This document shows positions 1-64,000 of a stretch of 64,000 bases of DNA, piece after piece. The stretch is taken from the IMG/VR virus record IMGVR_UViG_3300021962_009794. The stretch is one strand, 5' to 3'. The DNA comes from a virus. Taxonomy: Duplodnaviria; Heunggongvirae; Uroviricota; Caudoviricetes. A program made the translations under genes and the position numbers. The first letter of the stretch is position 1, and every line of letters starts with the position of its first letter. The notes below the pieces were generated by a model. It saw only the letters and a program-made list of their open reading frames with translations, made no database searches and was not told where the DNA came from.

Positions 1-271
1 AGATAGATCCGTAATAAGCTCTGATTGCGTCTTCTGCAAGTTTTTCTAGTTCTTTCTCTTTTCCTGCTTGGATTTGTCTTGCTCTAGAAACCAATGACAT
101 GAATCTAGGGATATCAGCTCCGTGTCTTCTTTGAAGTGCATCTAATCTTTCTTTGGCTCTACCTTCAACTTTTGAAAGGTAATCTCCTTCGCTTCCGCCT
201 TCCCCAGGTATCCCTGGATTATCTCTTAAAGAAGCCTCGTCTACTAATTGTGTGAATGACTTAAGATTCAT
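1..271 (-). CDS. hypothetical protein, 3' end beyond window (starts MNLKSFTQLVDEASLRDNPG...)
   Basis: Open frame on minus strand from ATG (complement of 269-271) to the window edge; coding-like composition; not in ORF track because it is truncated. Confidence 0.4.
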   Translation of the reverse strand, partial: MNLKSFTQLVDEASLRDNPGIPGEGGSEGDYLSKVEGRAKERLDALQRRHGADIPRFMSLVSRARQIQAGKEKELEKLAEDAIRAYYGSI

Positions 272-527
272 ATCTGTCTTTTAATTTTGAAATGTCGAAT
301 TTTATAGGTGCTTTAGACTTCTTAAGCTCTCTCATAAATCTATCAACAACGTTAGCTGCTTTAGCTTTAGGAGCTGGATCAACAGCTGGTTTGTCCCTTC
401 TGATTGGGCTTGGCCTTGAAGGAGTAGGTCTAGTTCCAGGATCAACCCCAGGCTTGGTAGTTGGCTGGCTAGGAGCAGTTTGGGGCTTAGCTGCCAAAAA
501 CTCGTCTATTTTGGTGAAAACTTTCAT
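261..527 (-). CDS. hypothetical Pro/Thr-rich small protein
   Basis: 88-aa ORF; TATATATC promoter motif at 547-554 about 20 nt upstream of its start. Confidence 0.4.
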   Translation of the reverse strand: MKVFTKIDEFLAAKPQTAPSQPTTKPGVDPGTRPTPSRPSPIRRDKPAVDPAPKAKAANVVDRFMRELKKSKAPIKFDISKLKDRYES

Positions 528-546
528 AGTTGGTTTTTAATTTGAA

Positions 547-554
547 TATATATC
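547..554 (-). promoter_or_regulatory. GATATATA-type promoter-like motif (minus orientation)
   Basis: tatatatc about 20 nt upstream of the minus-strand start at 527; member of a motif recurring upstream of many start codons. Confidence 0.35.
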
Positions 555-557
555 ATC

Positions 558-566
558 GATATAAAT
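558..566 (+). promoter_or_regulatory. GATATAAAT promoter-like motif
   Basis: 10 nt upstream of the ATG at 576; variant of the recurring GATATATA(A/G) element. Confidence 0.3.
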
Positions 567-575
567 TTATACCTT

Positions 576-2120
576 ATGATGAAATATAGTTTCCCAACAT
601 TTTCTGAGAAGCAAGCCCTGATGGAAAACGTCCAGGCTGCTAAGGACTATCTTTTAAAGAGATATGCTTTAGCAAAGAAGATAAAAACCTCCGAGATCGA
701 CGAAGAAACCAAAAAAAAGATACTAGACGATCCTAAATTTAAGGAAATTAAGGACTTAACTGCAAAATTTCCGGGGTACACACCAATGTTCGTGAGATTT
801 AGATTCGATCAAAAAGCTCACATGGAGGAACTAAAAGAGATTTTTGATAATCTAATGAAATATAGACAAACTCTAGGACAGGATTTGTCTATGAACATTA
901 ATGATTATGCTAAAATAGAGCCTACTGAAGATGATATCCGTCCAGGATATGAGGTTTTGGGAGACGACCTTAGAAACATTGAGAGAAAAAGAAAACTAAG
1001 AAAGTTTTACTCTGAACTAACAGGTAAAATGAGAAAGGTTTTTGCAAAAGCAACAGACAAACAAATTGACGACCTTACAGAAATCTCCAACCAATTAGAA
1101 CAGTTGAAAGACAAAGACGGAAAAAATGCTTGGAAAGAATTCACCAAAGGTCTAAAGAAATACGAAGACACCAGAACTTATCCTGAGTATAAGGATGAAA
1201 AGGTGGCTTTCTCGGATATTATTAAAGATGCCTTAGAATTTGTAGAAGGATGGGACCAAGATGAATCTGGATTACTTAAGAAACTTAAGGATCTAGGTCC
1301 AATGGCTGGTATTCTTTATTCTAAAGACGGTTACATCGTGGAATCTGCAAGAACACCGGAAGCTCAAAGAGCAATATGCTCAGACACAACATGGTGTATC
1401 AGAAATGATTCAACATTCTGGACATATGGTGGCGGCAGAGTACAGATTAATATCTATAACGGAAACGTTCCAGTTACCGATATCCATAGCTTAGTTGGAA
1501 TCACAGTTAACCAAGACGGATCGATTCACACTGATGCAACAAGACCTAATAACAGATTAAAAGACAAAAACGGTAACAATTTCAGAACATTAAAAGATGC
1601 GCTAGAAGGACTTGGTTATCCCAAGGATCTAGTTGATACCGTTATGTCTAAGTTCAAAATGGAGTGTGACATTAAGATCGCTCTTGAAAGATACTACAAA
1701 GACGGATCAGGTCTTACTGTTAGAAACATCATCGAATCACTTATCGCAACTTCAAAAGGTTTCTTAGCTGGTGCTATGCCACAGGAAGACTGGGAAAAAA
1801 TCTCTGGATTGGTCGCTCAGATCATCTTCGATGTTAAAGGTCTTAAGAAAAGTGACTTTATGAAAGAGTTTAAACAATACGGTATCTTTAGTGAAGCAAC
1901 ACTAAACGTATTCAACAGACTTATAGGCGACGATTACACCAAAGATGATATCGAGGAGATATTAAAAGCAACCGAAAAAGGAATCGAGGAGATTAAGTAT
2001 GTTTTGGAACTCAATGCAGAAGGAAGCCTACCATTAAAATCCGCCCAAATTGAGAGCATGAAAAATGTGATTAAGGAGGAGGAAAACATAGCCAAAAGAA
2101 TTAAATCTAAATTAAAATGA
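576..2120 (+). CDS. hypothetical protein, tandem paralog A (514 aa)
   Basis: Long ORF sharing two blocks with the next gene: GILYS.DGY.V.S.RT.EAQ...CS...WCI and a C-terminal IIESLI..SK...E.WE.ISG.VA.II...K.DFMKEFK..GIF...NVF...IG.DYTK.DIE.IL block. Confidence 0.8.
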   Translation: MMKYSFPTFSEKQALMENVQAAKDYLLKRYALAKKIKTSEIDEETKKKILDDPKFKEIKDLTAKFPGYTPMFVRFRFDQKAHMEELKEIFDNLMKYRQTLGQDLSMNINDYAKIEPTEDDIRPGYEVLGDDLRNIERKRKLRKFYSELTGKMRKVFAKATDKQIDDLTEISNQLEQLKDKDGKNAWKEFTKGLKKYEDTRTYPEYKDEKVAFSDIIKDALEFVEGWDQDESGLLKKLKDLGPMAGILYSKDGYIVESARTPEAQRAICSDTTWCIRNDSTFWTYGGGRVQINIYNGNVPVTDIHSLVGITVNQDGSIHTDATRPNNRLKDKNGNNFRTLKDALEGLGYPKDLVDTVMSKFKMECDIKIALERYYKDGSGLTVRNIIESLIATSKGFLAGAMPQEDWEKISGLVAQIIFDVKGLKKSDFMKEFKQYGIFSEATLNVFNRLIGDDYTKDDIEEILKATEKGIEEIKYVLELNAEGSLPLKSAQIESMKNVIKEEENIAKRIKSKLK

Positions 2121-3583
2121 GAATAGTACTAGAATCTTTCAGAGTTTGGCTAGATATTCAAAGAATTGACGAAAACATCTCTGCTACTAAAGGTTTTATG
2201 CAGAGTAGATATGCCGAGCAACTTAATAAGAGAGCAAATGAACTAACTCCGGAAGAGAGAGAAGAAGCATTAAGAGACGAGGGCTATTTAAAGATCGTTG
2301 ATCTAACTAAGGGTTACCCCGGATATGCAATGCCATTCATTAAGTTCTATTTTGAACAAGGTGTAACATTAGAACAGCTAGGGGAAATCCTAAACATAGC
2401 AAGGAACGAAAAGCACATACTCCAGCAGTTAAGTAAACCAATAGATCAGTGGGCAAACACTGCAGAAGTGGATGGGCTTACTGGATTCGCTCAATTGACC
2501 AATGAGATTAGTGCTATAAGAAGAGCCAAAGAAGCTAAATGGTTTGTTGATGATATGCCTAGAGAATTAAGAGACAGGTATCGTTCAGCAAGTAAGGATA
2601 AACAGGAAGCATTGAATGATCTAGCTATCGAATTAAAAAAATTGGACGGTAGAATAGTAAAACGCTTAATTGCTAAAATTAAATCCCTGTCAACTTGGCC
2701 TATAGAGGACGTAACTTCTTATGTAGCCAGCTACGTTAAAGGCTACCAAAATTTAGGACTCCAGAAGAAAATGGAGGAATTAGAAAACATCGCTCCGCAA
2801 GCTGGTATTCTTTATTCTGATAGTGGTTATCTGGTAATGAGTATGCGTACCGAGAAAGCACAAAAAGAATTATGCTCTGTTGGAGTTTGGTGTATTAACA
2901 AAGGAAGTTTTTACAACTATGCTGATAAGGGACTTCAGATTAACATTTTCAATTTTTCTTTAGAATCAACCGATCGAATGTATCTCGTCGGAACAACTAT
3001 AACATTCGATGGAAAAGTTACCAATTGTCACGATATAAATAACACCTCGATTCTTAGATCTACCGATCCTAGAAAAAACTATGAAATGCTAGGATATCCG
3101 GAGGATTTGATAGAAGAAGTAATGAACAAATTCGACAGAGAATGCAACATTAAAAAGGCAGTCGATATGTTCTATAAAAGATCAAACGATCTTACTGTTC
3201 AGAAAATAATCGAATCCCTGATAATATCATCTAAAGCTCTAATAGAAGGAACCATTACGGAAAAAGAATGGGAAAATATCTCCGGAATTGTTGCAGAAAT
3301 AATTGCTGAACAGAAGAAGATAACCAAAAATGATTTCATGAAAGAATTCAAAGAAATGGGAATATTCAACCAGGCAGGTTTAAATGTTTTTGATGCTATC
3401 ATCGGAAACGATTACACTAAATCGGACATAGAGGATATATTAGCAAGTACTGAATTTGTCATCGCAGAAATAGAAAATATTCTTAATAGTGGAGGTGGAC
3501 GAAATCAAAAGGATCTCGAAAAGTTCCAAACCGTACTAAAAAACAAAGATGAAATAATAGAAAAAATCAAAGCTAAATTATAA
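2117..3583 (+). CDS. hypothetical protein, tandem paralog B (488 aa)
   Basis: Overlaps the previous stop by 4 nt (ATGA); same conserved blocks as paralog A. Confidence 0.8.
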   Translation: MRIVLESFRVWLDIQRIDENISATKGFMQSRYAEQLNKRANELTPEEREEALRDEGYLKIVDLTKGYPGYAMPFIKFYFEQGVTLEQLGEILNIARNEKHILQQLSKPIDQWANTAEVDGLTGFAQLTNEISAIRRAKEAKWFVDDMPRELRDRYRSASKDKQEALNDLAIELKKLDGRIVKRLIAKIKSLSTWPIEDVTSYVASYVKGYQNLGLQKKMEELENIAPQAGILYSDSGYLVMSMRTEKAQKELCSVGVWCINKGSFYNYADKGLQINIFNFSLESTDRMYLVGTTITFDGKVTNCHDINNTSILRSTDPRKNYEMLGYPEDLIEEVMNKFDRECNIKKAVDMFYKRSNDLTVQKIIESLIISSKALIEGTITEKEWENISGIVAEIIAEQKKITKNDFMKEFKEMGIFNQAGLNVFDAIIGNDYTKSDIEDILASTEFVIAEIENILNSGGGRNQKDLEKFQTVLKNKDEIIEKIKAKL

Positions 3584-3584
3584 T

Positions 3585-4829
3585 ATGGAAAAAGTTTCAA
3601 AATACGACGAATTCATAGGAGAAGCTTATTGGAGCAAATCTTGGTTAAATCCTCCAGGAAGAGATCTAATAGATTCATTCGATGGCAATCTTCCGTCAGC
3701 AAGAGACCTTAAAAGAGGACTTGGGGTAACTGTTCAAAGATTAGATGATCAAAAAATAAGACTCCATATAGCTGGAAGCTCAATGCCTAAAACTGCTATG
3801 TGGGTTAATGAGGACGGAAACTACTGTTCAGAACACTACTCAAGCAAACCTGGATTAGAAACTTACGGTTTTGCCAGCTTTGATACTCCACAAGAACTAT
3901 TCAGACACATCTGGCTTAGAATCGTTAAGAACGGTATACCAGCTTCACTCATAAGTAAGAGAGATGTTAACGAGAAGGTTAATTTTGATGAGATGTATCC
4001 TGCAGGTGAAGAGCTTGATCTTGACGAAATCAGGGAAAGATTAAAACCACTGATGGGTGGGGATCAATTAGCACATCCTTCCAATTCGGAGCTTCTAGAA
4101 CTTGCAACAATGCAAAGATTGATTGAGCTCGACTTCGTGGGAAAAATGGACAGATATTCAGGAAATAAGAGCGTTAGCTTAGTAAGAGACATTTCCAAAG
4201 GCGGTAAAGTTAAATACTACTTCTACCTAAGAGCATTAGAAAGAGCTAAACAGCTTTATGGTGATCTAATTAAAGATCTAGTGGGTGGAGACGCTCACGG
4301 ACAAATGATTCAGAAAACCGACTACGAAACATGGACTGTTACAAACACCCAAAGAATGCCGATCAACTCAGTTAACTTCAGAACAGGCGAAAACACACTA
4401 AGATGTAGATTGGAAGACGTTGAGATGTTTAACGCGATTTTCATTGCTATTGCAAAAAGAACTTTTAAAAGAGCTAAAGGTAGAAAGCTAGACGAGAAAT
4501 TAGTTATACCCGGATGGAGAGCGTCAGCTGATGATAAACAAACAATGGAAGAGCTAAATGATCTTCTAGCAGACTATTTCCATGATGCAGCTGCAGAAGT
4601 GAGCCAAACAGTTTTCTTTGACAAAGAACACGACTCAACAGCAGTACACGAGAATGCTAAAGCAATTCTAATCAAGTACCTTTTAAAAGAAGGGTCAATG
4701 TCAGTTAAGAGCCTAATCACAGGAAACGATAAAATGACTCAGTATGTTGATATGGCAACTAAGATTGAAGACATCGACGGATTAACTAAGAGATTGATCA
4801 ACGTTTCTAGAGCATTAAGATACGTATAA
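3585..4829 (+). CDS. hypothetical protein (414 aa)
   Basis: Uninterrupted ORF tightly packed after the paralog pair. Confidence 0.7.
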   Translation: MEKVSKYDEFIGEAYWSKSWLNPPGRDLIDSFDGNLPSARDLKRGLGVTVQRLDDQKIRLHIAGSSMPKTAMWVNEDGNYCSEHYSSKPGLETYGFASFDTPQELFRHIWLRIVKNGIPASLISKRDVNEKVNFDEMYPAGEELDLDEIRERLKPLMGGDQLAHPSNSELLELATMQRLIELDFVGKMDRYSGNKSVSLVRDISKGGKVKYYFYLRALERAKQLYGDLIKDLVGGDAHGQMIQKTDYETWTVTNTQRMPINSVNFRTGENTLRCRLEDVEMFNAIFIAIAKRTFKRAKGRKLDEKLVIPGWRASADDKQTMEELNDLLADYFHDAAAEVSQTVFFDKEHDSTAVHENAKAILIKYLLKEGSMSVKSLITGNDKMTQYVDMATKIEDIDGLTKRLINVSRALRYV

Positions 4830-4830
4830 T

Positions 4831-5826
4831 ATGAAAGAATTAAAACCGATATCTAATTTTCTATCAGAAAGAAGAAGACAAGACATCTGTTCGGGGTGTG
4901 GAAAAAGTATAGAGGATCAAGAAAAAGAGTGTCCAACATGTGGAGCATTTCCCCATAAAGCATATCACGAAAGAGCAGCAGCCAAAACTTTAGGTATTTC
5001 TAAATGGCTTCAGAATGCTCCCGTTATGCAACCAAATCAAAAATTAAGCGAAAATATAACAAAACCAGAAAATATGAACAACATAATTAAATTCGGTGAA
5101 TTTGTAGAATCAAGAATTCACGAAAGCGAAACAGAATGGGATTTCCTAGACCAAGCTTGCTTAGAAGAAGGTTTAGACGAAATGATAGATGAAATCTTAA
5201 ACGAAGGATTACTTTCCAACCCTTCTGAATTGGCAGGAAAATTAACCTCTATAATGACATCTTCCACTAGCAAGGTATCCAAAGGTATGGGACAAGAATC
5301 GGTAGACCCTAAGTTAGAAGGAATATTAAAAGGATTGAGTAAAGGTATAGCAGAAACAATGTCAAAAGCTGGAGGCAATCCGGGTGAATTCAGAAAGGCA
5401 CTTGCAGGAAACAAAGAAATGAAGAAGATCTCCGACATTTTCACGAACTCTTTGAAAAAGTTAATCGATTCGGCTAAGTCAGATCCCACTGTTTTATTCT
5501 CTAAACAATTCGGTCAAACTCTTGCAGGTCTATACATAGTTCGTAAAGTAGCTAAGGGAGCAATAGCTAAGCAAAATAAGGATTTTGCAGACTCATTTAA
5601 CATGTCGTTATCTAAAGCTGTGAATATGAAATCCGCTACTCCAATGAACATGAAGCCTAAAAAATCATCTACTGCTAAACCTGGTGCTAAACCAGCTGAG
5701 ACTAAAACTGCTGATGCAAAACCGGCTGAGACTAAACCGGAAGCAGCACCACAACCAGCTTCATCGACTTCTTCTACTAGCACAGAAACAACTACAACTA
5801 CCCCAGAGGATAAGAAGACAGCATAA
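4831..5826 (+). CDS. hypothetical protein with N-terminal CxxC...CPxC zinc ribbon and C-terminal AKPAETK / S-T-rich low-complexity tail
   Basis: CSGCGKS...CPTCG motif; KPAETK repeats and STSSTSTETTTTTP tail visible in the translation. Confidence 0.65.
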   Translation: MKELKPISNFLSERRRQDICSGCGKSIEDQEKECPTCGAFPHKAYHERAAAKTLGISKWLQNAPVMQPNQKLSENITKPENMNNIIKFGEFVESRIHESETEWDFLDQACLEEGLDEMIDEILNEGLLSNPSELAGKLTSIMTSSTSKVSKGMGQESVDPKLEGILKGLSKGIAETMSKAGGNPGEFRKALAGNKEMKKISDIFTNSLKKLIDSAKSDPTVLFSKQFGQTLAGLYIVRKVAKGAIAKQNKDFADSFNMSLSKAVNMKSATPMNMKPKKSSTAKPGAKPAETKTADAKPAETKPEAAPQPASSTSSTSTETTTTTPEDKKTA

Positions 5827-5848
5827 GAATCCTCTTATAATTTTAAAA

Positions 5849-5876
5849 ATCCAGCTCAAAAGGCTGGATTTTTTGT
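5849..5876 (+). terminator. rho-independent terminator
   Basis: tccagc-tcaaaag-gctgga hairpin followed by TTTTTT, directly after the stop at 5826. Confidence 0.6.
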
Positions 5877-5935
5877 GAAAATATTTTTTTTATCCGCGCT
5901 ACCATATTACTTTTGCTTCAAAGAAGCTATGTATT

Positions 5936-6160
5936 ATGGACATAAAAATATGGGACGCTAGAAACCGTCAATGGCTTGAGCCGATGTCAATTTATTTTGG
6001 CAAGGGAAACACAATCTGGAAAATCAATGCAGTTAAAGTAGGCGAGGATCCGCTTTCTGACGGATGGTATGACATCCAGGGCGAAGATCTGAAGAAGGTA
6101 GCTGTTATTGGAGACATTAAGCACAACGTCCACCTTGTGGAAAAAGAAAAGAAAAAATAG
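5936..6160 (+). CDS. hypothetical small protein (74 aa)
   Basis: ORF with ATG start after the terminator. Confidence 0.45.
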   Translation: MDIKIWDARNRQWLEPMSIYFGKGNTIWKINAVKVGEDPLSDGWYDIQGEDLKKVAVIGDIKHNVHLVEKEKKK

Positions 6161-6161
6161 A

Positions 6162-6764
6162 ATGAATAATTTTGATCTAATAAGAAAAATGCTGAGCTTT
6201 CCTGACGAGAATGCTTTTTACTTCCTTCAGATACTTAAAAGAAGAAAGGATAATCCAGATCTCAGAAAGGATATGGTTCTGCTTTCTGATTATTACATTT
6301 ATAGTCTGGAGCAGTTTGATGACCTAAAGCAGAGAATTATAGATCAATGTGACACAGAGAATGCTAGGGCATACTTTAGACTTAATCGTAGGGACGCTAA
6401 GAAGGTCGCTATGCAAGTTTTAAAAAGAACGGTAGATCATATTATGTCTGAAAATTATCGTGCAGTTAAGAACGCCTTTGCGTCCTGTGCGGGTGAATAT
6501 CATTCAGATCCAGATAAGAAGTGGATTGTCGATATAGACTGTGTTAGCATAGACACGTTTAATCACGCAGAAGTTTACAATGAAGTCAGAAATTTGATAT
6601 TGGATCTACAATCAGAGGCAGGAAAAGAACCGATGCTAAATCTTATAAGAAGCAAAAGCGGTGTTCATATTGTGACACGACCATTTAATCTAAATAAATT
6701 CAAATCCAGATTCCCCGATATTGATGTCCATAAGGACAACATGGTTATATTATACTGTAAATAA
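6162..6764 (+). CDS. hypothetical protein (start MNNFDLIRKML)
   Basis: ORF-track ORF 6108..6764 trimmed to the first ATG (6162) that does not overlap the previous gene. Confidence 0.6.
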   Translation: MNNFDLIRKMLSFPDENAFYFLQILKRRKDNPDLRKDMVLLSDYYIYSLEQFDDLKQRIIDQCDTENARAYFRLNRRDAKKVAMQVLKRTVDHIMSENYRAVKNAFASCAGEYHSDPDKKWIVDIDCVSIDTFNHAEVYNEVRNLILDLQSEAGKEPMLNLIRSKSGVHIVTRPFNLNKFKSRFPDIDVHKDNMVILYCK

Positions 6765-6781
6765 TTATCCTTATGAACATT

Positions 6782-6790
6782 GATATATAA
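6782..6790 (+). promoter_or_regulatory. GATATATAA promoter-like motif
   Basis: 19 nt upstream of the ATG at 6809. Confidence 0.35.
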
Positions 6791-6808
6791 TAAAAAAAAT
6801 ACCAATCA

Positions 6809-7510
6809 ATGTATCATTATGTTTATAAATTGGAGCATTTGGAAACGTCAGAATTTTACATAGGAAGCAGAAGCTGTAAATGCCACCCAACGATGGATAA
6901 TTATAAGGGATCTATGCTGACATGGAAACCAGATAAGAGTATGCTAAAAAAAATTATTTTAGATGATAGTTTTAAAAACAGGGAGGAAGCAATCCTATTT
7001 GAGGCAGAGATGATTATTAAAAGTATAAATGATCCTCTTAATATGAATTTTTCAATTCCAGGAAAGTTCTTCCATACAGTAGGTATGGTAACTGTGATAG
7101 ACAAAGATGAAAATATATTTTTAGTAAGCAAAAATGATAAAAGAATAGAGAGTGGAGAACTTGTATACTTATGGAAAGGTAAAACCCACACGGATAAAGC
7201 TAAAGAAAAAATGTCGGATTCCGCTAAAAATAGAAAAATCACCGAAGAGATGGAAAAATTCAGAAGAGATGAAATATCTAAAACTCTTAAGGGTATTCCT
7301 AAAAGTAAAGAGTTTTGTGAAAATATGTCGCAAACAAGAAAGGGTGGGAACAATCCATATTCTAAATATCTAAGAGACAATAACATAGAGCATCACTCAA
7401 AGGGTAAAATATATGAAAAAGCGTTATGCCCTCATTGTAACAGAATGATATCAACTACGATTATACACGTTGCACACTTGGACAATTGTAAATCTAGAAA
7501 TAATATATGA
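6809..7510 (+). CDS. GIY-YIG family homing-endonuclease-like protein
   Basis: N-terminal HYVYKLEHLETSEFYIGSRS (GIY...YIG spacing); C-terminal CPHCN...HLDNC zinc-finger-like segment. Confidence 0.55.
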   Translation: MYHYVYKLEHLETSEFYIGSRSCKCHPTMDNYKGSMLTWKPDKSMLKKIILDDSFKNREEAILFEAEMIIKSINDPLNMNFSIPGKFFHTVGMVTVIDKDENIFLVSKNDKRIESGELVYLWKGKTHTDKAKEKMSDSAKNRKITEEMEKFRRDEISKTLKGIPKSKEFCENMSQTRKGGNNPYSKYLRDNNIEHHSKGKIYEKALCPHCNRMISTTIIHVAHLDNCKSRNNI

Positions 7511-8955
7511 CAGCAAAGAAAAAAAGAAAACCAATAATAGATTTAGAATCTCTTAACTCAGATCAGAAGACAGCTTTTGAGGATTTAAGAGATTTCATCT
7601 GTGATAAGGGAGATGATAGCGTCTATGTTTTAAAAGGTTGGGCGGGTACAGGAAAGACCTATTGTGTGAGCGTTCTTGTTAGATACGTTCTCGAGGTCAT
7701 ACACCCAACTCATAATTGGTATAAGATTGGAGTTACTGGGCCTACAAATAAATCCGTGAGAGTTATTAAGAAAACAAGCGGACTTAGAAATTCAAGGGTT
7801 ACATTTCAAACTATCCACAAACTTCTTGGTCTAACAGAAAGGATAACCAAAGACGGCCAACAGGAGTTCGTCAATCAAGGTGATTTCCAGCCAAAGATCA
7901 AGACTGTAAAGCTCCTGATCATCGATGAGGTTTCGATGTTGAACGACGATCTATTTCAGGCTATCCTAAAATACCGGGACAAGATAAAGGTTATCTGCAT
8001 GGGAGATCCTGCTCAGATTCCTCCGGTGGGAAGACCTGATTGTATTCCGTTTAGGGAAGAACTTGCTGAAAGTTACAGAATCAAGACTCTAGATCTAAAA
8101 CAGATCATGCGTCAGAAATCAGATAATGCTATTATCGAATCTTCTGTGGCTATACGTTCCGATTTAGGTAAGGCAAAAAATCCGGTTGAACCTGTCACCA
8201 AACTAAATGCTAAAGGTGAGGGTATAGAATTTTTGAACCTGAACGATCCTGATATAAGAAAAGGATTCTCCGAAAGACTGAAAGGATATTTCGTAACTGA
8301 GGATTTCAAAAAAGATTCGGAGTACGCCAAGATTATTGCATGGAGAAATAAAACAGTTGCAACCATGAATGACGTTATCCGCAGGGTTATCTACGGAGAC
8401 GAGGCTTTGGGTTCTAAGATATTAGTTGGCGAGAAGCTCATTGCTAATAGCCCGATTATTCAGGGGGAGAGCATAGTGCTAAATACCAACGAAGAGTTCA
8501 CAGTGGAAAGCTTCGAGATCAAAAACGACGATCTACGATATAAGATTTCAGATCACCCTGATGCAGATCCATTAGCAGTAACTCTCAAATATTACAGTGC
8601 GACTGTTTCCTATCTTGACGACGAGGAAGATCTTATTAAAGTAAACATAGAAATCCTTCATGAGGATAGCGAGGATGAATTTAAAAAATTAGCGAACATC
8701 TTTAAATTAAGGGCTATTGAAAAGAAGGGTAAAGATAAGAGCTGGATTATCTACTACAACTTCCTCCGAAAGTACGCTGATGTGAATTACGGATATTGTA
8801 TAACCGCACACAAAGCGCAGGGAAGCACCTATAACACCACGTTTGTGCTTGAAGACGATATTGACATGAATTGGGATATCGTCGAGAGAAACAGAATCAA
8901 GTACACAGCTTACACCAGATCTAGTAAAAAACTATACGTTCTAAAAAGATTCTAA
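7507..8955 (+). CDS. dda: Dda/RecD-like superfamily 1 DNA helicase
   Basis: Walker A VLKGWAGTGKTY; Walker B LLIIDEVSML; C-terminal CITAHKAQGSTY and AYTRSSKKLYV motifs typical of the Dda/RecD2 family. Confidence 0.85.
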   Translation: MTAKKKRKPIIDLESLNSDQKTAFEDLRDFICDKGDDSVYVLKGWAGTGKTYCVSVLVRYVLEVIHPTHNWYKIGVTGPTNKSVRVIKKTSGLRNSRVTFQTIHKLLGLTERITKDGQQEFVNQGDFQPKIKTVKLLIIDEVSMLNDDLFQAILKYRDKIKVICMGDPAQIPPVGRPDCIPFREELAESYRIKTLDLKQIMRQKSDNAIIESSVAIRSDLGKAKNPVEPVTKLNAKGEGIEFLNLNDPDIRKGFSERLKGYFVTEDFKKDSEYAKIIAWRNKTVATMNDVIRRVIYGDEALGSKILVGEKLIANSPIIQGESIVLNTNEEFTVESFEIKNDDLRYKISDHPDADPLAVTLKYYSATVSYLDDEEDLIKVNIEILHEDSEDEFKKLANIFKLRAIEKKGKDKSWIIYYNFLRKYADVNYGYCITAHKAQGSTYNTTFVLEDDIDMNWDIVERNRIKYTAYTRSSKKLYVLKRF

Positions 8956-9017
8956 TAATTATTTTTTTACCCCGAAAGATTTACTTATCATTGTGGTAAA
9001 ATAATTAAAAGAGAATT

Positions 9018-9497
9018 ATGTTAGTAGACTTATCTAAGGGGGAAGAAGAGGTTCTTTCGGGAATAAGAAAGGATAGGAGATACAATGAGGGCAACTTCGA
9101 AATCAAGTACATCGAGCTTTCAGCGGAGATTCGTTCTGTTGTAGAGGCAGCAAAGATCTACATTCTTGACAACTATAAGAAGGTGAAAGATTACAAAGAT
9201 CTCCATCTCATGTTGAGATGTGCCAATCACGACGGAACTCAATACTTTGGACCAAAGAGCAAAAAACCTAAGAAAGATCAGGGGATAATTAGCAAAACAT
9301 TAGAGAATGCCATAAAGCGTCTTGACAAGCAGACAATCCAGATCAAGAAATTCGATGAAGCTGTTTATGATTGGACTGACGGAGACTTCTCTGTTGTTTT
9401 CAACGGAGTTAATTACAATTGGATTGACGGCAATTCGATAGTGGACATAGCATCTTATATAGAGAGAAAAATTGAGGAAGGTAATAAGGTTTTATAG
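9018..9497 (+). CDS. hypothetical protein (159 aa)
   Basis: ORF ending at TAG 9495-9497. Confidence 0.55.
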   Translation: MLVDLSKGEEEVLSGIRKDRRYNEGNFEIKYIELSAEIRSVVEAAKIYILDNYKKVKDYKDLHLMLRCANHDGTQYFGPKSKKPKKDQGIISKTLENAIKRLDKQTIQIKKFDEAVYDWTDGDFSVVFNGVNYNWIDGNSIVDIASYIERKIEEGNKVL

Positions 9498-9822
9498 AGA
9501 CGAGAACAAAAGATGGTACGCAGATCTACCTGAGTACATTGCACAAGGAGGAACTGTGGAAGAGTGCGAGATGGTTTCCGGTGCCGATGATTGGCTAGAC
9601 TACATCTCGGGAAACCGAGATGCCGTTGTTTTAACTTTATCTGATCAGAATTCGCTATCCGAGAAAATGCTTTTATATGAGAGCGACGAATACGGTGCTA
9701 CTTATATAGCACACACCTACAAGGAAGAAGACGTTAACCAAGTACTTTGGCTTTGTCCAGTTACTGTTTTTGTATTCGGTAACTATCCAAGCACAATTTA
9801 CTATCACGTAATAAAGGAATGA
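9472..9822 (+). CDS. hypothetical protein (no ATG start; TTG at 9472 or internal ATG)
   Basis: ORF in the +1 frame overlapping the previous gene's end; start uncertain. Confidence 0.4.
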   Translation: MRKVIRFYRDENKRWYADLPEYIAQGGTVEECEMVSGADDWLDYISGNRDAVVLTLSDQNSLSEKMLLYESDEYGATYIAHTYKEEDVNQVLWLCPVTVFVFGNYPSTIYYHVIKE

Positions 9823-10958
9823 AATACGATTTAAACATATTAAACGAATACATTGAGCGTGGACTTCTGATAAAGAATCCGCATCCAACTTTGCCTCTGG
9901 ATATCTATAACTATTCAAGAGATTGCCAGTTTAGTGAATCTTGGGATGAGATCACGTTAAATATGAGAGGTACTGTTCTGGATCGTGAAGGCAACATCGT
10001 GGCTAGGGTTTTTCCTAAGTTCTTTAACATGGAAGAACATAAGTCAGGAGAAATACCAAATGAGGATTTTGAGGTGTTTGAAAAGATGGACGGATCCCTA
10101 GGAATTCTTTTTCACTACGAAGGGGAATGGCATTTAGCTACCCGTGGATCCTTTGCCTCAGACCAAGCAATAAAGGGTAAAGAGATTCTGAGCAGATACA
10201 GGTACGAAAAGTTGATCCCAGGATACACTTACCTTTTTGAAATCATCTATCCAGAAAACAGAATCGTTTGTGACTACGGGTACGAAGATTTAGTTATGCT
10301 TGCTGTTATCGATAACAAGGACGGATACGAGCTTAGAATCCACGACAACGACATACATCTTGAAGGTATTAGATTCGCGAATCTCTACAACAATCTAGGA
10401 TTCAAGATTGTTAAGAAGTACGACGGGGTTCAAGATTATAAGCAACTGAAATCGATGATCAAGAACAATGCTGAAGGATTTGTAATCAAATTCAAATCTG
10501 GATTCAGAATGAAGATCAAAGGGGAGGAGTACGTTAGGTTGCATAGGTTGCTAACCAACTTCTCAAACGTTGATATCTGGGAGCTGTTAAAAGACGGTAG
10601 AGATCTTGATGAATTTCTAGACAGAGTTCCTGATGAGTTTGACAAATGGGTTAAGAAAACTATTCGGGATTTACAATATCATAAATACGCAATCGAGGAG
10701 AGAGCAGGTAAGACCCACGATTATTTTAGATATGGTAAGTATAACGATCGTGAAACTGAACCTACTAAGAAAGAGTTTGCTGAGCATCTAGAATTTTGTA
10801 AGGTTGAACCAAGCATAAGATCTATATGTTTTGCAATATGGGACGGAAAGAACTACGATCACATCACCTGGAAGATAATAAAACCAAAATATCAAAAACC
10901 ATTTTGGAATAAAGAGGAAGAAATTCCAGCGGATTCAAAATGGCTTAAAAAAGATTAA
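9819..10958 (+). CDS. ATP-dependent RNA ligase, T4 Rnl1-like
   Basis: Nucleotidyltransferase motif I EKMDGSL (T4 Rnl1 has KEDGSL); KFFN segment upstream; motif IV/V EGFVIKFKSGFRMKIKGEEY (T4 Rnl1 has EGYV...FKIK...Y). Confidence 0.75.
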   Translation: MKYDLNILNEYIERGLLIKNPHPTLPLDIYNYSRDCQFSESWDEITLNMRGTVLDREGNIVARVFPKFFNMEEHKSGEIPNEDFEVFEKMDGSLGILFHYEGEWHLATRGSFASDQAIKGKEILSRYRYEKLIPGYTYLFEIIYPENRIVCDYGYEDLVMLAVIDNKDGYELRIHDNDIHLEGIRFANLYNNLGFKIVKKYDGVQDYKQLKSMIKNNAEGFVIKFKSGFRMKIKGEEYVRLHRLLTNFSNVDIWELLKDGRDLDEFLDRVPDEFDKWVKKTIRDLQYHKYAIEERAGKTHDYFRYGKYNDRETEPTKKEFAEHLEFCKVEPSIRSICFAIWDGKNYDHITWKIIKPKYQKPFWNKEEEIPADSKWLKKD

Positions 10959-10961
10959 GAA

Positions 10962-11603
10962 ATGAAAATTATATTAGAAAAAAATCAGAACATATTTTTT
11001 ACGAGTGACACTCATTACAATCACTCAAATATTTGCCGCGCCACTTCTAATTGGCCGGGAGGAAGAGGCACACGAGACTTTCACTCTTTGGGTGAAATGA
11101 ACGATGCTATTGTAAGCGGTATTAACTCAGTTGTTGGACCGGACGATTACCTAGTTCATCTAGGTGATTGGAGCTTTGGTGGATTTGAATCCATTGCGGA
11201 GTTCAGAAAGAAAATAGCTTGCAAGAACGTGATACTATTTTTAGGCAACCACGATCACCACATCCGAAATAACAAGGAGGGCGTACAAGGCCATTTCAAG
11301 CAAGTTTCAAGCTACGATATTATAGATATCCGTAGGCCAGAAGGCAAGGAGATGGGTAAATACCAATTCGTATGCTGTCATTTTCCGATAGCAAGTTGGG
11401 ATGGTATGAATAAGAACGTTCCGCATTTACATGGGCACGTTCATTTACCACCTAAATTAAAAATCCACGAAGGACAGGCAATGGATGTGGGAGTAGATGG
11501 AAACAATCTCGAGCCTTACAGCTTAAATGAGATACTAAAGATTATGAAGGGAAGGCCAGTTAGGCACCTGGTATTACCCCAAGATCATCACTCGGAAGAA
11601 TAA
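10962..11603 (+). CDS. calcineurin-like metallophosphoesterase
   Basis: TSDTHYNH, HLGDW, GNHDHH and GHVH metal-binding motifs in canonical order. Confidence 0.7.
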   Translation: MKIILEKNQNIFFTSDTHYNHSNICRATSNWPGGRGTRDFHSLGEMNDAIVSGINSVVGPDDYLVHLGDWSFGGFESIAEFRKKIACKNVILFLGNHDHHIRNNKEGVQGHFKQVSSYDIIDIRRPEGKEMGKYQFVCCHFPIASWDGMNKNVPHLHGHVHLPPKLKIHEGQAMDVGVDGNNLEPYSLNEILKIMKGRPVRHLVLPQDHHSEE

Positions 11604-11613
11604 AAACAGAAAA

Positions 11614-11787
11614 ATGGTAACGCAAGAAATTTTAGACACATTCGTCTTCACCACAATCGGGGGAGAAAAATTTGGAGTTAATGATCCGACAGCTCACGAT
11701 GAGATTATTGGATATTACCCAACAAGACAAGAAGCTGAGAATGCTTTTAAGGAGTATATTGAAAAAGAAGGGATAATTTTCGAATAA
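11614..11787 (+). CDS. hypothetical small protein (57 aa, MVTQEILDTFVFTTIGGEKFG...)
   Basis: ORF below the track's 60-aa cut-off that fills the gap between two genes; its stop overlaps the next ATG (TAATG). Confidence 0.4.
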   Translation: MVTQEILDTFVFTTIGGEKFGVNDPTAHDEIIGYYPTRQEAENAFKEYIEKEGIIFE

Positions 11788-12236
11788 TGGAAAATGTAAG
11801 AAACGAAGAATACAGCACTTTGAATCCAACACTATTTCTTGTAAGAGGAATACCAGGATCAGGTAAGTCTACTTTCGCAAAGCACATCTGGAACGAGTAT
11901 GCAGTTTGTGAGGCTGATAAGTTTTTTCACAACAAAGAGACTGGTGAATACAACTTTGACGCATCAAGATTGAAAGAAGCTCATGAATGGTGCAGAAACG
12001 AGGTTGAGACTAGAATGAAAGATCACCAGGTTAATCCTCAGTATTATCCAGAGATCGTGGTTTCAAATACATTCACACAAGAATGGGAAATGCAGGCTTA
12101 TATCGATCTTGCCAAAAAATACGGTTATCAAGTCACAACATTAATCGTAGAGAACCGACACGGTAACTCAAATGTCCACAACGTTCCCGAGGAAACGCTG
12201 GATCGTATGAGACAAAGATTCGATGTAAAACTTTAA
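11787..12236 (+). CDS. P-loop polynucleotide-kinase-like kinase
   Basis: LFLVRGIPGSGKSTFAK Walker A at the N-terminus; size and layout like the T4 Pnk kinase domain. Confidence 0.6.
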   Translation: MENVRNEEYSTLNPTLFLVRGIPGSGKSTFAKHIWNEYAVCEADKFFHNKETGEYNFDASRLKEAHEWCRNEVETRMKDHQVNPQYYPEIVVSNTFTQEWEMQAYIDLAKKYGYQVTTLIVENRHGNSNVHNVPEETLDRMRQRFDVKL

Positions 12237-12239
12237 GAA

Positions 12240-13004
12240 ATGGAGGAGAACGAAAAAGTGATACCCATGACACTATCCCAAGCAAGGGAGAAGTTCGGGA
12301 AGGCAAGAAAGGCATTTGAAATCATGATTGATGATACGCCATACGTGGTTTATGATATCGATGGTTATGAGCATCAGAATGGAAAATGGAATGGTACGCC
12401 TGCCACATGGTGGCTTGATTTCTCCTCTCCCGCAGTTAAAGGAGAGATCACTCCGGAGAGGAATTTGGTTCCTTACGTCGATATAGGTGTTAATAGAATT
12501 TGCTGGGAAGTTAGATTCAAGCAAAGTAATTACGCAAAACATAAGTGGGACGAGTGGGACATAAGAAGCTCCGGCCAATGTCAGATTTATGCAAACGGTA
12601 AACTTATATACAGTTTTGGATCACGTGACGTTGCCTATGCCTTAAGCAAAGCACAATATCTGATGGTTAACCTGATGGAGCATCCGTATAACTTTCTAAA
12701 TCCAGAGGGGGAAAGAGGGAGGAAGATATGGTATTATGGTCTTCCTGCCACAGTAGAACCCTCGCATTGTCACGGCGAGATAAGGGTTGCACCTGACTAC
12801 ACCCAAATGGAGCAGGAAAGATGGTGGAAGGAATATAGTATAAGGAAAAAACCTATTGATCTCCCCAAAGAAGGTGAAGAATGGGAAACCGAAAGACAGG
12901 ACAGAGAGATGGAAGAGGAGCGTTTTAGAGAGACCAAAGATTATGGCTTCATTAATCACGGTGATGCACTCTGGGACGGCATGATAAACTGGTTTAGAAG
13001 ATAA
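12240..13004 (+). CDS. hypothetical protein (254 aa)
   Basis: ORF. Confidence 0.55.
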   Translation: MEENEKVIPMTLSQAREKFGKARKAFEIMIDDTPYVVYDIDGYEHQNGKWNGTPATWWLDFSSPAVKGEITPERNLVPYVDIGVNRICWEVRFKQSNYAKHKWDEWDIRSSGQCQIYANGKLIYSFGSRDVAYALSKAQYLMVNLMEHPYNFLNPEGERGRKIWYYGLPATVEPSHCHGEIRVAPDYTQMEQERWWKEYSIRKKPIDLPKEGEEWETERQDREMEEERFRETKDYGFINHGDALWDGMINWFRR

Positions 13005-13005
13005 A

Positions 13006-13449
13006 ATGAAAAAAATGAAAACATATAATTTATTCTTGGACGACTACAGACTTCCTGTTGATTGCTCAAGGTACATGCCCAATCCGGGATTATATAATCT
13101 TAATCAATGGGTTATAGCTAGAAACTACGACGAGTTTGTTAGCTTCATCGAGAAGAATGGTTTACCTGACATGATCTCTTTTGATCACGATCTAGCAGAC
13201 GAGCACTACTCAAATGACATGTATGCAGGTAACGAGGTTTACGATAAGAACTACGAGAAGTTCACAGAGAAAACCGGTTATGATTGCGCTAAGTGGTTGG
13301 TTGACTACTGTATGGATAAAGATCAAGATCTTCCCGAATACATAGTTCATTCAATGAATCCAGCAGGCGGGAAAAATATCTGGCAATATTTAGAGAATTA
13401 TCGAAAATTCAGGGAAGAAGAAGAGTATAAAAAGTATCACGGAGGATAA
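13006..13449 (+). CDS. hypothetical protein (147 aa)
   Basis: ORF. Confidence 0.55.
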   Translation: MKKMKTYNLFLDDYRLPVDCSRYMPNPGLYNLNQWVIARNYDEFVSFIEKNGLPDMISFDHDLADEHYSNDMYAGNEVYDKNYEKFTEKTGYDCAKWLVDYCMDKDQDLPEYIVHSMNPAGGKNIWQYLENYRKFREEEEYKKYHGG

Positions 13450-13452
13450 ATA

Positions 13453-13665
13453 ATGGCGGAACCAAGGAAAACAGTGATCCATGAGGAGCTCAACGAGAAA
13501 CAACAGAAAATGTACGATGAATGGTTATCCCACATCAAAGCAATCTACGGTGAGTATGGATTATTCACTTGGAAGATATCGCCAACCGGTATCGGAAGTG
13601 GAATCGTGGTTTATAGCCACCAAACAAAAACTGAATTAGATTTAACCGATGTCGATAGCTGGTAA
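13453..13665 (+). CDS. hypothetical small protein
   Basis: ORF. Confidence 0.45.
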   Translation: MAEPRKTVIHEELNEKQQKMYDEWLSHIKAIYGEYGLFTWKISPTGIGSGIVVYSHQTKTELDLTDVDSW

Positions 13666-13972
13666 AGATTTATGTGATTGTGGTAAAGTAGCAGTTTGGT
13701 GCTATATGCCAGGTTACTCTGACGGTAATCCGGATCATTGTGACGAATGCGTTCCTAGGGGATGCGATTGTAACCACAATTACGTCGATCCTAATTCATA
13801 CCATCCGGCACTTAATGAGCCTTACTTACCTGAAGGCGAGGAAGGAAAAGACTGGATGTGGATAGAGAAAGACGTTATGTGGACTACTCTAGATGACAAA
13901 GGAAGAGAATATCCATGCTGCGAGTACATGTACTCAGAAAACGGCTGGGACAAAGAAGAACATGAAGAATAA
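13649..13972 (+). CDS. hypothetical Cys-rich small protein
   Basis: CDCGKVAVWCY...HCDECVPRGCDCNH metal-binding-like cysteine pattern. Confidence 0.45.
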   Translation: MSIAGKDLCDCGKVAVWCYMPGYSDGNPDHCDECVPRGCDCNHNYVDPNSYHPALNEPYLPEGEEGKDWMWIEKDVMWTTLDDKGREYPCCEYMYSENGWDKEEHEE

Positions 13973-14195
13973 AATATATTTTTACGTAGGCATCATCTCA
14001 TCAGATGAGAGGGATTTGAAAGAATTCATTAACAACATGATCGAAGACAGCGATCAAAAGTATTTTGTTGAAGTCATTGATCAATATGACGATCCGTATG
14101 GATATTACACTTACCAGCTAAGAGGGTCTTGGGATGCTTATAAATGTTTCCTAGACAGACCTTTTGTTAGATCATTAACCCACCATGAAGAATAA
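13962..14195 (+). CDS. hypothetical small protein (start MKNKIYFYVG)
   Basis: ORF 13893..14195 trimmed to the ATG at 13962 that overlaps the upstream stop. Confidence 0.45.
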   Translation: MKNKIYFYVGIISSDERDLKEFINNMIEDSDQKYFVEVIDQYDDPYGYYTYQLRGSWDAYKCFLDRPFVRSLTHHEE

Positions 14196-14460
14196 CCCAC
14201 CAGAAATTTTTATTTGCGAGTGCCACTCCACCGAGCATCAGATGGTCTTTTTATATGGAGAAGACGATGATTTCCCTATGTTGTATGCCCACGTGCACCT
14301 CAATAAAAAATCCTTTTTCCAGAGACTCAAATATGCGGTTCAATATCTATTAGGTAGACAATCAAGATTTGGTGCTTTTGAAGAATTTATATTTAATCCG
14401 GATGATGCAGAGAGACTGCAGAAAGCGGTAGATTACCTAAAACAATCCAATGAAGTTTGA
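14185..14460 (+). CDS. hypothetical small protein
   Basis: ORF. Confidence 0.45.
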   Translation: MKNNPPEIFICECHSTEHQMVFLYGEDDDFPMLYAHVHLNKKSFFQRLKYAVQYLLGRQSRFGAFEEFIFNPDDAERLQKAVDYLKQSNEV

Positions 14461-15511
14461 CTTTGATGACATACTTATCCAGCCAGCTGAGATAAGCCAA
14501 ATAGAATCCAGAAAACAGGTAAATGTTTTCTGTGAGGATAATTACCTTCCTCTATTTACCGCTCCGATGGATACAGTGGTCAGCGATGATAATTATAGCT
14601 TCTTCCAGAATTCAGGTATAAGAGTCATAAGGCCAAGAAAAGCACCATCATTTGGTGTTAAGCTTGACAGTGACTTCAACGACTTTTTATCTTTTGGAAA
14701 GGATGAGTTTAAACAAATATTTTTGGATAGTGGAAAAATATCAGTAGCCGAAAAATATTACATTCTCATAGACATTGCAAATGGACACATGCAAAGTTTG
14801 CTAGACATGACTGCAGAGGCTAAATCTCTTTACGGTAACGATCTTATCTTAATGGTCGGCAATGTTGCAAATCCGGAAACTTATAAGCTTTTTTCCGATG
14901 CAGGTGCAGACTACGTTAGAATAGGTATAGGTAACGGAGGTGGATGTTTAACCACAGTACAAACAGGGGTTGGATATCCTATGGCATCTTTGGTGCATGA
15001 GTGCTATCAAATAAGCTGTGAATTAGCATCGCCGGCTAAAATCGTTGCCGACGGGGGATTTAAAAGTTACGCAGACATCATTAAGGCGCTCGCTTTGGGC
15101 GCAGATTATGTTATGCTTGGTTCAATATTGAATAAAGCTTTGGAGAGCGCAGGCGACACCTATTTAGCTAATACGAAGGGGGAAGGCTGGACCGAACCTG
15201 GTGAGAAGATCAATCAATATGCTATGGAGACTGAGAAGCTATTCAAATACGGAACTAAGATGTTTAAGAAGTTCAGAGGTATGAGCACCAAAGAGGCTCA
15301 GAAGTCTATGGGTAAGACTGAGTTAAAGACAAGCGAGGGTGTTAGTCGAATGCAACCGGTTGAATATACATTAGTAGGATGGAGAGATAATTTTGTAAGC
15401 TATCTTAGCTCTGCAATGAGTTACAGTAATGCCTCCTCGCTGAAAGAATTTATAGGAAATGCTAAATGGAACATCATTTCACAGAACTCTCTAAACAGAT
15501 TTAAGAAGTGA
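14450..15511 (+). CDS. IMPDH/GMP-reductase family protein (GMP-reductase-like, no CBS insert)
   Basis: N-terminal FDDILIQPA...LPLFTAPMDTV; GADYVRIGIGNGGGCLTTVQTGVGYP; ADGGFKSYADIIKALALGADYVMLGS. Confidence 0.65.
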   Translation: MKFDFDDILIQPAEISQIESRKQVNVFCEDNYLPLFTAPMDTVVSDDNYSFFQNSGIRVIRPRKAPSFGVKLDSDFNDFLSFGKDEFKQIFLDSGKISVAEKYYILIDIANGHMQSLLDMTAEAKSLYGNDLILMVGNVANPETYKLFSDAGADYVRIGIGNGGGCLTTVQTGVGYPMASLVHECYQISCELASPAKIVADGGFKSYADIIKALALGADYVMLGSILNKALESAGDTYLANTKGEGWTEPGEKINQYAMETEKLFKYGTKMFKKFRGMSTKEAQKSMGKTELKTSEGVSRMQPVEYTLVGWRDNFVSYLSSAMSYSNASSLKEFIGNAKWNIISQNSLNRFKK

Positions 15512-16233
15512 GACCAAGAATAAAGATCTGTCACTTACTACTGGATCCAAACCAGCCACAGGATATTCCCTCCGATAAATGGAATTCTGTTATGGCTAAA
15601 CAGAGAGCTTCTGTTTCCGCGTTTGAAAAAATATCAAGTAACTTTGCTTGCTATTCCCAAATGTATTCAGTTGTTAATAGAACTGAATTACCTTCTGAAA
15701 ACTGTGCTCAACCAGAAATAATAGACCGATCAAAAGATTTCATCAACAACCCACCAGTACTTTCTTATGGTCACTACGGTGCTTATGTTGCCCACAGATC
15801 AGCTGTGGAAGATTTCGGAAACTACGATGCTTTGATCGTTGTTGAAAGCGACGTTGTGTATGACCTAAGTCCAGAAGAATTCACTCAGAAGATATACGAT
15901 GCTTATGAATTTGGATTAGCCAGATCTGGTGCTATGTTTACTTTCGGTGCTGTTAGCTATGGTACAGCATCAAGAGCTTCGGTTAGTGACACTGCAATCT
16001 ATATGGGTGACTACAAACAGATAGATCATTTCCTGTGTGCTCACTGTTATATGATATTTGAATCAGAAAAAGAAAGCATTCAGAGCAAATTAGCCAATAG
16101 TGGATGGCATGCATGGGATATTTGGCTCTATTGGAATTACGATACTCGAGTTCCTATATTTTCTACTTTAGAGCCAATTGTTCATGAGCCGGAGGGTTAT
16201 TCTGTTATAGATTACCAGAAAAAAATATTATAA
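15508..16233 (+). CDS. hypothetical protein, possible GT25-like glycosyltransferase
   Basis: LSYGHYGAYVAHRSAVEDF...ALIVVESDVVYD loosely matches the GT25 core; weak. Confidence 0.5.
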   Translation: MRPRIKICHLLLDPNQPQDIPSDKWNSVMAKQRASVSAFEKISSNFACYSQMYSVVNRTELPSENCAQPEIIDRSKDFINNPPVLSYGHYGAYVAHRSAVEDFGNYDALIVVESDVVYDLSPEEFTQKIYDAYEFGLARSGAMFTFGAVSYGTASRASVSDTAIYMGDYKQIDHFLCAHCYMIFESEKESIQSKLANSGWHAWDIWLYWNYDTRVPIFSTLEPIVHEPEGYSVIDYQKKIL

Positions 16234-16502
16234 TGGCTCTATACAATCCAAAACCAAAACCGATCTTTGTAATTAGAATGCCTAGACAGTCTTCGTCAGA
16301 AGCAATGACGATCATGGCAGAGAACGTTGGGAAAAATATGGCTGACTACCATGTTCTGGTTGTTAAAGATATGTGGAGCAGTGAATCCAATGTTAGATTT
16401 GAGGTGTTCAACTCAGACTCCTTTCAGCAGATAGAATTCGAAAAGCTACAAAAAAGGTTGCTAACTTTAGCAACCGATACAATGAAATACGAGAAATTTT
16501 AG
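16233..16502 (+). CDS. hypothetical small protein
   Basis: ORF. Confidence 0.4.
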   Translation: MALYNPKPKPIFVIRMPRQSSSEAMTIMAENVGKNMADYHVLVVKDMWSSESNVRFEVFNSDSFQQIEFEKLQKRLLTLATDTMKYEKF

Positions 16503-17077
16503 TGATCTTTTAAATTAGCCTTAGCTCTCTTATAAAGAGCTTTATCACCCATCTTTGTAGTTTTACCGCCAGTAAGAAAAGAATTTACTCTAGCCATTGC
16601 CCATTGTTGAGGAGTAGTTCCTGGGATATGTCCAACTTTCCAAGCAGCATATCCTCTAGACCAAACTTGCTTTAGTATGCCTAAAGGAAATCCTGTTTTA
16701 TCTGATTTCTTTTTTAAAGCTTTGTAAACAGGACTGTTCTTACCCATTTTAGAAGCCTCTTCTAACATTTCAGCTGTTATGCTTTCGTCCTCTAAAACTA
16801 TCTCTTCGAAGATGTTCTCTGGCTCTTCATAAGAATCGTAGCTAATCACGTTGTTTGCCTCGTATTCTTCGCCCTCTCCAAACATCTCTTTATACTTCTT
16901 GGTGTATTTGCTAGTTTTAGTCGGAACTGGTTTACCCTTTCCTGCTTTGCCACTTTTATAATCAGCATCCCAAGGTCCGTATGCTGAACTGTCATCATCG
17001 GCCTTATCTCCATGCTTTTTAATCTCCCTTTTCATAATATTGGGATTTGTAGTTAGATATTTCTTAGGATATTTCAT
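16499..17077 (-). CDS. hypothetical Lys-rich protein (isolated minus-strand gene)
   Basis: 192-aa ORF; TATATATC motif at 17082-17089 just upstream of its start. Confidence 0.55.
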   Translation of the reverse strand: MKYPKKYLTTNPNIMKREIKKHGDKADDDSSAYGPWDADYKSGKAGKGKPVPTKTSKYTKKYKEMFGEGEEYEANNVISYDSYEEPENIFEEIVLEDESITAEMLEEASKMGKNSPVYKALKKKSDKTGFPLGILKQVWSRGYAAWKVGHIPGTTPQQWAMARVNSFLTGGKTTKMGDKALYKRAKANLKDH

Positions 17078-17081
17078 GCAT

Positions 17082-17089
17082 TATATATC
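17082..17089 (-). promoter_or_regulatory. GATATATA-type promoter-like motif (minus orientation)
   Basis: 5 nt upstream of the minus-strand start at 17077. Confidence 0.35.
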
Positions 17090-17153
17090 AAAAAAACAGC
17101 AGTAAAATTTTTTTATACCGATCATATATCATACTTTTGAGAAAAACAAGAAT

Positions 17154-18008
17154 ATGAGTCATTTCACAGTTATGGTTATCGGGGAGAATCCAGAAGAGCA
17201 ACTAGCTCCCTACCAAGAAAACAACATGGGCGACTGTCCGGAAGAATACATGGAATTTGTGGACGAGACCGAATCTCTCAAACAAAGTTGGGAAGATCTA
17301 ACGGAAGACGAGAAATCCGAATTCAAATCATTCGAGGATTTCGCAGAGAATGAGGGATACAAAGAGAATGAAGGTAAATTCGGCTACTGGGAAAATCCCA
17401 ATGCCAAATGGGACTGGTATGTTCTAGGAGGAAGATGGTCAGGATTTCTTAAGCTTAAAGAAGGGGCTGATGGAGAAGTCGGGAGTGCAGGGTTATTCAG
17501 TTCTCCTGCGGAGGAAGGAACAGCAGACTCTGCGTTCAAGAAAGACATAGACTTCTTTAACATGAGAAAGGATGCAGCCGAGAAAGCTGGAGAACTTTGG
17601 GACAAGGTGAAGAAGATCGTAAAAGGATGCCCAGAACCATTAGAATGGAAGCACGTAAGGGAAAACATGTTTCCTGGAGATATTGATGGTGCTAGGGAAT
17701 ATTACAGAAATCAGGAAGCTGTTCTAAAATTAGACGAATGGAACAAGGAGAATAGTCATGAGTTATTCGGTATTAATCTTGAAGATTTCAACTGCACCAG
17801 AGAAGATTACTGCATCGATGCAGCAAATGGTTCATTCGTAACATTTGCAGTTCTCAAAGATGGCAAATGGTATGAACGAGGTGAAATGGGCTGGTGGGCA
17901 AGCATAAGCAACGAAAAGTACAGGGACGAGTGGAATTCGGAGGTTGCCAAGATGATCGACGAATTACCAGATGACACACAAATCTCAATCTACGATTGTC
18001 ACATTTAA
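17154..18008 (+). CDS. hypothetical acidic protein (284 aa)
   Basis: ORF. Confidence 0.55.
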   Translation: MSHFTVMVIGENPEEQLAPYQENNMGDCPEEYMEFVDETESLKQSWEDLTEDEKSEFKSFEDFAENEGYKENEGKFGYWENPNAKWDWYVLGGRWSGFLKLKEGADGEVGSAGLFSSPAEEGTADSAFKKDIDFFNMRKDAAEKAGELWDKVKKIVKGCPEPLEWKHVRENMFPGDIDGAREYYRNQEAVLKLDEWNKENSHELFGINLEDFNCTREDYCIDAANGSFVTFAVLKDGKWYERGEMGWWASISNEKYRDEWNSEVAKMIDELPDDTQISIYDCHI

Positions 18009-18468
18009 TATGATCAAGAACAACGAAAATACATCACTATGCTCCGGCTGTGGTCAATGCTGCAAAAGGCTACCTGGAATAGTTTCTCCTTCGGATTTGG
18101 AAGAGGTAACTGTCGATTCACTTATCTCTCTTTTTAAAGCCGGATACCAGTTCGATTACTGGGAGGGAGATCTTACAGGTAAATCTGAGCATTCGGACAT
18201 GACGTTCTACTATCTAAGACCTCAGACTAAAAAATCAGCAGGTAGAATAGTAGATGGATCTTGGGGAGGTGAATGTGTTTTCTTGACAGAATCAGGTTGT
18301 TCTAAGTCTTTCGAGGAAAGACCCGCTCAATGCAGAGCTTTGATTCCAGTGGAAAATCACGGATGCCATGTTCCGATCCCTTATGAGAAGAAAACAATGA
18401 TTCAAGAATGGATACCGTATAATGGAATAATTTCTCAAACCATCGATAAAATATACGAAGAACAATAA
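17971..18468 (+). CDS. CxxCxxCC cysteine-cluster protein (YkgJ/UPF0153-like)
   Basis: CSGCGQCCKRLPG motif near the N-terminus. Confidence 0.5.
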   Translation: MTHKSQSTIVTFNMIKNNENTSLCSGCGQCCKRLPGIVSPSDLEEVTVDSLISLFKAGYQFDYWEGDLTGKSEHSDMTFYYLRPQTKKSAGRIVDGSWGGECVFLTESGCSKSFEERPAQCRALIPVENHGCHVPIPYEKKTMIQEWIPYNGIISQTIDKIYEEQ

Positions 18469-18469
18469 A

Positions 18470-18679
18470 ATGGAAACCGATTTAAGAACTTACAAGAACT
18501 CTACCAGAAGAGCATCCGAAGTAATAACAGTTGAAGATTTTAACATCGCAGTTAGTAACAAAGAGCTAACTAAGTGGGATGGTCACGGATACTGGGTAAA
18601 AGATGGATTGGAATCAGAAGACATGGTTTTCTCTGATCCCCAGCTAGATGCAACCCACGTTTCATGGTACAACAAATAA
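18470..18679 (+). CDS. hypothetical small protein
   Basis: ORF. Confidence 0.4.
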   Translation: METDLRTYKNSTRRASEVITVEDFNIAVSNKELTKWDGHGYWVKDGLESEDMVFSDPQLDATHVSWYNK

Positions 18680-18689
18680 AATAGGAAAT

Positions 18690-19307
18690 ATGCCAACAGG
18701 ATACACAGCAGGAGTGGTTGACGGAACCACCAAAACATTCAAAGATTTTGCAAAGATTTGCATGAGAGCTTTCGGGGCAGCGATTCATATGAGAGACGAA
18801 CCTCTGAGCAAGAAATATGAACACAGGGTTCCAGACGATTTCTATTACGAAAGAATTGAGGAAGCAAAGAAAAATCTTGCAGAACTCGATACGCTACCTG
18901 ACGAGCACTTCATTAAAGAGGAGCACGAGAAAATAAAGGATGATATCAGATACTACTCCGAAAAAATGAGAAAGGTTAAAGAAGCTAGAGAGAGATTAGA
19001 TTCCTTGCTGGAAGAAACATCTGAGTGGGAACCACCAACCACAGATCATGTGGAATTTAAGAATTTTATGATTCAACAACTCACCGAAACAATAAAATAT
19101 GATGGTGACGTTGAATATTATGAAGGAGAAATTGAGCGTCTTTATAAAAAATTAGATACCCCTATTGATCTGGACTCTGTTAAGAAAGATCTCAGAGAAT
19201 CTTACGAAGCTAATCTAAATAGGAGTCAAAAAAGTCTTGATGAAGAAATCGAAAGATGTAAAAAATCCCACGATTGGGCGGATCAATTATTAAAATCAAT
19301 AGAATAA
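18690..19307 (+). CDS. hypothetical coiled-coil protein
   Basis: ORF-track ORF 18648..19307 trimmed to the ATG at 18690 after the upstream stop. Confidence 0.5.
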   Translation: MPTGYTAGVVDGTTKTFKDFAKICMRAFGAAIHMRDEPLSKKYEHRVPDDFYYERIEEAKKNLAELDTLPDEHFIKEEHEKIKDDIRYYSEKMRKVKEARERLDSLLEETSEWEPPTTDHVEFKNFMIQQLTETIKYDGDVEYYEGEIERLYKKLDTPIDLDSVKKDLRESYEANLNRSQKSLDEEIERCKKSHDWADQLLKSIE

Positions 19308-19309
19308 GA

Positions 19310-20398
19310 ATGGAAAGGAAATTAGCATCCATACAAAGAATCGGAAACATACTTCCCATCGAGGGAGCAGACGCAATAGAAATCGTAACTGTTAACTCTT
19401 GGAAGGTTGTTTCTAAGAAGGGAGAATTTAATGAAGGGGATCTTTGTGTTTATTTCGAAATTGATTCGTTCTTACCTGTGAGAGAAGAATTCGAATTTCT
19501 TAGAAAATCATCTTATAAAAAGATGGGTGATGTCGAAGGATTCAGATTAAAGACAATCAAATTAAGAGGCCAGGTTTCTCAAGGACTTTGTCTTCCACTC
19601 AATATATTGGAAGGTCCAGATGAATTCGTAATCGGTGTCAGCAAGCAGCCTTGGGGAGATCAGCTTCAGATTGGACCTTATGATGACGCTTTTGTTATCG
19701 AGGAAGGTGCTGATGTAACAGAATACCTAGGTGTTCTTAAGTACGAGCCACCAGTTCCAGCAGAACTTGCAGGAAAGGTTAAAGGTCTATTCCCAGGTTT
19801 CATTAGAAAAACGGACGAGGAGAGAATCCAGAACATGACTAAGGAATACGACAGCATGCTTGATAAGCACTATTACGTAACAGAAAAACTCGACGGAAGT
19901 TCAGCTACATATTATTTCAAGGATGGTGTATTTGGCGTGTGTTCAAGAAATTTGGAGCTATTAGAAACAGAGGGAAATACTTTCTGGAAGGTTGCTAGAG
20001 AATTGCTTATCGAAGAGAAATTAAGAAACATAGGGGAGAATTACTCTATCCAAGGTGAGCTTATCGGAGAAGGCGTTCAGGGTAACCCCTACAAAATTAA
20101 AGGTCAAACTGTATTGATCTTTAACATTTTCAACATCGACAAGCAAGAGTATCTTAGTCTTGATGACATGGTTCATTTTCTACACAAAATAAATGTAGAC
20201 GATAAGCCTTTGGAGCTTGTGCCTGTCGTTAATTACGATTACAAATTACCTCCAACAATCGAGGAGATCATCAGATATGCTGACGGTAAATCAAGATTGA
20301 ATGAGGGAACAGATAGAGAGGGTATAGTTATCAGAAATAGAGACAAGAGTATTTCTTTTAAAGCTATATCAAATACGTTTTTATTAAAAGAGAAGTAA
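19310..20398 (+). CDS. second ATP-dependent RNA-ligase-like nucleotidyltransferase
   Basis: Motif I EKLDGSS with no Arg, which points to RNA rather than DNA ligase or capping enzyme; EGIVIRN and SFKAIS motif IV/V-like; N-terminal OB-like domain. Confidence 0.55.
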   Translation: MERKLASIQRIGNILPIEGADAIEIVTVNSWKVVSKKGEFNEGDLCVYFEIDSFLPVREEFEFLRKSSYKKMGDVEGFRLKTIKLRGQVSQGLCLPLNILEGPDEFVIGVSKQPWGDQLQIGPYDDAFVIEEGADVTEYLGVLKYEPPVPAELAGKVKGLFPGFIRKTDEERIQNMTKEYDSMLDKHYYVTEKLDGSSATYYFKDGVFGVCSRNLELLETEGNTFWKVARELLIEEKLRNIGENYSIQGELIGEGVQGNPYKIKGQTVLIFNIFNIDKQEYLSLDDMVHFLHKINVDDKPLELVPVVNYDYKLPPTIEEIIRYADGKSRLNEGTDREGIVIRNRDKSISFKAISNTFLLKEK

Positions 20399-20399
20399 C

Positions 20400-20534
20400 A
20401 TGAAAGGAATTAGTGAGGTTTTTACAACAACGGAGATTACATTATTCTTCGGAGGATTATTTTTAGGTATTTCAATTGGAATGTTTATTGGATACAAGTG
20501 TGCAAAATACTTAGTGGAGAAAGAAGATGAATAA
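20400..20534 (+). CDS. hypothetical small single-TM protein (44 aa)
   Basis: MKGISEVFTTTEITLFFGGLFLGISIGMFIGYKCAKYLVEKEDE fills the gap; below the ORF-track cut-off. Confidence 0.35.
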   Translation: MKGISEVFTTTEITLFFGGLFLGISIGMFIGYKCAKYLVEKEDE

Positions 20535-21087
20535 GAACCTAAAAGATATAAGCGATTGGTTCGAAAGTGAGGAAGGTAAAGCTTCATTGGAGAAGTACGC
20601 GGAAAAACTCAGAAACGATATGAACCATAAAATGGTTTGGATTGATAGGTTTAAGAAGTGGGCTGAACCCGATATGGATGCAGCAATCGAAAAACTTTGT
20701 GCATGGTATGAATCTGACAAGTATCGGGACAGGGAGTATAAGAGAGGATACGAGCCAAGAGAACGACTTCTGTGGTTAGCATTCAACTATGCGGAGGAGC
20801 ATTGCAAAGAGTGTGACGACGAAGAGTATTTGAATGACTTCACAGGTCAAGCATACTACATCGGATCATACGTTATCCAGGTGATGCACGGACAAGGTTC
20901 AGTATTAAGAGTCGATAAACTTAAAGGACCAATCAAACCGAGCAGAAAGGAAAGAATCGCATTAATGATCGAGAGCCGAATAAAATCAGAGTACACTAAG
21001 CATTCAAAGAGTTTACCTGATGATTGGGCTAAGATCGCATCTCACAAAATCTTAGCCTCTTTGGAGGATCTGGAAAACAGTATATGA
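20527..21087 (+). CDS. hypothetical protein (186 aa)
   Basis: ORF. Confidence 0.55.
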   Translation: MNKNLKDISDWFESEEGKASLEKYAEKLRNDMNHKMVWIDRFKKWAEPDMDAAIEKLCAWYESDKYRDREYKRGYEPRERLLWLAFNYAEEHCKECDDEEYLNDFTGQAYYIGSYVIQVMHGQGSVLRVDKLKGPIKPSRKERIALMIESRIKSEYTKHSKSLPDDWAKIASHKILASLEDLENSI

Positions 21088-22118
21088 AAATAATAATCAC
21101 AGGAGGAGCCGGATACATCGGTTCACATACGGCGGTTGAAGCTATCAGAGCAGGACACGAGGTAATTATAATCGATGACCTTTCCAATTCTTCGAGAGAT
21201 TCTATTAATAACATATATAAGGCTTCCGGAAAGATACCTTTATTCTATGAGGCATCGATGTTAAAGAATCCATTAGACATCTACGACCAGATTGGTGAGC
21301 ACGCAAGACATGCAGATGCACTTATACATTTTGCAGCTTTCAAATCTTCACCAGAATCAAAAGAGAATCCGCTTTCTTATTACAGAAACAATGTTGATTC
21401 TCTGATGACTGCGATCAGGCTTTGCGAAATCTTCAGCATAAAGAATTTCATCTTTTCTAGCTCTGCGACAGTTTACGGACATCCTAACTATTTACCGATC
21501 AATGAAGTCCATCCGATATTAAAGGGATCTACTCCTTACGGTTGTTCAAAGATTATGGGAGAATGGATACTGGAAGACTGCACAGCAGTAAAAAATCTAA
21601 AATCTGTAGCTCTAAGATATTTTAATCCAGCAGGAGCAGATCACACATATCTGTTAGGGGAAAGTCCAAAAGGAAAGCCAGGTAATTTGGTACCGATCAT
21701 CACACAGGCAGCTGCTGGGGTTTATGAACAGCCAATCAAAGTTACAGGGGTTGATTACCCAACACCAGATGGATCTGCTATTAGAGATTACATCCACGTA
21801 ACAGATCTAGCCCAAGCACATTTGGCCGCACTGGAGTGGCTAGATAAGCAGGAAATTCACACCTTTGAGACATTCAATATAGGAACAGGTAAAGGCACAT
21901 CTGTTTATGAAATGATAGAAACTTTCGTCATGGACGTTGAGCCAGATCTTATTGTCTGTGAAAAAGCAGATAGAAGACCTGGGGATCCAGCTGAAGTTTG
22001 GTGTGATCCTTCGAAAGCTAAAGAAATTCTAGGATGGGAGGCTAAGCTAACCACCCTTGACATTCTTAAAAGTGCATGGGAATGGGAGAAGAGAGTTGGG
22101 GGTGGCTGGGATATATAA
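21084..22118 (+). CDS. galE: UDP-glucose 4-epimerase / NAD-dependent epimerase
   Basis: MKIIITGGAGYIGSH Rossmann motif; YGCSK catalytic YxxxK; size typical of GalE. Confidence 0.85.
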   Translation: MKIIITGGAGYIGSHTAVEAIRAGHEVIIIDDLSNSSRDSINNIYKASGKIPLFYEASMLKNPLDIYDQIGEHARHADALIHFAAFKSSPESKENPLSYYRNNVDSLMTAIRLCEIFSIKNFIFSSSATVYGHPNYLPINEVHPILKGSTPYGCSKIMGEWILEDCTAVKNLKSVALRYFNPAGADHTYLLGESPKGKPGNLVPIITQAAAGVYEQPIKVTGVDYPTPDGSAIRDYIHVTDLAQAHLAALEWLDKQEIHTFETFNIGTGKGTSVYEMIETFVMDVEPDLIVCEKADRRPGDPAEVWCDPSKAKEILGWEAKLTTLDILKSAWEWEKRVGGGWDI

Positions 22119-22121
22119 TCC

Positions 22122-22763
22122 ATGCAAAATCTTAAACTGTACGAAGAATTTAGCCACCCAAAGGAGGAGGATCTAGCTCTGGAGATTGCTGAATTTTTCG
22201 ATGCGGTAGATATCTTCAAAAGGAGAAGGTATGGTCAAAAATTCAAAGCAAAGCTTGGAAAAAATTACACCCCTGAAAAAATCATAAGTCTAATCGGATC
22301 TTTAAAAGAAAAGAATTACGAGATTGAGTTATATCCTAATATGGACGAAAGAGCTTTAAGAGCTCTTATATCAGCTAGTAATATAGACTATTCAAATCCA
22401 ATAGAAAATCTAGAATATGGCTTAACCATTATAATAGTATCCAACTTCATGAGATACAAATCCTGTATTAATATACACAACGGGATAGTTTCTTATGACG
22501 TTCTGAATAAATCAAGCATGCAAGAAATTGCTCTTAATGAGTTTAATGAGAATAACATCGAAATGTTATTCTGGAATGGTAAGAATATGGTTAATGGAAA
22601 ATTCGAACAGACCGAGATATTCCGCGAAGACGGGATGACAACTCTGATCTTCGAAAGTTACGAAACTTCTGACGGCGAAGAATATGTTATGTCTGTTAGC
22701 GCTACCGGAAGTTTTAATGCTGGATACGATCTGGAGGATATTGAGGACATAGATTTCCTTTAG
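22122..22763 (+). CDS. hypothetical protein with MQNLKLYEEF propeptide-like N-terminus
   Basis: Member of the M-x-x-[IL]-K-L-[FY]-E N-terminal motif family. Confidence 0.55.
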   Translation: MQNLKLYEEFSHPKEEDLALEIAEFFDAVDIFKRRRYGQKFKAKLGKNYTPEKIISLIGSLKEKNYEIELYPNMDERALRALISASNIDYSNPIENLEYGLTIIIVSNFMRYKSCINIHNGIVSYDVLNKSSMQEIALNEFNENNIEMLFWNGKNMVNGKFEQTEIFREDGMTTLIFESYETSDGEEYVMSVSATGSFNAGYDLEDIEDIDFL

Positions 22764-23217
22764 CCTTCATTATAACTATCTGATTCTCTGCGTGTTTTAT
22801 TAGATATTCATTAACACCAGGTACTTTCAATAAATAAGCCCTTTCATAAGCATAACAAAGTGCTTCCTCATCATTACCGTCCATCTCTACCCCATCCATT
22901 AATAATTTTAGATGAAGCGACTCATGTACAATGACCGCACAAATGTCATCTATATCATTAGATCTCATATCTTTAGATGAGATGATGATAGTTCCTTTTT
23001 TTCCGTATCCGCCATAGCAGCTAGAAAAGTTTCCGCCCCAGAATGAAATTGTGTCACAAACTTCCAGAATGTGACTATAATAAGCAGAGTCGACCATTTT
23101 TATTTTATTTAAGGCTGAATCAACTTTAAGATCCCAGAAATCTCCAGCCTTGTCTACTTTGATTTGAGCAGAAGAAACTAAAGGGATAAATAGTAGGAAA
23201 CAAATTAAGTAACGCAT
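22714..23217 (-). CDS. secreted HExxH-motif protein (isolated minus-strand gene)
   Basis: Signal peptide MRYLICFLLFIPLVSSAQ; VIVHESLH motif. Confidence 0.5.
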   Translation of the reverse strand: MRYLICFLLFIPLVSSAQIKVDKAGDFWDLKVDSALNKIKMVDSAYYSHILEVCDTISFWGGNFSSCYGGYGKKGTIIISSKDMRSNDIDDICAVIVHESLHLKLLMDGVEMDGNDEEALCYAYERAYLLKVPGVNEYLIKHAENQIVIMKAKGNLCPQYPPDRIQH

Positions 23218-23226
23218 CTTTTATAT

Positions 23227-23724
23227 ATGGAAAGAAAAAACAATAAACCGAAGAGAAACCAAGTAAAACCGAAAATAGAGCAAAAAAATGACCAAGAGGT
23301 CAGTGATTTAGAGGTAGCTAAAAAGATGCTAAAGATCTACCAAAGTGCAGCAGATAGAAAATTAGAATTTAATTTATCATTTGAATCAGTTAAAAAACTA
23401 CTAAGCTACCAAACCTGCTATTACACCAATAAAAAATTCGAGGAGGAAGGCAACTATTCCAGAAGCTTTGATCGGGTTGACTCGGCTAAAGGCTATGTAG
23501 AAGGAAATGTCGTTGCTTGCACAGTTGATATAAACGGTAAGAAGAGCAACCTATCATTTGAGGAAATAGAGTGCATTTATAAGAAAATATCTCCATTTAA
23601 AGAGAAATCAGCAAAACCAGCAAAAATAGAGGAGTCTTCCGAGGTTACTGAGGTAACCATTATCCCACAAGAAGAGGTCTCCGAGGGATATATAGAGAAT
23701 GCAGAATCACCTACTGAAATATAA
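23227..23724 (+). CDS. hypothetical protein (165 aa)
   Basis: ORF. Confidence 0.5.
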   Translation: MERKNNKPKRNQVKPKIEQKNDQEVSDLEVAKKMLKIYQSAADRKLEFNLSFESVKKLLSYQTCYYTNKKFEEEGNYSRSFDRVDSAKGYVEGNVVACTVDINGKKSNLSFEEIECIYKKISPFKEKSAKPAKIEESSEVTEVTIIPQEEVSEGYIENAESPTEI

Positions 23725-24496
23725 GAATTGGCTGGCAGAGTCAGAAACTCCGGAGACTTATAACTTAACTCAGGAGGACATCGACTATATTCAGAATAAC
23801 TGTAAAGTATTAAGTGTTCTTAAAAAATCAGGATTATCGGAAGGAATATTCAAACACTTAAATAGTCGCGATTATTTCTATGCGAAGATATCCACAAAAG
23901 ATCTTGAGAAATATATTAAGCTTCTAGAGAAGACAGAGATAGAGTTTGTTCCAAGCTACTTTGAAGAGACAAACAATATCATAATACATTTTACCAGAGA
24001 TCGCAAGCTGGAAATAGGAAAGCACACCTCAGACATATTAGACTCCGGATCATTATCCCACAGAGGAAATACTAGGGAATTTAAAGTAAAATGGAGTGCT
24101 GATAGCAGAGATCAGGTTCTAGAGGTAGTAAATCAATCTATCGAAGAGATCATAAAGGAAATCAAGAAGGTTAGAGTCATGATCCAGGTGGGTAAAAAAA
24201 ATATTCCGGATTCTCTAAAACCAACGATTAAAAAGAGAATATTGGAAAATTATAGAAGTGTGGTTGACTCTTTCTTTTATGAAGGAAAATTACCCGAATT
24301 GGAGGAAACAAATATTGGATGGGTCATAGCGGAAATCTACTCATCAGATAAAACTATACTAAATACAATTTCTGATATAGAGGACAGGGAAACCCTTGAT
24401 TCCATCCTAAGATCGCTAGAAAAGATGGAGGAAACGGATATCGTTAAGATCGTGAAAGCATACGTTAGATCATCCAGAATATTAAAGCATCTCTAA
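23699..24496 (+). CDS. hypothetical protein (265 aa)
   Basis: ORF overlapping the previous gene by 26 nt. Confidence 0.5.
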   Translation: MQNHLLKYKNWLAESETPETYNLTQEDIDYIQNNCKVLSVLKKSGLSEGIFKHLNSRDYFYAKISTKDLEKYIKLLEKTEIEFVPSYFEETNNIIIHFTRDRKLEIGKHTSDILDSGSLSHRGNTREFKVKWSADSRDQVLEVVNQSIEEIIKEIKKVRVMIQVGKKNIPDSLKPTIKKRILENYRSVVDSFFYEGKLPELEETNIGWVIAEIYSSDKTILNTISDIEDRETLDSILRSLEKMEETDIVKIVKAYVRSSRILKHL

Positions 24497-24873
24497 TGAG
24501 GAACATTAAACTATATGAGCTTTGGGATAAGAAGGAAGATGATGGGGTGGAGATGCTGGTTAAAATTCTAGATGATCTAAAACCCACAATAATATCTCAC
24601 TTCAATGCAAGAACGATGGATGTGGATTTCGTTGAGGTTTCTGATCCCCAGCAATTTGTTCTTGAGTATTGGCCTAAATCATTCGACAACAGAATACCAC
24701 AAAGAATCTCATACTACATAGACGATATTGCGGAAACCCTTTCAGAAGAAATTGGGACTAAAATAGATTGGCAGTTCTCACCTAATGGTAACGTTCAAAG
24801 ATTGGAATTCAACCTTGAGAATGAAATTGATCCTAAATACTTCAGCGCCAAAGACCGCATGAGGTTCTCTTAA
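24496..24873 (+). CDS. hypothetical protein with MRNIKLYELW propeptide-like N-terminus
   Basis: Member of the N-terminal motif family. Confidence 0.55.
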   Translation: MRNIKLYELWDKKEDDGVEMLVKILDDLKPTIISHFNARTMDVDFVEVSDPQQFVLEYWPKSFDNRIPQRISYYIDDIAETLSEEIGTKIDWQFSPNGNVQRLEFNLENEIDPKYFSAKDRMRFS

Positions 24874-24943
24874 TCTCAAACAAATCCTCCGATTTATTTT
24901 TTTACCTCGGAATCATTCCTTATTTTTGTCTAAAATATAAGGT

Positions 24944-25309
24944 ATGAGATTCCTATTATCAATTTTTCTTATCACAATCATTGGCTGCACCAAGGCAGCA
25001 ACAACCCACAATGTAAGGGTTATAACATTTGCAGTAGATCAGTCTGGAGACTACGTAAAGCCATCCAACACTGCAATGTATTTAAACAAGACACAATGCG
25101 TTTGTTTTAGCGACTCCGTGTATGGCTACAACACAAATCCAACATTTACTCTCGAAAACGTAAATGACGGAGACGAACTACACATCATTTCCTTCGTTAA
25201 CGCTGGAGAAGAGATTCAATATAAGACTGTAGTTGTCTACGTCGACAATAAAATGATATTGAACATTTCCAATTCTCAGAACATAAACCAAAAAATTAAG
25301 TTAAGATGA
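24944..25309 (+). CDS. putative lipoprotein
   Basis: MRFLLSIFLITIIGC signal peptide plus lipobox. Confidence 0.55.
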   Translation: MRFLLSIFLITIIGCTKAATTHNVRVITFAVDQSGDYVKPSNTAMYLNKTQCVCFSDSVYGYNTNPTFTLENVNDGDELHIISFVNAGEEIQYKTVVVYVDNKMILNISNSQNINQKIKLR

Positions 25310-25899
25310 ACATGCAACAATGGTGCGTAGATCAGCACGCTAAAACAAATCATTGGTACGATACCTATCTGCCATACGAATTCCATCTAAGAATGGTCGC
25401 AAATGTCGCAAAAGATTTTCAACATCTTCTTGACAATGAAGTAGATTATTACACGGGAAAACAAGAAATTGACAAAGGCCAAGATCTAACCTTAACCTTA
25501 CGAACTGCTTGTTTACGAGCTGCTTGGGGTCACGATTTAATTGAAGACACTCGCAATTCTTATAACGATGTTAAGGAAATACTTGGACAAGAAGCTGCAG
25601 ATATTATCTATGCTGTTTCAAACGAGAAAGGAAAGAATCGTAAAGAAAGAGCAAACGACAAATACTACGAGGGAATCCGTAACACTCCAGGTGCGGTCTT
25701 TGTAAAGATGTGTGATCGTATTGCCAACGTCCAGTACTCAAAGATGACCAAGAGTCGTATGTTTGAGATGTATAAGAAAGAAAATACAGAGTTCACAAGA
25801 TCATTGGGTTTCATAGGTGGTGATTCTATTACAGTTGAGTACCCAGGTCACGAATATTACAAAATGTACAAATATCTTATTAACCTTTTTGAAAAATAA
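25306..25899 (+). CDS. HD-domain phosphohydrolase, small-alarmone-hydrolase-like
   Basis: RAAWGHDLIEDT (RelA/SpoT-type HD motif); downstream MCDRIANV. Confidence 0.55.
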   Translation: MNMQQWCVDQHAKTNHWYDTYLPYEFHLRMVANVAKDFQHLLDNEVDYYTGKQEIDKGQDLTLTLRTACLRAAWGHDLIEDTRNSYNDVKEILGQEAADIIYAVSNEKGKNRKERANDKYYEGIRNTPGAVFVKMCDRIANVQYSKMTKSRMFEMYKKENTEFTRSLGFIGGDSITVEYPGHEYYKMYKYLINLFEK

Positions 25900-25901
25900 T
25901 T

Positions 25902-26378
25902 ATGAGCCAACCGTGGTTAAGAGCTAGCATTAAAATAACAAAGCCTATCGTTCTAATAGATATGGATGGGGTTATCTGTGACTTTGACAAAAGAGCAAAG
26001 GAATTAGAAGCACAGGGTATAAAGGGACATAGCCTATTTAAGCACCCGACTGCATACAAAGATCTCGAGCCTATTGAAGGTGCAATAAGTGCATGGGATG
26101 CTTTGCAGGACAAGTACGAGACCTACATTTTAAGTACACCACCTTGGAGCAATCCTGATGCATGGGCAGAGAAAAGAGTTTGGGTAGAAACACATTTAGG
26201 TAAATCTGCCAATAAGAAGCTTATCCTTTGCCATCACAAGGGATTGGTTAAGGGTGATTTTCTTATCGACGACAGAATTGCCAATGGTGTAGCTGATTTC
26301 GAGGGAGAACATATTCATTTCGGAACCGATCAATTTCCGGGATGGAAATCGGTATTGACTTACTTAGGTATAAAATAA
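25902..26378 (+). CDS. HAD-superfamily 5'(3')-deoxyribonucleotidase-like
   Basis: LIDMDGVICDF motif I at the N-terminus, as in NT5C-type deoxynucleotidases. Confidence 0.6.
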   Translation: MSQPWLRASIKITKPIVLIDMDGVICDFDKRAKELEAQGIKGHSLFKHPTAYKDLEPIEGAISAWDALQDKYETYILSTPPWSNPDAWAEKRVWVETHLGKSANKKLILCHHKGLVKGDFLIDDRIANGVADFEGEHIHFGTDQFPGWKSVLTYLGIK

Positions 26379-26379
26379 A

Positions 26380-27114
26380 ATGAGTGATCGATCCATCCAT
26401 TGTCCAGTCTGCAAATCCAAACTAGAGGTAACCCACAGAGACCGTTACGAAGATATGAGCGAACACGTATCAAATCCAAACGGAACACCTTCTATGAAAG
26501 ACGGTTACCAGTGCACTAACGTAGACTGGTGCGAAGCTTCGTATCTGAACTTCACATGGATAAAAGACGGAGATTGCTACACTAATCCTCCGGAGGGTGT
26601 TAGCTGGTCTGAAGCCAATCGACGTTTGGAGAAAGCGAGCGCCTCTGGTATGATGTTCGCTCTCAATTCATGGAACCATTATTACAATCTAGGAAAGAAA
26701 AAGATAGAAGAAAGGAAAATGTCATTTCGTATAGGAAAATATAAGATCGACATAAAGCCTAAAGAGAAGGGCTACAAATATCCTGAGCATAAGCAATATA
26801 TGCCAAGCACATTTCGATGGGGATATGAGATATGGAAAGAGTCAGAGAATAGCAATGGCTTTTATACTTCGGTCATTCCGACACACAGAATGGTACTTCA
26901 CTGCATCGGATCTTTCAAAAGATCATATAAATCTGCTATTTATAATCCAGAGAAAAATAAGAGCTCTATAAAGGATTGCATGGATAGAATAAATTGTACT
27001 CATTGGGGAACTAAGGACGATCGTACATTTGCTAAGATATCTTCATTTCTGATAAGGGTAATGTATCCTAGAAAATGTAAAAAAATTAAAGCAATTTCAA
27101 TAAATTTAAAATAA
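26380..27114 (+). CDS. hypothetical protein with N-terminal Cys cluster
   Basis: ORF; CPVCKS...H motif. Confidence 0.5.
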   Translation: MSDRSIHCPVCKSKLEVTHRDRYEDMSEHVSNPNGTPSMKDGYQCTNVDWCEASYLNFTWIKDGDCYTNPPEGVSWSEANRRLEKASASGMMFALNSWNHYYNLGKKKIEERKMSFRIGKYKIDIKPKEKGYKYPEHKQYMPSTFRWGYEIWKESENSNGFYTSVIPTHRMVLHCIGSFKRSYKSAIYNPEKNKSSIKDCMDRINCTHWGTKDDRTFAKISSFLIRVMYPRKCKKIKAISINLK

Positions 27115-27116
27115 TT

Positions 27117-27485
27117 ATGGGACCAAAAGGAAACGTCTGGATAAAGACAACATTCGAGGCCACTAAGATTTGGCCAAATCCCCAGTTCAATTTTTTGACA
27201 GGTGAGGAAATCAATCTGGAAAAAGAATACAAAGAGGCATTGGCCGGAAAGATGGTCACTGTTATGGACATTGCTAATGATGACAGTGGTTATTTAGTTC
27301 TGGGAAAGACCAAGGACGGCGGGGATTTTCTTTGGATGATCGAAAAGGAAGATACGAGAGGATTTATTCCGATCATCAAAAAGAATGGCATTCTAATGCC
27401 AGCTGATTTGAGTCCGATTGAAGAGTTTAAATACATGGCGGAACATTACTCCAGAATGAGTGAAAACTTTAAAACAGAAGAATGA
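27117..27485 (+). CDS. hypothetical protein (122 aa)
   Basis: ORF. Confidence 0.5.
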   Translation: MGPKGNVWIKTTFEATKIWPNPQFNFLTGEEINLEKEYKEALAGKMVTVMDIANDDSGYLVLGKTKDGGDFLWMIEKEDTRGFIPIIKKNGILMPADLSPIEEFKYMAEHYSRMSENFKTEE

Positions 27486-27491
27486 TACCGG

Positions 27492-28070
27492 ATGAAACTA
27501 ATATTCTTAGATATAGACGGAGTTCTTAATTGCGAGAACGCTTACCGAAGAGGTGAGTGCCAATACCAGGAATGGATTTGGGAAGACGGTCGCAAGGATC
27601 ACTATCAGCGATTTTGTAAACGCAGCAAAGATCTGCTAAATCAACTCATTGATGCAACTGAAGCGAAAATCGTTATCTCATCTAGTTGGAGAACAAGTGG
27701 TATTGAATTTATGAAGAAAGTTTGGGAGCTTGAAGATATGCACGGTGAAATAATAGGGATCACCCCGTCAATGAGAACTTCGGGAATAAGTATTCCACGA
27801 GGAATGGAAATTCATTACTACTTAGAGCATGACTTGGGGTTCCGTCATATCAACTGGTCAGCTGACGAGCAACAAAAACTAATGGACAAGTCGGGCGTAG
27901 AAAACTACATTATCATTGATGATGACAGTGACATGCTATACGGGCAGCGTAATCACTTCGTCCACGTTCTACCTTCACCCAGAAACAAAGAAGGATTTAA
28001 CCAGAAGTATTACAAAGAAGCTTTATCTAAATTAAGTAAAACAGTAACGGATCTAAATTATAAAAAATGA
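27492..28070 (+). CDS. HAD-superfamily hydrolase/phosphatase
   Basis: MKLIFLDIDGVLN motif I; IIIDDDSD aspartate motif. Confidence 0.55.
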   Translation: MKLIFLDIDGVLNCENAYRRGECQYQEWIWEDGRKDHYQRFCKRSKDLLNQLIDATEAKIVISSSWRTSGIEFMKKVWELEDMHGEIIGITPSMRTSGISIPRGMEIHYYLEHDLGFRHINWSADEQQKLMDKSGVENYIIIDDDSDMLYGQRNHFVHVLPSPRNKEGFNQKYYKEALSKLSKTVTDLNYKK

Positions 28071-28915
28071 AAGACGCACTAGGCGATAGAATGAAAGATT
28101 TCTACGAAGACAGGACAAGAACAAAACTTCCGAGAAGAAGTTACACAATAATCAGAATCGACGGAAAGGCTTTCCATACTTACACAAGAGGTTTAGAAAG
28201 ACCTTTTGATATGTGGCTCATGGAAGACATGGACGCAACTGCAGCTTACCTCTGTAAGAATATTCAGGGTGCTAAATTTGCATACGTTCAGTCAGATGAG
28301 ATCTCAATTCTAATTACAGATTTTGATGATCTAGGAACACACGCTTGGTTTGATAACAATCTACAAAAGATGGCTTCAGTTTCTGCTTCAATGGCAACTG
28401 CCAGATTCAACCAACTTAGATTAATTAGAGAAGCTAAGAACGGGGGAGACTTAGTTAAATCACAGATCTCACAATTTCCGATGGCTATGTTTGACGCCAG
28501 GGTATTTCAAATTCCATTTGCAGCTGAGGTTGAAAACTATTTCATCTGGAGACAGCAAGACGCTACAAGAAACTCTATCAGTTCAGCTGCACAAAGTGTT
28601 TATAGCTCTAAAGAATTACACGGGGTTAAGAGTGACGGTATGCAGGAAATGCTCTTCCAAAAGGGGATCAACTGGAACGATTACAGTCCAAGAGAGAAAA
28701 GAGGATCTGTTATCAGAAAGGTAGAGAAACAATTTGTGAGGAGAGAAACAATGGCAGAGGTAACCGATACTACAGTAGTCATTCCTGAATCTGCTACCTA
28801 TAAAAGAAATGTTTGGGAAGCAGATCCAGAAACACCAATCTTTACACAGAACAGGGAATATCTAAGATCTCTCTTTCCTAATTACGAACAACAAAAAGAG
28901 GAAGAAAATGTTTAG
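28067..28915 (+). CDS. Thg1-like protein (tRNA-His guanylyltransferase family 3'-5' nucleotidyltransferase)
   Basis: RMKDFYEDRTRTKLPRRSYTIIRIDGKAFHTYTRGLERPFD and AYVQSDEISIL follow the Thg1 N-terminal signature. Confidence 0.75.
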   Translation: MKDALGDRMKDFYEDRTRTKLPRRSYTIIRIDGKAFHTYTRGLERPFDMWLMEDMDATAAYLCKNIQGAKFAYVQSDEISILITDFDDLGTHAWFDNNLQKMASVSASMATARFNQLRLIREAKNGGDLVKSQISQFPMAMFDARVFQIPFAAEVENYFIWRQQDATRNSISSAAQSVYSSKELHGVKSDGMQEMLFQKGINWNDYSPREKRGSVIRKVEKQFVRRETMAEVTDTTVVIPESATYKRNVWEADPETPIFTQNREYLRSLFPNYEQQKEEENV

Positions 28916-29165
28916 AGCAAAGTATGTAATAGTTGGAGGAAGCGCAATTGTTTTCTCAGCAGCGATCCAGCATAGCGAAATGGTTGGGTACAATCAAAAA
29001 TGTGATGGAGCAGGCTTTGTTACGTTCTTCACCAAGGTGGATTCGTATGGGGATACTATCATCGCTGCCGATGCTTACGGAGAATCTGTTTCACTGGGTA
29101 TAAAATCCAGAGGAGAAGAAGACTCTATAATTATCACAAGACAAATCTCAAATCCATTCGGATAA
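28908..29165 (+). CDS. hypothetical small protein
   Basis: ORF. Confidence 0.4.
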   Translation: MFRAKYVIVGGSAIVFSAAIQHSEMVGYNQKCDGAGFVTFFTKVDSYGDTIIAADAYGESVSLGIKSRGEEDSIIITRQISNPFG

Positions 29166-29620
29166 TGCTTAAGATAAAGGATGCAAAATCGATAATTAGA
29201 GAAGTACCTATACTTGAGATAGGTGTTCCTAATAGTGTAGGAAACATTTATACCGAAAAATCAGTTACATCCATATTTAAGATTCTCGAAGAGAGAGAAT
29301 ACTTCTGCGGAGAATTAGTTGACTCGATGGAGCAATCTGGCGAGTACACTACCAGACTAGAAGAGGCTTCACATACAGTTCCCCACATGTTTATAGATGA
29401 TAATTTTCTTGTTGCTGTTGTCAAATTCAGAATGACAAAAAACGGAAAGATCGCTTTAAAAATGTTCGAAGAGGGAATGGTAACAATTAGGCCCACTTTA
29501 AGGGGAAAGATTGACGAAGAAACAAAGGAGATTATTGTTAACGATGTTTTAGGCCTAGATCTCCTTCCTATTAACGACAAACTGCTGCAGAAAGAAATAT
29601 CTTGGATTAACGTGAAATAA
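29165..29620 (+). CDS. hypothetical protein (151 aa)
   Basis: ORF. Confidence 0.5.
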   Translation: MLKIKDAKSIIREVPILEIGVPNSVGNIYTEKSVTSIFKILEEREYFCGELVDSMEQSGEYTTRLEEASHTVPHMFIDDNFLVAVVKFRMTKNGKIALKMFEEGMVTIRPTLRGKIDEETKEIIVNDVLGLDLLPINDKLLQKEISWINVK

Positions 29621-29667
29621 ATTTTTTATTTTCGCATATCCCTCTTACTTTTACAAAAAATAATTCG

Positions 29668-30435
29668 ATGACAAAAGAAGAACTATTCAATAAAGGTCTA
29701 CCAAAATGGCCAGCACTAGTGGTAAAGGGTAAACCTGTTACCGAAGATCAGGCTAAAGAAATCATTATCAGAACAGATAGTTTCTACTTTGGATGCAATG
29801 ACAGAGCATGGGAAGCAGAGATCAACTCAATGGTCTATGGTGATGGTGCTGGTAATGCTAGAAATGTCAATGATCTTGATGACTATCTCAGAAAAAAACA
29901 CAATATCGATGAGAAGAACTGGACAGCATATTATGAAGCAAAAGATTCATACTCTAAAAAATATGGTGTATTAGAAGATCTTAATCTACTTCATAATAGT
30001 AGAATTGCTTCTTCTTGGATCGGCGGACCTCACGGTTGGTGTGCTTGGAACGGTAGAATTGGTTGTTCGAATTACAACATCGGTAAATGGCCTTCGGTAG
30101 AGTGTGTTTACAACGAATGGGTTATTATAGCGGAAGCTTTTCCTTTCCTGGAACTTAAGTGTCAGCTTATGGATAGTGAGGCAGGGGAGAACGAAGAACC
30201 TAAACCTGTAGTTGAATATGAAATCAAAAACGGTAAGGTTAAGATCTACGAACCAAAAGATATTCTAGATTACCCTGTATTCGGAAGTGAAGATATGATC
30301 AGAAGATTCGCGGATCCACATGCAGAAAGAGGATGCAGTTCAAAAACCCTTAAGGAAGCTTTTGAGTTCGTAGAGAAAAAAATGGAAATTGACAAACAAA
30401 TCGAAAAGAAAGAAATATGGAAAGAGGTAAAATAA
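29668..30435 (+). CDS. hypothetical protein (255 aa)
   Basis: ORF. Confidence 0.55.
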   Translation: MTKEELFNKGLPKWPALVVKGKPVTEDQAKEIIIRTDSFYFGCNDRAWEAEINSMVYGDGAGNARNVNDLDDYLRKKHNIDEKNWTAYYEAKDSYSKKYGVLEDLNLLHNSRIASSWIGGPHGWCAWNGRIGCSNYNIGKWPSVECVYNEWVIIAEAFPFLELKCQLMDSEAGENEEPKPVVEYEIKNGKVKIYEPKDILDYPVFGSEDMIRRFADPHAERGCSSKTLKEAFEFVEKKMEIDKQIEKKEIWKEVK

Positions 30436-30680
30436 TGGAAGATAGCTTAACCTACGAAGAGATCAGAGAACTCACCAATCCTATAATGGAGATGTGTGAG
30501 ATCTATCAAAGAAGATCTCATAAGTTGGAAATGCTAGTTATCGATTACATCAAATGTAGTTGGTGGAATTTTCGTGCTAAGGTGAATTTAGAGAAAGAGA
30601 TACTGAAAGCAATAACGGAAGCCAATCAAGATTCTAGATTGGATGGGATATTCGAAAAATTCGGACAAAAAATAAAGTAA
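30435..30680 (+). CDS. hypothetical small protein (start MEDSLTYEE)
   Basis: ORF 30417..30680 trimmed to the ATG that overlaps the upstream stop (TAATG). Confidence 0.45.
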   Translation: MEDSLTYEEIRELTNPIMEMCEIYQRRSHKLEMLVIDYIKCSWWNFRAKVNLEKEILKAITEANQDSRLDGIFEKFGQKIK

Positions 30681-30706
30681 CTGGAGTAATCTACAAAAAG
30701 GATTAA

Positions 30707-30997
30707 GTGAACTGGAAAGACGAGAAAATGATGGACGGTGCAATAGTATTTATTTACTATTGCAATAAACTTCGGGAAGGTAAATTTCTTGAGGGTGGAC
30801 CTGTCATAACTCTATCCGCTTTTGATAGAGCAGTAGATCTGGTAGATTCGGGATTTAAAATAGGTGATGATTTTTGCATCGAATGTTGTATAGCACTTGA
30901 GATGGACGTCAGAATAGGCGAGTTGGTTATGAGCATGCAAGAATTAGGATTACCTGAGATGTTAAGAATATCAAAAGAAATTGAAGATAATAAATAA
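30707..30997 (+). CDS. hypothetical small protein
   Basis: ORF. Confidence 0.45.
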   Translation: MNWKDEKMMDGAIVFIYYCNKLREGKFLEGGPVITLSAFDRAVDLVDSGFKIGDDFCIECCIALEMDVRIGELVMSMQELGLPEMLRISKEIEDNK

Positions 30998-31067
30998 AAA
31001 TCTCGTTGACACAGGTACGAGAAAAAGAAAATCCTGTAAAAAAACAATAATCTAAAAAAAAAGAAAA

Positions 31068-32948
31068 ATGGCAGACAAAATGCAAATGTTACTTTCCTAT
31101 TCGTGGATGGTTATCCCAATCTTAGGAATTCTATTCTACAAATTCACTTTACGATTCTTCTTCGGAATGGTAATCATTCCAGAAGACAAGATCGGTTTAG
31201 TAACCAAAAAATTTGTTCTCTTCGGAGCAAACAAATCTCTACCTGACGGAAAAATCATCGCTCTAAACGGAGAGCCTGGTTTCCAAGCAGATACTCTAGC
31301 CCCTGGTTTATATTGGGGATATTGGGTTTGGCAGTATTCAATTGGACAAGCTGAACTAACTATAATTCCTAAAGGTAAAATTGGTTTACTCTCGGCTAAA
31401 GACGGTAAGCAATTGCCAACCGGTGCGATCTTAGCACGTCACGTAGAATGCGACAACTATCAAGATACTAGAGCATTCTTAACAAACGGAGGTCAAAGAG
31501 GTAAGCAAGTTGGATATCTTAATAACGGGGTTTATCGTATTAATCCTTACTTATTCGATTTAGCAATCTCTGACATCACCTACATTGAAGATGGTATGGT
31601 CGGCGTGGTAACCTCATTGGACGGTATTCCGTTAGACCAAGGTAACATCGCAGGTAATGCTATCGAGGGTCACAATAATTATCAGGACTTCGACAAATTT
31701 TTAGCTAACGGAGGGCAACGTGGTCTTCAAATCCAAGTCATTCAAGCTGGTAACTACTCATTAAACCCTTGGGCGGTTGAGATTGAGAAAGTTGAAATGA
31801 CTAAAATTCCAATCGGTCACGTAGGTGTAATCATCTCTTTCGTAGGTAAGGAAGGACAAGACGTAACTGGAGACGGATTCAAACACGGAAATATCGTAAA
31901 GAAAGGAGAAAAAGGTGTTTGTATCACTCCGCTGGATCCAGGTAAATACGCAATCAATCCTTATACTCATAAGATTGAGGTTGTACCAACAACAAACCTT
32001 GTATTGAACTGGGCAAATGCTCGCACAGAATCACACAACCTTGATAAAGGACTAAGCACGATCACTGTACGTTCTAAAGACGGTTTCCCATTCAACTTAG
32101 ACGTATCACAAATCATTCACATTCCTGCACCAGAGGCACCTAAAGTAATTGCCCGATTTGGTTCAATGCAGAATCTTGTATCGCAAGTTCTTGAGCCTAC
32201 TATCGGTAACTACTTCCGTAACTCTGCTCAGGATTCAGATGTTATCTCGTTCTTGTCTACACGTCAAAAACGTCAGGATGCTGCAAAAGAATCTATCTCT
32301 AAAGTTCTTGAGATGTACAACGTTCACGCAGTTGACACATTGATTGGAGACATCACTCCTCCTGAGTCTTTAATGAAAACATTAACCGATCGTAAGATCG
32401 CTCAAGAGGAAGAGGTTACATTTGAAACCCAACGTAAAGCTCAAGACCAACGTAAGACTTTAGAGTCTGCTAAGGCGCTGGCTGATATGCAAGGTCAAAT
32501 GGTATCTGCACAACAATCGGTAGAGATTTCACAACGTGAAGCTGAGGCGGCAGTTAAGAGATCGGAAGGTGAGGCTAAGGCTATGGAACTTAAAGCTGGA
32601 GCTCAGGCAAAAGCTAAGAAGTTAATGGCTGAGGCAGATGCTGCTCAGATCAAATTAACAGGGGACGCAGAAGCATCTAAGATTGCTGCTATCGGTAAAT
32701 CCACAGCAGAAGCTTACGAGCAACAGGTTAAAGCAATGGGAGCTGATAACTTCGGTAAATTAAAAGTTACTGAGATGATTGGTACAAACGGAATCAAAAT
32801 CATTCCTGAAGTACTTATCTCAGGTAACGACGGAGGAAATGGTCCAATCAGCGGATTACTTGGTATGGAATTACTGAAACAAATTCAAGAGAAGTCTGAT
32901 ACAAAGGACGTAAAAACAAATATAAAAGATGCAGGAGATCAAAAATAG
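31068..32948 (+). CDS. SPFH/band-7 flotillin-like membrane protein with internal duplication
   Basis: N-terminal TM helix; Ala/Glu/Lys-rich flotillin-like C-terminal coiled coil; internal repeats FLTNGGQRGKQVGYLNNGVYRINPY and FLANGGQRGLQIQVIQAGNYSLNPW. Confidence 0.55.
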   Translation: MADKMQMLLSYSWMVIPILGILFYKFTLRFFFGMVIIPEDKIGLVTKKFVLFGANKSLPDGKIIALNGEPGFQADTLAPGLYWGYWVWQYSIGQAELTIIPKGKIGLLSAKDGKQLPTGAILARHVECDNYQDTRAFLTNGGQRGKQVGYLNNGVYRINPYLFDLAISDITYIEDGMVGVVTSLDGIPLDQGNIAGNAIEGHNNYQDFDKFLANGGQRGLQIQVIQAGNYSLNPWAVEIEKVEMTKIPIGHVGVIISFVGKEGQDVTGDGFKHGNIVKKGEKGVCITPLDPGKYAINPYTHKIEVVPTTNLVLNWANARTESHNLDKGLSTITVRSKDGFPFNLDVSQIIHIPAPEAPKVIARFGSMQNLVSQVLEPTIGNYFRNSAQDSDVISFLSTRQKRQDAAKESISKVLEMYNVHAVDTLIGDITPPESLMKTLTDRKIAQEEEVTFETQRKAQDQRKTLESAKALADMQGQMVSAQQSVEISQREAEAAVKRSEGEAKAMELKAGAQAKAKKLMAEADAAQIKLTGDAEASKIAAIGKSTAEAYEQQVKAMGADNFGKLKVTEMIGTNGIKIIPEVLISGNDGGNGPISGLLGMELLKQIQEKSDTKDVKTNIKDAGDQK

Positions 32949-33819
32949 GATCTGTTGGAATAAGACAGATAAAGGTTCAGGTGAGATATTCTATTTAGCA
33001 ATGGAGTACACCGGAAAGGATCGGGACGGAAATGATACTGTTTCGATGAAGACTCTGAGAAAATTCTTTGAGTTAGAAACTTACATGATTAAATCAAAGG
33101 TTTCTAAAGAGCAGATAGCAGATCTGGAAAAGCTACATTCGGTAGATCCCAAAGCTATGCTAATCTCTACTATGGAAGAGGAGGATAAAAGAGGTCAGGA
33201 TAAGCTTATCTATAACATGATTAAGTATGCCGGAACTGTTAACGAAAAGATTGGATGGTCAACCATAGTTTTTAAAGCTAACGAATGGTTTGGATATCAG
33301 CCTAAGTTCAGGGTAAAAGAGGACTCGGACATATTCAGAAAGATAGTTTCCGTTTCTAATTTAATCCATAGGACAACGAGAAGATCAGATGCTGATTTTA
33401 TTATAGTAGGACCTGCTATGGGAGCTAGAATAATGAATCTACCGCAATTCGTTTACAACGACCCAAATCAGCCAGATCTAGATCGTAGTACAGGACTTAT
33501 ACATAAAGTTGGTAATCTCGGAAACAAATTCTCTGTAATAATCAATCCAATACTACATTGGAATGACGAGTCTATAGTTATAGGATCTAATACCTTTGAA
33601 GGACAGGAAGGAGTTTATCAGTATGAGATGGAACCAGAGGTAATTGAGACCGAGGGGATAAGTCCAACGAATTTTATGTCTGAGGTCATTCTCCACTACA
33701 AAAAAAGAATGGCTTTGGTAGCAACAGAAAATGCCCACTTAAAATACTATACTCTTAATACAACTACTAAAAGGCATAACATAGTAACTCATCTTATAGA
33801 TAAGATCTTTAAGAAATAA
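32929..33819 (+). CDS. hypothetical protein (296 aa)
   Basis: ORF. Confidence 0.55.
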   Translation: MQEIKNRICWNKTDKGSGEIFYLAMEYTGKDRDGNDTVSMKTLRKFFELETYMIKSKVSKEQIADLEKLHSVDPKAMLISTMEEEDKRGQDKLIYNMIKYAGTVNEKIGWSTIVFKANEWFGYQPKFRVKEDSDIFRKIVSVSNLIHRTTRRSDADFIIVGPAMGARIMNLPQFVYNDPNQPDLDRSTGLIHKVGNLGNKFSVIINPILHWNDESIVIGSNTFEGQEGVYQYEMEPEVIETEGISPTNFMSEVILHYKKRMALVATENAHLKYYTLNTTTKRHNIVTHLIDKIFKK

Positions 33820-33826
33820 ATTAAAA

Positions 33827-33864
33827 TGGGAGAACATAAAAAGTTTTCCCATTTTTGTTTTTTT
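33827..33864 (+). terminator. putative rho-independent terminator
   Basis: tggga...tccca stem followed by TTTTTGTTTTTTT, right after the stop at 33819. Confidence 0.45.
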
Positions 33865-33903
33865 CTTCCGGAGTTATTTATTAATATTGTAGAAATTACC
33901 TAT

Positions 33904-34251
33904 ATGAAAGTAATAATAGCAGGTAGCAGAGGATTCTCAGATTTCCAACTTCTTTACGCAAAGTGTGAGGAAGTACTGGCAAATGTCAGCGAAGCTGAGA
34001 TTGTAAGCGGAACTGCTAGAGGAGCGGACAAGTTAGGTGAGCACTACGCCAGTTTAAAAGGCCATAGCGTGCGTCAATTCCCTGCTGACTGGGATAAACA
34101 TGGTAAAGCAGCAGGATACATTAGAAACAAAGAAATGGCCGATTACGCAGATTGTCTAATAGCATTCTGGGACGGCGAATCAAGAGGTACAAAACATATG
34201 ATAGATCTTGCAACGGAAAGAGGTCTATCGGTTCACATAATAAACTATTAA
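33904..34251 (+). CDS. DUF2493/SLOG-like phage protein
   Basis: MKVIIAGSRGF...IVSGTARGADKLGEHYA...GYIRNKEMADYADCLIAFWDGESRGTKHMIDLA pattern; start moved past the terminator. Confidence 0.5.
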   Translation: MKVIIAGSRGFSDFQLLYAKCEEVLANVSEAEIVSGTARGADKLGEHYASLKGHSVRQFPADWDKHGKAAGYIRNKEMADYADCLIAFWDGESRGTKHMIDLATERGLSVHIINY

Positions 34252-34254
34252 AAA

Positions 34255-34476
34255 ATGAGTCATTTCATAGAACTTAAAAACGCATTCGGATCGGATAGAA
34301 CAGTGGAGATTAACTCCATGTTCATAGAAAGCATGTGCCCGATGCAAAGAGGAGATAATTTTTTCACCCAAGTAACCACTTTCAGTGGTTCTAGATTTGA
34401 GGTCACTGAAACTCCTAAGGAAATCAAAAAATTGATGGAGACTAAAAAAATCAACTACTTCAATCAACAACCATGA
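34255..34476 (+). CDS. hypothetical small protein
   Basis: ORF. Confidence 0.45.
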   Translation: MSHFIELKNAFGSDRTVEINSMFIESMCPMQRGDNFFTQVTTFSGSRFEVTETPKEIKKLMETKKINYFNQQP

Positions 34477-34712
34477 GCAGATACACAATCAGAAAAGAAA
34501 ACAAACAACTAACGTACGGTCATGACCATGCGTTAGGATATTTCTACGACATCACAGATCTAAACGAGCCAGAGGATTCACGAAATTATCTCATTGAAGA
34601 GAAAAGCTATTTTCTAAATGGACTAACCAGAAATGAATTTGCTTCGATCCTAAAAGAATGGGGAGCAAGAGAAACCCACATGATGGCATTAGCACTCGAT
34701 CAACCATTTTAA
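34473..34712 (+). CDS. hypothetical small protein
   Basis: ORF. Confidence 0.45.
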   Translation: MSRYTIRKENKQLTYGHDHALGYFYDITDLNEPEDSRNYLIEEKSYFLNGLTRNEFASILKEWGARETHMMALALDQPF

Positions 34713-34724
34713 AATACAACAGAC

Positions 34725-35210
34725 ATGGGACTAGATATTTCAGCTTACAGCAAAATCACCAAGACAACTAATCTCGACGAAGCAACTATTTTCGTTTACC
34801 GTGGAGAATATTACAACGACCAGGCTAAAGACATCGAGCAAGGAACTTACGTAGAATGTAGCGAATCTGAGAATATTGGATTTAGAGCAGGATCGTATTC
34901 GGGTTACAGCGTTTTTAGAAATCACTTAAGCGAAATGATACTAGGAGCAGATGCAAGAACAGTTTGGGCTGAAGAGGAGAAATATGTAGGAAAGCCTTTC
35001 TATGAGCTGATTAATTTCTCAGATTGTGAAGGTAACTTTGGTCCACAAGTTTCCGCTAAGCTCCATAAGGACTTTGTAGATCACAGAGAAGTTTTCCACG
35101 AAAAGATTAAAAATAAAAATCTGTATGAAGGCTATTATGAAAGTGTTTATGATAACTTCATGAAGGGATTTGAATTAGCTTCACGAGGAGGAATTCTTTC
35201 TTTCCATTAA
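34725..35210 (+). CDS. hypothetical protein (161 aa)
   Basis: ORF. Confidence 0.5.
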   Translation: MGLDISAYSKITKTTNLDEATIFVYRGEYYNDQAKDIEQGTYVECSESENIGFRAGSYSGYSVFRNHLSEMILGADARTVWAEEEKYVGKPFYELINFSDCEGNFGPQVSAKLHKDFVDHREVFHEKIKNKNLYEGYYESVYDNFMKGFELASRGGILSFH

Positions 35211-35249
35211 ACCGAAACGAATTATAAATTTCAGCATAAAATATAATCA

Positions 35250-35558
35250 ATGAAGAACACAATCTTTTTTACCGTAATTTTTTTATGCCTTTTAGCAACT
35301 TCCTGCGTATCAGAAACAGGAAAGGCAATAGATAAGGCTGTCGACGGGGATGTTATAGTTTCAGGTAACGACACTTTTGACATAAAGGTTGACACTCATA
35401 CAGTGATTAGCTCAGAGAGATTACCACCAAGAAATGTTATGGAAGAGGCATCTCCGGTTTGGCTAAACACTACAGATCTGGACAGCACATTCAAATCAAG
35501 AACCTACATACCTATCGGATCTACACAGGTATATAAAACAGCTAAAAGAAGAAAATAG
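35250..35558 (+). CDS. putative lipoprotein
   Basis: MKNTIFFTVIFLCLLATSC signal peptide plus lipobox. Confidence 0.5.
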   Translation: MKNTIFFTVIFLCLLATSCVSETGKAIDKAVDGDVIVSGNDTFDIKVDTHTVISSERLPPRNVMEEASPVWLNTTDLDSTFKSRTYIPIGSTQVYKTAKRRK

Positions 35559-35561
35559 ATT

Positions 35562-35819
35562 ATGGATTTTAAATTTGTAACAGTCTCTCTTGAAACAATT
35601 CTAGGCGAAAACGATGAGTTCGACAAATCTTTTTTTGCCTATCTTGAAGAATATTCTATATCACATAAAATCATAGACGAATCTGCAACCGAATGGCCTA
35701 CGGTAGAATACACAGGCGGTCCTATATCAATAACAAACATGTTAAAGGAAAGGTTTGGAATGTCACAGGAAGAGATTGACGAATTATACCCAGAAATCAA
35801 CAACACACAAAATGTATAA
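35562..35819 (+). CDS. hypothetical small protein
   Basis: ORF. Confidence 0.45.
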   Translation: MDFKFVTVSLETILGENDEFDKSFFAYLEEYSISHKIIDESATEWPTVEYTGGPISITNMLKERFGMSQEEIDELYPEINNTQNV

Positions 35820-36006
35820 ATCTAAGAAAGAAAAACCGATAGTATTAGAAGTTGATCAGATTTACCAGATCGACGGAAAGAAATATCTAGTTGATGAGAC
35901 AACATTCAACAAAACGTACGTATGGATGCTAGATGAAAAAGGTGAACCCTACGGCAGAAGACGTATAATAGGTGGATTAAAGAGCAAAGAAATAATTAAG
36001 CTCTGA
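35812..36006 (+). CDS. hypothetical small protein (start MYKSKKEK)
   Basis: ORF 35755..36006 trimmed to the ATG overlapping the previous stop. Confidence 0.4.
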   Translation: MYKSKKEKPIVLEVDQIYQIDGKKYLVDETTFNKTYVWMLDEKGEPYGRRRIIGGLKSKEIIKL

Positions 36007-36007
36007 T

Positions 36008-36817
36008 CTATCTAAGCTTGTCCATCTGGGCCTGTAGCTCGTCAGGCTGAGCAAGTTTACCTGTGGCTGTAGAGTGGGCGCCAGCTAATATACGAGCCAT
36101 AAATCCTGCAGGTTTTGCTTTAAGATTTCCCAGTTCTTCTTCGTATCCGCTAACAACCTGATCCGAAGGAGAAGAATTTAGGGGAGATAAAGGTATTTTA
36201 GATTTATCGATAGCGGCAGCAAATTCTCTTTCGAACTCAGGAGTTCTATCATTTTTGAAATAATCTATAAATCCAACTAGCTCAGCGCTATCAATTTTTC
36301 TTCTATTAACACCTACCCTATCACCCTCTCCAGATTTCTGGTCATTGGTATTACCCTCGACAGTTACAAATTCTCTTCTGGCAACATCTACGCTTAATAC
36401 TATACCGGTGTGACCCAATCCTTTACCTTTTCGAGTCATTATAAATATTTGTCCAGGTTTTATTAAACTTGGATTTGCTTTCGCATTTTTTATATCTATT
36501 TTTGCGGTACGGTCTGAAGAATCCCACATGTTCATAACACCACCAGTCTTAGGAAGTGGGTTAGCTATGTGAAGCCTTTTTGTTGCTTGATCGAATATGT
36601 AATAAACGAAAGCTGCACACCAGGGTAGGCCTGGTTTAAGACCAACTGAAGAAAGATATTGATTTACCATTCTTCCAGTGTTGGAACCTTTAGGCTCTTC
36701 TTTTATATCTTTATTTCCTGCTATTACTCCAGCAAAAACGTCACCTGCTTGGCCTGGATCTGTGAGATCTATTTGTGCTTCCTTTATGAAGTCTTCGAAT
36801 AATTTAATTCTTTTCAT
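36008..36817 (-). CDS. CHAP-domain peptidoglycan hydrolase with MKRIKLFEDF propeptide-like N-terminus
   Basis: PGLPWCAAFVYYIF (CHAP catalytic Cys context) and GLGHTGIVL (His); N-terminal motif-family member. Confidence 0.65.
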   Translation of the reverse strand: MKRIKLFEDFIKEAQIDLTDPGQAGDVFAGVIAGNKDIKEEPKGSNTGRMVNQYLSSVGLKPGLPWCAAFVYYIFDQATKRLHIANPLPKTGGVMNMWDSSDRTAKIDIKNAKANPSLIKPGQIFIMTRKGKGLGHTGIVLSVDVARREFVTVEGNTNDQKSGEGDRVGVNRRKIDSAELVGFIDYFKNDRTPEFEREFAAAIDKSKIPLSPLNSSPSDQVVSGYEEELGNLKAKPAGFMARILAGAHSTATGKLAQPDELQAQMDKLR

Positions 36818-36825
36818 GGCGTTTT

Positions 36826-37395
36826 TTATGAGAAATCTATTCTACTGGCTACAGTTTTATAGAGTTCTGTTATTATTCTTTCTAATATCTCTTCTTTATC
36901 TATCTCAGCATCAGAAACATCCAATGAATCTTCAAACAACTTTCCAGTAACAGTGAGTTCTGTTGAATATCTATCTTCATTCACCTCTAAAGTGGTATCA
37001 ACACTATTGATATTGATCTTGATGTTTTCTGCAAAAACGTCAAATCTATTATGGGAAGAATCTATTGCTCTTTCTACTTCCTCTTTAGAAAATCTGGGTC
37101 CTTTAGATTCCGGATCTTGCTCCAAATTTCTTACTAACAATCTAGAGAATCCTGAAACATCAAAATTAAATTCAACGTGATCCAAGGAAGATTCTATGTC
37201 CAGAGATCCATATTTTAATGTCCACTCCAGTGTTACCTTTACATTGTCTTCGTCTACAGAATAATAATCAGATAGATCGTCTTCAACAGCTCGAAATGCG
37301 TTTTCCACATCATCCTTAGTGTATCCTTTGAGGTTAACCGCAGTTTCCTCATTAAGTCTACTCCTAAAATTATTAAATGATGTTACGCTTCCCAT
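36826..37395 (-). CDS. hypothetical protein (189 aa)
   Basis: ORF in the minus-strand operon. Confidence 0.5.
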   Translation of the reverse strand: MGSVTSFNNFRSRLNEETAVNLKGYTKDDVENAFRAVEDDLSDYYSVDEDNVKVTLEWTLKYGSLDIESSLDHVEFNFDVSGFSRLLVRNLEQDPESKGPRFSKEEVERAIDSSHNRFDVFAENIKININSVDTTLEVNEDRYSTELTVTGKLFEDSLDVSDAEIDKEEILERIITELYKTVASRIDFS

Positions 37396-37400
37396 ACTAA

Positions 37401-37868
37401 TTATGCTCCTTGGTTATCGGAGAAAAATCCGCTAAGTTTAGTTAAGAAAGAAGATTTAGAAGTATCAGGCTTTAATTCGTTTGCTTCCACATCTTTATCT
37501 GTTAAACTACCAAGTAATCCAGGAATAGATTGAACCATCATCTTAGCAATGTTTGATGATTGCGACTTCATAGATTGAATAAATGTGGGATTTAATCCAG
37601 GTACGCTCGCCAATATTCCTTCTATTTTCTTCTGTAGGTAAGATGCTGCTGAATTGGGGTCAGTGTCTGACATTCTAGTTATTCTCTCGGCTTCACCTGA
37701 TGCTAATACTGACTGAGCCATAAGACCTGCTATAAGCTTCATAGCATCGTCAGATACCCCTGACATGCTAAAATCTATTGTACCGAAAACTGGGGGAGCT
37801 ACTTCTTCTCCTGCTGGTGCCGCTCCTGGCTGTGGGTTAAATAAGTTAAATTCTAATAAATGTTCCAT
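37401..37868 (-). CDS. hypothetical protein (155 aa)
   Basis: ORF; TATATATC motif at 37873-37880 upstream. Confidence 0.5.
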   Translation of the reverse strand: MEHLLEFNLFNPQPGAAPAGEEVAPPVFGTIDFSMSGVSDDAMKLIAGLMAQSVLASGEAERITRMSDTDPNSAASYLQKKIEGILASVPGLNPTFIQSMKSQSSNIAKMMVQSIPGLLGSLTDKDVEANELKPDTSKSSFLTKLSGFFSDNQGA

Positions 37869-37871
37869 GTT

Positions 37872-38132
37872 TTATATATCTGTTTTTTTAGTGTCCTCAG
37901 ATTTTCCGGTCTTTTTAGCCGAGAATATCTTTTCGATAACGGTTAACCCTAATCCTCCTCCAGCAATTAGCGCTAAAGAATCGTACATAAATTCAGGTGT
38001 AACGAAGTCTTTAGCTTTGAAAGTAGCCACCCATGTTATAGCTATAATGTTAAAAAGGGTAAATAGGGCAGCAAATCTTTTGCTTGATGTGTCGCTTTGT
38101 CCTGAAAGAAGATCCATAAAGAATTTTTTCAT
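37872..38132 (-). CDS. small two-TM membrane protein (holin candidate)
   Basis: MKKFFMDLL... with two hydrophobic helices; start moved to the ATG 21 nt downstream of the promoter motif at 38153-38160. Confidence 0.4.
   Translation of the reverse strand: MKKFFMDLLSGQSDTSSKRFAALFTLFNIIAITWVATFKAKDFVTPEFMYDSLALIAGGGLGLTVIEKIFSAKKTGKSEDTKKTDI
37873..37880 (-). promoter_or_regulatory. GATATATA-type promoter-like motif (minus orientation)
   Basis: 5 nt upstream of the start at 37868; overlaps the stop of the upstream gene. Confidence 0.3.
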
Positions 38133-38152
38133 AGTTGTTTTGGTTTTTCTTC

Positions 38153-38160
38153 TATATATC
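38153..38160 (-). promoter_or_regulatory. GATATATA-type promoter-like motif (minus orientation)
   Basis: 21 nt upstream of the minus-strand ATG at 38132. Confidence 0.35.
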
Positions 38161-38186
38161 CTAGGGGGTTTGGGTAAAGAAGGGTG

Positions 38187-38195
38187 GATATATAA
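38187..38195 (+). promoter_or_regulatory. GATATATAA promoter-like motif
   Basis: 4 nt upstream of the ATG at 38199; divergent from the minus-strand motif 30 nt away. Confidence 0.35.
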
Positions 38196-38198
38196 AGC

Positions 38199-38633
38199 AT
38201 GAATCACATTTTAGAATACGAAATGCTCACGGAAGCATTAGACTGGAGGCAAAATGGGTGGGTTCTCATCAAGGGGGTTCCTCAAAATGATGGCAAATGC
38301 TACATTTTTGCTGCACAGATAAAGGAAATTCAGAACTTAGCCAGAACTAAAGTTGACGGAACACCTGGCATACCTGTTTGGATGTGCACTCTGTACCCTA
38401 AATTCTACGGTATAGGTCTAAGATCCGGTAAATTAGCTGCAAAAGAACTTTCTGCAGTTTCCGACGTTTATATGCAAAAATGGATCGGGTTAAACAATTA
38501 CAGAGTTGGTTTAAATCACCACAAAACGATAGGATGGAGGGAAACTATTAAAGACACCTCTTTAGCAAATGTGTTATCAAACCAGGAATGGATAGCCAAA
38601 ACAGATTGGGCTAAGTTTCCTGAATTACAATAA
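38199..38633 (+). CDS. hypothetical protein (144 aa)
   Basis: ORF. Confidence 0.5.
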   Translation: MNHILEYEMLTEALDWRQNGWVLIKGVPQNDGKCYIFAAQIKEIQNLARTKVDGTPGIPVWMCTLYPKFYGIGLRSGKLAAKELSAVSDVYMQKWIGLNNYRVGLNHHKTIGWRETIKDTSLANVLSNQEWIAKTDWAKFPELQ

Positions 38634-39218
38634 TTACTTTTTAGGCTTAGTGAGGTCTGCAAGGATCCAACGATCTCTATCTTCTAAAGGGATTTCGGAA
38701 AGATCAGTATAAGGAATTCTTTCCAGCTCCAGATAATTCTTTATTATCCCGTCCAATTTCATAATCTCCTCTTTGTTGTGGTATCTTATACCATCGTTCT
38801 GATCATCTTCCTCGAGGAAGGGTGGAACGTAGTAGATCTTATGCCACTGGTTTAGAGACTTAAGTATTTCCTTCTGAAGATGATTTATTGTTGCGATATC
38901 CTTCAGACTTAGATTGTGACTGAATAAAGATCTGAAGTAAAAGTAGTTTAGGATAGAACTAGAATCACAGATGATGAATTCTTTAGACCCAACATACATT
39001 CTTTCTCTTCCCAGTTGCTGGTAGAATATTATGATCTGATCAGTAGGAGTATTAGGTATTCCCCACTCTGCAATGTAGTCTGTTGCTGCTTCACCAACAA
39101 ATATAGAGTTTCTCTTTGATATCTTTAAGCTGTGATGAACTGAGGCTGCTAAAGTGCTTTTGCCTGATGATGGTGCTCCTATTATCGAAACTAAACGTGA
39201 CTCCTGATTCTCCTTCAT
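38634..39218 (-). CDS. P-loop NTPase/kinase (AAA_28-like)
   Basis: LVSIIGAPSSGKSTLA Walker A at the N-terminus. Confidence 0.5.
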   Translation of the reverse strand: MKENQESRLVSIIGAPSSGKSTLAASVHHSLKISKRNSIFVGEAATDYIAEWGIPNTPTDQIIIFYQQLGRERMYVGSKEFIICDSSSILNYFYFRSLFSHNLSLKDIATINHLQKEILKSLNQWHKIYYVPPFLEEDDQNDGIRYHNKEEIMKLDGIIKNYLELERIPYTDLSEIPLEDRDRWILADLTKPKK

Positions 39219-39340
39219 ATCATTGATTTATATTTGTTGTATCCAAAATTCTATAAAATGATCCAATAAAAGGTGGAAATTTATTTTTTTGTATCGGGAT
39301 TATTACTTAGGTTTGCGTCTATAAAATATAAAAAGAAAAA

Positions 39341-39895
39341 ATGGAAACAGGAAAAATCATTAAGTACTCGATTATTGCATTAGTTGCAATCGTGTTTGTT
39401 GGAATATTCTCCAGCGTAATCTCTACCTCGAATGAAGAAGTAGATTTAAGAAATCGATTCAAACAAAAAATGGATGAGCGTACAGCTTTCTATGACAAGA
39501 TGTGGAAGACGATTTCTCAAAAATCTCAAATCGCAATCAAGAACGATAGCTCATTCACTAACAACATTAATATCATCATGGCAGGGCGTAAGGATGCACA
39601 GGGGGTATTCATGAAGTGGGTTCAGGAGAGCAATCCTAATGCTAACTACGAAGCAGTTTCAGCTTTATATGCGGACTTAAGTCGTGCAGTAGAAGGCCAA
39701 CGGGACGGATTCTTCATGGAAGAAAAAATGATACAAGGAATCGTTTTAGAGCACGATAATATAATGTCAAAGTTCCCTTCAGGATTTATTCTATCAATGT
39801 TCGGAAGGAGCAAATTGGTTTACAAGCCAATCACCTCAGATAGAACTGACGGTGTTATCCAATCAGGTAAAGATAACGACGTAAACGTATTTTAA
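39341..39895 (+). CDS. membrane-anchored hypothetical protein
   Basis: N-terminal TM helix IIKYSIIALVAIVFVGIFSSVI. Confidence 0.5.
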   Translation: METGKIIKYSIIALVAIVFVGIFSSVISTSNEEVDLRNRFKQKMDERTAFYDKMWKTISQKSQIAIKNDSSFTNNINIIMAGRKDAQGVFMKWVQESNPNANYEAVSALYADLSRAVEGQRDGFFMEEKMIQGIVLEHDNIMSKFPSGFILSMFGRSKLVYKPITSDRTDGVIQSGKDNDVNVF

Positions 39896-39957
39896 TTACA
39901 CACAAAAATCGGGATCGATCCTAACGGGTTGATCCCTTTTTTATAAAAGAAAGAAAC

Positions 39958-41178
39958 ATGTCAATTTGGTTTTGTCTATTGATCCCCATTGTAGCAGCAT
40001 TAGTAATGCTCAAATGGTTCCCTAAGTATATGGCCTGGTGGGAGGGCGTCATTCCTTTAATTGTGTGTTTCGTTTTCATCGGTATATTTAAGTTCACCGT
40101 AGAAAAGGTAAGAGTAAATGATACAGAATATCACGGAGCTCTTATTGTAGAAGCAAGGTATTACGAGTATTGGGAAACGTATGTCCATAGGACCTGTACA
40201 AGAACAGTAAGCTGCGGTAAAAACTGCACAACAACAATATCGTATGACTGTTCGTATTGCGACGAAAATCCAGAACACTGGACGGTAGTAAACTCTCTAG
40301 GGAACGAATATGAAATATCTAAAGAGTTCTATGACTTTCTAGTAAAGAAATGGAAGGACACACCAGAATTCGTCGAGCTAAACAGAGATATCGACGACGG
40401 TGGATTTGGTTGCGGTAAAGATGGAGACATGTACAGGGTAAACTGGAATAAAGACCCAATGACAGCAGAAGCAACCACAACCGATCACTGGTACGAAAAC
40501 AGGGTTCAAGCTGCACACACAGCATTCGATTATCCGGAAGTTACCGAAGATGATGTTAAGAGCTATGGGTTATTCGATTACCCTGAACTAAAAGATCATC
40601 AACAAGAAACCGTATTAGGATTAGACAAAGTTAAATGGATGTCCAGACGCGAGTCAGATACAATGAAGCAATGGGCTAAATTTTTAAACGGGCATCTAGG
40701 AGTAAAGAAACATGCAAGGATCTATTTTCTATTCTTCACAGATAAGCCATCCTTATCGGCTAACATGCAGGAGGCTTATTGGGACGGAGGGAATGACAAT
40801 GAACTTGTAGTCTGTGTGGGATTAAGTAGCAAGACAAAGGAACTCCAATGGGTTCGTCCTTTTACTTGGTCGCCAGAAAGACGAATCATTCCAGACGTAA
40901 GAGAAATGATTATGGACCACAAGAAATTCAAACCTGACTATATCGCAGAATCTGTTTGGACAAATGTGGAAAAAGAATATAAAAGGAAGGACTTTAAAGA
41001 ATTTTCTTACATCACAGTAGAACCTCCAACTTGGGCTAAATGGACAACGTTCTTTATAACGTTAATCATAACAGGATTGGTGTGCTGGTGGGCGATCGCA
41101 AATGAAATTGATTCTGAATATGATCCAATAAAAGAATATTTTGTAAATAGAAGAAATAGAAATAACCATGGATATTAA
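39958..41178 (+). CDS. Cys-rich membrane protein (N- and C-terminal TM helices)
   Basis: TM helices at both ends; multiple Cys in the middle (CTRTVSCGKNCTT...CSYCDE). Confidence 0.55.
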   Translation: MSIWFCLLIPIVAALVMLKWFPKYMAWWEGVIPLIVCFVFIGIFKFTVEKVRVNDTEYHGALIVEARYYEYWETYVHRTCTRTVSCGKNCTTTISYDCSYCDENPEHWTVVNSLGNEYEISKEFYDFLVKKWKDTPEFVELNRDIDDGGFGCGKDGDMYRVNWNKDPMTAEATTTDHWYENRVQAAHTAFDYPEVTEDDVKSYGLFDYPELKDHQQETVLGLDKVKWMSRRESDTMKQWAKFLNGHLGVKKHARIYFLFFTDKPSLSANMQEAYWDGGNDNELVVCVGLSSKTKELQWVRPFTWSPERRIIPDVREMIMDHKKFKPDYIAESVWTNVEKEYKRKDFKEFSYITVEPPTWAKWTTFFITLIITGLVCWWAIANEIDSEYDPIKEYFVNRRNRNNHGY

Positions 41179-41590
41179 AAAATCAAGCCACCTAAATCGT
41201 CATTCAGATACGATAGTAGTTGAAAGAATATCGTTGACTGAATTTATAATGTCAGGATACTCTGATTTTTATCGGACTTCTCATACCGATGACAATAAGC
41301 TTATAATGTTTGATCCTCCAGGAGGACCTTACACCACAGCCAAACACGGAAATCAACCAGGAGCTGATATGGGTTACTATGAGGAAGAATGGAAAGGTCT
41401 TGTAGTGGAAACAATGAATTTTGTGGAGGATGGAATTAAATTAACCTGTTTCTATGAAACAAAAGTGGACTGGATTGACATAAAAGACAAGGGGGAATTT
41501 GACGAGGATCATGCTTTAAGCGAAGTTCTAAATGACATGATCAAAGATATAGACGTCGATGAACTATTAGATAACAAAGAAAATCAATAA
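41168..41590 (+). CDS. hypothetical acidic protein (140 aa)
   Basis: ORF. Confidence 0.5.
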   Translation: MDIKKSSHLNRHSDTIVVERISLTEFIMSGYSDFYRTSHTDDNKLIMFDPPGGPYTTAKHGNQPGADMGYYEEEWKGLVVETMNFVEDGIKLTCFYETKVDWIDIKDKGEFDEDHALSEVLNDMIKDIDVDELLDNKENQ

Positions 41591-41602
41591 CAAGTAAATA
41601 AT

Positions 41603-42286
41603 ATGAACTACAGATCAGAATTTGAAAAGTACGCTAGAAGCGAACACGGAATCTCCTCACTGAGATTGGATTACTTCGATAAAAGAATCCAATCGTCAAT
41701 GACGCCTTATATCTTAGAGGAAAGAGAAATGAGAGTTACTCAGATGGATATCTTCTCACGTTTAATGAGAGATCGCATTCTTTGGGTTGCTGGAGGAGTT
41801 GATGATGACATGTCGACTGTGGTTCAGGCTCAGCTGATGTTTTTAGATTCTGTTGACGACAGAGACATCACTATGCACATCGATTCACCAGGTGGATCTG
41901 TTAAGTCCGGTCTATCTATGATTGATGTTATGGAATACATCGCATGTGACATCAGAACAGTAAATACCGGAATGGCAGCATCAATGGGATCTGTTTTATT
42001 GGGAGCAGGTACTAAAGGTAAAAGAAGCTCTTTGAGATTCAGTAAGGTGATGCTTCACCAATCAAGCGGAGGATTTAGAGGAAATATCCAGGATGCAAAG
42101 ATTGATATGCAAGAGTGGGAAGAGGTTAACAAGATTCTTTTCGATCTTCTTGGAAGTTACTGCGGTAAGAAACCAGAGCAGGTCATGAAAGATGCAACTA
42201 GAGATTTCTGGTTAAGTGCAGAAGAGGCAGTAAAATACGGAATCATTGATGAAGTAGTTCTCAAGAAGGAGAAAAAAAGAAAATAA
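41603..42286 (+). CDS. clpP: ATP-dependent Clp protease proteolytic subunit ClpP
   Basis: Canonical ClpP blocks: RDRILWVAGGVDD, AQLMFLDS, IDSPGGSV, GMAASMGS (catalytic Ser), MLHQSSGG (His). Confidence 0.85.
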   Translation: MNYRSEFEKYARSEHGISSLRLDYFDKRIQSSMTPYILEEREMRVTQMDIFSRLMRDRILWVAGGVDDDMSTVVQAQLMFLDSVDDRDITMHIDSPGGSVKSGLSMIDVMEYIACDIRTVNTGMAASMGSVLLGAGTKGKRSSLRFSKVMLHQSSGGFRGNIQDAKIDMQEWEEVNKILFDLLGSYCGKKPEQVMKDATRDFWLSAEEAVKYGIIDEVVLKKEKKRK

Positions 42287-42711
42287 TGCAATCCATAGTT
42301 AACCGTAAGGCCAGATTTGAATACACGTTTATTGACACCTACACTGCGGGGATATGCCTAATTGGCTCCGAAGTTAAGGCTATCAAAGACGGCAGGGCTT
42401 CTATGGTTGACACATATTGCATTTTTAATAAAGAAGAACTTTGGGTTAAGGGACTAGGGATAACTCCTGGTCCTGGCTCATTTCAGCACGAAGCACTCAG
42501 GGACAAGAAACTTCTACTGAGAAAGAAAGAGCTAAAAAAGCTGAGATCGTCTTTGGATAAAGGTCTTACGATAATACCTGTTAAGATATTCGTAAACGAA
42601 AAGAATAGGTTAAAGATGGAAATAGCTTTAGCTAGAGGTAAGAAGCTTTATGACAAAAGGGAATCTATTAAGGAAAGGGATATAGAGAGGGACATGAGAA
42701 GGAACGATTAA
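42286..42711 (+). CDS. smpB: SsrA-binding protein SmpB
   Basis: NRKARFEYTFIDTYTAGICLIGSEVKA...KLLLRKKEL...KIALARGKKLYDKRESIKERD aligns with bacterial SmpB along its whole length. Confidence 0.85.
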   Translation: MQSIVNRKARFEYTFIDTYTAGICLIGSEVKAIKDGRASMVDTYCIFNKEELWVKGLGITPGPGSFQHEALRDKKLLLRKKELKKLRSSLDKGLTIIPVKIFVNEKNRLKMEIALARGKKLYDKRESIKERDIERDMRRND

Positions 42712-43286
42712 GTCCATCTCATAATATCGGTTGCTCTATTATAAAGGCTAACCAATTTATTTAGATCCTGTTCAGTCTTACCAATTTTCTTCAAGAATGA
42801 CTCTTTGGATTTTAAATCCAGATCTTTATAGATACCCATAAAGATTTCGACATCTTCTTTATAGATAGATTCCAGATAATTTTCTATATTAGGGATTTTA
42901 GATAGGTCAAACGGTATGCCTTGTTTATTATATCTTTTTCTAGCCCAGTTAACAAGATATGCAAATCGGGCATTCCAATCTGCCAAAGATACGATATTTG
43001 AATTAAAATTCTTTAATATGTGAGGTGCACCCTTTCCAAACATGCCTTTAATAGTTTTTCTAACCGGACCGTTACCATAGATAGTTATACATTCAGATGG
43101 ATCACTCATATAAAGAACATCATTATAGATTCTCATATTACCATGTCTCCATATTGTAGATGAAGTGCTATCATAAAATCCAAGCTTTTCTAACAACTTA
43201 AATAGTGGCAACCTTTTAACATCATCAATCGTATAATTATACGAAGAAGACTCAAATAAGGCAAAAGTTTGGAGATTTTTCATCAC
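42708..43286 (-). CDS. hypothetical protein with MMKNLQTFALFES propeptide-like N-terminus
   Basis: ORF; TATATATC motif at 43290-43297 just upstream. Confidence 0.5.
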   Translation of the reverse strand: MMKNLQTFALFESSSYNYTIDDVKRLPLFKLLEKLGFYDSTSSTIWRHGNMRIYNDVLYMSDPSECITIYGNGPVRKTIKGMFGKGAPHILKNFNSNIVSLADWNARFAYLVNWARKRYNKQGIPFDLSKIPNIENYLESIYKEDVEIFMGIYKDLDLKSKESFLKKIGKTEQDLNKLVSLYNRATDIMRWT

Positions 43287-43289
43287 AGT

Positions 43290-43297
43290 TATATATC
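43290..43297 (-). promoter_or_regulatory. GATATATA-type promoter-like motif (minus orientation)
   Basis: 4 nt upstream of the minus-strand start at 43286. Confidence 0.3.
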
Positions 43298-43420
43298 ATT
43301 AAAATAATAGAATGGAATACTTTGACCTCATATGCAATATAATAGTAGCAATACTAGGAATTTTTGGCTTATCACTATTCCTGTTTGTTATCATAAGAGA
43401 TAATTTTTTTAAAAACAACA

Positions 43421-43603
43421 ATGAAAGCAAAAGTAATAACATCGAAGACGGTTCAGGAAGCGATGAATACCTATGGTGAAGAATCGGTAAAAACCATCTT
43501 CGATCTCATCCAAAACAAGTCTCCGAGAGCGGTAATGGACGATTTAGAGGATGAAAATTTGAAAAAATGCCTTCTTTTTTTACTAAATAACGATATCGAT
43601 TGA
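43421..43603 (+). CDS. hypothetical small protein (60 aa)
   Basis: ORF; an alternative overlapping 55-aa TM ORF at 43312..43479 cannot be excluded. Confidence 0.3.
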   Translation: MKAKVITSKTVQEAMNTYGEESVKTIFDLIQNKSPRAVMDDLEDENLKKCLLFLLNNDID

Positions 43604-43700
43604 CAAAAAAGATGAAACATTATTAATTTGACCTGGTATAACGAACGTAACCCTATCGAGGTTGATCATAGATCTTTTTAGGTGTTTGTTTTGGTTCACG

Positions 43701-43732
43701 CCTCCAGGATTGGTTTCCTGGAGGTTTTTTTT
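43701..43732 (+). terminator. rho-independent terminator
   Basis: cctccagga-ttggttt-cctggagg hairpin followed by TTTTTTTT. Confidence 0.65.
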
Positions 43733-43762
43733 GATATATAGTAAACAAATAATTCAATATAA

Positions 43763-44140
43763 ATGAGACATCTAAAAGAATTCGGAAAATTAAATGAAGG
43801 CATGGCTAGAAACACCATGGTGGATTTTGAAGGCGAGGAATTTAATCTCAAAGGATTTAACTTCATAGTGGATTTTCAAGCTGAGGGTACAACCTATTTT
43901 GAGGCTCCAGAAAAGGAGGAAGGACACGGATTTCATGATGTAGGGGGTGGAGTTATCGTAGAGGACATAGGAATAACCATAAATAATCTCGAAGTTGATG
44001 TACTAGATACCTACATACCAGTTAAAGATCCATCAGTAATGGGTGTAATAGAAAGATATCTAGCAAACGAAGATTTCGTTTATGATGCTTTATCAGAAGC
44101 TCATGACGGAGAAGAAGAACCGGACTATCCCGAAGAATAA
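43763..44140 (+). CDS. hypothetical acidic protein (125 aa)
   Basis: ORF. Confidence 0.55.
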   Translation: MRHLKEFGKLNEGMARNTMVDFEGEEFNLKGFNFIVDFQAEGTTYFEAPEKEEGHGFHDVGGGVIVEDIGITINNLEVDVLDTYIPVKDPSVMGVIERYLANEDFVYDALSEAHDGEEEPDYPEE

Positions 44141-44167
44141 GGTGTAACCAAATCAAACACCGAGATA

Positions 44168-44203
44168 GGGATTAGCTTTAGTTAGCTGATCCCTTTTCTT
44201 TTT
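44168..44203 (+). terminator. putative rho-independent terminator
   Basis: gggattagc...gctgatccc stem followed by TTTTCTTTTT after the stop at 44140. Confidence 0.5.
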
Positions 44204-44567
44204 CAATTTTTGCAAGCAAGAAATACAGAACAAAGAAGGAGGCAGAAGCCATATAGAATAAGATGTCTGTGATTAAATACGAACCCGTCCACTTGGTAAC
44301 GATCGCAAAGAGTGCGTCGAATCCCAAGGGATTGAAAAACGTCGCCAGTATGAGTGCTATTGTTTTTAGTCTCTTTAATTTCATTAGTCGTTTTACTGCT
44401 GGGATCGTCCATAGTGGAAAATATTTTAACGTTTTAGCTCCTTAGTGGAAAAAATTCGCGGGATTCGAGTTATCCAATCCTATATATTGGAAAAGTTTAT
44501 CTTTTTTTGGAGAAAAATTTTTTTAAACCGAAACGGTTTGTTAAATTTGAGTATAATTAATAACAAA

Positions 44568-44642
44568 GGTCCCTTAGCTCAGTTGGTCAGTAGCGGCGGC
44601 CTCATAAGCCGAAGGTCACAGGTTCAAGTCCTGTAGGGACCA
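44568..44642 (+). tRNA. tRNA-Met (anticodon CAU; could be elongator Met or a lysidine-modified Ile2)
   Basis: Hand fold: acceptor GGTCCCT/AGGGACC; anticodon stem GCGGC/GCCGA with loop CTCATAA; T-arm ACAGG-TTCAAGT-CCTGT; discriminator A; no encoded CCA. Confidence 0.65.
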
Positions 44643-44725
44643 CAAAGTGTTGTCACCTTGAGAAAGTGATGTTATATAGTGGCTTTGACTGAGTGCCAAC
44701 AACACTAAGGGGTTCTCTCCCTTAA

Positions 44726-44802
44726 TACTCGGGTATCTCCTCATGCTTATACCATGTAGAAAGAGTAATTGGTTACATAAGGGTTCAAGTCCCTTCCCGA
44801 GT
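44726..44802 (+). tRNA. tRNA-like element (canonical acceptor and T arm, unresolved core)
   Basis: ACTCGGG/CCCGAGT acceptor, AAGGG-TTCAAGT-CCCTT T-arm, discriminator A. The 45-nt core does not fold into canonical D and anticodon arms by hand, and is preceded by a structured 85-nt spacer with nested hairpins. Confidence 0.35.
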
Positions 44803-44826
44803 ACAAAAACAAATTAAAAAAATAAT

Positions 44827-45144
44827 ATGCCAGAGTTTAGCACAGATGTGGACATAGATCCAAGTGAATTCGTAAGCGAATGCGGTAGAGCAGAAAAAAT
44901 TGAATTGATCGATCTAGTAGTCGAGGAATGTGCAGACGACACAGGGCTTAAGAAAGAGCTGATCAAGAGCATCAGAGAATACTTCCCGCAAAGTGCTCGG
45001 GAAATAATAGATCCAGCTACATCTTCTAAGAATACATTCATGCACGATGAGTTTTTAGGCAGTTTAAATAAGCTTAGCGAAGCTTATTACCGTTTATCTA
45101 ATGAAGATATTGAAAAGATAAACGAGCTCGCTAAACGCTTTTAA
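44827..45144 (+). CDS. hypothetical protein (105 aa)
   Basis: ORF. Confidence 0.5.
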   Translation: MPEFSTDVDIDPSEFVSECGRAEKIELIDLVVEECADDTGLKKELIKSIREYFPQSAREIIDPATSSKNTFMHDEFLGSLNKLSEAYYRLSNEDIEKINELAKRF

Positions 45145-45170
45145 ACGAGCTTTATCCGATATATAGGATT

Positions 45171-45851
45171 ATGAATGTCCTTAACTACAATCAATTCTCA
45201 AATCTCTCCGAATCGGACGGAGGGAAATCTTATACATTTGACGAACTATCACCCGAGGCTAAAAAAAATGCCATAGAGAAGAACCGTGATTATGACATCG
45301 AATCTTACGATTGGTGGGAACCTATCATCGAAGGATTTACTGGGGATCTGGAGGAGATCGGCATGATCAATGTGGACTGCCAGTTTTCTGGATTCTATTC
45401 ACAGGGTGACGGCGCATCTTTCACCGGAAGGGTATCGGACAATAGAAAATTTCTTAAATCTGTAGGGGTTACACCAGAGCTGGTTGGACTTGGTAGCAAA
45501 ATTTCAAGCAAATTTGAAAATGTACTAAACGAGATCTCGGATAACCTATACATCACAATACAGAGAGAAAGCAATAGACACTACCACAGCAAAACCGTTT
45601 CAGCTTTAGTTGAAGTTGACGGGGAAGATGAGATTGAGCTTGATCTTGGTCTGGGTATGATAATAGAGATAGATCTTAACGACGTTTGCGAAAAAATAGA
45701 GCCCGTAATTACAGATTGGGCTCAGAAAAAAAGTGACGATCTATACACAAAACTAGAGAGTCATTATGAGGAATTAATGTCAGACGAAAATATAGAATCC
45801 AATTTGAGATCAGGTGGTCATGAATTTGATGAAGAAGGAAACATGATATAA
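45171..45851 (+). CDS. hypothetical protein (226 aa)
   Basis: ORF. Confidence 0.55.
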   Translation: MNVLNYNQFSNLSESDGGKSYTFDELSPEAKKNAIEKNRDYDIESYDWWEPIIEGFTGDLEEIGMINVDCQFSGFYSQGDGASFTGRVSDNRKFLKSVGVTPELVGLGSKISSKFENVLNEISDNLYITIQRESNRHYHSKTVSALVEVDGEDEIELDLGLGMIIEIDLNDVCEKIEPVITDWAQKKSDDLYTKLESHYEELMSDENIESNLRSGGHEFDEEGNMI

Positions 45852-45900
45852 AAGAAGAAACAAAAAGATAATTCTAAGTATAAACCTAAAATCCACCCAC

Positions 45901-46086
45901 ATGGCAAGACAAAAGAAAAAACCCGAAGTCGAATTAAACGACGACATTAATTGGGATTATGATTCTTATCAGGGGAGATCTAGAAGACAAGTTGTCAATA
46001 ACGAAAACGTTGCCTACTATGTAATATTAGCTACGGTAGGATTCGGTATTGGGATTCTTTTCTATTGGATCGTTTCTAGTATTTAA
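45901..46086 (+). CDS. small C-terminal-TM protein
   Basis: 61-aa ORF with hydrophobic tail VAYYVILATVGFGIGILFYWIV. Confidence 0.45.
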   Translation: MARQKKKPEVELNDDINWDYDSYQGRSRRQVVNNENVAYYVILATVGFGIGILFYWIVSSI

Positions 46087-46103
46087 TCTTCTCCAATTAA
46101 TTA

Positions 46104-46128
46104 AAAGCACTCATTGAGTGCTTTTTTT
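46104..46128 (+). terminator. rho-independent terminator
   Basis: gcactc-att-gagtgc hairpin followed by TTTTTTT. Confidence 0.7.
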
Positions 46129-46187
46129 GTGGGTTTTATTTTTTTATCCCGTGAATTTAGATTATCTTTGGTAAAATTAAACACAAA

Positions 46188-46604
46188 ATGGTAGAAGAAA
46201 CTTTTGACATAAACGAGATCATAGGTATAAAACTGACCGAAGAAAGTGAAGTAGGGCGCTACAAATGGGTAGATGCCATACCAGAAAAGAGAATATTTTT
46301 CGGACTGATTAAAACCCAATCAGCAGTTCCCGCAGGATTCTTGGATCTGCACTCATGGGAAGGTGAAATATACACTGTGGAAGAGCTAGAAGAATATGGC
46401 TACAAAGTTTACATCATGGACGAAAGAATCATTAGCAAACTTTTACCCCAAGAACCTATGGTTTTTCGCAAACCCCACGTAAAAATTTATCTATCTCACG
46501 AACTTACCGTAGCGAAAGTATTCGAAACCAATAGGGAAGCTCGGTCTTGGGTAGACCAATTGAAATTAAAATCTGGAAAAACATTTGAAACAGTAGTCCG
46601 CTAA
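46188..46604 (+). CDS. hypothetical protein (138 aa)
   Basis: ORF. Confidence 0.55.
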   Translation: MVEETFDINEIIGIKLTEESEVGRYKWVDAIPEKRIFFGLIKTQSAVPAGFLDLHSWEGEIYTVEELEEYGYKVYIMDERIISKLLPQEPMVFRKPHVKIYLSHELTVAKVFETNREARSWVDQLKLKSGKTFETVVR

Positions 46605-46613
46605 AAAAACAAC

Positions 46614-47663
46614 ATGGAAAAGAAAAATATTTGGAATCAGGACGGTAACACATTTACCCTCGGAGAAACAACTAAGCACATCAAAACTCTCCCAGCAGGA
46701 GTGTATGTGTTGAATAAAAGCATGTTCGGATTTTATCTCGATAGGATAGAAGGGAAGTTCGAGTTTGGCCACAAACTATACGGCTTGGAAACAGCTCTTA
46801 TTGATCGTGTTATCAAAACATGGAACTCGACCAATAAGAATTTGGGTGTGCTTCTAAACGGTCTCAAAGGAACCGGTAAGACGGTAACTGCTAAAGTGAT
46901 CTGCAACAAACTAAATCTACCGGTTATTCTGATCAATGAAAATCCAGAAGGAGGAGGGATTCCCGATTTCCTAAACGAAATCGAACAAGATGTGATCGTG
47001 ATGATGGACGAGTACGAAAAAGTATTTGGCGAGGATGCAGAACTTTTGACTGTGATGGATGGAGTATTAACATCGACTTCCAGAAAGCTATTCATGCTTA
47101 CCACAAACAACACCTACATCAACGAAAACCTTTTACAAAGACCTAGCAGGATCCGATACCAAAAAACTTTCAAAGATCTTTCGCCAGAGGTCATTGAAGA
47201 GATTGTGGACGATCTTCTTAAGTACAAGAAGCACAAGGGAGAGCTAATCTCTTCAATATCTAATCTTGAGGTGATCACAATCGATGTTGTCAAATCTATT
47301 ATCGAGGAGATCAACATTCATAACGAGCCACCTTCAGTTTTCATGGACGTCTTTAACGTTAAAAAGATCACTGGGAAGTACACAGTGACCAAATTAACCG
47401 AAATGAAAGGCGGAGAGATTATAGAAGAGATCTTACACAAAGGTGTTAGGATCTATCCTAGAGAATTCGACGAGGATTACGTTGGAAGATACTTCGAAAT
47501 AGACGGGGATTATATAGGACAGATAACAAAGGTTCTGGACACGGATGTGATCGCAATCAAACCGAACAAAAGGGGAGCTAAAGAAATTATACTAAAGATT
47601 TCAGACTACAACTCCATCCACAAGAATTTCAAGTACAAAAATTTCGAACATCTCGTTTTCTAA
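46614..47663 (+). CDS. AAA+ family ATPase
   Basis: Walker A LNGLKGTGKTVTAK; Walker B VIVMMDEYEK. Confidence 0.6.
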   Translation: MEKKNIWNQDGNTFTLGETTKHIKTLPAGVYVLNKSMFGFYLDRIEGKFEFGHKLYGLETALIDRVIKTWNSTNKNLGVLLNGLKGTGKTVTAKVICNKLNLPVILINENPEGGGIPDFLNEIEQDVIVMMDEYEKVFGEDAELLTVMDGVLTSTSRKLFMLTTNNTYINENLLQRPSRIRYQKTFKDLSPEVIEEIVDDLLKYKKHKGELISSISNLEVITIDVVKSIIEEINIHNEPPSVFMDVFNVKKITGKYTVTKLTEMKGGEIIEEILHKGVRIYPREFDEDYVGRYFEIDGDYIGQITKVLDTDVIAIKPNKRGAKEIILKISDYNSIHKNFKYKNFEHLVF

Positions 47664-47672
47664 ATTATTAAT

Positions 47673-47954
47673 ATGTCTAGACTATTCAACTACTCAGGAG
47701 ATATTCAGGTCATCGGAGATGTTATCTCCGTTACGGATAACTCAGGGGACAATCATGTTATATCACAAATCTCTTCAAGAGATAGGATGAACGATATTGA
47801 GAATGAAATCAGCCAAATGCACCTTCTTCTCAATAAACTATGTCCTGGCACCTACGGAGCTATCGGATTAGGTCCAACTGTAGCGGAGAGGTTTGAAGAG
47901 TTTCTGAAAACAGGTCCTGAGTGGGTAAGCGTGAAAAAGGAAGAAAATAAATAG
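47673..47954 (+). CDS. hypothetical small protein
   Basis: ORF. Confidence 0.45.
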   Translation: MSRLFNYSGDIQVIGDVISVTDNSGDNHVISQISSRDRMNDIENEISQMHLLLNKLCPGTYGAIGLGPTVAERFEEFLKTGPEWVSVKKEENK

Positions 47955-48008
47955 ATTTACATTTTTTTAATACGAAATCAATGATTATATTTGTAATGTA
48001 AATCAAAT

Positions 48009-48088
48009 GGTCCTAGAGCTTAAACCGGCGTGGAAGTCGAGTCTGCCTCTAAAACAGATAGCATCGGGTTCAAATCCTGCTAGGATCA
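48009..48088 (+). tRNA. tRNA-like element with CUA triplet in an anticodon-loop-like context (possible amber-reading suppressor; non-canonical fold)
   Basis: Acceptor GGTCCTA/TAGGATC (one G-T wobble); T-loop TTCAAAT; internal stem GTCTG/CAGAT closing a C-T-CTA-A-A loop (positions 48047-48053, CTA at 48049-48051); the D-arm is overlong. Confidence 0.35.
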
Positions 48089-48111
48089 CGAAAAAGTTCT
48101 TTGAAAAATAT

Positions 48112-48182
48112 AGTCAGGTGGCGGAATTGGTAGACGCTAGTTATTTATACGAAAGTTACAGGTTCGAATCCTGTCCTGACTA
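48112..48182 (+). tRNA. tRNA-like element (Leu-type D arm, aberrant anticodon region)
   Basis: Acceptor AGTCAGG/CCTGACT; D-arm GCGG-AATTGGTAGA-CGC identical to a bacterial tRNA-Leu; T-arm ACAGG-TTCGAAT-CCTGT; region between D and T arms is only about 20 nt and has no 5-bp anticodon stem (only a small AC-GAAA-GT hairpin). Confidence 0.4.
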
Positions 48183-48422
48183 CACGGTTCGGTTCATCTC
48201 CGAATAGTATGCCCAATACGATGAGAAGTAGGATGATTACCTACATGGGACTTCTGATAGGGAAACGCTCTATCTGGTTTGACTAACCACGGAGAAGATC
48301 AAAGAGGCGTAAGAACAACGTACGTTTCATAAGTCTATTTCTAACTTTACAATAACCACTTACCAGTGGGAGTAAAGGACAGCCACGACACCTGCAAGTT
48401 GAATAAATTAGGGTGTTAATAC

Positions 48423-48506
48423 AGTCAGGTAGCGCACGGGTTAGCGCGTTGGTGAGCAATAAAAAGCAAAAGACAAAGGTAACAGGTTCGAGTCCTGTCC
48501 TGGCTA
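48423..48506 (+). tRNA. tRNA-like element (paralog of 48112..48182 with aberrant, extended anticodon region)
   Basis: Acceptor AGTCAGG/CCTGGCT; D-arm GCGC-ACGGGTTA-GCGC; T-arm ACAGG-TTCGAGT-CCTGT; a 33-nt A-rich stretch sits where the anticodon and variable arms should be. Confidence 0.4.
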
Positions 48507-48519
48507 CAAAAATAAAATT

Positions 48520-48984
48520 ATGAGGCAGTTAAAAATAGAATTGGAAGACATTTCACACATCACAGGATCGATATCTGACTATCAGTACTTACCTAACATT
48601 TTCACCCAACTAACAAGTGGAGAAGAAAGAGAAGGGTTAGTAAAATTTTGGAATGAGAAGGTGGTTAAAAGAGAAAAAGATACTTGGCTGAACCGACAAG
48701 AAATTAACTTTTGGCATGAAATCAATCTTCATGTGGTTAAACAAACTTGGGGTAATACCTCAGGAGGATGGCAAGGTATAGGAGGATCTGCAATGACTTC
48801 TACATATACCGTTATCATAGAGAATGATTGGTATGATTTTGCCTGCATTTATTATAATGGAAAGCTGGCTTACGTTTGTGAAATGGACGACAAATACAAA
48901 GAACATGTGACAAATGGATATAGAACTTTGCCAGGTTGCGGTAGCTGCAGAGAAAAATTGACAGTACTTTACAAGTCAAGATAA
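48520..48984 (+). CDS. hypothetical protein (154 aa; weak C-type-lectin-like WQGIGG...NGKLAYVCE pattern)
   Basis: ORF. Confidence 0.5.
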   Translation: MRQLKIELEDISHITGSISDYQYLPNIFTQLTSGEEREGLVKFWNEKVVKREKDTWLNRQEINFWHEINLHVVKQTWGNTSGGWQGIGGSAMTSTYTVIIENDWYDFACIYYNGKLAYVCEMDDKYKEHVTNGYRTLPGCGSCREKLTVLYKSR

Positions 48985-49034
48985 GAAGGAAATGAAACAT
49001 TTTTAAAAACAAATATATAATAAGCATGAACTAG

Positions 49035-49397
49035 ATTAAATTTCAACAACCGAAACTTGTCATCGTAACAAGACAAGACATCAACCCAGGTTACCAAGTG
49101 GTTCAGTCCACGCATTCAATCGCCGACTTTGCTTACGAGCATCCAGAAATATTCGGCAAATGGAAAGAAGAGTCAAACTCTATAATTTGTCTTTCCGCAA
49201 AATCACAAGAACACTTATTAAAACTTCATGAGAAATATTCTCATCTAACAGAGGCATCATTGTTTTTTGAGCCTGACGTAGACGAGTATACATCATTGTG
49301 CCTTTATGGATCGCCAGAGATTCGTAAAGGCCTTTCTCATTTGCCCCTATGTAATCCTAAAAATCAAATAAAAAAAGAAAGCTATGAAAACAAGTGA
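49035..49397 (+). CDS. PTH2-family peptidyl-tRNA hydrolase with uncertain start
   Basis: KLVIVTRQDINPGYQVVQSTHS...IICLSAKSQEHLLKL...SLCLYGSP aligns with the Pth2 fold. The first canonical start is a GTG at 49098, inside the conserved N-terminal strand. The in-frame ATG at 49026 is followed two codons later by an in-frame TAG (49032). Confidence 0.5.
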   Translation: MKFQQPKLVIVTRQDINPGYQVVQSTHSIADFAYEHPEIFGKWKEESNSIICLSAKSQEHLLKLHEKYSHLTEASLFFEPDVDEYTSLCLYGSPEIRKGLSHLPLCNPKNQIKKESYENK

Positions 49398-50013
49398 ATT
49401 TATTAAAATGCTACAAGAAGCAGATCCGAGTGGAGAAGCACACATCAGAATGGAAGGAGGTGTTCCCTTTGCAGCAGAACTCAAACCAGGATACTGGGAT
49501 GGCCCTTACAGTTACATCGACGAAGATGGAAATTGGAACTACAGCACACAGGGTAACAAAGTAGACATCCACTGCAAAGACGTTTATGATATGGTTTACG
49601 ATATGGTAGACGCCTATCGAATTCCTGAGTGGAAAGATGTTGAAGCAAAATTCAAATTCAGTCTGGGATATTCCATAGAATCACAGAGAAAGGAAAGAGA
49701 AAATGGGGTACTCAAAGAGGCTAAGGAAGCTTATGAATCTGCGGTTTCAAACGAAAGAAGATTTGAGACCGATGGCGAGGAGAGAGCTTCGACTAACTCA
49801 GATAAAGGATGGACATGGTTCCAAAATAAACTAGTAGATGACCCAGAGCTCAGACCGAACATGCACCATTATTATACCTGGAAAGTCTATGACGAGAATG
49901 GAAAGGATCAAGGGTCTAATCCACACAATGTCCAATCAGTTTACAAATCAGGACTTTTCGAAAAACACGACAATGGACTAATGGAAGGTTACTACCAATG
50001 GATTAAAAAATAA
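49384..50013 (+). CDS. hypothetical protein (209 aa)
   Basis: ORF. Confidence 0.55.
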   Translation: MKTSEFIKMLQEADPSGEAHIRMEGGVPFAAELKPGYWDGPYSYIDEDGNWNYSTQGNKVDIHCKDVYDMVYDMVDAYRIPEWKDVEAKFKFSLGYSIESQRKERENGVLKEAKEAYESAVSNERRFETDGEERASTNSDKGWTWFQNKLVDDPELRPNMHHYYTWKVYDENGKDQGSNPHNVQSVYKSGLFEKHDNGLMEGYYQWIKK

Positions 50014-50038
50014 TTAACAATAAAAATAAATAAAAATC

Positions 50039-50404
50039 ATGAAAACAAAAGAACAAATCAAACAAGAAATCGTTAACTATCTAACGAAAACATCAGAACA
50101 CACTTTCATTAAGCCGAAAGCAACTACCAAATGGATTAAAGAAGGTGTTTACTGTGAGTACGACTACAACGAGTTTAGTTACTTCAAAGTGATGGTACAG
50201 GATGGAGAATTTTTCTATCTAGAAAAGAGGGATAGGAATGACTACAAGCTGTATCCAATTAATATAGACAGCTCCATTAATTACTATGGTAACAATGCTA
50301 AGTGTGTCATTAGTCACAATCTTTTCTTAGATAAGAAAATGAAAAGTGTTAAGAGCAACTCATATCATCTAGGAGAAATAGAAAAGATAATGGAAGGCAT
50401 TTAA
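50039..50404 (+). CDS. hypothetical protein (121 aa)
   Basis: ORF. Confidence 0.5.
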   Translation: MKTKEQIKQEIVNYLTKTSEHTFIKPKATTKWIKEGVYCEYDYNEFSYFKVMVQDGEFFYLEKRDRNDYKLYPINIDSSINYYGNNAKCVISHNLFLDKKMKSVKSNSYHLGEIEKIMEGI

Positions 50405-50456
50405 AAAGCCTTCCTTTTATCCAGTTATCTCCGGGTCTATTCTTTATATTTGCCGA

Positions 50457-50993
50457 ATGAATAGGGCAGATAAAATAACGGATCTAATGTACGGATGCAA
50501 AGCTAATGATCCAAAAGCCCAAAGAGAACTATACGATCTACTTAGCCGAAAAATGGCAGCATACATTTCAAGATATGTAGATTCAAAAGAAGATGCTGAA
50601 GAAATAGTTAATACGGGATTCTGTAGGGTTTTTCGGAAAATACATCTTTATAGCGGAATAGGGGATTTCGAAGGATGGATTTCTGTTATAATAAAAAGAG
50701 CAGCCATAGATCATCTAAAGCGTAAACTGAAAGCAAGAGAATCGATGAATGTAGTGGAGTTAAAAGAATATGAAAACTTTAAGCATCCAGAAATCGGAGA
50801 TAGCGTGGATTACATCTATAAGAGTATGGAAGGACTACCCAAGAAAACAAAAAGAGTAATGGATCTTTTTATTAGAGGATTTAAGCACAGTGAGATTGGA
50901 GATATAATAGGGATTAGCGAGGGAACATCTAAGTGGCACGTTCACGAGGCCAAAAAGATTATGCTAGGTAGGATAACAAAAAAGGCGGGATAA
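50457..50993 (+). CDS. sigma-70-family (ECF-like) RNA polymerase sigma factor
   Basis: Region 2-like GFCRVFRKIHLY...GWISVIIKRAAIDHLKRK; region 4 HTH GFKHSEIGDIIGISEGTSKWHVHEAKKIM. Confidence 0.65.
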   Translation: MNRADKITDLMYGCKANDPKAQRELYDLLSRKMAAYISRYVDSKEDAEEIVNTGFCRVFRKIHLYSGIGDFEGWISVIIKRAAIDHLKRKLKARESMNVVELKEYENFKHPEIGDSVDYIYKSMEGLPKKTKRVMDLFIRGFKHSEIGDIIGISEGTSKWHVHEAKKIMLGRITKKAG

Positions 50994-51008
50994 CCCGCCT
51001 TTTTTTTA
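50984..51008. terminator. bidirectional rho-independent terminator
   Basis: ggcggg-ataa-cccgcc hairpin flanked by an A-run upstream and TTTTTTTTT downstream, between convergent genes. Confidence 0.7.
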
Positions 51009-51111
51009 GTTTTTACGTGACTTGATGAAGTCTAGTATAAAGAATACTGTTGCTGTCCAGCCCCAGACTATTGCAGGAGCCATTAGGATCGTTAAAAAAA
51101 TAGTGCTCATC

Positions 51112-52548
51112 TTACTTTTGATAATCTCTGATTACCACTTTGTTTACCTTCAAGTTAGGCGTTTGAATTCCGCCACTCTTATAAACAACAACATCATATT
51201 TGTCTGAAGTGTTAATCTCGTATTTGAAAACAGTCATTAGCTTACCGTCTTCGCTAACTGGATTACAACATCCTTTAAGACATGTTTTGTTTCTAGGGTC
51301 ACTATGGTTAGCACCAAAGAATGTCATAACACCTACGAAAGATTCGCTCTGCATGTCATATGGTTTACCTTCAGCGTGATTAACATAAACTTCATAGAAT
51401 CCGGTAGGATCTGTGTCGAATGTTGTGTAGATCTCTAAAAGAGTTTTTTGATGATTATACTTAGCAGGCTTATTTAAAGTGGCTACGTGAGTAGCAGCTT
51501 CTTTTAGAATTTTATTAGATGACTCAGAACCTATAATTTGTTTTGGTCCTATGTTAGCATCAGAAGCTTTTAAATTCTCCTTAACCTTTACGTCATCATA
51601 ATCATAGTCCATGTTGTAAACGATGGCTAATACCTCCTCCGGAGTGTAAACAACAGATTTACCATTCTCGTCGAAGAATTGATATTTCCATGGGTTGTCT
51701 TTTAACTGCTGTAGAGTAATCTTTTTACCGTTTGGAGAGTTTAACCATTGCTGAAACACTCTATCAATATTAGCGTGGTGAGCCCAGAAAATAGGATCGA
51801 AAGCTGCACTCGGTACTTCTGACATCATACCAAAATGAGAATTACGTTGATAGATCTTGTTGTAGTACCAAACAGATCCTGGATTGTTACCAGATCCGAT
51901 ATAGTTGTGCATTTGTCCGTGAATGTTCTGATCAAAGTAAGAATTGAATGTTTGGTAGTCAGTGATCTGCATCATCTTAGGATAAGTGCTCTGAATAACT
52001 CTTAATGTTCCGCCGCTGATTGGGTGACCGTTATTTAAAGAATCAAGTCTTGCTTCCTCGTATAAAGAACTGTTAACATCTCTCCATTTCTTAGGCATGA
52101 TCTTATCTCTCTTGTCGTAGTTAGTGTAACCCCAATAAGGTAATGCGAAATCAGATTTACCTGAAAGTTTTCTTACGATCTTTTCAAAATGCCAGATGTA
52201 TAATCTGTGCCAGATAAGGAAATTGATTTCTTCAGCACCACTGTGAGAGTGCGTGCACTCATCCCAAGCCATTTTTAATTCTGTCCAGTCGCTATATGAT
52301 TCACATAACTTATTAGAGTCGATATGTGAAGGAACCCAGTGAATAGCAGCTTGATAGTACCAGCTGGTTGGATCGTCACATCCTTTTAGTTTCATAACAG
52401 TCATTGCGCTATCAAGAGCTTCGATGTCAGCCAAAGCCTCAGACGAGTTGGCATTTTTTCTCACATATCTTAAATCGTTTTCGCTAGTAGTACACGAAGA
52501 TATGGCCGTGACTAATAGGGCAAATAGAATTACAATTTTTGTTTTCAT
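51112..52548 (-). CDS. secreted tyrosinase (type-3 copper polyphenol oxidase) lipoprotein
   Basis: Signal peptide plus lipobox MKTKIVILFALLVTAISSC; CuA site H...FLIWHRLYIWHFE; CuB site HGQMHNYIG...DPIFWAHHANIDR. Confidence 0.7.
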   Translation of the reverse strand: MKTKIVILFALLVTAISSCTTSENDLRYVRKNANSSEALADIEALDSAMTVMKLKGCDDPTSWYYQAAIHWVPSHIDSNKLCESYSDWTELKMAWDECTHSHSGAEEINFLIWHRLYIWHFEKIVRKLSGKSDFALPYWGYTNYDKRDKIMPKKWRDVNSSLYEEARLDSLNNGHPISGGTLRVIQSTYPKMMQITDYQTFNSYFDQNIHGQMHNYIGSGNNPGSVWYYNKIYQRNSHFGMMSEVPSAAFDPIFWAHHANIDRVFQQWLNSPNGKKITLQQLKDNPWKYQFFDENGKSVVYTPEEVLAIVYNMDYDYDDVKVKENLKASDANIGPKQIIGSESSNKILKEAATHVATLNKPAKYNHQKTLLEIYTTFDTDPTGFYEVYVNHAEGKPYDMQSESFVGVMTFFGANHSDPRNKTCLKGCCNPVSEDGKLMTVFKYEINTSDKYDVVVYKSGGIQTPNLKVNKVVIRDYQK

Positions 52549-52561
52549 TTTTTTGTTTTAT

Positions 52562-52960
52562 TTAGATTATTATTTTATCGTTTGTGGTCATAAAGTCCCT
52601 CTTTCTCATTATAGTCTTAAGGACCAGATCTAGTTCCCCGTTTCTGGGATCAAATTCAATAACGAAGGGAGTATTAAGATCAGTTCTCATATCCTGAAGT
52701 ACTGCCTCAGCATTTGGTGGCATTTGAGATATTCTTTTACCTGACTTCTCGTAAGCTCTTTTGAATAGGCCAATAAGCTCTTGCGGGGTAATTGGTTGTC
52801 TATTTCTTGGATCATTAACTCTTTCCCTGAAATGCTTACTAAATTCAACATCCAGTCCAAGCTCTTTGAATAGCCTATCTGCATAATCCTCTAAAATATC
52901 AAGCTCACTAGAAGTGATAGCCTCATTTAGTGAATTCCATTCGTTCCAATTGTGTATCAT
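52562..52960 (-). CDS. hypothetical protein (132 aa)
   Basis: ORF; TATATATC motif at 52977-52984 upstream. Confidence 0.55.
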   Translation of the reverse strand: MIHNWNEWNSLNEAITSSELDILEDYADRLFKELGLDVEFSKHFRERVNDPRNRQPITPQELIGLFKRAYEKSGKRISQMPPNAEAVLQDMRTDLNTPFVIEFDPRNGELDLVLKTIMRKRDFMTTNDKIII

Positions 52961-52976
52961 TAGATTTCTTTTTTTC

Positions 52977-52984
52977 TATATATC
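52977..52984 (-). promoter_or_regulatory. GATATATA-type promoter-like motif (minus orientation)
   Basis: 17 nt upstream of the minus-strand start at 52960. Confidence 0.35.
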
Positions 52985-53061
52985 ATGAAAAAATACCCCT
53001 TAAAATTTTTTTATCCCGTAATGTGATCGTATATTTGCATCATAATTTTAAATAATTAATT

Positions 53062-53469
53062 ATGTCTTACACAAAAAAGCCGGTTAACCCGAAAGCTCCG
53101 TCCAACAACGCTTTATGGACAAAGAAAGACGATGCAATTCTAAAAGAAATGGCATCCAACAAATCAACCACTGCTCAAATTGCAATTGCTTTAGGTCGAA
53201 CTAAGGCATCTGTTTGGGGACGTAAAAGTATGTTAGGAATCAAAGGTCGTTTGGCTTCTTCAAAAGGTCAAACCGTTGTTGCTCCTACCACTTTGACCTC
53301 AAACACTCGTAGAAGCCAAGAGGCAATGGTTAAGGTGAAGAATCCGAAACAAGTTAAGAGTGTTTCTGAACCTCGAGTAATCGATCAGAAGAGCATCTCA
53401 GCTGATTTTGCTACGTTGTCAGCATTAGCTAAACAAACAGGAGCTAAAATCGTTATCACTTTCGAATAA
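53062..53469 (+). CDS. GcrA-like HTH DNA-binding protein
   Basis: ALWTKKDDAILKEMASNKSTTAQIAIALGRTKASVWGRKSMLGI resembles the GcrA N-terminal domain. Confidence 0.45.
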   Translation: MSYTKKPVNPKAPSNNALWTKKDDAILKEMASNKSTTAQIAIALGRTKASVWGRKSMLGIKGRLASSKGQTVVAPTTLTSNTRRSQEAMVKVKNPKQVKSVSEPRVIDQKSISADFATLSALAKQTGAKIVITFE

Positions 53470-53494
53470 GGGATAACCACTAAAAATAAAAAAA

Positions 53495-53519
53495 GGCCTG
53501 ATCCCTCAGGCCTTTTTTT
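53495..53519. terminator. bidirectional rho-independent terminator
   Basis: A-run, ggcctga-tccc-tcaggcc hairpin, TTTTTTT; between convergent genes. Confidence 0.75.
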
Positions 53520-53535
53520 ATATGATCAAATTGTA

Positions 53536-54159
53536 TTATTGAAATTTGGTTGCTAGGTTAACTAGATTCTGAAAGTATCCCTTCCACTGAGGATCTAAGG
53601 CAACTAATTCTTGCATAGTAAATTTCTCAGGATTTCCTTTTAGATCAAGATCTTTACCGATTCTTTTATGAACGTTAAGGTAGCAATAATATCCAGATAG
53701 TGCCGGTGTAATAGTTTTCTTTGGCCCATTAACTTCGGCATTAAAATCCATATCAGCAAATGACTTATCCTTGGTAACATATCCAGCTATGAAAGCAGTT
53801 GGGAAATATCCAGTTTCTAATTGGGATTCTTCTTTTCTAACCGCGTTATTCCAAACACCTGCTCCTTTAGCCATACTCATGATCGAAAAGCAGCAATCAG
53901 CAAATCCCTCAAATTTAAAAGTTGATTTAGGAACCATACCGTAGTTAGGAACCTTCAAAGATTTACCAGCAAAGCTGGCTGCGAATTGTTTACAAGCTGC
54001 AAAATACTCAGAGTTCTTATCTCTATCGCTAGCTTCTTCGCCTTTAACCTTGGCTAAATAATCCTCAACCTCTACGCCTTTAGTTGCTTCGGGAGACTCT
54101 AGAGTCTCTGCGTTTGCGGCCTCGAAAATGTAGGATTCGAATAATTTAATACGTTTCAT
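53536..54159 (-). CDS. hypothetical protein with MKRIKLFESY propeptide-like N-terminus
   Basis: ORF 53536..54198 trimmed to the ATG that sits 19 nt downstream of the promoter motif at 54178-54185. Confidence 0.55.
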   Translation of the reverse strand: MKRIKLFESYIFEAANAETLESPEATKGVEVEDYLAKVKGEEASDRDKNSEYFAACKQFAASFAGKSLKVPNYGMVPKSTFKFEGFADCCFSIMSMAKGAGVWNNAVRKEESQLETGYFPTAFIAGYVTKDKSFADMDFNAEVNGPKKTITPALSGYYCYLNVHKRIGKDLDLKGNPEKFTMQELVALDPQWKGYFQNLVNLATKFQ

Positions 54160-54177
54160 TTTAATATGTTTTTTGTT

Positions 54178-54185
54178 TATATATC
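54178..54185 (-). promoter_or_regulatory. GATATATA-type promoter-like motif (minus orientation)
   Basis: 19 nt upstream of the minus-strand ATG at 54159. Confidence 0.35.
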
Positions 54186-55268
54186 TTAGTTGAACCATCC
54201 ACCTTGTAGACCCCTAGCCAGCTTGGAGAGATCTCTAATTCCAGTTCTTTTCAGTACGCCCTCTTTAGTATCAGGGTAAGCATCAAGTATGGTTATTTTA
54301 AGTGGATTGCTTTTAAAGTATGAATCAAGGATCTCGTTGCTCAATATTGTTGTGACCAAAGACCTCGCTTTATCATCATACCCCGGCTTAGCATCGTGAT
54401 TGGGTAATATGTTATATCCTCCGCCTACTTTGTAATATGTTTTGACACTACCTAATTCCAATACTTTAAGACATGTCTCAACATCAAAAGGTTTAATGTC
54501 AAAAAATCTTGTCATTAAATATTCAGCGCCGAAAGATAAATTCAGATCCTTTAAACTTTCCAATTCTGCGGTGCCTATATTAATCCCACCTTTAATACCT
54601 GCGGGGAATCCTTTTGTTGACTTTATACCTCCCCACACACTAATTTTTTTAACACTCGAAGGTGCAAAATCCTCTATGGAATAAATATCCCTCCCTATCA
54701 CATCAATGCTAAATTCTCCCTTTATTTTACCAAACTTGAATCCGATAGGATTATTGTCATTGTTGTAAATGTCTAGTTTAACCGCACCTTCGACGTCAAC
54801 TGAATTTGTATTGGGATTCCATTTCCAAGGGGCTTTAGTTGATTTGTTTATTAGGAGTATATCTTCTTTTGTCAAAGTTCCAGTTGCTTCTGGATTCATC
54901 CTCTTCATTTCCTTTGACCATCTATCCTTTAAATAATTAAAAAGATCCTCAAGGGTAAATGCGGTCTTATATTGCTTAATAAATCCAGAGCTTACACCCT
55001 TGTCCCTGATGTAACCCGACGATTGTAAAACAACTCCGCTTGGATACATGTATGGAACTTCTCTATTAACCACCATGATGGTACCATTTTTAGCCTGGAT
55101 AGGTGTGGTAACGTCTTCGAATCCCATTTCCTCGAGTTCTTTCCATAAATCCATCTCTTTCCAGTTTGTAGGCCATTTTGGATTTCCCTCCGCTTTAAAT
55201 TCTTCAGACAGAAGAATTCTCCTGTCAGAGGAATTTTGATATAGATCGTACTCAAGTATTCTTCTCAT
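54186..55268 (-). CDS. hypothetical protein (360 aa) with MRRILEYDLY propeptide-like N-terminus
   Basis: ORF. Confidence 0.55.
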   Translation of the reverse strand: MRRILEYDLYQNSSDRRILLSEEFKAEGNPKWPTNWKEMDLWKELEEMGFEDVTTPIQAKNGTIMVVNREVPYMYPSGVVLQSSGYIRDKGVSSGFIKQYKTAFTLEDLFNYLKDRWSKEMKRMNPEATGTLTKEDILLINKSTKAPWKWNPNTNSVDVEGAVKLDIYNNDNNPIGFKFGKIKGEFSIDVIGRDIYSIEDFAPSSVKKISVWGGIKSTKGFPAGIKGGINIGTAELESLKDLNLSFGAEYLMTRFFDIKPFDVETCLKVLELGSVKTYYKVGGGYNILPNHDAKPGYDDKARSLVTTILSNEILDSYFKSNPLKITILDAYPDTKEGVLKRTGIRDLSKLARGLQGGWFN

Positions 55269-56098
55269 TATAAATTGTTTCTGAATTCTTTAAATGTTCT
55301 GAAAGATTCTGATTCATTTGGCTTCTCGTCGGTGCTTAATTCTGTACCTTTCTCTTTCTCCCAATGGAATAGTGGTGTGTTCCAAGCAATCTCGAAAGTA
55401 TCCACTGCGTCTCTATATGATTCAGGGGATTCTTCGTTAGCGTCTCTTGTGTACTGCCAGCCCATGAAAAGCTCTTCAGGTACTTGGAATCCAAAGAATT
55501 CCAAAACCTTTCTTTGTGTGGTTAAGCTCTGATCAACCTGCCAGTTTTGACCTATCACAACCAAACCCGCCATTATATTCTCAACTGTGCTTTTCTCACC
55601 GAGTGTTGTGTGCATGTTTTCTATCCAGTCAAGTCTTTCTATGACCTTCTGGTAAATTGCATTAACGCTTCCCCATCTTTGTGATCCGAAGAATATGACT
55701 GCCTGGCTATCATAGATTGCGTTTGCTATCTTATAGAGTTCATCATCTTCGAAGTCATGTGAAGCCCAGCATCTAAGATGCCCGTGTGGGTTCTTTACAT
55801 CGTCTTTAACAGCAGATTCTTTAACGCCGCAGTTATTACCATGTACCTCACTAACACATCCTAAACAATTATGTATATTCAGTTTAGCAGCATCTATAAT
55901 CTCAACCTTAATATCACGTTGTTTTAGCTTATCTGCTAAGTTTCTAGCAAGCTGTGATGATTTTGGGCTCTCGCCAAATTTCTCGACGTAAGGGCTTCTG
56001 CTGGAGGTTGTAATAAAAGTCACCTTCTTGCATGGAGTAAGTTTCTCAATGAACCTCCTTACATCCTCTATCTCAAATCCGTATTTTACGTCTATCAT
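55268..56098 (-). CDS. hypothetical protein, possibly flavodoxin-fold
   Basis: VTFITTSSRSP...IIDAAKLNIHNCLGC resembles NAD(P)H-dependent FMN-reductase/flavodoxin-like proteins; weak. Confidence 0.5.
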   Translation of the reverse strand: MIDVKYGFEIEDVRRFIEKLTPCKKVTFITTSSRSPYVEKFGESPKSSQLARNLADKLKQRDIKVEIIDAAKLNIHNCLGCVSEVHGNNCGVKESAVKDDVKNPHGHLRCWASHDFEDDELYKIANAIYDSQAVIFFGSQRWGSVNAIYQKVIERLDWIENMHTTLGEKSTVENIMAGLVVIGQNWQVDQSLTTQRKVLEFFGFQVPEELFMGWQYTRDANEESPESYRDAVDTFEIAWNTPLFHWEKEKGTELSTDEKPNESESFRTFKEFRNNL

Positions 56099-56100
56099 AA

Positions 56101-56451
56101 TTAATATCTAGTTGGCATTCTATCGTTTCCGCCTCTTCCTTCTTGCATCTTAGCCATTACAAGACCAAATAAGAATGCGTTAAAAGCTTCGTAATGATCC
56201 GAAGCATAAATTACATTGTTATCTATTGCTACACCTGATTGTCCGTCTGGAGTGTGTCTAATTGATAAATTAGGGTACATTCTTTTAACATCAGCTTCAA
56301 GTCTTGCTCTCATAGCTTCCTGTTCTCTTGTTACTGGCTGCTCTTCATTAGATGGAACTGAAACATCAGATGTTTGTGTTCTCAATTGTGGAACGTTAGG
56401 CATCTCAGGAGATTCGTTTACAAAGCTTTCATACATTTTTATATTCAGCAT
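56101..56451 (-). CDS. hypothetical protein with MLNIKMYESF propeptide-like N-terminus
   Basis: ORF; promoter motif at 56472-56479. Confidence 0.5.
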   Translation of the reverse strand: MLNIKMYESFVNESPEMPNVPQLRTQTSDVSVPSNEEQPVTREQEAMRARLEADVKRMYPNLSIRHTPDGQSGVAIDNNVIYASDHYEAFNAFLFGLVMAKMQEGRGGNDRMPTRY

Positions 56452-56471
56452 GGTTATTCTTTTATTTGCTC

Positions 56472-56479
56472 TATATATC
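56472..56479 (-). promoter_or_regulatory. GATATATA-type promoter-like motif (minus orientation)
   Basis: 21 nt upstream of the minus-strand start at 56451. Confidence 0.35.
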
Positions 56480-56593
56480 TAAAAAAGAAAGACGAGAGTA
56501 GCGAATTCCCGTCTTTCAGTGATCGTAACCACTCCGGTCCTAAAATGGGGGATTAAACCCGCCGGATACTGTATATATGATACTAACGGAGGG

Positions 56594-56601
56594 GATATAT
56601 A
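56594..56601 (+). promoter_or_regulatory. GATATATAG promoter-like motif
   Basis: 5 nt upstream of the ATG at 56606. Confidence 0.35.
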
Positions 56602-56605
56602 GAGT

Positions 56606-57061
56606 ATGATGAAATTTATCAGAACCTTTGATGATTACGAGAATCAAATGGTTCCAACCAGTTTTAAAGTTACCGAGCCAGGAGTCAAAAATATTGCGGA
56701 CCAATTTCTAAGGGATCTTGGAAAGGATTACGATCTAAGGGTTGGCAAAGAGTTTGATCCGAAGAAAGGTAACTGTGCTTGGTATGTCCAAGAATTTTAT
56801 CAATGGGCGGAGAATAATAGAACACCAGTTAGAATAGTTTACTTTCCGGAGACAGAGAAAGCTAAAGATGCTCACATAGCAATTTTAATTGACGATTTAG
56901 TGCTCGATTTCGCTCATAAACAGTTTTCTAAAGACAAGAAAGAGAAATACGCTATATTGCCTTTAAAAGCTTATAAAAAGTACGGTTATTCGGATAAGAT
57001 GGAACTTTTGGACGAGGTTCCTAGCTGGATCGAAGACATTTACCCTTTAGACGAGAAATAG
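56606..57061 (+). CDS. hypothetical protein (151 aa)
   Basis: ORF. Confidence 0.5.
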   Translation: MMKFIRTFDDYENQMVPTSFKVTEPGVKNIADQFLRDLGKDYDLRVGKEFDPKKGNCAWYVQEFYQWAENNRTPVRIVYFPETEKAKDAHIAILIDDLVLDFAHKQFSKDKKEKYAILPLKAYKKYGYSDKMELLDEVPSWIEDIYPLDEK

Positions 57062-57062
57062 T

Positions 57063-57545
57063 TTAATTCTTCTTAATTTCTTTCTTCATCTTGTCAATCT
57101 TTTTAAGAATTGGCGAGATATCAGGTTTAGACTCGGGCCTCGGAGCTTGTTCCATTCTCATCATCATTGGTTCTTCTCCATCTGATCCATTACTTCTCAT
57201 AAGAACCTTAGGACGTTCTTCAAGGGTTTTACACTTGAAAGCTTCCGATCGTATCTCATCAAGCATCTTTATAAACTCACTTTCCCTTTGAAAGAGTTCT
57301 TGAGTACAAGATCTTTGACCTTCTCTAAGTCTTTGATCTAATGTGTCTATCTGGGTCTCAAGAGAGTTTATCCTTTCAGTTTGCTTTTCTATCTGATCTT
57401 CCAATTCCTTTCTGTCTGTAGTTATGGATGAAATGAAGCTAGGGGCAATGGTAATTATGGTGATAGTGGTTAGAACCATCAACAACGCCATTATTCTTTG
57501 TGTTCTGGTGAACTGTGCTAGTATTTCTGAGATGTACTTGAACAT
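57063..57545 (-). CDS. membrane-anchored coiled-coil protein
   Basis: N-terminal TM helix MALLMVLTTITIITIAPSFI followed by a coiled-coil segment. Confidence 0.45.
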   Translation of the reverse strand: MFKYISEILAQFTRTQRIMALLMVLTTITIITIAPSFISSITTDRKELEDQIEKQTERINSLETQIDTLDQRLREGQRSCTQELFQRESEFIKMLDEIRSEAFKCKTLEERPKVLMRSNGSDGEEPMMMRMEQAPRPESKPDISPILKKIDKMKKEIKKN

Positions 57546-57560
57546 TATCCTTGTTTTATT

Positions 57561-59246
57561 TTATATTCCATAGAAGCTTCTGGTTGCCTCGAAGTTCTGA
57601 GATATTTGAGAAGCGGTTAGGGCTGAGTTATACATCCTTACAACACCAAACTTACCATTGAACCATTGTCCGAATGTTGCACCCCCGTCGAAAGATCCCA
57701 TATATAACGAATGTGTTGTGTTTTTAATACTGGCAAAGGAGTGACTGTTACTTCCTTGGCTAACCCCATTAACATAAAGAGCAATTGAGTTTGAAGCAAC
57801 ATTAGTCCAGACTCCTACAATCTGATACCAAGTATTCGTTGACAATGTATAAGAAGGTGAAGTAATCGAAGTGGTGCCGTTACCAACCTCCATGTATGTT
57901 GAGCCTGAAGAATTTGTTCTAATACCATACCCCCAATCAGCTGCGTTACCTCCGTCAGTCTTACCTATCACGCATCTACTAGATCCAGCTATAACGGAGT
58001 GATTGATCCAAATCTCTACGGTCCAATCACCAGATCCTGGTTCTAATGTTGCGCTATCTGCTGTCGATGCAGTTGCATTTGTACCGTTGTAATTTAAGTA
58101 TGGATTGGTAAAGGTAACGTTGGTTAGTGTACTGGTCAAGGAGTTACCTGACATGTCACTTAATGATGTTCCCGATCCGGAATAACTATATAAATCTCCA
58201 GGATTATAGTAGAGAACTAGATTCTGAAGTACTGGAGAAAGGTATTTAGATGCGCCAGTATTATAGATTGACTGAACGCTAGAGAAATTTAGACCAGTAT
58301 TATAAACAAGAACCTCTGCTATCTTACCCGGGAAATATTCTGAGCCGTTTGTAACCCCTATAGTTAAGTTATTAGCATTCGGAACCGCATGACCTGATCC
58401 TGGGGTGTCTGAAGCTGCAGTGGCCCCATTTACCCAAATTGTTCTAGTTGTCCCGTTGAATGCTGCAACCACGTTAAACCATTGGAGAGATCTAAATCCG
58501 GAAGGATAAACCGCTAGATCGTTATTCCACCAATAGTTAACCAATCCATTAGTAGCAAGTATTCTGAAAGCATTCACCTGATTGTTTGAACCGTAATTAC
58601 CCCATCCGATCAATCCATATGCTCCAGCCATAGAATTGGCATTAATCCATAGACTAATAGTATATTGATCATTCTGTGTCGGAATAAGACTGGTTGAAGA
58701 GAAACTTACGTAAGATAAAGATCCGGTAAAATACATGTTATCTGGACCATTTGAACTATAAGTGACTGAGTTAAGAGTTCCGTTATTTCCGTTACCTGAG
58801 AGATCATACCAAGTTGATCCGCTTCCCGAATATGATGATGGATTCGAAGCATCCAGATATAAAACCATTCCGGAAGGTATAGTTGTAAACGAAGTCCAGT
58901 ACCCGTTGGTGTTTAGCCATGTTTTAGCGGCACTTCCTGTTGAAAAAGGTCCTCCACCAGAGAGTCTAGCAACAACATTAGAAATCGATATGAAAGACGA
59001 TTCGGTTAGATCAGTAGACCTATAAAATCCAACAGATCCAGAAACACCAGTTATTGGAGTTGGTTGGGTGTCACCAGGAACAGGTTCTGCGATAACATAT
59101 CCAGTATCCTCGTCTGGTCCATTCCACCACTCAAGACCCGTAGCAGAAAATCCTGCTGTGGGATAGCCTACAGCTAAACTACCAACCTGTTCAGTTCCCG
59201 CTATAGCTGATCCTGTATTGTATGAAAAGGGTCTTGCTGTTGCCAT
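57561..59246 (-). CDS. LamG/concanavalin-A-like double-domain protein (virion or fibre protein candidate)
   Basis: Two blocks with the LamG pattern (W.N....G..GL.G.....N..R.....G...W.N.......W.....NG; TVEIWINHS...YQIVGVWTN...LYVNG); rich in S/T/N/G. Confidence 0.55.
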   Translation of the reverse strand: MATARPFSYNTGSAIAGTEQVGSLAVGYPTAGFSATGLEWWNGPDEDTGYVIAEPVPGDTQPTPITGVSGSVGFYRSTDLTESSFISISNVVARLSGGGPFSTGSAAKTWLNTNGYWTSFTTIPSGMVLYLDASNPSSYSGSGSTWYDLSGNGNNGTLNSVTYSSNGPDNMYFTGSLSYVSFSSTSLIPTQNDQYTISLWINANSMAGAYGLIGWGNYGSNNQVNAFRILATNGLVNYWWNNDLAVYPSGFRSLQWFNVVAAFNGTTRTIWVNGATAASDTPGSGHAVPNANNLTIGVTNGSEYFPGKIAEVLVYNTGLNFSSVQSIYNTGASKYLSPVLQNLVLYYNPGDLYSYSGSGTSLSDMSGNSLTSTLTNVTFTNPYLNYNGTNATASTADSATLEPGSGDWTVEIWINHSVIAGSSRCVIGKTDGGNAADWGYGIRTNSSGSTYMEVGNGTTSITSPSYTLSTNTWYQIVGVWTNVASNSIALYVNGVSQGSNSHSFASIKNTTHSLYMGSFDGGATFGQWFNGKFGVVRMYNSALTASQISQNFEATRSFYGI

Positions 59247-59252
59247 GTTAAT

Positions 59253-59260
59253 TATATATC
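59253..59260 (-). promoter_or_regulatory. GATATATA-type promoter-like motif (minus orientation)
   Basis: 7 nt upstream of the minus-strand start at 59246. Confidence 0.35.
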
Positions 59261-59261
59261 A

Positions 59262-59286
59262 CAAAAAAAGCAGGGATGAACCTGCT
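59262..59286 (-). terminator. rho-independent terminator (minus strand)
   Basis: gcagg-gatgaa-cctgc hairpin with the T-run on the minus strand (plus-strand A-run 59263-59269); follows minus gene 59309..59899. Confidence 0.65.
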
Positions 59287-59308
59287 CTTTCTATTATGTA
59301 ATTGGGAT

Positions 59309-59899
59309 TTAAAATTTCACTCCAAATTTCTTAACAATGCCATTAAGTTTTGCAAGTTCTTCCTCGTTTAATTCCTCTTTCAACCAATAAGAGAGTTTTG
59401 TTAATCTTAGATTCGGATTCTTCTTATAGAATTCTTCTCTTGCTTTCCAATAAGCCTCTACGTTTCCTGTACCGCCATCTTTTTTCCAGAAATTCATGCT
59501 TGATATAACGTCCTTCATCATAGCAGGAAATATGTTCCATCTATTAGAAACCTGCTTACTGAATGCGTCTACTTTACCTGAGATCAATTCACCAAAGAAA
59601 GCTAAACCAGACCCACCGCCTGAAGAGTAGTTAAAATCAAACAGATCCCAAAGTGCCATAAGCTGAATTAGTTCTGCCTTGGTCTTAATCTTAGAAAAGA
59701 CGGAGAATATTGCATCCTCATCAGTTCCTGTACCTTGCATTGCTTTCCATAAAGTTTTACAGTTTTCTGCTGCCTGCTTTGCCGCCGGATTATCTTTAAT
59801 GTACTTAGCAATAACAGCCACCTTGTTTCTGTTATAAGCATCCTCTAGGATTGGCTCTGAAGAAGAATCGAATGTTTCGTATAATTTAATGTACTTCAT
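59309..59899 (-). CDS. hypothetical protein with MKYIKLYETF propeptide-like N-terminus
   Basis: ORF. Confidence 0.55.
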   Translation of the reverse strand: MKYIKLYETFDSSSEPILEDAYNRNKVAVIAKYIKDNPAAKQAAENCKTLWKAMQGTGTDEDAIFSVFSKIKTKAELIQLMALWDLFDFNYSSGGGSGLAFFGELISGKVDAFSKQVSNRWNIFPAMMKDVISSMNFWKKDGGTGNVEAYWKAREEFYKKNPNLRLTKLSYWLKEELNEEELAKLNGIVKKFGVKF

Positions 59900-59929
59900 T
59901 ATGGTAATTTTTTTATATCCTTATATATT

Positions 59930-60829
59930 TTAAATCATGCCTTTAATTTTGGTATATGTTGATAAAGCTTTGTACTTTCTGATCTCCTCTTGACTTAAAG
60001 CAGGATTGTCCTTGTACATCAGAATTCTATCCTCATCTGGCATGTCAGGCCAAAATTCTTCTAGTGCTTCCGTATATGTTCTTCTTCGACTTCCCCCTCC
60101 TTGATTCATTATCTCTATAATATTTTTTAGAGTGCCTGGAGAAACTGGGTTGTCCCGGCAGAAAATCCCGTTAGTCTTTGGTGCACCTTCTAGAGACACG
60201 ATAAGATTTCTACTACAGTAGATATCCTTCACTACCTCTGGTGCTCCTACTAATGAGGTGAGCTTATTGTCGCTACAGTTCAATGAGCTTAATAGTTCCC
60301 TAGGTGATCCTTCTAAAGTTGTGAGCTTGTTTTCAGATGCGTGAAGAGTATAGTAGACATTCTGGGGTGCTCCTACTAGTGAGGTGAGTTTGTTATTAGA
60401 GCAATCAAAAACTCTAGCAACCTTTTCTGGTGCGCCCTCTAAAGTTTCCAATATATTCACACTGCAATCAAAATCTCCACCAACTTCCCTCGGAGATCCT
60501 ATTAGGTTCTTAAGGGAGTTCTGTGCGCAGATAAAATTCGCACCAACAAAAACGGGTGAGCCAACTAAGGAGGTGAGAGCGTTGGAGCTGCAATCGAAAC
60601 TGCCCTTAATCTCTCCGAATTCTATTCCTTTAAAGTCTCGTAATTTTTGTCCCTGACAGACGAATTTCCCGTAAACATCAACCTTACCTGTTGAAGGATT
60701 ATACTCCCATGATCCATACGCTCCACCCAACACGCCCTTATCAAGCCATCTCATCTGTTCTTTAGTGAACACCTTTCTGATTGGCTCTGATTCGGATTCA
60801 AATACGTGGTATGGTGTAACGTGCTTCAT
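59930..60829 (-). CDS. repeat protein (about 23-aa LTSLEGAP-type leucine-rich-like repeats) with MKHVTPYHVFES N-terminus and conserved C-terminal module
   Basis: Repeats G.P..V.G.F.CS.N.LTSL.GAP; the C-terminal W..MPDEDRILMY...EE.RKYKAL..Y.KIK module is shared with 62015..62554 and 62583..63194. Confidence 0.55.
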   Translation of the reverse strand: MKHVTPYHVFESESEPIRKVFTKEQMRWLDKGVLGGAYGSWEYNPSTGKVDVYGKFVCQGQKLRDFKGIEFGEIKGSFDCSSNALTSLVGSPVFVGANFICAQNSLKNLIGSPREVGGDFDCSVNILETLEGAPEKVARVFDCSNNKLTSLVGAPQNVYYTLHASENKLTTLEGSPRELLSSLNCSDNKLTSLVGAPEVVKDIYCSRNLIVSLEGAPKTNGIFCRDNPVSPGTLKNIIEIMNQGGGSRRRTYTEALEEFWPDMPDEDRILMYKDNPALSQEEIRKYKALSTYTKIKGMI

Positions 60830-60833
60830 AATT

Positions 60834-60841
60834 TATATATC
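60834..60841 (-). promoter_or_regulatory. GATATATA-type promoter-like motif (minus orientation)
   Basis: 5 nt upstream of the minus-strand start at 60829. Confidence 0.35.
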
Positions 60842-60843
60842 CG

Positions 60844-60873
60844 CAAAAAAAGCAGACAAAAGCCTGCTTTTTA
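60844..60873. terminator. bidirectional-looking rho-independent terminator
   Basis: A-run, agcag...ctgct hairpin, TTTTT; follows minus gene 60891..61250. Confidence 0.6.
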
Positions 60874-60890
60874 GATTATGTAATTGATTC

Positions 60891-61250
60891 TTATGCTCTG
60901 TTCTTGATTCTTACAAGCTTATCATAAAGGAATCCTGCCTCGTCTTCAACATTTTGTAGATCTAAAGTCTTACCCTTATAAATAATCTCTGGAGTGTTCT
61001 TGTCGACAAGAAAAGAGTTGTCATTTATCCAAGCAACAATCACACCTGGTTTAATCTCTCTTACGTTACTTACCCAATCCTGCTGGCGAGCAGCTGAGGT
61101 AGCATTATGCAATGTTTCCAAAGATTTTCTGTCTTCTTTATTCTCGAATCCTAGTGCTTTCTTAGCACCGCTAGCAATTCTAGAAAAGAACCCTGCGGGT
61201 TTTTCCATTGGGCCTTCTTTGAAATCTTCGAATAGTTGGAGGTTTTTCAT
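60891..61250 (-). CDS. hypothetical protein with MKNLQLFEDF propeptide-like N-terminus
   Basis: ORF. Confidence 0.5.
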   Translation of the reverse strand: MKNLQLFEDFKEGPMEKPAGFFSRIASGAKKALGFENKEDRKSLETLHNATSAARQQDWVSNVREIKPGVIVAWINDNSFLVDKNTPEIIYKGKTLDLQNVEDEAGFLYDKLVRIKNRA

Positions 61251-61291
61251 TCAGTTCGTAATTTTTTATTCTTTATATATTCCGAACCAGA

Positions 61292-61978
61292 CTATTTCTT
61301 CTCAGTCATAGTAGGAATTGGAGTTCCAACAGGGTAAGGGAATCCTTGTTTAGCTGCTGTTACTGAAGTCTGCCCATTTTTAACAGGAACTGCTATACGT
61401 AAAGGAACTGCAGCTTCATTAAGTGGTCCGTAAACTTTAGCTAACACTATGCCAGTCTCTGTAGTGTCGAAGATCACACCAGGCATGGCAAACATGTTGC
61501 TCTCAGATGTAGCTGGATCTTCCATGTTGATCGTGAATGCTCTGTTCACTGGACTCATCATCTCCCATTGCTTATTTGCAGGGTTGAACTGAGGAATAGT
61601 TGTTGTGGTGTCGAAGTACCAGAATAAACTCCAAACTGTCTTATCACTTCCGTCTGGGGTTTGGAAGGCGGTAGCCACGTTGAAATCTCCCCAAGTACCA
61701 CCACTTCCATACATGGCTAGATTAGAGATAGAAGGTCCGTCAAGTACAGGACAGATAGCGCATCCCTCTTTATATTCAACACCTTGGATAACAATTGTCT
61801 TGCCGGTAGGTACTGCAGCAGATGCTCCACAGAAAGCAAATTTGCCTTTGTGAATTCTAAGCACACCAGCTTCATTCTCTTGTGCAACTTCTATTTGGGT
61901 CTCATGCTTCTTCTCTGAGCATGCTGTAAAGGCAAGCATTGCGGCTGCCATTAGTAATAGTTTTGTTGTTTTCATCAT
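61292..61978 (-). CDS. putative lipoprotein (228 aa)
   Basis: MMKTTKLLLMAAAMLAFTAC signal peptide plus lipobox; promoter motif at 61999-62006. Confidence 0.55.
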   Translation of the reverse strand: MMKTTKLLLMAAAMLAFTACSEKKHETQIEVAQENEAGVLRIHKGKFAFCGASAAVPTGKTIVIQGVEYKEGCAICPVLDGPSISNLAMYGSGGTWGDFNVATAFQTPDGSDKTVWSLFWYFDTTTTIPQFNPANKQWEMMSPVNRAFTINMEDPATSESNMFAMPGVIFDTTETGIVLAKVYGPLNEAAVPLRIAVPVKNGQTSVTAAKQGFPYPVGTPIPTMTEKK

Positions 61979-61998
61979 GGTTTATTATTTTATTACCC

Positions 61999-62006
61999 TA
62001 TATATC
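61999..62006 (-). promoter_or_regulatory. GATATATA-type promoter-like motif (minus orientation)
   Basis: 21 nt upstream of the minus-strand start at 61978. Confidence 0.35.
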
Positions 62007-62014
62007 GGGTGAAA

Positions 62015-62554
62015 TTAGATCACGTCTTTTATTCTATTGTAGAGTTTAAAAGCTTTCAGCTTTCTCTCCTCTTCGGGACTCACCCATTTTAAATCTGGTG
62101 TATATAAAGCTGCCTTGGTGTTGTCGCTAAGTGATGGCCACACCATCTCCAATGATTTTGGGTCCAGATTTTTCTCAATAGCCTCCATAGCTTCCGCTCT
62201 TTCCTCTTTGAAGTATTCTCTGTTCTCCTCCCATATATCATCCTCTGTTACTTCCTCTCCCGGAGATAAGCCATCACCATGTTCAATCGCATCGCCTATT
62301 AGAACCCCTCTGTTTAGCCACACATCGGTATATCCTGGTCCCTCTTTTGTCAGATCAACGAGTATAGAGAGGTCGGTATTCAAAGTTTCGGCAAATTCAT
62401 CAAGTTCATCGAGAAGATCCTCCGGCGGATCATCACCTTCAATAAACCAGCTCTCCCCTGATAGGGCTTTGATCTTATAGAATATTATAAGATCTTCTTT
62501 ATTAAATTTATCAAATTCGGATTCAAAAACTGTATATGGTGTGACGTGCTTCAT
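62015..62554 (-). CDS. hypothetical acidic protein with MKHVTPYTVFES N-terminus and shared C-terminal module
   Basis: ORF 62015..62650 trimmed to the ATG 6 nt downstream of the promoter motif at 62560-62567; C-terminal W...DLKWVSPEEERKLKAFKLYNRIKDVI. Confidence 0.5.
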   Translation of the reverse strand: MKHVTPYTVFESEFDKFNKEDLIIFYKIKALSGESWFIEGDDPPEDLLDELDEFAETLNTDLSILVDLTKEGPGYTDVWLNRGVLIGDAIEHGDGLSPGEEVTEDDIWEENREYFKEERAEAMEAIEKNLDPKSLEMVWPSLSDNTKAALYTPDLKWVSPEEERKLKAFKLYNRIKDVI

Positions 62555-62559
62555 AGAAC

Positions 62560-62567
62560 TATATATC
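62560..62567 (-). promoter_or_regulatory. GATATATA-type promoter-like motif (minus orientation)
   Basis: 6 nt upstream of the ATG at 62554. Confidence 0.35.
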
Positions 62568-62582
62568 CATGGATAAGGTGCG

Positions 62583-63194
62583 TCATAGCATGTTCTTGAT
62601 GTTGCTATAAAACAGAAAGGCCTCAATCTTTCTTTTCTCCTCGGAACCAATCCAATAAAAATTTGGTCTGTATAAAAGAACCTGATCCTCTATAGGAATC
62701 TCGCTCCATAGAAGTTCAACTGAATCCAGGTAGTTCTGATATAAAAGTCCTCCCATGAGGTGGGCTATTTTGTGAAGAACCTCTTCAGAAACTGGATTCG
62801 TTGAGACCCATAGCGCGCCACCGATCTTCCTGGGTAATCCCTCCAGACTGGTGAGCTGGTTTTTATTAAGGGTTAGATGTCCACCAACCTCACTAGGTGC
62901 GTTCTTCAGAGAGGTGAGGGGGTTGCTGGTGAGATACAGGTGACTCAAGATCTCCCTAGGGAATCCATCCAGAGTGGTGAACAGGTTGTCATCGGCGTTG
63001 AAGTACCCTGTGACCGTTCCAAACCTCACGCCCTTCAGATCTCTCAGACCCTGACGGCTGCAATCGAAATTACCCTTCACGCTCACCAGCCCAGTCGAGG
63101 CATCGTGGCTCAGATTGCCGCTGGTGCAGGAGGAGAGCCAATCAATTTGCTCTCTGCTTAGGACTGGGAGTTGTGGATTAGGAACAGTTCTCAT
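62583..63194 (-). CDS. GC-rich paralog of the 59930..60829 repeat protein, lacking the N-terminal propeptide motif
   Basis: STGLVSVKGNFDCSRQGLRDLKGVRFG, LTSLEG repeats and C-terminal W.EIPIEDQVLLY...EEKRKIEAF.FYSNIKNML match the paralog; start set at M55 of the track ORF; codon usage visibly GC-richer than neighbours. Confidence 0.45.
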   Translation of the reverse strand: MRTVPNPQLPVLSREQIDWLSSCTSGNLSHDASTGLVSVKGNFDCSRQGLRDLKGVRFGTVTGYFNADDNLFTTLDGFPREILSHLYLTSNPLTSLKNAPSEVGGHLTLNKNQLTSLEGLPRKIGGALWVSTNPVSEEVLHKIAHLMGGLLYQNYLDSVELLWSEIPIEDQVLLYRPNFYWIGSEEKRKIEAFLFYSNIKNML

Positions 63195-63346
63195 TGTACA
63201 GCAAATGTAAGAACTGTTTACGGGCGGAAAAAATGAAACCGGGCCTTTTCGGCCCTTTTCCCCAGATGGGCCCGGCCTCCAAATAGATATAGCATATATT
63301 CCGTCTCTTATAGAGCTAGATAGATAGAGAGATACTAAAGAACAGC

Positions 63347-63730
63347 ATGAGCACACAATCGCATATAGACAAGGTAAGCATGAAACCTAATCTACTACCA
63401 TACCCACACCATGTAGCAGCACCTAAGATAGAAGCACTAGATCTATCAACGTTCAATAAGCTACAGGCGCACAAGGTCACTAAGTCGCTACAGAAGAGAG
63501 CAGATGAGATAGCGAGCTTAATGAAGTCCTTACAAGAAGACTATGAGCTCAACCTACAGCTCTACTCGGCAACCAGATCTTTCGAGCCTGTACTAGGGGA
63601 GGTGTATCATCTATATGAGAAGCCAGATGGCACCCAGTTCTTAAGCCTTATAGCTCCCACCGAATGGAAGCAGAAGTACCTGTACTCTGGCACACTTAAC
63701 TCAGATGGCACCTGGAGCAGGGTACAGTAG
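63347..63730 (+). CDS. hypothetical protein (127 aa, GC-richer segment)
   Basis: ORF. Confidence 0.4.
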   Translation: MSTQSHIDKVSMKPNLLPYPHHVAAPKIEALDLSTFNKLQAHKVTKSLQKRADEIASLMKSLQEDYELNLQLYSATRSFEPVLGEVYHLYEKPDGTQFLSLIAPTEWKQKYLYSGTLNSDGTWSRVQ

Positions 63731-63735
63731 TCAAA

Positions 63736-63744
63736 GATATATAG
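63736..63744 (+). promoter_or_regulatory. GATATATAG promoter-like motif
   Basis: 5 nt upstream of the ATG at 63749; shows the phage motif persists in the GC-richer segment. Confidence 0.35.
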
Positions 63745-63748
63745 AGGC

Positions 63749-64000
63749 ATGAGACACCTACAGAAATACAGAGGATTTGGGATCAAAGAGAACATCACCC
63801 AAACAGAAGGCTGGGAGATTAGCGACAACTCCCTCTATAAGAAATACGTGTTCGAAGACTTCAATGTTGCCATGGAGTTTATGAACGAAGTAGCAGAGGT
63901 GTGTAACCAAATGAATCACCATCCCAAGTGGACCAACATCTATAAGACAGTAGAGTGCTGGCTCAGAACCCACGACGTGGAAGCCATCACGGATAATGAC
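63749..64000 (+). CDS. pterin-4a-carbinolamine dehydratase (PCD/DCoH), 3' end beyond window
   Basis: EVCNQMNHHPKWTNIYKTVECWLRTHDVEAITDND matches the PCD signature ([EDKH]-x-H-[HN]-P-x...-H-D); open to the window end. Confidence 0.55.
   Translation, partial: MRHLQKYRGFGIKENITQTEGWEISDNSLYKKYVFEDFNVAMEFMNEVAEVCNQMNHHPKWTNIYKTVECWLRTHDVEAITDND

What the first reader, a model, noticed from the sequence alone, without database searches (positions are those of the whole stretch)
53536..63194. Family of at least 12 proteins sharing an 8-residue N-terminal prefix that looks like a T4-type prohead-protease (LxE) cleavage or capsid-targeting propeptide
Many otherwise unrelated ORFs begin with M-[KR]-x-[IL]-K-[LM]-[FY]-E or M-K-H-V-T-P-Y-x-V-F-E. 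The members are 22122 MQNLKLYEEF, 24496 MRNIKLYELW, 36817 MKRIKLFEDF (CHAP hydrolase), 43286 MMKNLQTFALFE, 54159 MKRIKLFESY, 55268 MRRILEYDLY, 56451 MLNIKMYESF, 59899 MKYIKLYETF, 60829 MKHVTPYHVFES, 61250 MKNLQLFEDF and 62554 MKHVTPYTVFES. Each contains an [LIV]-x-E triplet at residues 6-8 or 9-11. T4 internal proteins (IPI-III, Alt) carry an MKTYQEFIAE capsid-targeting sequence that gp21 removes after LxE/IxE. By analogy, these may be proteins packaged into the head and injected with the DNA. They are concentrated in a minus-strand block at 53.5-63.2 kb, each with its own promoter motif and terminator. The payloads are diverse: a peptidoglycan hydrolase, LRR-like repeat proteins, acidic proteins. 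If so, this is an unusually large repertoire of injected effectors, plausibly anti-defence or host-takeover factors.
Basis: partly seen in the sequence, partly recalled or inferred. Interest (0 to 1): 0.8.

Follow-up and report, generated by a model that had tools for sequence, protein, structure and literature searches.

The report
Capsid-targeting tag on many phage proteins
Many unrelated late proteins of this uncultured jumbo phage start with the same short tag, which closely resembles the phage T4 signal that loads proteins into the virus head for injection, and which turns out to be widespread in uncultured T4-like phages.

Summary
Seven of 102 window genes start M-x-x-[ILV]-[KQ]-[LMT]-[FY]-E, against one internal match in 18,442 residues. 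About 16 more start with a looser amphipathic version. Outside the tag the proteins are unrelated, apart from one LRR-like paralogue set.

The tag is a local variant of a 13-residue module, MKHIKLFEQF[ILV]xE. That module gave at least 120 hits in viral contigs but only one in 596 Gb of cellular genomes. Conservation stops sharply after E13.

In related phages, tag-bearing genes lie between the T4-type portal, Peptidase_S77 protease–scaffold and Gp23 capsid genes. The scaffold carries about ten Y[LIV]AE repeats. Tag genes share the late promoter (G/A)ATATATA with the portal and protease genes. No tagged protein exceeds 381 aa, and the cleavage-type motif is depleted inside their bodies.

The tail of the tag (FEQFINE) resembles T4's capsid-targeting sequence (YQEFIAE↓), and short forms bridge the two.

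Best reading: a T4-type capsid-targeting propeptide on a large, diverse cargo set. Packaging, cleavage and injection are inferred, not shown, and I could not locate this genome's own protease. This is a new variant of a known kind.

The parts
53536..54159 (-). Prefix gene, 207 aa, MKRIKLFESYIFE|AA. Canonical 13-residue form; ORFan payload.
   Evidence: no Pfam or PHROG match
54178..54185 (-). Late-promoter element GATATATA, 18 nt upstream of the 54159 start
   Evidence: the same element precedes portal and protease genes in related phages
54186..55268 (-). LRR-like repeat protein, 360 aa, with a loose prefix (MRRILEYDLY). Internal gene of the late operon that starts at 56451.
   Evidence: (paralogue of 59930-60829)
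56101..56451 (-). Prefix gene, 116 aa, MLNIKMYESFVNE|SP. Its GATATATA element lies at 56472-56479.
56606..57061 (+). Variant-prefix gene, 151 aa, MMKFIRTFDDYEN. GATATATA at 56594-56601, 4 nt before the ATG.
57561..59246 (-). Laminin_G_3 (concanavalin-like) protein, 561 aa, driven by a late promoter (GATATATA at 59253-59260) but WITHOUT the prefix. It serves as an internal control.
   Evidence: (its second-best PHROG hit is annotated 'virion structural protein')
59309..59899 (-). Prefix gene, 196 aa, MKYIKLYETFDSSSEPILE|D. Long form with the same layout as T4 IPI. AATATATA element at 59922-59929; terminator hairpin at 59269-59286.
   Evidence: family: K2, L6, E8, F10 invariant; [ILV]LE at about residue 19 in 8 of 9
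59930..60829 (-). LRR-like repeat protein, 299 aa, MKHVTPYHVFE|SE. Diverged prefix; GATATATA at 60834-60841, preceded by a terminator-like hairpin at about 60845-60868.
   Evidence: aligns from residue 1 with L073 MKHIKLFEEFSAT...; 42-46% identical to the multi-copy canonical-prefix family in a 246 kb phage
60891..61250 (-). Prefix gene, 119 aa, MKNLQLFEDFKEGPME. AATATATA element at 61274-61281.
62015..62554 (-). Acidic protein, 179 aa, MKHVTPYTVFE|SE. GATATATA at 62560-62567. Its C-terminus is paralogous to the LRR-like family.
62583..63194 (-). LRR-like paralogue, 203 aa, with no prefix (MRTVPNPQL...).
36008..36817 (-). CHAP peptidoglycan hydrolase, 269 aa, MKRIKLFEDFIKE|AQ. Last gene of a late operon (37868 to 36008).
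   Evidence: F7, F10, E13 invariant in 53 homologues; AF2: residues 1-12 pLDDT below 50, domain above 90
22122..22763 (+). Prefix gene, 213 aa, MQNLKLYEEF. GATATATA at 22110-22117, 4 nt before the ATG.
   Evidence: orthologue identity: prefix 0.7-0.9, next 20 residues 0.45-0.75
24496..24873 (+). Prefix gene, 125 aa, MRNIKLYELW. Follows 23699-24496 (MQNHLLKYKNWLAE|S, GATATATA at 23687).
   Evidence: orthologue identity: prefix 0.8-0.9, linker 0.25 with indels, body 0.83
42708..43283 (-). Prefix gene, 191 aa, MKNLQTFALFE|SS. GATATATA at 43290-43297.
3585..4829 (+). Variant-prefix gene, 414 aa, MEKVSKYDEFIGE|AY
38199..38633 (+). Variant-prefix gene, 144 aa, MNHILEYEMLTE|AL. GATATATA at 38187.
32929..33819 (+). 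Gp23-family (T4 capsid fold) paralogue, 296 aa. It points to T4-like ancestry but is not the functional capsid gene.
   Evidence: Pfam PF07068, 40.1 bits against a cut-off of 24.4

Best explanation
The shared N-terminus is a capsid-targeting propeptide of the T4 type.

Proposed mechanism:
1. Late in infection, a phage-specific late promoter, (G/A)ATATATA, drives a set of otherwise unrelated small proteins.
2. Each begins with an amphipathic helix: a hydrophobic residue at position 4 and aromatic residues at 7 and 10. The helix is followed closely by an [ILV]-x-E site. The full consensus is MKHIKLFEQF[ILV]xE.
3. The tag resembles one unit of the phage scaffold's own repeat, [FY]-x-x-[FYH]-[LIV]-x-E. 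I infer that it co-assembles with the scaffolding core while the prohead forms.
4. The Peptidase_S77 (T4 gp21-type) prohead protease then cuts scaffold and cargo at h-[LIV]-x-E and removes the tag. The cut falls at E13 in canonical members. In other families it falls at E8 or about E19, just as T4 uses ITE-6, IAE-10 and ITE-19.
5. The mature proteins stay in the head with the DNA and are most likely ejected into the next host.

Cargo in this phage includes a CHAP peptidoglycan hydrolase, LRR-like repeat proteins, and many ORFans. A close relative adds an SLT lytic transglycosylase. Other phages add an ATP-grasp enzyme, a cytidylyltransferase-like enzyme and a 2H phosphoesterase.

Shown: the motif, its boundaries, its distribution, its linkage to the head module and late promoter, the size limit, and the motif depletion. 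Inferred: binding to the scaffold, cleavage, packaging and ejection.
For: 1. Non-random, peptide-level, N-terminal-only motif on unrelated proteins.

3. In 82 distinct genes, positions 11-13 were not part of the search pattern. They are [IVL] in 88%, mostly N/S/T/A at position 12, and E in 89%. Information content falls from 3.6 bits at position 13 to 1.2 at position 14 and below 1 afterwards.

4. The T4 record gives IPII and IPIII as MKTYQEFIAE|A and IPI as MKTFKEFTSTTTPVSTITE|A. CTS function and gp21 removal are established (PMC9958956, PMC5694885, PMC3012670). Bridging short forms exist: MI[KN]NFxxF[LM]NE in L137 and MKNFTRFINE in megaphage LR756501.

5. Prefix genes lie inside T4-type head modules. 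The order is portal, prefix gene, S77-scaffold, prefix genes or MCP, in L098, L113, L140, L095, L116 and L137. Pfam Peptidase_S77, Gp23 and Portal_T4 all score above their cut-offs.

6. In loci chosen only by their protease, the gene just upstream of the protease carries the prefix in 37 of 62 evaluable cases. This is the slot gene 68 occupies in T4.

7. The S77-scaffold proteins carry about 10 tandem 14-residue repeats, each with Y[LIV]AE. T4 gp23 has SFLTE|A at its 65-residue propeptide boundary, and T4 gp22 begins MLKEQLIAE|A.

8. The (G/A)ATATATA element precedes the protease gene in 63 of 63 loci, the portal gene in 55 of 59, and the -1 prefix gene in 53 of 62. Portal, protease and MCP themselves lack the prefix. 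In the window, prefix-like starts associate with the element: 14 of 23 against 9 of 79, odds ratio 12, p = 4e-6.

9. None of 199 prefix proteins exceeds 400 aa (maximum 381), against 161 of 1065 other proteins (p = 2e-13). The motif h-[ILV]-[NSTA]-E is depleted in their bodies: ratio 0.39, bootstrap 95% CI 0.19-0.66. Controls ending in D or K are enriched.

10. In the CHAP family, F7, F10 and E13 are invariant across 53 homologues, alongside C67 and H136, which I take to be the catalytic pair. AF2 leaves residues 1-12 unstructured and detached from a confident domain.

11. Orthologues show a conserved tag, then an indel-rich linker, then a conserved body.

12. A conventional endolysin candidate (PG_binding_1 + GH19) just outside the window lacks the tag. 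CHAP has it, and the SLT hydrolase of a close relative has a prefix-like start.
Against: - There is no experimental evidence. No cultured phage with the prefix was found, so no virion proteome exists.
- This genome's own head module and S77 protease were not found in the region I could reach, about -9.4 kb to +83.7 kb in window coordinates. The last 10 kb of that came from a close relative. Only a Gp23-family paralogue and a weak S77-like domain without the conserved His and Ser blocks are present in the window.
- Four of the seven canonical window members lack [ILV]-x-E at 11-13, so their cleavage site is uncertain.
- Some S77-scaffold phages (pT24, LR756500) have no prefix genes beside the protease.
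- The -1 family shows no detectable homology to T4 gp67 or gp68.
- Some codon skew exists (AAA at K5 in 98%, CTA at L6, CAC at H3), and many starts lie only 4-6 nt from the promoter element. An extra RNA-level constraint therefore cannot be excluded.
- If roughly 15-20% of genes are cargo, that is a very large load.
Confidence: 0.7

Rival explanations
1. The tag targets proteins to the prohead, but they are assembly components: core or scaffold accessories that are degraded or expelled at maturation. They would not be effectors delivered to the next cell.
For: The best-conserved tagged gene sits in the gene 67/68 slot beside the protease. It has an acidic tail like T4 gp67 and an internal YYAE site. 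In T4, gp67 and gp68 are cut into fragments (PMC5694885).
Against: Most tagged proteins are diverse, fast-evolving and enzyme-like: CHAP, an SLT with a prefix-like start, an ATP-grasp enzyme, a cytidylyltransferase-like enzyme and a 2H phosphoesterase. Their bodies are specifically depleted of the cleavage-type motif, which suggests they are meant to survive the protease. T4 IPs and Alt set the precedent of surviving cargo.
Confidence: 0.12
2. The prefix is an N-terminal interaction helix for some other purpose, such as binding a phage chaperone, forming oligomers, acting as a degradation or timing signal, or localising to a cell site. It would be unrelated to the capsid.
For: It is an amphipathic helix detached from the folded domain. 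Many tagged genes lie far from head genes (window; L015). This genome's protease is unknown.
Against: This does not explain the invariant [ILV]-x-E boundary that matches the scaffold repeats. Nor does it explain the embedding in head modules, the similarity to and bridging forms with the T4 CTS, the 400 aa size ceiling, or the motif depletion.
Confidence: 0.1
3. The conservation reflects an RNA or translation-initiation requirement of late, leaderless or near-leaderless mRNAs in a host without Shine-Dalgarno pairing. A related version is that the conserved 5' sequence serves as a recombination cassette that shuffles genes. Either way the peptide itself would have no function.
For: GATATATA often lies only 4-6 nt before the ATG. 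No Shine-Dalgarno sequences are visible. There is some codon skew at K5, L6 and H3.
Against: Synonymous codons otherwise track background usage while the amino acids are fixed. The most strongly expressed late genes (portal, protease, MCP, and the Laminin_G_3 protein in the window) share the promoter but lack the prefix. Tagged genes also occur at internal operon positions without their own promoter. E13, F7 and F10 are invariant across a family at 48% identity.
Confidence: 0.05

Closest known systems
T4 capsid-targeting sequence (CTS) of internal proteins IPI, IPII, IPIII and Alt, removed by prohead protease gp21 (Mullaney & Black 1996; PMC9958956, PMC5694885)
   Same: An N-terminal tag of 10-20 residues beginning M-K-x-h-x-x-F and ending in [IL]-x-E before a small residue. 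It is shared by otherwise unrelated proteins. It occurs in short (10 aa) and long (19 aa) forms. The phage group has a Peptidase_S77 protease and a Gp23 capsid. FEQFINE here compares with YQEFIAE in T4.
   Different: The consensus is 3 residues longer (MKHIKLFEQF[ILV]xE). It marks many more genes: 7 canonical and 16 looser starts in 64 kb here, and at least 11 in 14.6 kb of L137, against four named CTS proteins in T4 (IPI-III and Alt). The payloads include recognisable enzymes. The hosts are probably Bacteroidota. The protease is fused to a repeat-bearing scaffold. There is no experimental proof.
Polymorphic internal-protein loci of T-even phages (Repoila et al. 1994, as cited in PMC3012670)
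   Same: [quoted passage not shown]
   Different: The known case is confined to close T4 relatives of enterobacteria and involves only a few genes per genome. Here the tag is found across IMG/VR contigs of 5-256 kb and in megaphages.
Propeptide-guided ejection proteins of giant phages phiKZ, 201phi2-1 and SPN3US (S80 protease; PMC5694885, PMC7411985)
   Same: Many head-internal proteins are processed by a gp21-related protease at x-x-E motifs. Paralogues share identical N-terminal 15-mers. A diverged, probably inactive protease paralogue exists elsewhere in the genome, comparable to window 29165-29620.
   Different: Those propeptides are mostly 80-160 residues long, the motif is S/A/G-x-E, and no single short consensus tag is shared across unrelated proteins.
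Cargo-loading peptides of encapsulins, and the phage P1 Dar system (P1: PMC9024508, PMC12810830)
   Same: A short terminal peptide or dedicated adaptor loads diverse cargo into an HK97-fold shell. P1 packages anti-restriction proteins into its head. The encapsulin comparison rests on my own knowledge.
   Different: Encapsulin tags are usually C-terminal and are not cleaved. P1 uses protein-protein hierarchies and not a shared tag.

Membership tests
T4-type capsid-targeting propeptide (CTS) | Strictly N-terminal, 10-20 residues, shared by otherwise unrelated proteins | tested here: met
   the motif occurs at residue 1 only, the module is 13 residues long, and there is no similarity beyond it.
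T4-type capsid-targeting propeptide (CTS) | Sequence resembles M-K-T-[YF]-[QK]-E-F...[IL]-x-E | tested here: met
   T4 IP sequences read from NC_000866 were compared with the consensus. Bridging short forms are MI[KN]NFxxF[LM]NE and MKNFTRFINE.
T4-type capsid-targeting propeptide (CTS) | Ends at a prohead-protease site, [LI]-x-E followed by a small or polar residue | tested here: inconclusive
   Met in the canonical set (E13 in 89%) and in the CHAP family (E13 in 53 of 53). Four of the 7 canonical window members lack it at 11-13 and have only L-[FY]-E at 6-8 and/or a site near residue 19. Actual cleavage was not observed.
T4-type capsid-targeting propeptide (CTS) | The genome encodes a gp21-family (Peptidase_S77) prohead protease and a Gp23-type capsid | tested here: inconclusive
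   Met for other prefix-bearing phages. For this window's lineage I found only a Gp23-family paralogue and S77-like domains lacking the conserved His and Ser blocks. The head module was not reached.
T4-type capsid-targeting propeptide (CTS) | Expressed when proheads assemble (late) | tested here: met
   Inferred from the promoter. The same (G/A)ATATATA element lies upstream of the portal and protease genes and of the prefix genes. No transcript data exist.
T4-type capsid-targeting propeptide (CTS) | Tagged proteins are found inside proheads and virions with the tag removed, and the tag alone is sufficient to package a foreign protein | not testable with these tools
   This needs virion proteomics and reporter fusions. 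No cultured relative was found.
Sec/Tat or lipoprotein signal peptide | A positively charged n-region followed by a hydrophobic core of 10 or more residues, then a cleavage site or lipobox | tested here: not met
   The sequence shows this directly. The prefix alternates charged and hydrophobic residues (K2, K5, E8, E13) and has no hydrophobic run. True signal peptides in the window look different: 61292-61978 starts MMKTTKLLLMAAAMLAFTAC, and 51112-52548 has its own signal-type start.
phiKZ/SPN3US-type long propeptides (S80 protease) | Propeptides of about 80-160 residues cut at S/A/G-x-E | tested here: not met
   The tag is 10-20 residues long, and the residue two positions before the glutamate is I, L or V. 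Pfam assigns the proteases primarily to S77, with only weaker S80 hits.

The most novel reading that the evidence does not exclude
A single, sequence-readable address tag (MKHIKLFEQF[ILV]xE and its short and long variants) marks capsid cargo across a very large uncultured group of T4-like phages. Their hosts are probably Bacteroidota, and the group includes jumbo phages and megaphages. The tag works by mimicking one repeat unit of the protease-fused scaffold. On this reading, roughly 10-20% of the genes of such phages encode proteins that are loaded into the head and injected with the DNA. These include peptidoglycan hydrolases, nucleotide/NAD-type enzymes, 2H phosphoesterases and LRR-like binders. 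That would be by far the largest injected-effector arsenal known for any phage, and it could be predicted directly from metagenomes.
Probability: 0.4. Interest if true: 0.85.

Novelty: new variant of a known kind. Interest (0 to 1): 0.7.

Why it matters
Which phage proteins travel with the DNA into the cell is hard to find out without purified virions, and most environmental phages are uncultured.

If this tag is a capsid-targeting signal, cargo could be read straight from sequence in hundreds of uncultured phage genomes. That would nominate first-strike proteins for study: cell-wall breaching enzymes, possible anti-defence enzymes, and host-takeover factors.

It would show that the T4 internal-protein strategy has been expanded many-fold in jumbo phages. 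It would also give a portable 13-residue tag for loading foreign proteins into non-E. coli phage capsids.

Finally, the resemblance between tag and scaffold repeat suggests a concrete answer to how the T4 CTS recognises the core, which PMC9958956 calls mysterious.

Tried and rejected
- Close relatives in GenBank phages: none by megablast. By tblastn there were only matches below 60% identity.
- Cultured phage with the prefix, wanted for proteomics: Tenacibaculum phage pT24 has an S77-scaffold protein but no prefix genes nearby. Megaphage LR756500 has portal, protease and MCP genes back to back with no prefix genes.
- Finding this genome's head module:
  - Flanks of ±10 kb from public assemblies held no head genes.
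  - One walking step along the 348 kb relative found none either.
  - A protease-profile scan of IMG/VR kept only the 80 hits closest to L113, none on this lineage's contigs.
  - Further walking was judged too unlikely to succeed, at about 10% per 30 kb.
- Equating the lineage with the bS21 phages of Chen et al.: not possible. Their GC content differs (31-34% against about 38%) and no shared contig identifiers were found.
- Homology of the -1 family to T4 gp67, gp68 or gp22 by hhalign: none.
- Sigma-70 promoter scan: uninformative, with 28 sites found against 27.7 expected.
- A clear MCP propeptide site in the L113 and L095 capsid proteins: not identified. The region aligned with T4 E65 has no [ILV]-x-E, and only N-terminal LINE|A and EINE|T motifs are present.
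- Modularity test (homologues without the prefix) for CHAP: every full-length protein among the top 120 has the prefix, so the test was uninformative.
- Literature search for the motif strings and for comparable repertoires: nothing found.

Full report
**1. What the window is**

The 64 kb window is about 38% GC and carries around 100 genes. Start codons have A-rich upstream regions with no Shine-Dalgarno sequence.

It encodes a Dda-like helicase, RnlA-like and RnlB-like RNA ligases, a Thg1-like enzyme and an ECF-type sigma factor. There is also a short Gp23-family protein, which has the T4 capsid fold.

No GenBank phage is close. Identical or near-identical DNA occurs in several ENA, JGI and Logan metagenome assemblies. 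Relatives in IMG/VR include a 348,582 bp contig whose RNA ligase is 84% identical.

So this is part of an uncultured jumbo phage with T4-like gene content. The host is probably a member of the Bacteroidota. That is an inference from two things: the missing Shine-Dalgarno sequences, and the nearest protease relatives being Lak and other megaphages and a Tenacibaculum phage.

**2.

All the listed N-termini are present. The core [ILV][KQ][LMT][FY]E sits at residues 4-8 of 7 of 102 genes, and appears once in 18,442 internal residues.

Synonymous codons differ among members. With the first 14 residues trimmed, BLASTP finds no relationship among them except one LRR-like paralogue set.

A looser amphipathic version has a hydrophobic residue at position 4 and an aromatic residue at position 7, often followed by [ILV]-x-E. 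It adds 16 more genes.

A second regularity travels with the first. GATATATA occurs 20 times, always correctly oriented and 4-22 nt upstream of a start codon. Prefix-like N-termini are associated with it: 14 of 23 against 9 of 79, odds ratio 12, p = 4e-6. Most remaining prefix genes are internal genes of operons that begin with this element.

**3. The prefix is a local variant of a widespread, phage-only 13-residue module**

A distant relative, L015, has six tandem genes beginning MK(R/H/K)IKLFE(Q/D/E)F(I/L)xE.

I scanned IMG/VR with the back-translated M-K-x-I-K-L-F-E-[EQ]-F pattern. The same pattern occurs once in 596 Gb of bacterial and archaeal genomes, on a 3.9 kb MAG contig.

Among 82 distinct genes, positions 11-13 were not part of the search pattern. 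They are nonetheless [IVL] in 88%, mostly N/S/T/A at position 12, and E in 89%. Information content drops from 3.6 bits at position 13 to 1.2 at position 14 and below 1 afterwards. Synonymous codon use is close to background, apart from some skew at K5, L6 and H3.

What follows the tag is unrelated from gene to gene. It includes a RimK-like ATP-grasp enzyme, a cytidylyltransferase-like enzyme, a 2H/LigT-like phosphoesterase and LRR-like repeats.

**4. Link to a T4-type head-assembly system**

In the prefix-selected loci, local phmmer and Pfam searches identify T4-type portal (gp20, Portal_T4), Peptidase_S77 (the gp21 family, above its cut-off) and Gp23 capsid genes. Peptidase_S77 is the only capsid protease family among the 25 Pfam families listed, out of 38 that matched.

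Prefix genes sit inside these modules in the slots that genes 67, 68 and 22 occupy in T4:
- L098: portal, MKHIKLFEQFIGE protein, S77-scaffold, then three MKHIKLFEQF proteins.
- L140: prefix gene, S77-scaffold, prefix gene.
- L095: prefix genes, S77-scaffold, MCP.
- L137: S77-scaffold and MCP next to at least 11 prefix genes.

For an unbiased sample I fetched 80 loci using the protease domain alone. The gene immediately upstream of the protease carries the tag in 37 of 62 evaluable cases, for example MKIFKTFEEFIAE|D and MKYLRLFEQFIKE|A. That family has an acidic tail like T4 gp67 but no detectable homology to gp67 or gp68.

The proteases are fused to a scaffold region with about ten tandem 14-residue repeats, [FY]-S-N-Y-[LIV]-A-E-x-[LV]-D-x-G-[IL]-x. 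Every repeat therefore carries the same h-[LIV]-x-E that ends the tag. T4 gp23 has SFLTE|A at the end of its 65-residue propeptide, and T4 gp22 begins MLKEQLIAE|A.

**5. Late expression, and why this is not a translation signal**

In the protease-selected loci, (G/A)ATATATA lies within 35 nt upstream of the protease gene (63 of 63), the portal gene (55 of 59) and the -1 prefix gene (53 of 62). For other genes the figure is 27%. The MCP gene has no such element and appears to be co-transcribed.

The element is therefore the late promoter of this phage group, a counterpart of T4's TATAAATA, and the window uses it too.

Portal, protease and MCP lack the tag. So does the window's late Laminin_G_3 protein. 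That argues against the tag being a general requirement for translating late, near-leaderless mRNAs.

**6. Comparison with T4**

From the T4 record, IPII and IPIII begin MKTYQEFIAE|A, and IPI begins MKTFKEFTSTTTPVSTITE|A. IPI* has 76 of IPI's 95 residues (PMC3012670).

The CTS is a propeptide of 10-20 residues, and it is sufficient to load foreign proteins into proheads. Alt is cut at ITE-6 (PMC9958956; PMC5694885).

FEQFINE in the environmental tag matches YQEFIAE in T4. The short forms MI[KN]NFxxF[LM]NE (L137) and MKNFTRFINE (megaphage LR756501) bridge the two. The window's MKYIKLYETFDSSSEPILE|D has the same layout as IPI.

Rao and Black describe T-even internal proteins as diverse defence proteins sharing only a CTS. 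That is the direct precedent.

**7. Further tests of the packaging model**

- Size: none of 199 prefix proteins exceeds 400 aa (maximum 381), against 161 of 1065 other proteins (p = 2e-13).
- Motif avoidance: h-[ILV]-[NSTA]-E is depleted inside tagged-protein bodies. The ratio is 0.39 (bootstrap 95% CI 0.19-0.66), after removing scaffold proteins and size-matching the controls. Controls ending in D or K are enriched, at 1.57 and 2.07.
- Family conservation: in 53 CHAP homologues down to 48% identity, F7, F10 and E13 are invariant, alongside C67 and H136, which I take to be the catalytic pair. E8 is present in only 13 of 53.
- Structure: AF2 places residues 1-12 at pLDDT below 50, detached from a CHAP domain at pLDDT above 90.
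- Orthologues: the tag is conserved at 0.7-0.9 identity. The following 20 residues are at 0.25-0.75 with indels, and the body is conserved again.
- Internal control: a conventional endolysin candidate (PG_binding_1 + GH19) lies about 5 kb upstream of the window and has no tag. The CHAP protein has it, and the SLT protein of the 348 kb relative starts MDKIKSFKEFTLNE|K.

**8.

The module is longer than 8 residues. The constrained cleavage-type site is not uniformly at 6-8 or 9-11:
- In the canonical set and the CHAP family it is E13.
- In the 59309 family L6, E8 and F10 are invariant, the 11-13 site has decayed, and an [ILV]-L-E near residue 19 is kept in 8 of 9 members.

The constant part is the amphipathic helix (h4, F7, F10). 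The site varies, as it does in T4.

The gene 62583-63194 has no prefix. Terminators are present after only some genes.

The window's LRR-like proteins are homologues (42-46% identity) of a multi-copy family with the canonical prefix. That family is scattered among head and tail genes of a 246 kb phage, and one member aligns with the window's 59930 protein from residue 1. So MKHVTPYHVFE is a diverged prefix.

**9. Gaps**

No step of packaging, cleavage or ejection has been observed. I found no cultured relative.

I could not reach this genome's head module or protease. Within the window there is only a Gp23-family paralogue, plus a weak S77-like domain lacking the conserved His and Ser blocks. 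These suggest the ancestry but are not the working enzymes.

Some S77-scaffold phages have no tagged genes beside the protease.

**10. Verdict**

The most likely explanation (confidence about 0.7) is a T4-type capsid-targeting, protease-removed propeptide on an unusually large and diverse set of late proteins. Delivery into the host is probable but less certain.

It is a new variant of a known kind. The principle has been known in T4 since the 1990s. The 13-residue consensus, its breadth across uncultured T4-like phages, the size of the repertoire, and the resemblance between tag and scaffold repeat do not appear in the literature I could search.

Noticed in passing
window 32929-33819, 31068-32948 and 29165-29620: A 296-aa Gp23-family (T4 capsid fold) paralogue sits next to a 626-aa SPFH/Band7 protein. 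About 3 kb upstream is a weak Peptidase_S77-like domain that lacks the conserved His and Ser blocks. Together they form a 'shadow' head-like gene set among non-structural genes, reminiscent of the diverged protease homologue gp117 of SPN3US.
   Followed up: partly
window-wide, e.g. 22110, 38187, 54178, 60834; also L173-L252: GATATATA occurs 20 times, always oriented toward a start codon. The spacing is bimodal: 4-6 nt (leaderless-like) or 16-22 nt. The same element precedes portal and protease genes in related phages, so it is a late-promoter counterpart of T4's TATAAATA.
   Followed up: yes
L098 3186-5063, L113 5117-6994, L095 2264-4309, L140 648-2420: Prohead protease (S77) domains are fused to a long scaffold region with about ten tandem 14-residue repeats, [FY]-S-N-Y-[LIV]-A-E-x-[LV]-D-x-G-[IL]-x. 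The scaffold looks built to be cut at regular intervals.
   Followed up: partly
window 6809-7510: A GIY-YIG-like gene (MYHYVYKLEHLE...) with its own GATATATA is present in the window and in L165 and L168, but missing from the otherwise collinear assemblies L166 and L167. This is a presence/absence polymorphism typical of a homing endonuclease.
   Followed up: partly
window 9819-10958, 11787-12236, 19310-20398, 27492-28070, 28067-28915: An RNA-repair gene set: RnlA-like and RnlB-like ligases, an AAA_33 kinase, a HAD_SAK_2 domain protein and a Thg1-like tRNA-His guanylyltransferase. It suggests defence of tRNAs against host anticodon nucleases.
   Followed up: no
L169 about 12000-19600 and L257 10000-20400 (DNA beyond the window's right end): Dozens of small genes are each preceded by a conserved 'ATAACCAA(C/T)TAAAAC' sequence. 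This is a second promoter or leader class, distinct from GATATATA.
   Followed up: no
window 51112-52548 and 50457-50993: A tyrosinase-domain protein with a lipoprotein-type signal peptide, and next to it an ECF-type sigma factor (Sigma70_r2/r4_2).
   Followed up: no
window 61292-61978: A late-promoter-driven lipoprotein (MMKTTKLLLMAAAMLAFTAC...) is embedded in the prefix-gene block. It could be a superinfection-exclusion or envelope-acting protein.
   Followed up: no
L257 10577-11449 (348 kb relative); the orthologue is cut at the end of L169: An SLT lytic transglycosylase starts MDKIKSFKEFTLNE|K. It is a second peptidoglycan-degrading enzyme with a prefix-like N-terminus, whereas the PG_binding_1 + GH19 endolysin candidate (L165 4195-5013) has none.
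   Followed up: partly
L137 6875-11820; L267 (LR756501 224948-249460): A short-form tag, MI[KN]NFxxF[LM]NE (11 aa), coexists with the long form next to a head module. The 735 kb megaphage has MKNFTRFINE|N, close to T4's MKTYQEFIAE.
   Followed up: partly
L169 19183-19617: A 144-aa protein just beyond the window has 36% identical homologues on two IMG/VR contigs of 244,834 and 246,964 bp that carry isolate-style genome identifiers. Their sizes match KVP40-like T4-type vibriophages.
   Followed up: no

Follow-up and report, generated by a model that had tools for sequence, protein, structure and literature searches.

Three neighbouring genes near the end of a 64,000-nucleotide stretch of phage DNA (IMGVR_UViG_3300021962_009794; the whole stretch is referred to here as the window) encode proteins with similar C-termini. 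Two of them also share an N-terminal prefix, and the third, which lacks it, is unusually rich in GC. What kind of proteins are these, and how did constant ends come to flank such variable middles? The initial annotation of the locus proposed a three-member family, one copy of which had lost the prefix and come from a higher-GC relative, or else a cassette-like exchange of middles between constant ends. The three-gene family survives closer analysis but several of the details do not. In our view, the locus is probably a hyperplastic region encoding fast-evolving, shuffled leucine-rich repeat (LRR) binding proteins, some headed by a tag that is putatively of the T4 capsid-targeting kind.

Three paralogues of a large phage family

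The three open reading frames (genes A, B and C; Table 1) are present as annotated, all on the minus strand, in a hyperplastic region beside the divergent junction of a large uncultured phage. Contigs carrying the locus reach 137 kb and those of relatives (given L numbers below where they need to be told apart) span 126–348 kb. The same junction occurs in at least six independent assemblies at 99.7–100% identity and is therefore not a chimera. The C-terminal module common to the three proteins is evident from both BLASTP and profile searching: A and C align over their full length (E=5e-25), B and C over the last 46 amino acids (35%, E=1e-9), and A and B at the C-terminus and at 13 of 19 identical N-terminal residues (E=2e-6), whilst a profile of the module run against all six frames of the 64-kb window retrieves exactly A, B and C, each at E≤2e-24. 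The C-terminal motif originally written for this module describes a genuine shared element but fits B only in part, as B has LSDNT at the [MI]P.ED position.

Further afield, the module profile finds 87 representative clusters, in which the module lies invariably at the extreme C-terminus. Relatives of A alone number 3181 at E≤1e-3, every one of them named ‘hypothetical protein’ or less, and tag and module are both present in 64 of the 116 best. A, B and C are paralogues within a large, unnamed family restricted to phages, whose usual layout comprises a short N-terminal tag, a helical cap, 2–10 tandem 21 amino acid LRRs of the cysteine-ladder type and a four-helix module of ~60 amino acids; B retains both family ends around an acidic, repeat-free middle. 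A more distant fourth relative in the window has degenerate repeats and a tag-like start (MRRILEYDLY) and lacks the C-terminal module. All three genes are functional, as indicated by dN/dS values of 0.21–0.54 (compared with 0.09–0.11 for neighbouring genes) and by the conserved length (201–204 amino acids) of gene C orthologues. A lipoprotein gene in the same region (61292–61978) has a normal signal peptide.

Table 1 Features of the locus and of related genes in the window (aa, amino acids)
Feature	Coordinates	Strand	Description
Gene A	59930..60829	-	299 aa; 13-aa N-terminal tag, helical N-cap, about seven 21-aa LRRs of cysteine-ladder type, four-helix C-terminal module (residues 231-298)
Divergent allelic block in A	60402..60761	-	~360 nt; N-cap and first repeats
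Gene B	62015..62554	-	179 aa, pI 4.3; acidic repeat-free middle; tag and C-terminal module as in A
Gene C	62583..63194	-	203 aa; no tag; three 21-aa LRRs; C-terminal module
Recombination patch in C	62661..62831	-	Includes 6-nt indel
Distant fourth relative	54186..55268	-	360 aa; BLASTP to A E=1.7e-5
Cassette upstream of A	60830..60890	-	Stem-loop, T-run, GATATATAA 4 nt before ATG
Second stem-loop and GATATATA cassette	59247..59308	-	Upstream of LamG-domain gene 57561-59246
C–B spacer	62555..62582	-	GGATATATAG 4 nt before ATG of B
Divergent intergenic region	63195..63346	.	C leader with GC-rich hairpin and T-run
GC3-rich island, in-window part	62740..64000	.	~3.1 kb in total; ~1.9 kb beyond window end (seen in L009)
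Unrelated tagged gene	59309..59899	-	196 aa; tag MKYIKLYETFDSSSEP
Unrelated tagged gene	60891..61250	-	119 aa; tag MKNLQLFEDFKE
Unrelated tagged gene	53536..54159	-	207 aa; tag MKRIKLFESYIFE; GATATATA just upstream of start
Tagged CHAP-domain peptidoglycan hydrolase	36008..36817	-	Tag MKRIKLFEDFIKE; Pfam CHAP E=5.9e-10

Leucine-rich repeats and predicted fold

Repeats of the LTSLEGAP type had been reported in two genes, and A and C do indeed share LRRs, but with a period of 21 rather than 23 amino acids: repeat self-match is 0.33 at an offset of 21 and 0.04 at 23, and the spacing in the DNA is 63 nt. The consensus, F-x-C-x-x-N-x-L-T-S-L-x-G-x-P-x-x-V-x-G-x, is that of an LRR (tandem units of 20–29 amino acids, LxxLxLxxNxL), and gene C has A/L/L/V in place of the ladder cysteine. 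The AF2 model of A (pLDDT 90.9) predicts a curved solenoid with a four-helix cap and disorder in residues 1–14; that of B is poor (pLDDT 46). Foldseek matches the A model with a probability of 1.0 to the LRR domains of SspH1, IpaH and YopM, with InlJ (3bz5) also listed. Matches to NCBIfam InlJ (3.9e-10; 38.7 bits, the full-length cutoff being 1700) and to Pfam LRR_4 (18.8 bits against a cutoff of 27) are real though below threshold, and searches of Pfam, NCBIfam and PDB sequences gave no match for the four-helix C-terminal module. An effector with an IpaH/SspH-type NEL E3 ligase was ruled out, the region following the repeats being the 60 amino acid four-helix module, with no NEL domain.

In YopM, SspH1/IpaH and InlJ, the repeats form a target-binding surface on a delivered protein. 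The LRR surface of the phage proteins may bind a host protein, and their rapid turnover may reflect an arms race. The family occurs in jumbo-size contigs, and relatives by their LRRs only are found in Vibrio phage SRILMA and in metagenomic phages of 640–735 kb.

Each gene is its own cassette

Every gene in the region forms a separate cassette, made up of a promoter-like GATATATA motif, an ATG, the ORF and a stem-loop terminator. The motif occurs 20 times, against 3.5 expected, in a consistent orientation 4–25 nt upstream of ATGs, whilst sigma-70-like sites (-35/-10) are not enriched (10 found, 10.7 expected). The cassettes upstream of A and of the LamG-domain gene are near-copies of 60 nt, 81% identical over 43 nt, and similar units lie upstream of the genes starting at 56451 and 52960. 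One ‘tttcacccgatatatag’ stretch is common to the window and L001 and is followed by different genes in the two, and both L020 and L001 have extra tagged genes inserted after C, at the C–B spacer. A diversity-generating retroelement was also considered and rejected: between 56 and 64 kb there is no long direct repeat pair other than the LRRs, tag and cassettes. No reverse transcriptase was found among the ~40 ORFs scanned of the ~100 in the window.

Recombination between alleles

Comparison with related phage genomes reveals the cassette-exchange pattern that had been anticipated, in alleles of both A and C; what is exchanged, however, are alleles of related phages and not the middles of the three paralogues. 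The divergent block in A is 60–78% identical to L001 and L020, compared with 90–100% for its flanks: the 5′ cassette with the prefix is 95–98% identical and the C-terminal module 92–100%, and dS is 0.61 in the middle of the gene compared with 0.044 in the module. Gene C shows the opposite: dS is low (0.07) across the repeats and jumps at the module boundary, reaching 1.03 in the module. One strain matches this sequence at 99.7% over 10 kb; of the 28 differences between them, 26 fall in the patch within C. Two further alleles (L018 and L019) are exactly two repeats apart, and family copy number ranges from 2 to 12 per locus. Change in this family takes place by homologous recombination among co-circulating relatives with breakpoints at module boundaries, by gain and loss of whole repeats, by tandem duplication (giving 1–12 copies per locus) and by entire cassettes being inserted or deleted at the promoter motif.

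Could the shared ends instead be kept alike by gene conversion between paralogues within a genome (concerted evolution)? One relative (L006) carries 12 tandem copies with nearly identical ends, and tail types such as AYQGFKGMI are found on LRR-type and B-type proteins alike. In the window, however, the three modules are just ~35–40% identical, with no nucleotide similarity among them by blastn, the prefix copies of A and B differ at synonymous sites and paralogue tails group by orthologue and not by genome, making this explanation very improbable. The tail of C has no nucleotide similarity to A or B, and recent paralogue-to-paralogue conversion is thus not seen in this genome. The locus clearly illustrates how modular evolution proceeds in nature in a phage distant from T4, with promoter–terminator cassettes as the points of insertion and deletion and domain boundaries as those of allelic crossover.

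A GC-rich island that includes most of gene C

Gene C had been singled out as GC-rich and different in codon choice. It does have the highest GC (0.480) and GC3 (0.544) in the window, where the ~80 ORFs of at least 100 amino acids average 0.385 (sd 0.027) and 0.361 (sd 0.056), respectively (z ~3.5 and ~3.2), but the rise is not confined to C. The adjoining gene (63347–63730) has a GC of 0.464 and a GC3 of 0.523, and GC remains at ~0.45 from there to the window end. Within C itself, GC is 0.514 in the first part and an ordinary 0.375 in the last 48 codons, GC3 being 0.58 for the first 155 codons and 0.44 for the last 48. The island spans the divergent junction and includes unrelated genes, with one edge inside C where the C-terminal module begins; it also holds a 94 amino acid ORF, a 185 amino acid ORF, a 520-bp spacer, a Pterin_4a gene and a DUF2452 gene. 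The hairpin and T-run of the C leader (63236–63275) lie downstream of a GGAATATATG motif.

Orthologues of C at 57–100% identity have the same GC as C, and those relatives have the island too. Given this and the island-wide rise in GC, gene C is not a recent single-gene import; the island, if foreign at all, is old and regional. The suggested acquisition of C from a higher-GC relative consequently finds little support, the island being a regional feature that is present in relatives at 57–91% identity in C.

An older event is conceivable, in which a GC-rich tract including most of C recombined in from a higher-GC phage, with the crossover falling inside the module of a resident family member. 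The GC3 step at the start of the module fits such a crossover; family genes elsewhere lie above local GC3 in AT-rich genomes (by 0.10 to 0.15) and below it in L027 and L028 (by 0.12 to 0.14), as expected of genes moving between genomes; and in a distant 348-kb contig (L021), a GC-rich Pterin_4a gene adjoins a GC-rich family member. We nevertheless find this scenario doubtful. The island is common to all the relatives examined, down to 57% protein identity in C, so that any import would have to be old and yet show no drift towards genome composition; the C module of L001 is also GC-rich (0.486), so the step seen here may be a later allelic tail swap rather than the original junction; and no donor was identified. 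The island illustrates that a gene with outlying composition need not be a recent import.

The N-terminal tag

The prefix is found in A and B (MKHVTPYHVFESE against MKHVTPYTVFESE, 85% nucleotide identity over 41 nt) and is absent from C, as originally described. It is not a feature of the family, however, since the same kind of tag heads many unrelated ORFs (Table 1). A start of the form M[KR]x[ILVMF]xx[FYW]xx[FYW] is present in 11 of the 101 ORFs in the window, compared with an internal rate of 4e-4 per position, although at least two of the 11 are probably not tags (22714–23217, with a signal peptide, and 13006–13449, where it is part of a Pfam domain). Unrelated genes inserted in L001 and L020 start MKHIKLFEAF, and 10 of 26 ORFs in L021 are tagged. 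Nor does it seem that 11 other residues replaced the prefix of C: the L002 orthologue still begins MKHTKTKF, which argues for decay in place. The metabolic-looking Pterin_4a gene has a tag-like start (MRHLQKYRGF), which would be odd for cargo of a phage head.

Even among members less than 40% identical, tag positions 7 and 10 remain aromatic and position 11 acidic. Synonymous codons at conserved positions are mixed (TAC 12/TAT 17, TTC 10/TTT 26, GAA 19/GAG 9), pointing to constraint on the peptide, whilst codon 2 favours AAG and codon 3 CAC beyond background usage.

The skew at these two codons is one reason to ask whether the tag has any function as a peptide. It might be simply the translated part of a mobile start module, consisting of a promoter, an ATG and ~11 codons, that serves efficient initiation on leaderless or short-leader mRNAs and is spread and kept similar by cassette recombination. 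In A, B and the LamG gene, just 4–6 nt separate GATATATA from the ATG, such that the first codons could serve translation of leaderless mRNAs; insertion/deletion junctions fall between motif and ATG; and the tag is predicted to be disordered and outside the fold. Against this, residues 7, 10 and 11 are conserved despite their mixed synonymous codons, and many genes with the GATATATA motif, the lipoprotein and LamG genes among them, have no tag. We judge this account unlikely. Less likely still is that the tag is a sorting or assembly signal for something other than the capsid (controlled degradation, for instance, or a membrane, a secretion route or a compartment built by the phage). The presence of a peptide-level motif on enzymes and other varied proteins, in a family found in jumbo-size contigs, would be compatible with this, but the tag lacks a hydrophobic span or signal-peptide features, the true lipoprotein of the locus uses its normal signal peptide instead and no known system in the libraries searched uses such a motif.

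Our tentative preference is for a signal that acts at the peptide level, as the T4 capsid-targeting sequence does, with a putative hydrophobic-x-Glu site for a prohead protease at its end; candidate sites are present in residues 9–13 of the tags (VFE-S, LFE-D, IFE-S, IKE). Proteins bearing the tag, among them A, B and the CHAP hydrolase, would be loaded into the head and then injected, and gene C would supply an untagged form, produced within the cell. The presence of a cell-wall hydrolase amongst the tagged proteins fits a protein travelling with the DNA. In its fullest form, the proposal is a speculative one: a portable tag of 11–13 residues (M-K-x-hydrophobic-x-x-Y/F-x-x-F-E), on ~10% of the genes of an uncultured lineage of large and jumbo phages, may load into the head a large, rapidly shuffled set of proteins for injection, in which LRR binders in arrays of up to 12 are joined by a cell-wall hydrolase and an acidic protein, with cargo captured in-frame behind a mobile promoter-plus-tag cassette. 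The window and the related DNA examined, which represent an incomplete genome, yielded no prohead protease, scaffold or portal of the T4 type: phmmer searches with T4 gp20, gp21, gp22, gp23, gp24, gp67 and gp68 returned nothing at E≤1, and the sole Pfam Gp23 match (on 32929–33819) is short and uncorroborated. Should the tag prove to direct packaging, these phages would inject a much wider range of proteins than T4, the LRR arrays would become candidates for anti-defence or host-takeover binders, open to a direct search for their targets, and a simple sequence marker would predict injected proteins in metagenomic phage genomes.

Comparison with known systems

With bacterial LRR effectors and internalins (YopM, SspH1/IpaH, InlJ), the phage proteins have in common a short-period LRR solenoid with a helical N-cap and, in the case of InlJ, a 21-residue repeat with a ladder cysteine. 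They differ in being phage-encoded, in their size of just 200–350 amino acids and in having no NEL ligase domain, secretion signal or cell-wall anchor. The LRR, ankyrin and FNIP families of giant viruses and the paralogue arrays of jumbo phages likewise form tandem arrays of repeat proteins that vary in repeat number in large viral genomes; the present family is distinguished from these by defined N- and C-terminal modules and by B-type members that keep the ends without the repeats.

The T4 internal proteins are otherwise unrelated to one another and united solely by their targeting sequence (PMC3012670, PMC9026906). In IPI, IPII, IPIII and Alt, as here, a short N-terminal peptide is the sole common part of unrelated, fast-changing, non-essential proteins whose genes cluster in variable regions, the IP loci in T-even phages. 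T4 internal proteins start MKTYQEFIAE or MKTFKEF..., and the likeness of the tag to the T4 sequence (an M-K-x-x-K/Q-x-F start and, at the end, hydrophobic-x-Glu followed by a small residue; PMC9026906, PMC3012670) comes down to four or five positions in a very short motif. Past that motif the sequences are not homologous, ~10% of ORFs are tagged and the candidate cargo consists of neutral or acidic LRR proteins (pI 4.3–6.0) rather than small basic ones.

The cassettes, finally, resemble PeSLs, the mobile regulatory cassettes of T4-type phages (PMC2839356). The promoter element differs, being GATATATA(A/G) near the ATG in place of a sigma-70 -35/-10 pair with a Shine–Dalgarno sequence, but in both systems repeated intergenic units of stem-loop terminator and promoter accompany orphan genes in hyperplastic regions, and insertion/deletion junctions among close relatives fall between the promoter element and the ATG.

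The LRR family

Genes A, B and C, which belong to a family of small LRR proteins and share a C-terminal module, sit in a hyperplastic locus of cassettes (predicted to be transcribed independently) that encode this fast-evolving family, and the modules of the family recombine between co-circulating phages. The three minus-strand ORFs were found where the initial annotation had placed them and encode proteins of 299 (A), 179 (B) and 203 (C) amino acids. Its proposal that they are related copies is borne out by alignment of the proteins: the A-C match (E=5e-25) runs the whole length of both proteins, that of B with C (E=1e-9) takes in the final 46 residues, and that of A with B has one part at the C-terminus (E=2e-6) and another in the first 19 residues. 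The C-terminal module, likewise claimed as common to the three, was searched as a profile against the window ORFs in all six frames, and exactly A, B and C matched, each at E<=2e-24. Repeats are indeed common to A and C but their period is 21 residues rather than the 23 first reported, the DNA copies being spaced at 63 nt. All three genes are under purifying selection yet evolve faster than their neighbours, with dN/dS values of 0.21-0.54 against 0.09-0.11.

The AlphaFold model of A (pLDDT 90.9) runs from a disordered stretch (residues 1-14) through a short helical cap and a solenoid of 21-residue repeats to a four-helix bundle (residues 231-298); that of B (pLDDT 46) was unusable. Among solved structures, those nearest to A in fold are LRR domains of bacterial effectors that are injected (SspH1, IpaH and YopM), with InlJ also among the matches. 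The NCBIfam InlJ match of A (3.9e-10) falls below threshold, and the A repeats possess an InlJ-like ladder cysteine where those of C show A/L/L/V. From the fold, and by analogy with YopM, IpaH and InlJ, we infer that the repeats would serve as a binding surface for a host protein.

No counterpart of the C-terminal module turned up in PDB sequences, Pfam or NCBIfam. When the module profile was run against 1.84 billion representative proteins, it returned 87 clusters, in every one of which the module lies at the extreme C-terminus. Most have 2-10 repeats and a few (the metagenomic relatives P0077, P0079 and P0033) are B-like, with an acidic middle that lacks repeats. Relatives of A alone number 3181 at E<=1e-3, none of them named. 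In one metagenomic protein of 131 residues (P0040), also among the matches to the module profile, an unrelated N-terminal part is fused to the family module directly at the module boundary; this fusion arose either by natural recombination or through chimeric assembly. A window protein of 360 residues, which starts in a tag-like manner and has degenerate repeats but no C-terminal module, is a distant fourth relative (BLASTP to A, E=1.7e-5).

The phage

The window is phage DNA with a GC content of about 38%, and its phage genes include those for a Dda-like helicase and an RnlA-type RNA ligase. Searches with blastn and megablast gave no match to the window among cultured phages, and the best identity of its helicase to any cultured sequence is only about 30%. 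At least six independent assemblies of metagenomes, however, contain sequence 99.7-100% identical to the window (contigs of up to 85 kb among those examined and 137 kb on record), and the gene family is also found on viral contigs of 47-348 kb from more distant relatives. Scanning with Rfam identified two tRNAs only, the second of which (43 bits) had been missed by ARAGORN.

The window contains an RNA-repair-like gene set comprising the RnlA-type ligase, a second RNA ligase with a PHA02142 OB domain, an AAA_33 kinase, a cREC_REC domain protein and a Thg1-like tRNA-His guanylyltransferase. Tyrosinase, FMN-reductase-like and pterin-4a-carbinolamine dehydratase genes also co-occur, a combination of auxiliary metabolic genes that is unusual for a phage. 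A 296-residue protein, encoded directly after a 626-residue SPFH/Band-7 protein with a small overlap, gives an above-threshold match to Pfam Gp23, the T4 major capsid family (E=3.9e-10). Its length falls below that of a normal capsid protein, and comparison with PDB sequences did not corroborate the match.

Features of the window and of the related locus L009
Feature	Position	Remarks
A	59930-60829	minus strand
B	62015-62554	minus strand
C	62583-63194	minus strand; first three quarters in island
Distant fourth relative	54186-55268
Tagged CHAP-domain cell-wall hydrolase	36008-36817
Tagged gene, unrelated 119-aa protein	60891-61250
Other tagged, unrelated genes	24496-24873, 42708-43283, 53536-54159, 56606-57061, 59309-59899
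GATATATA, example sites	54178-54185, 59253-59260, 60834-60841, 62560-62567, 63736-63743
C leader hairpin	63236-63275	minus strand
Island, DUF2452 gene	63347-63730	GC3 0.52
Island, Pterin_4a gene	L009	GC3 0.64
Island, 520-bp spacer	L009	GC 0.51
Island, 185-aa ORF	L009	GC3 0.68
Island, 94-aa ORF	L009
RNA-repair-like gene set	9819-10958, 11787-12236, 13006-13449, 19274-20398, 28067-28915
Tyrosinase, FMN-reductase-like, pterin-4a-carbinolamine dehydratase	51112-52548, 55268-56098, 63751-64000+	last cut by window end
Gp23-matching ORF	32929-33819	pair with SPFH/Band-7 gene, 31068-33819
Second tRNA	48112-48182

Exchange between alleles

Cassette-like exchange of variable middles between constant ends had been proposed, and breakpoints at module boundaries are indeed seen between alleles of related phages. 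They are not seen between the paralogues of the window genome, whose tails share no nucleotide similarity; the exchange observed is thus allelic, and gene conversion between paralogues of this genome was rejected. Compared with the related loci L001 or L020, A is 95-98% identical over the upstream cassette and its first ~70 nt, only 60-78% identical in 60402-60761 and 92-100% identical in the C-terminal module, with dS of 0.61 in the divergent middle against 0.044 in the module. C displays the converse pattern against L001 (97-100% identity at positions 91-420, 58-75% beyond), and L018 and L020 are each closest to the window in different segments of C. In a strain 99.7% identical over 10 kb, 26 of the 28 differences lie inside 62661-62831, whilst two near-identical alleles (L018 792-1604 and L019 4038-4976, encoding 270 and 312 amino acids) differ by exactly two 21-residue repeats. 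Mosaic identity is general along these genomes; in the family genes, the breakpoints fall at module boundaries. A special sweep behind the high identity of the C LRR region between window and L001 was rejected, as comparable stretches of 99-100% are found elsewhere along the genome. A diversity-generating retroelement was also rejected, as 56-64 kb has no long direct repeat pair besides the LRRs, the tag and the cassettes, and about 40 ORFs scanned included no reverse transcriptase.

The GC-rich island

The description of C as compositionally distinct is accurate: its GC (0.480) and GC3 (0.544) stand against ORF means of 0.385 and 0.361 (z about 3.5 and 3.2), third codon positions account for most of the excess, and C is the most GC-rich among about 80 ORFs. 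The accompanying suggestion that C came from a higher-GC source does not hold as a recent import of a single gene. One edge of a GC3-rich tract of about 3.1 kb, measured in the near-identical locus L009 that reaches past the window end, lies inside C. This island is also present in L001 and, in a larger version, in L002 and L003, and C orthologues have a GC of 0.48-0.49 in all relatives examined, down to 57% protein identity, indicating that the composition is regional and old. An old foreign origin of the island is possible. Across 13 IMG/VR loci, family members deviate from the local background GC3 both upwards and downwards, which fits gene movement among phages of differing composition.

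GC3 within C is 0.58 ahead of the C-terminal module and 0.44 inside it. The L001 version of C has a GC-rich module too, and the step found within C in the window lineage may therefore stem from a later tail swap. The step is not an assembly chimera, since at least six independent assemblies have it, nor a prophage-host boundary, since small phage-like genes run more than 8 kb past it and relatives are arranged alike.

The C leader contains a hairpin rich in GC (GGGCCGAAAAGGCCC) with a T-run after it. Its conservation in orthologues is the reason that gene callers extend the C ORF too far, into 'SIWRPGPSGEKG'. A second, inverted copy of the hairpin lies ~0.5 kb past the window end (L009 8017-8103). 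The hairpin may act in attenuation or as a site of recombination; the leader fold is no more stable than shuffled sequence (z = -0.3).

An N-terminal tag on unrelated proteins

The N-terminal prefix of A and B was initially taken for a family trait that C had replaced. The same kind of start, however, heads unrelated ORFs in the window and unrelated genes inserted at the same locus in relatives, the latter beginning MKHIKLFEAF. The pattern M-[KR]-x-[ILVMF]-x-x-[FYW]-x-x-[FYW] opens 11 of 101 window ORFs (one of these being a signal peptide) against an internal rate of 4e-4 per position, and in IMG/VR loci the tag is found on up to 10 of 26 ORFs. C has no tag but its orthologue in the more distant L002 still starts MKHTKTKF, which suggests that the prefix of C decayed in place instead of being replaced. 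The tagged 119-residue protein (residues 17-30) and the tagged CHAP hydrolase (near its C-terminus) also have the motif KPAGF[FM][AS]RI[AL][AS]GA in common.

The tag could be a capsid-targeting propeptide like those of T4, a reading offered tentatively, as possible rather than probable. T4 targeting peptides, of 10-19 residues, are the sole common part of otherwise unrelated internal proteins, in which targeting is affected by residues 4 and 7, and cleavage after Glu by residues 8 and 10 (PMC9026906, PMC3012670, PMC5694885). T4 IPII and IPIII start MKTYQEFIAE and IPI starts MKTFKEF; the phage tag resembles these in M1, K2, often K5, an aromatic position 7 and a hydrophobic-F-E-(S/A) ending. 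In the A model the tag is disordered. The tagged proteins include a cell-wall hydrolase, which could plausibly travel with the DNA. Against capsid targeting, the motif is short, some tagged proteins appear metabolic, and T4 head proteins searched against the window and the related DNA examined gave no match, with neither head protease nor scaffold found there. In the main rival reading, the tag codons belong to a mobile start module that would serve leaderless translation. At conserved tag positions both synonymous codons are used at roughly background rates, suggesting constraint mainly at the peptide level; codons 2 and 3 are somewhat biased.

Cassettes and gene turnover

The motif GATATATA occurs 20 times in the window against 3.5 expected, always in gene orientation and 4-25 nt upstream of an ATG, often with a stem-loop and T-run ahead of it. 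Its probable role is that of a phage-specific promoter, in which case some transcripts would be leaderless. A and a LamG-domain gene are each preceded by a 60-nt unit of stem-loop, T-run and GATATATAA, the two units being nearly identical, whilst 'tttcacccgatatatag' precedes a lipoprotein gene in the window and another, tagged gene in L001, placing a junction between promoter motif and ATG. Gene order after the divergent junction is C-B in the window, C-X-B in L020 and C-X1-X2-B, then three further inserted genes, in L001. Family members number four in L018 and twelve in L006. Head-to-tail arrays of 5-12 members, with nearly identical ends and differing repeat numbers, are found in L006 (2856-12562; 319-kb contig), L023, L022 and L027.

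Phage LRR proteins, variable loci and promoter-terminator cassettes are already known kinds; the libraries searched gave no description of this LRR family, its C-terminal module or the widespread tag. Whilst its promoter is not of the sigma-70 type, the locus matches the modular shuffling mediated by PeSL, the mobile regulatory cassettes of T4-type phages (PMC2839356).
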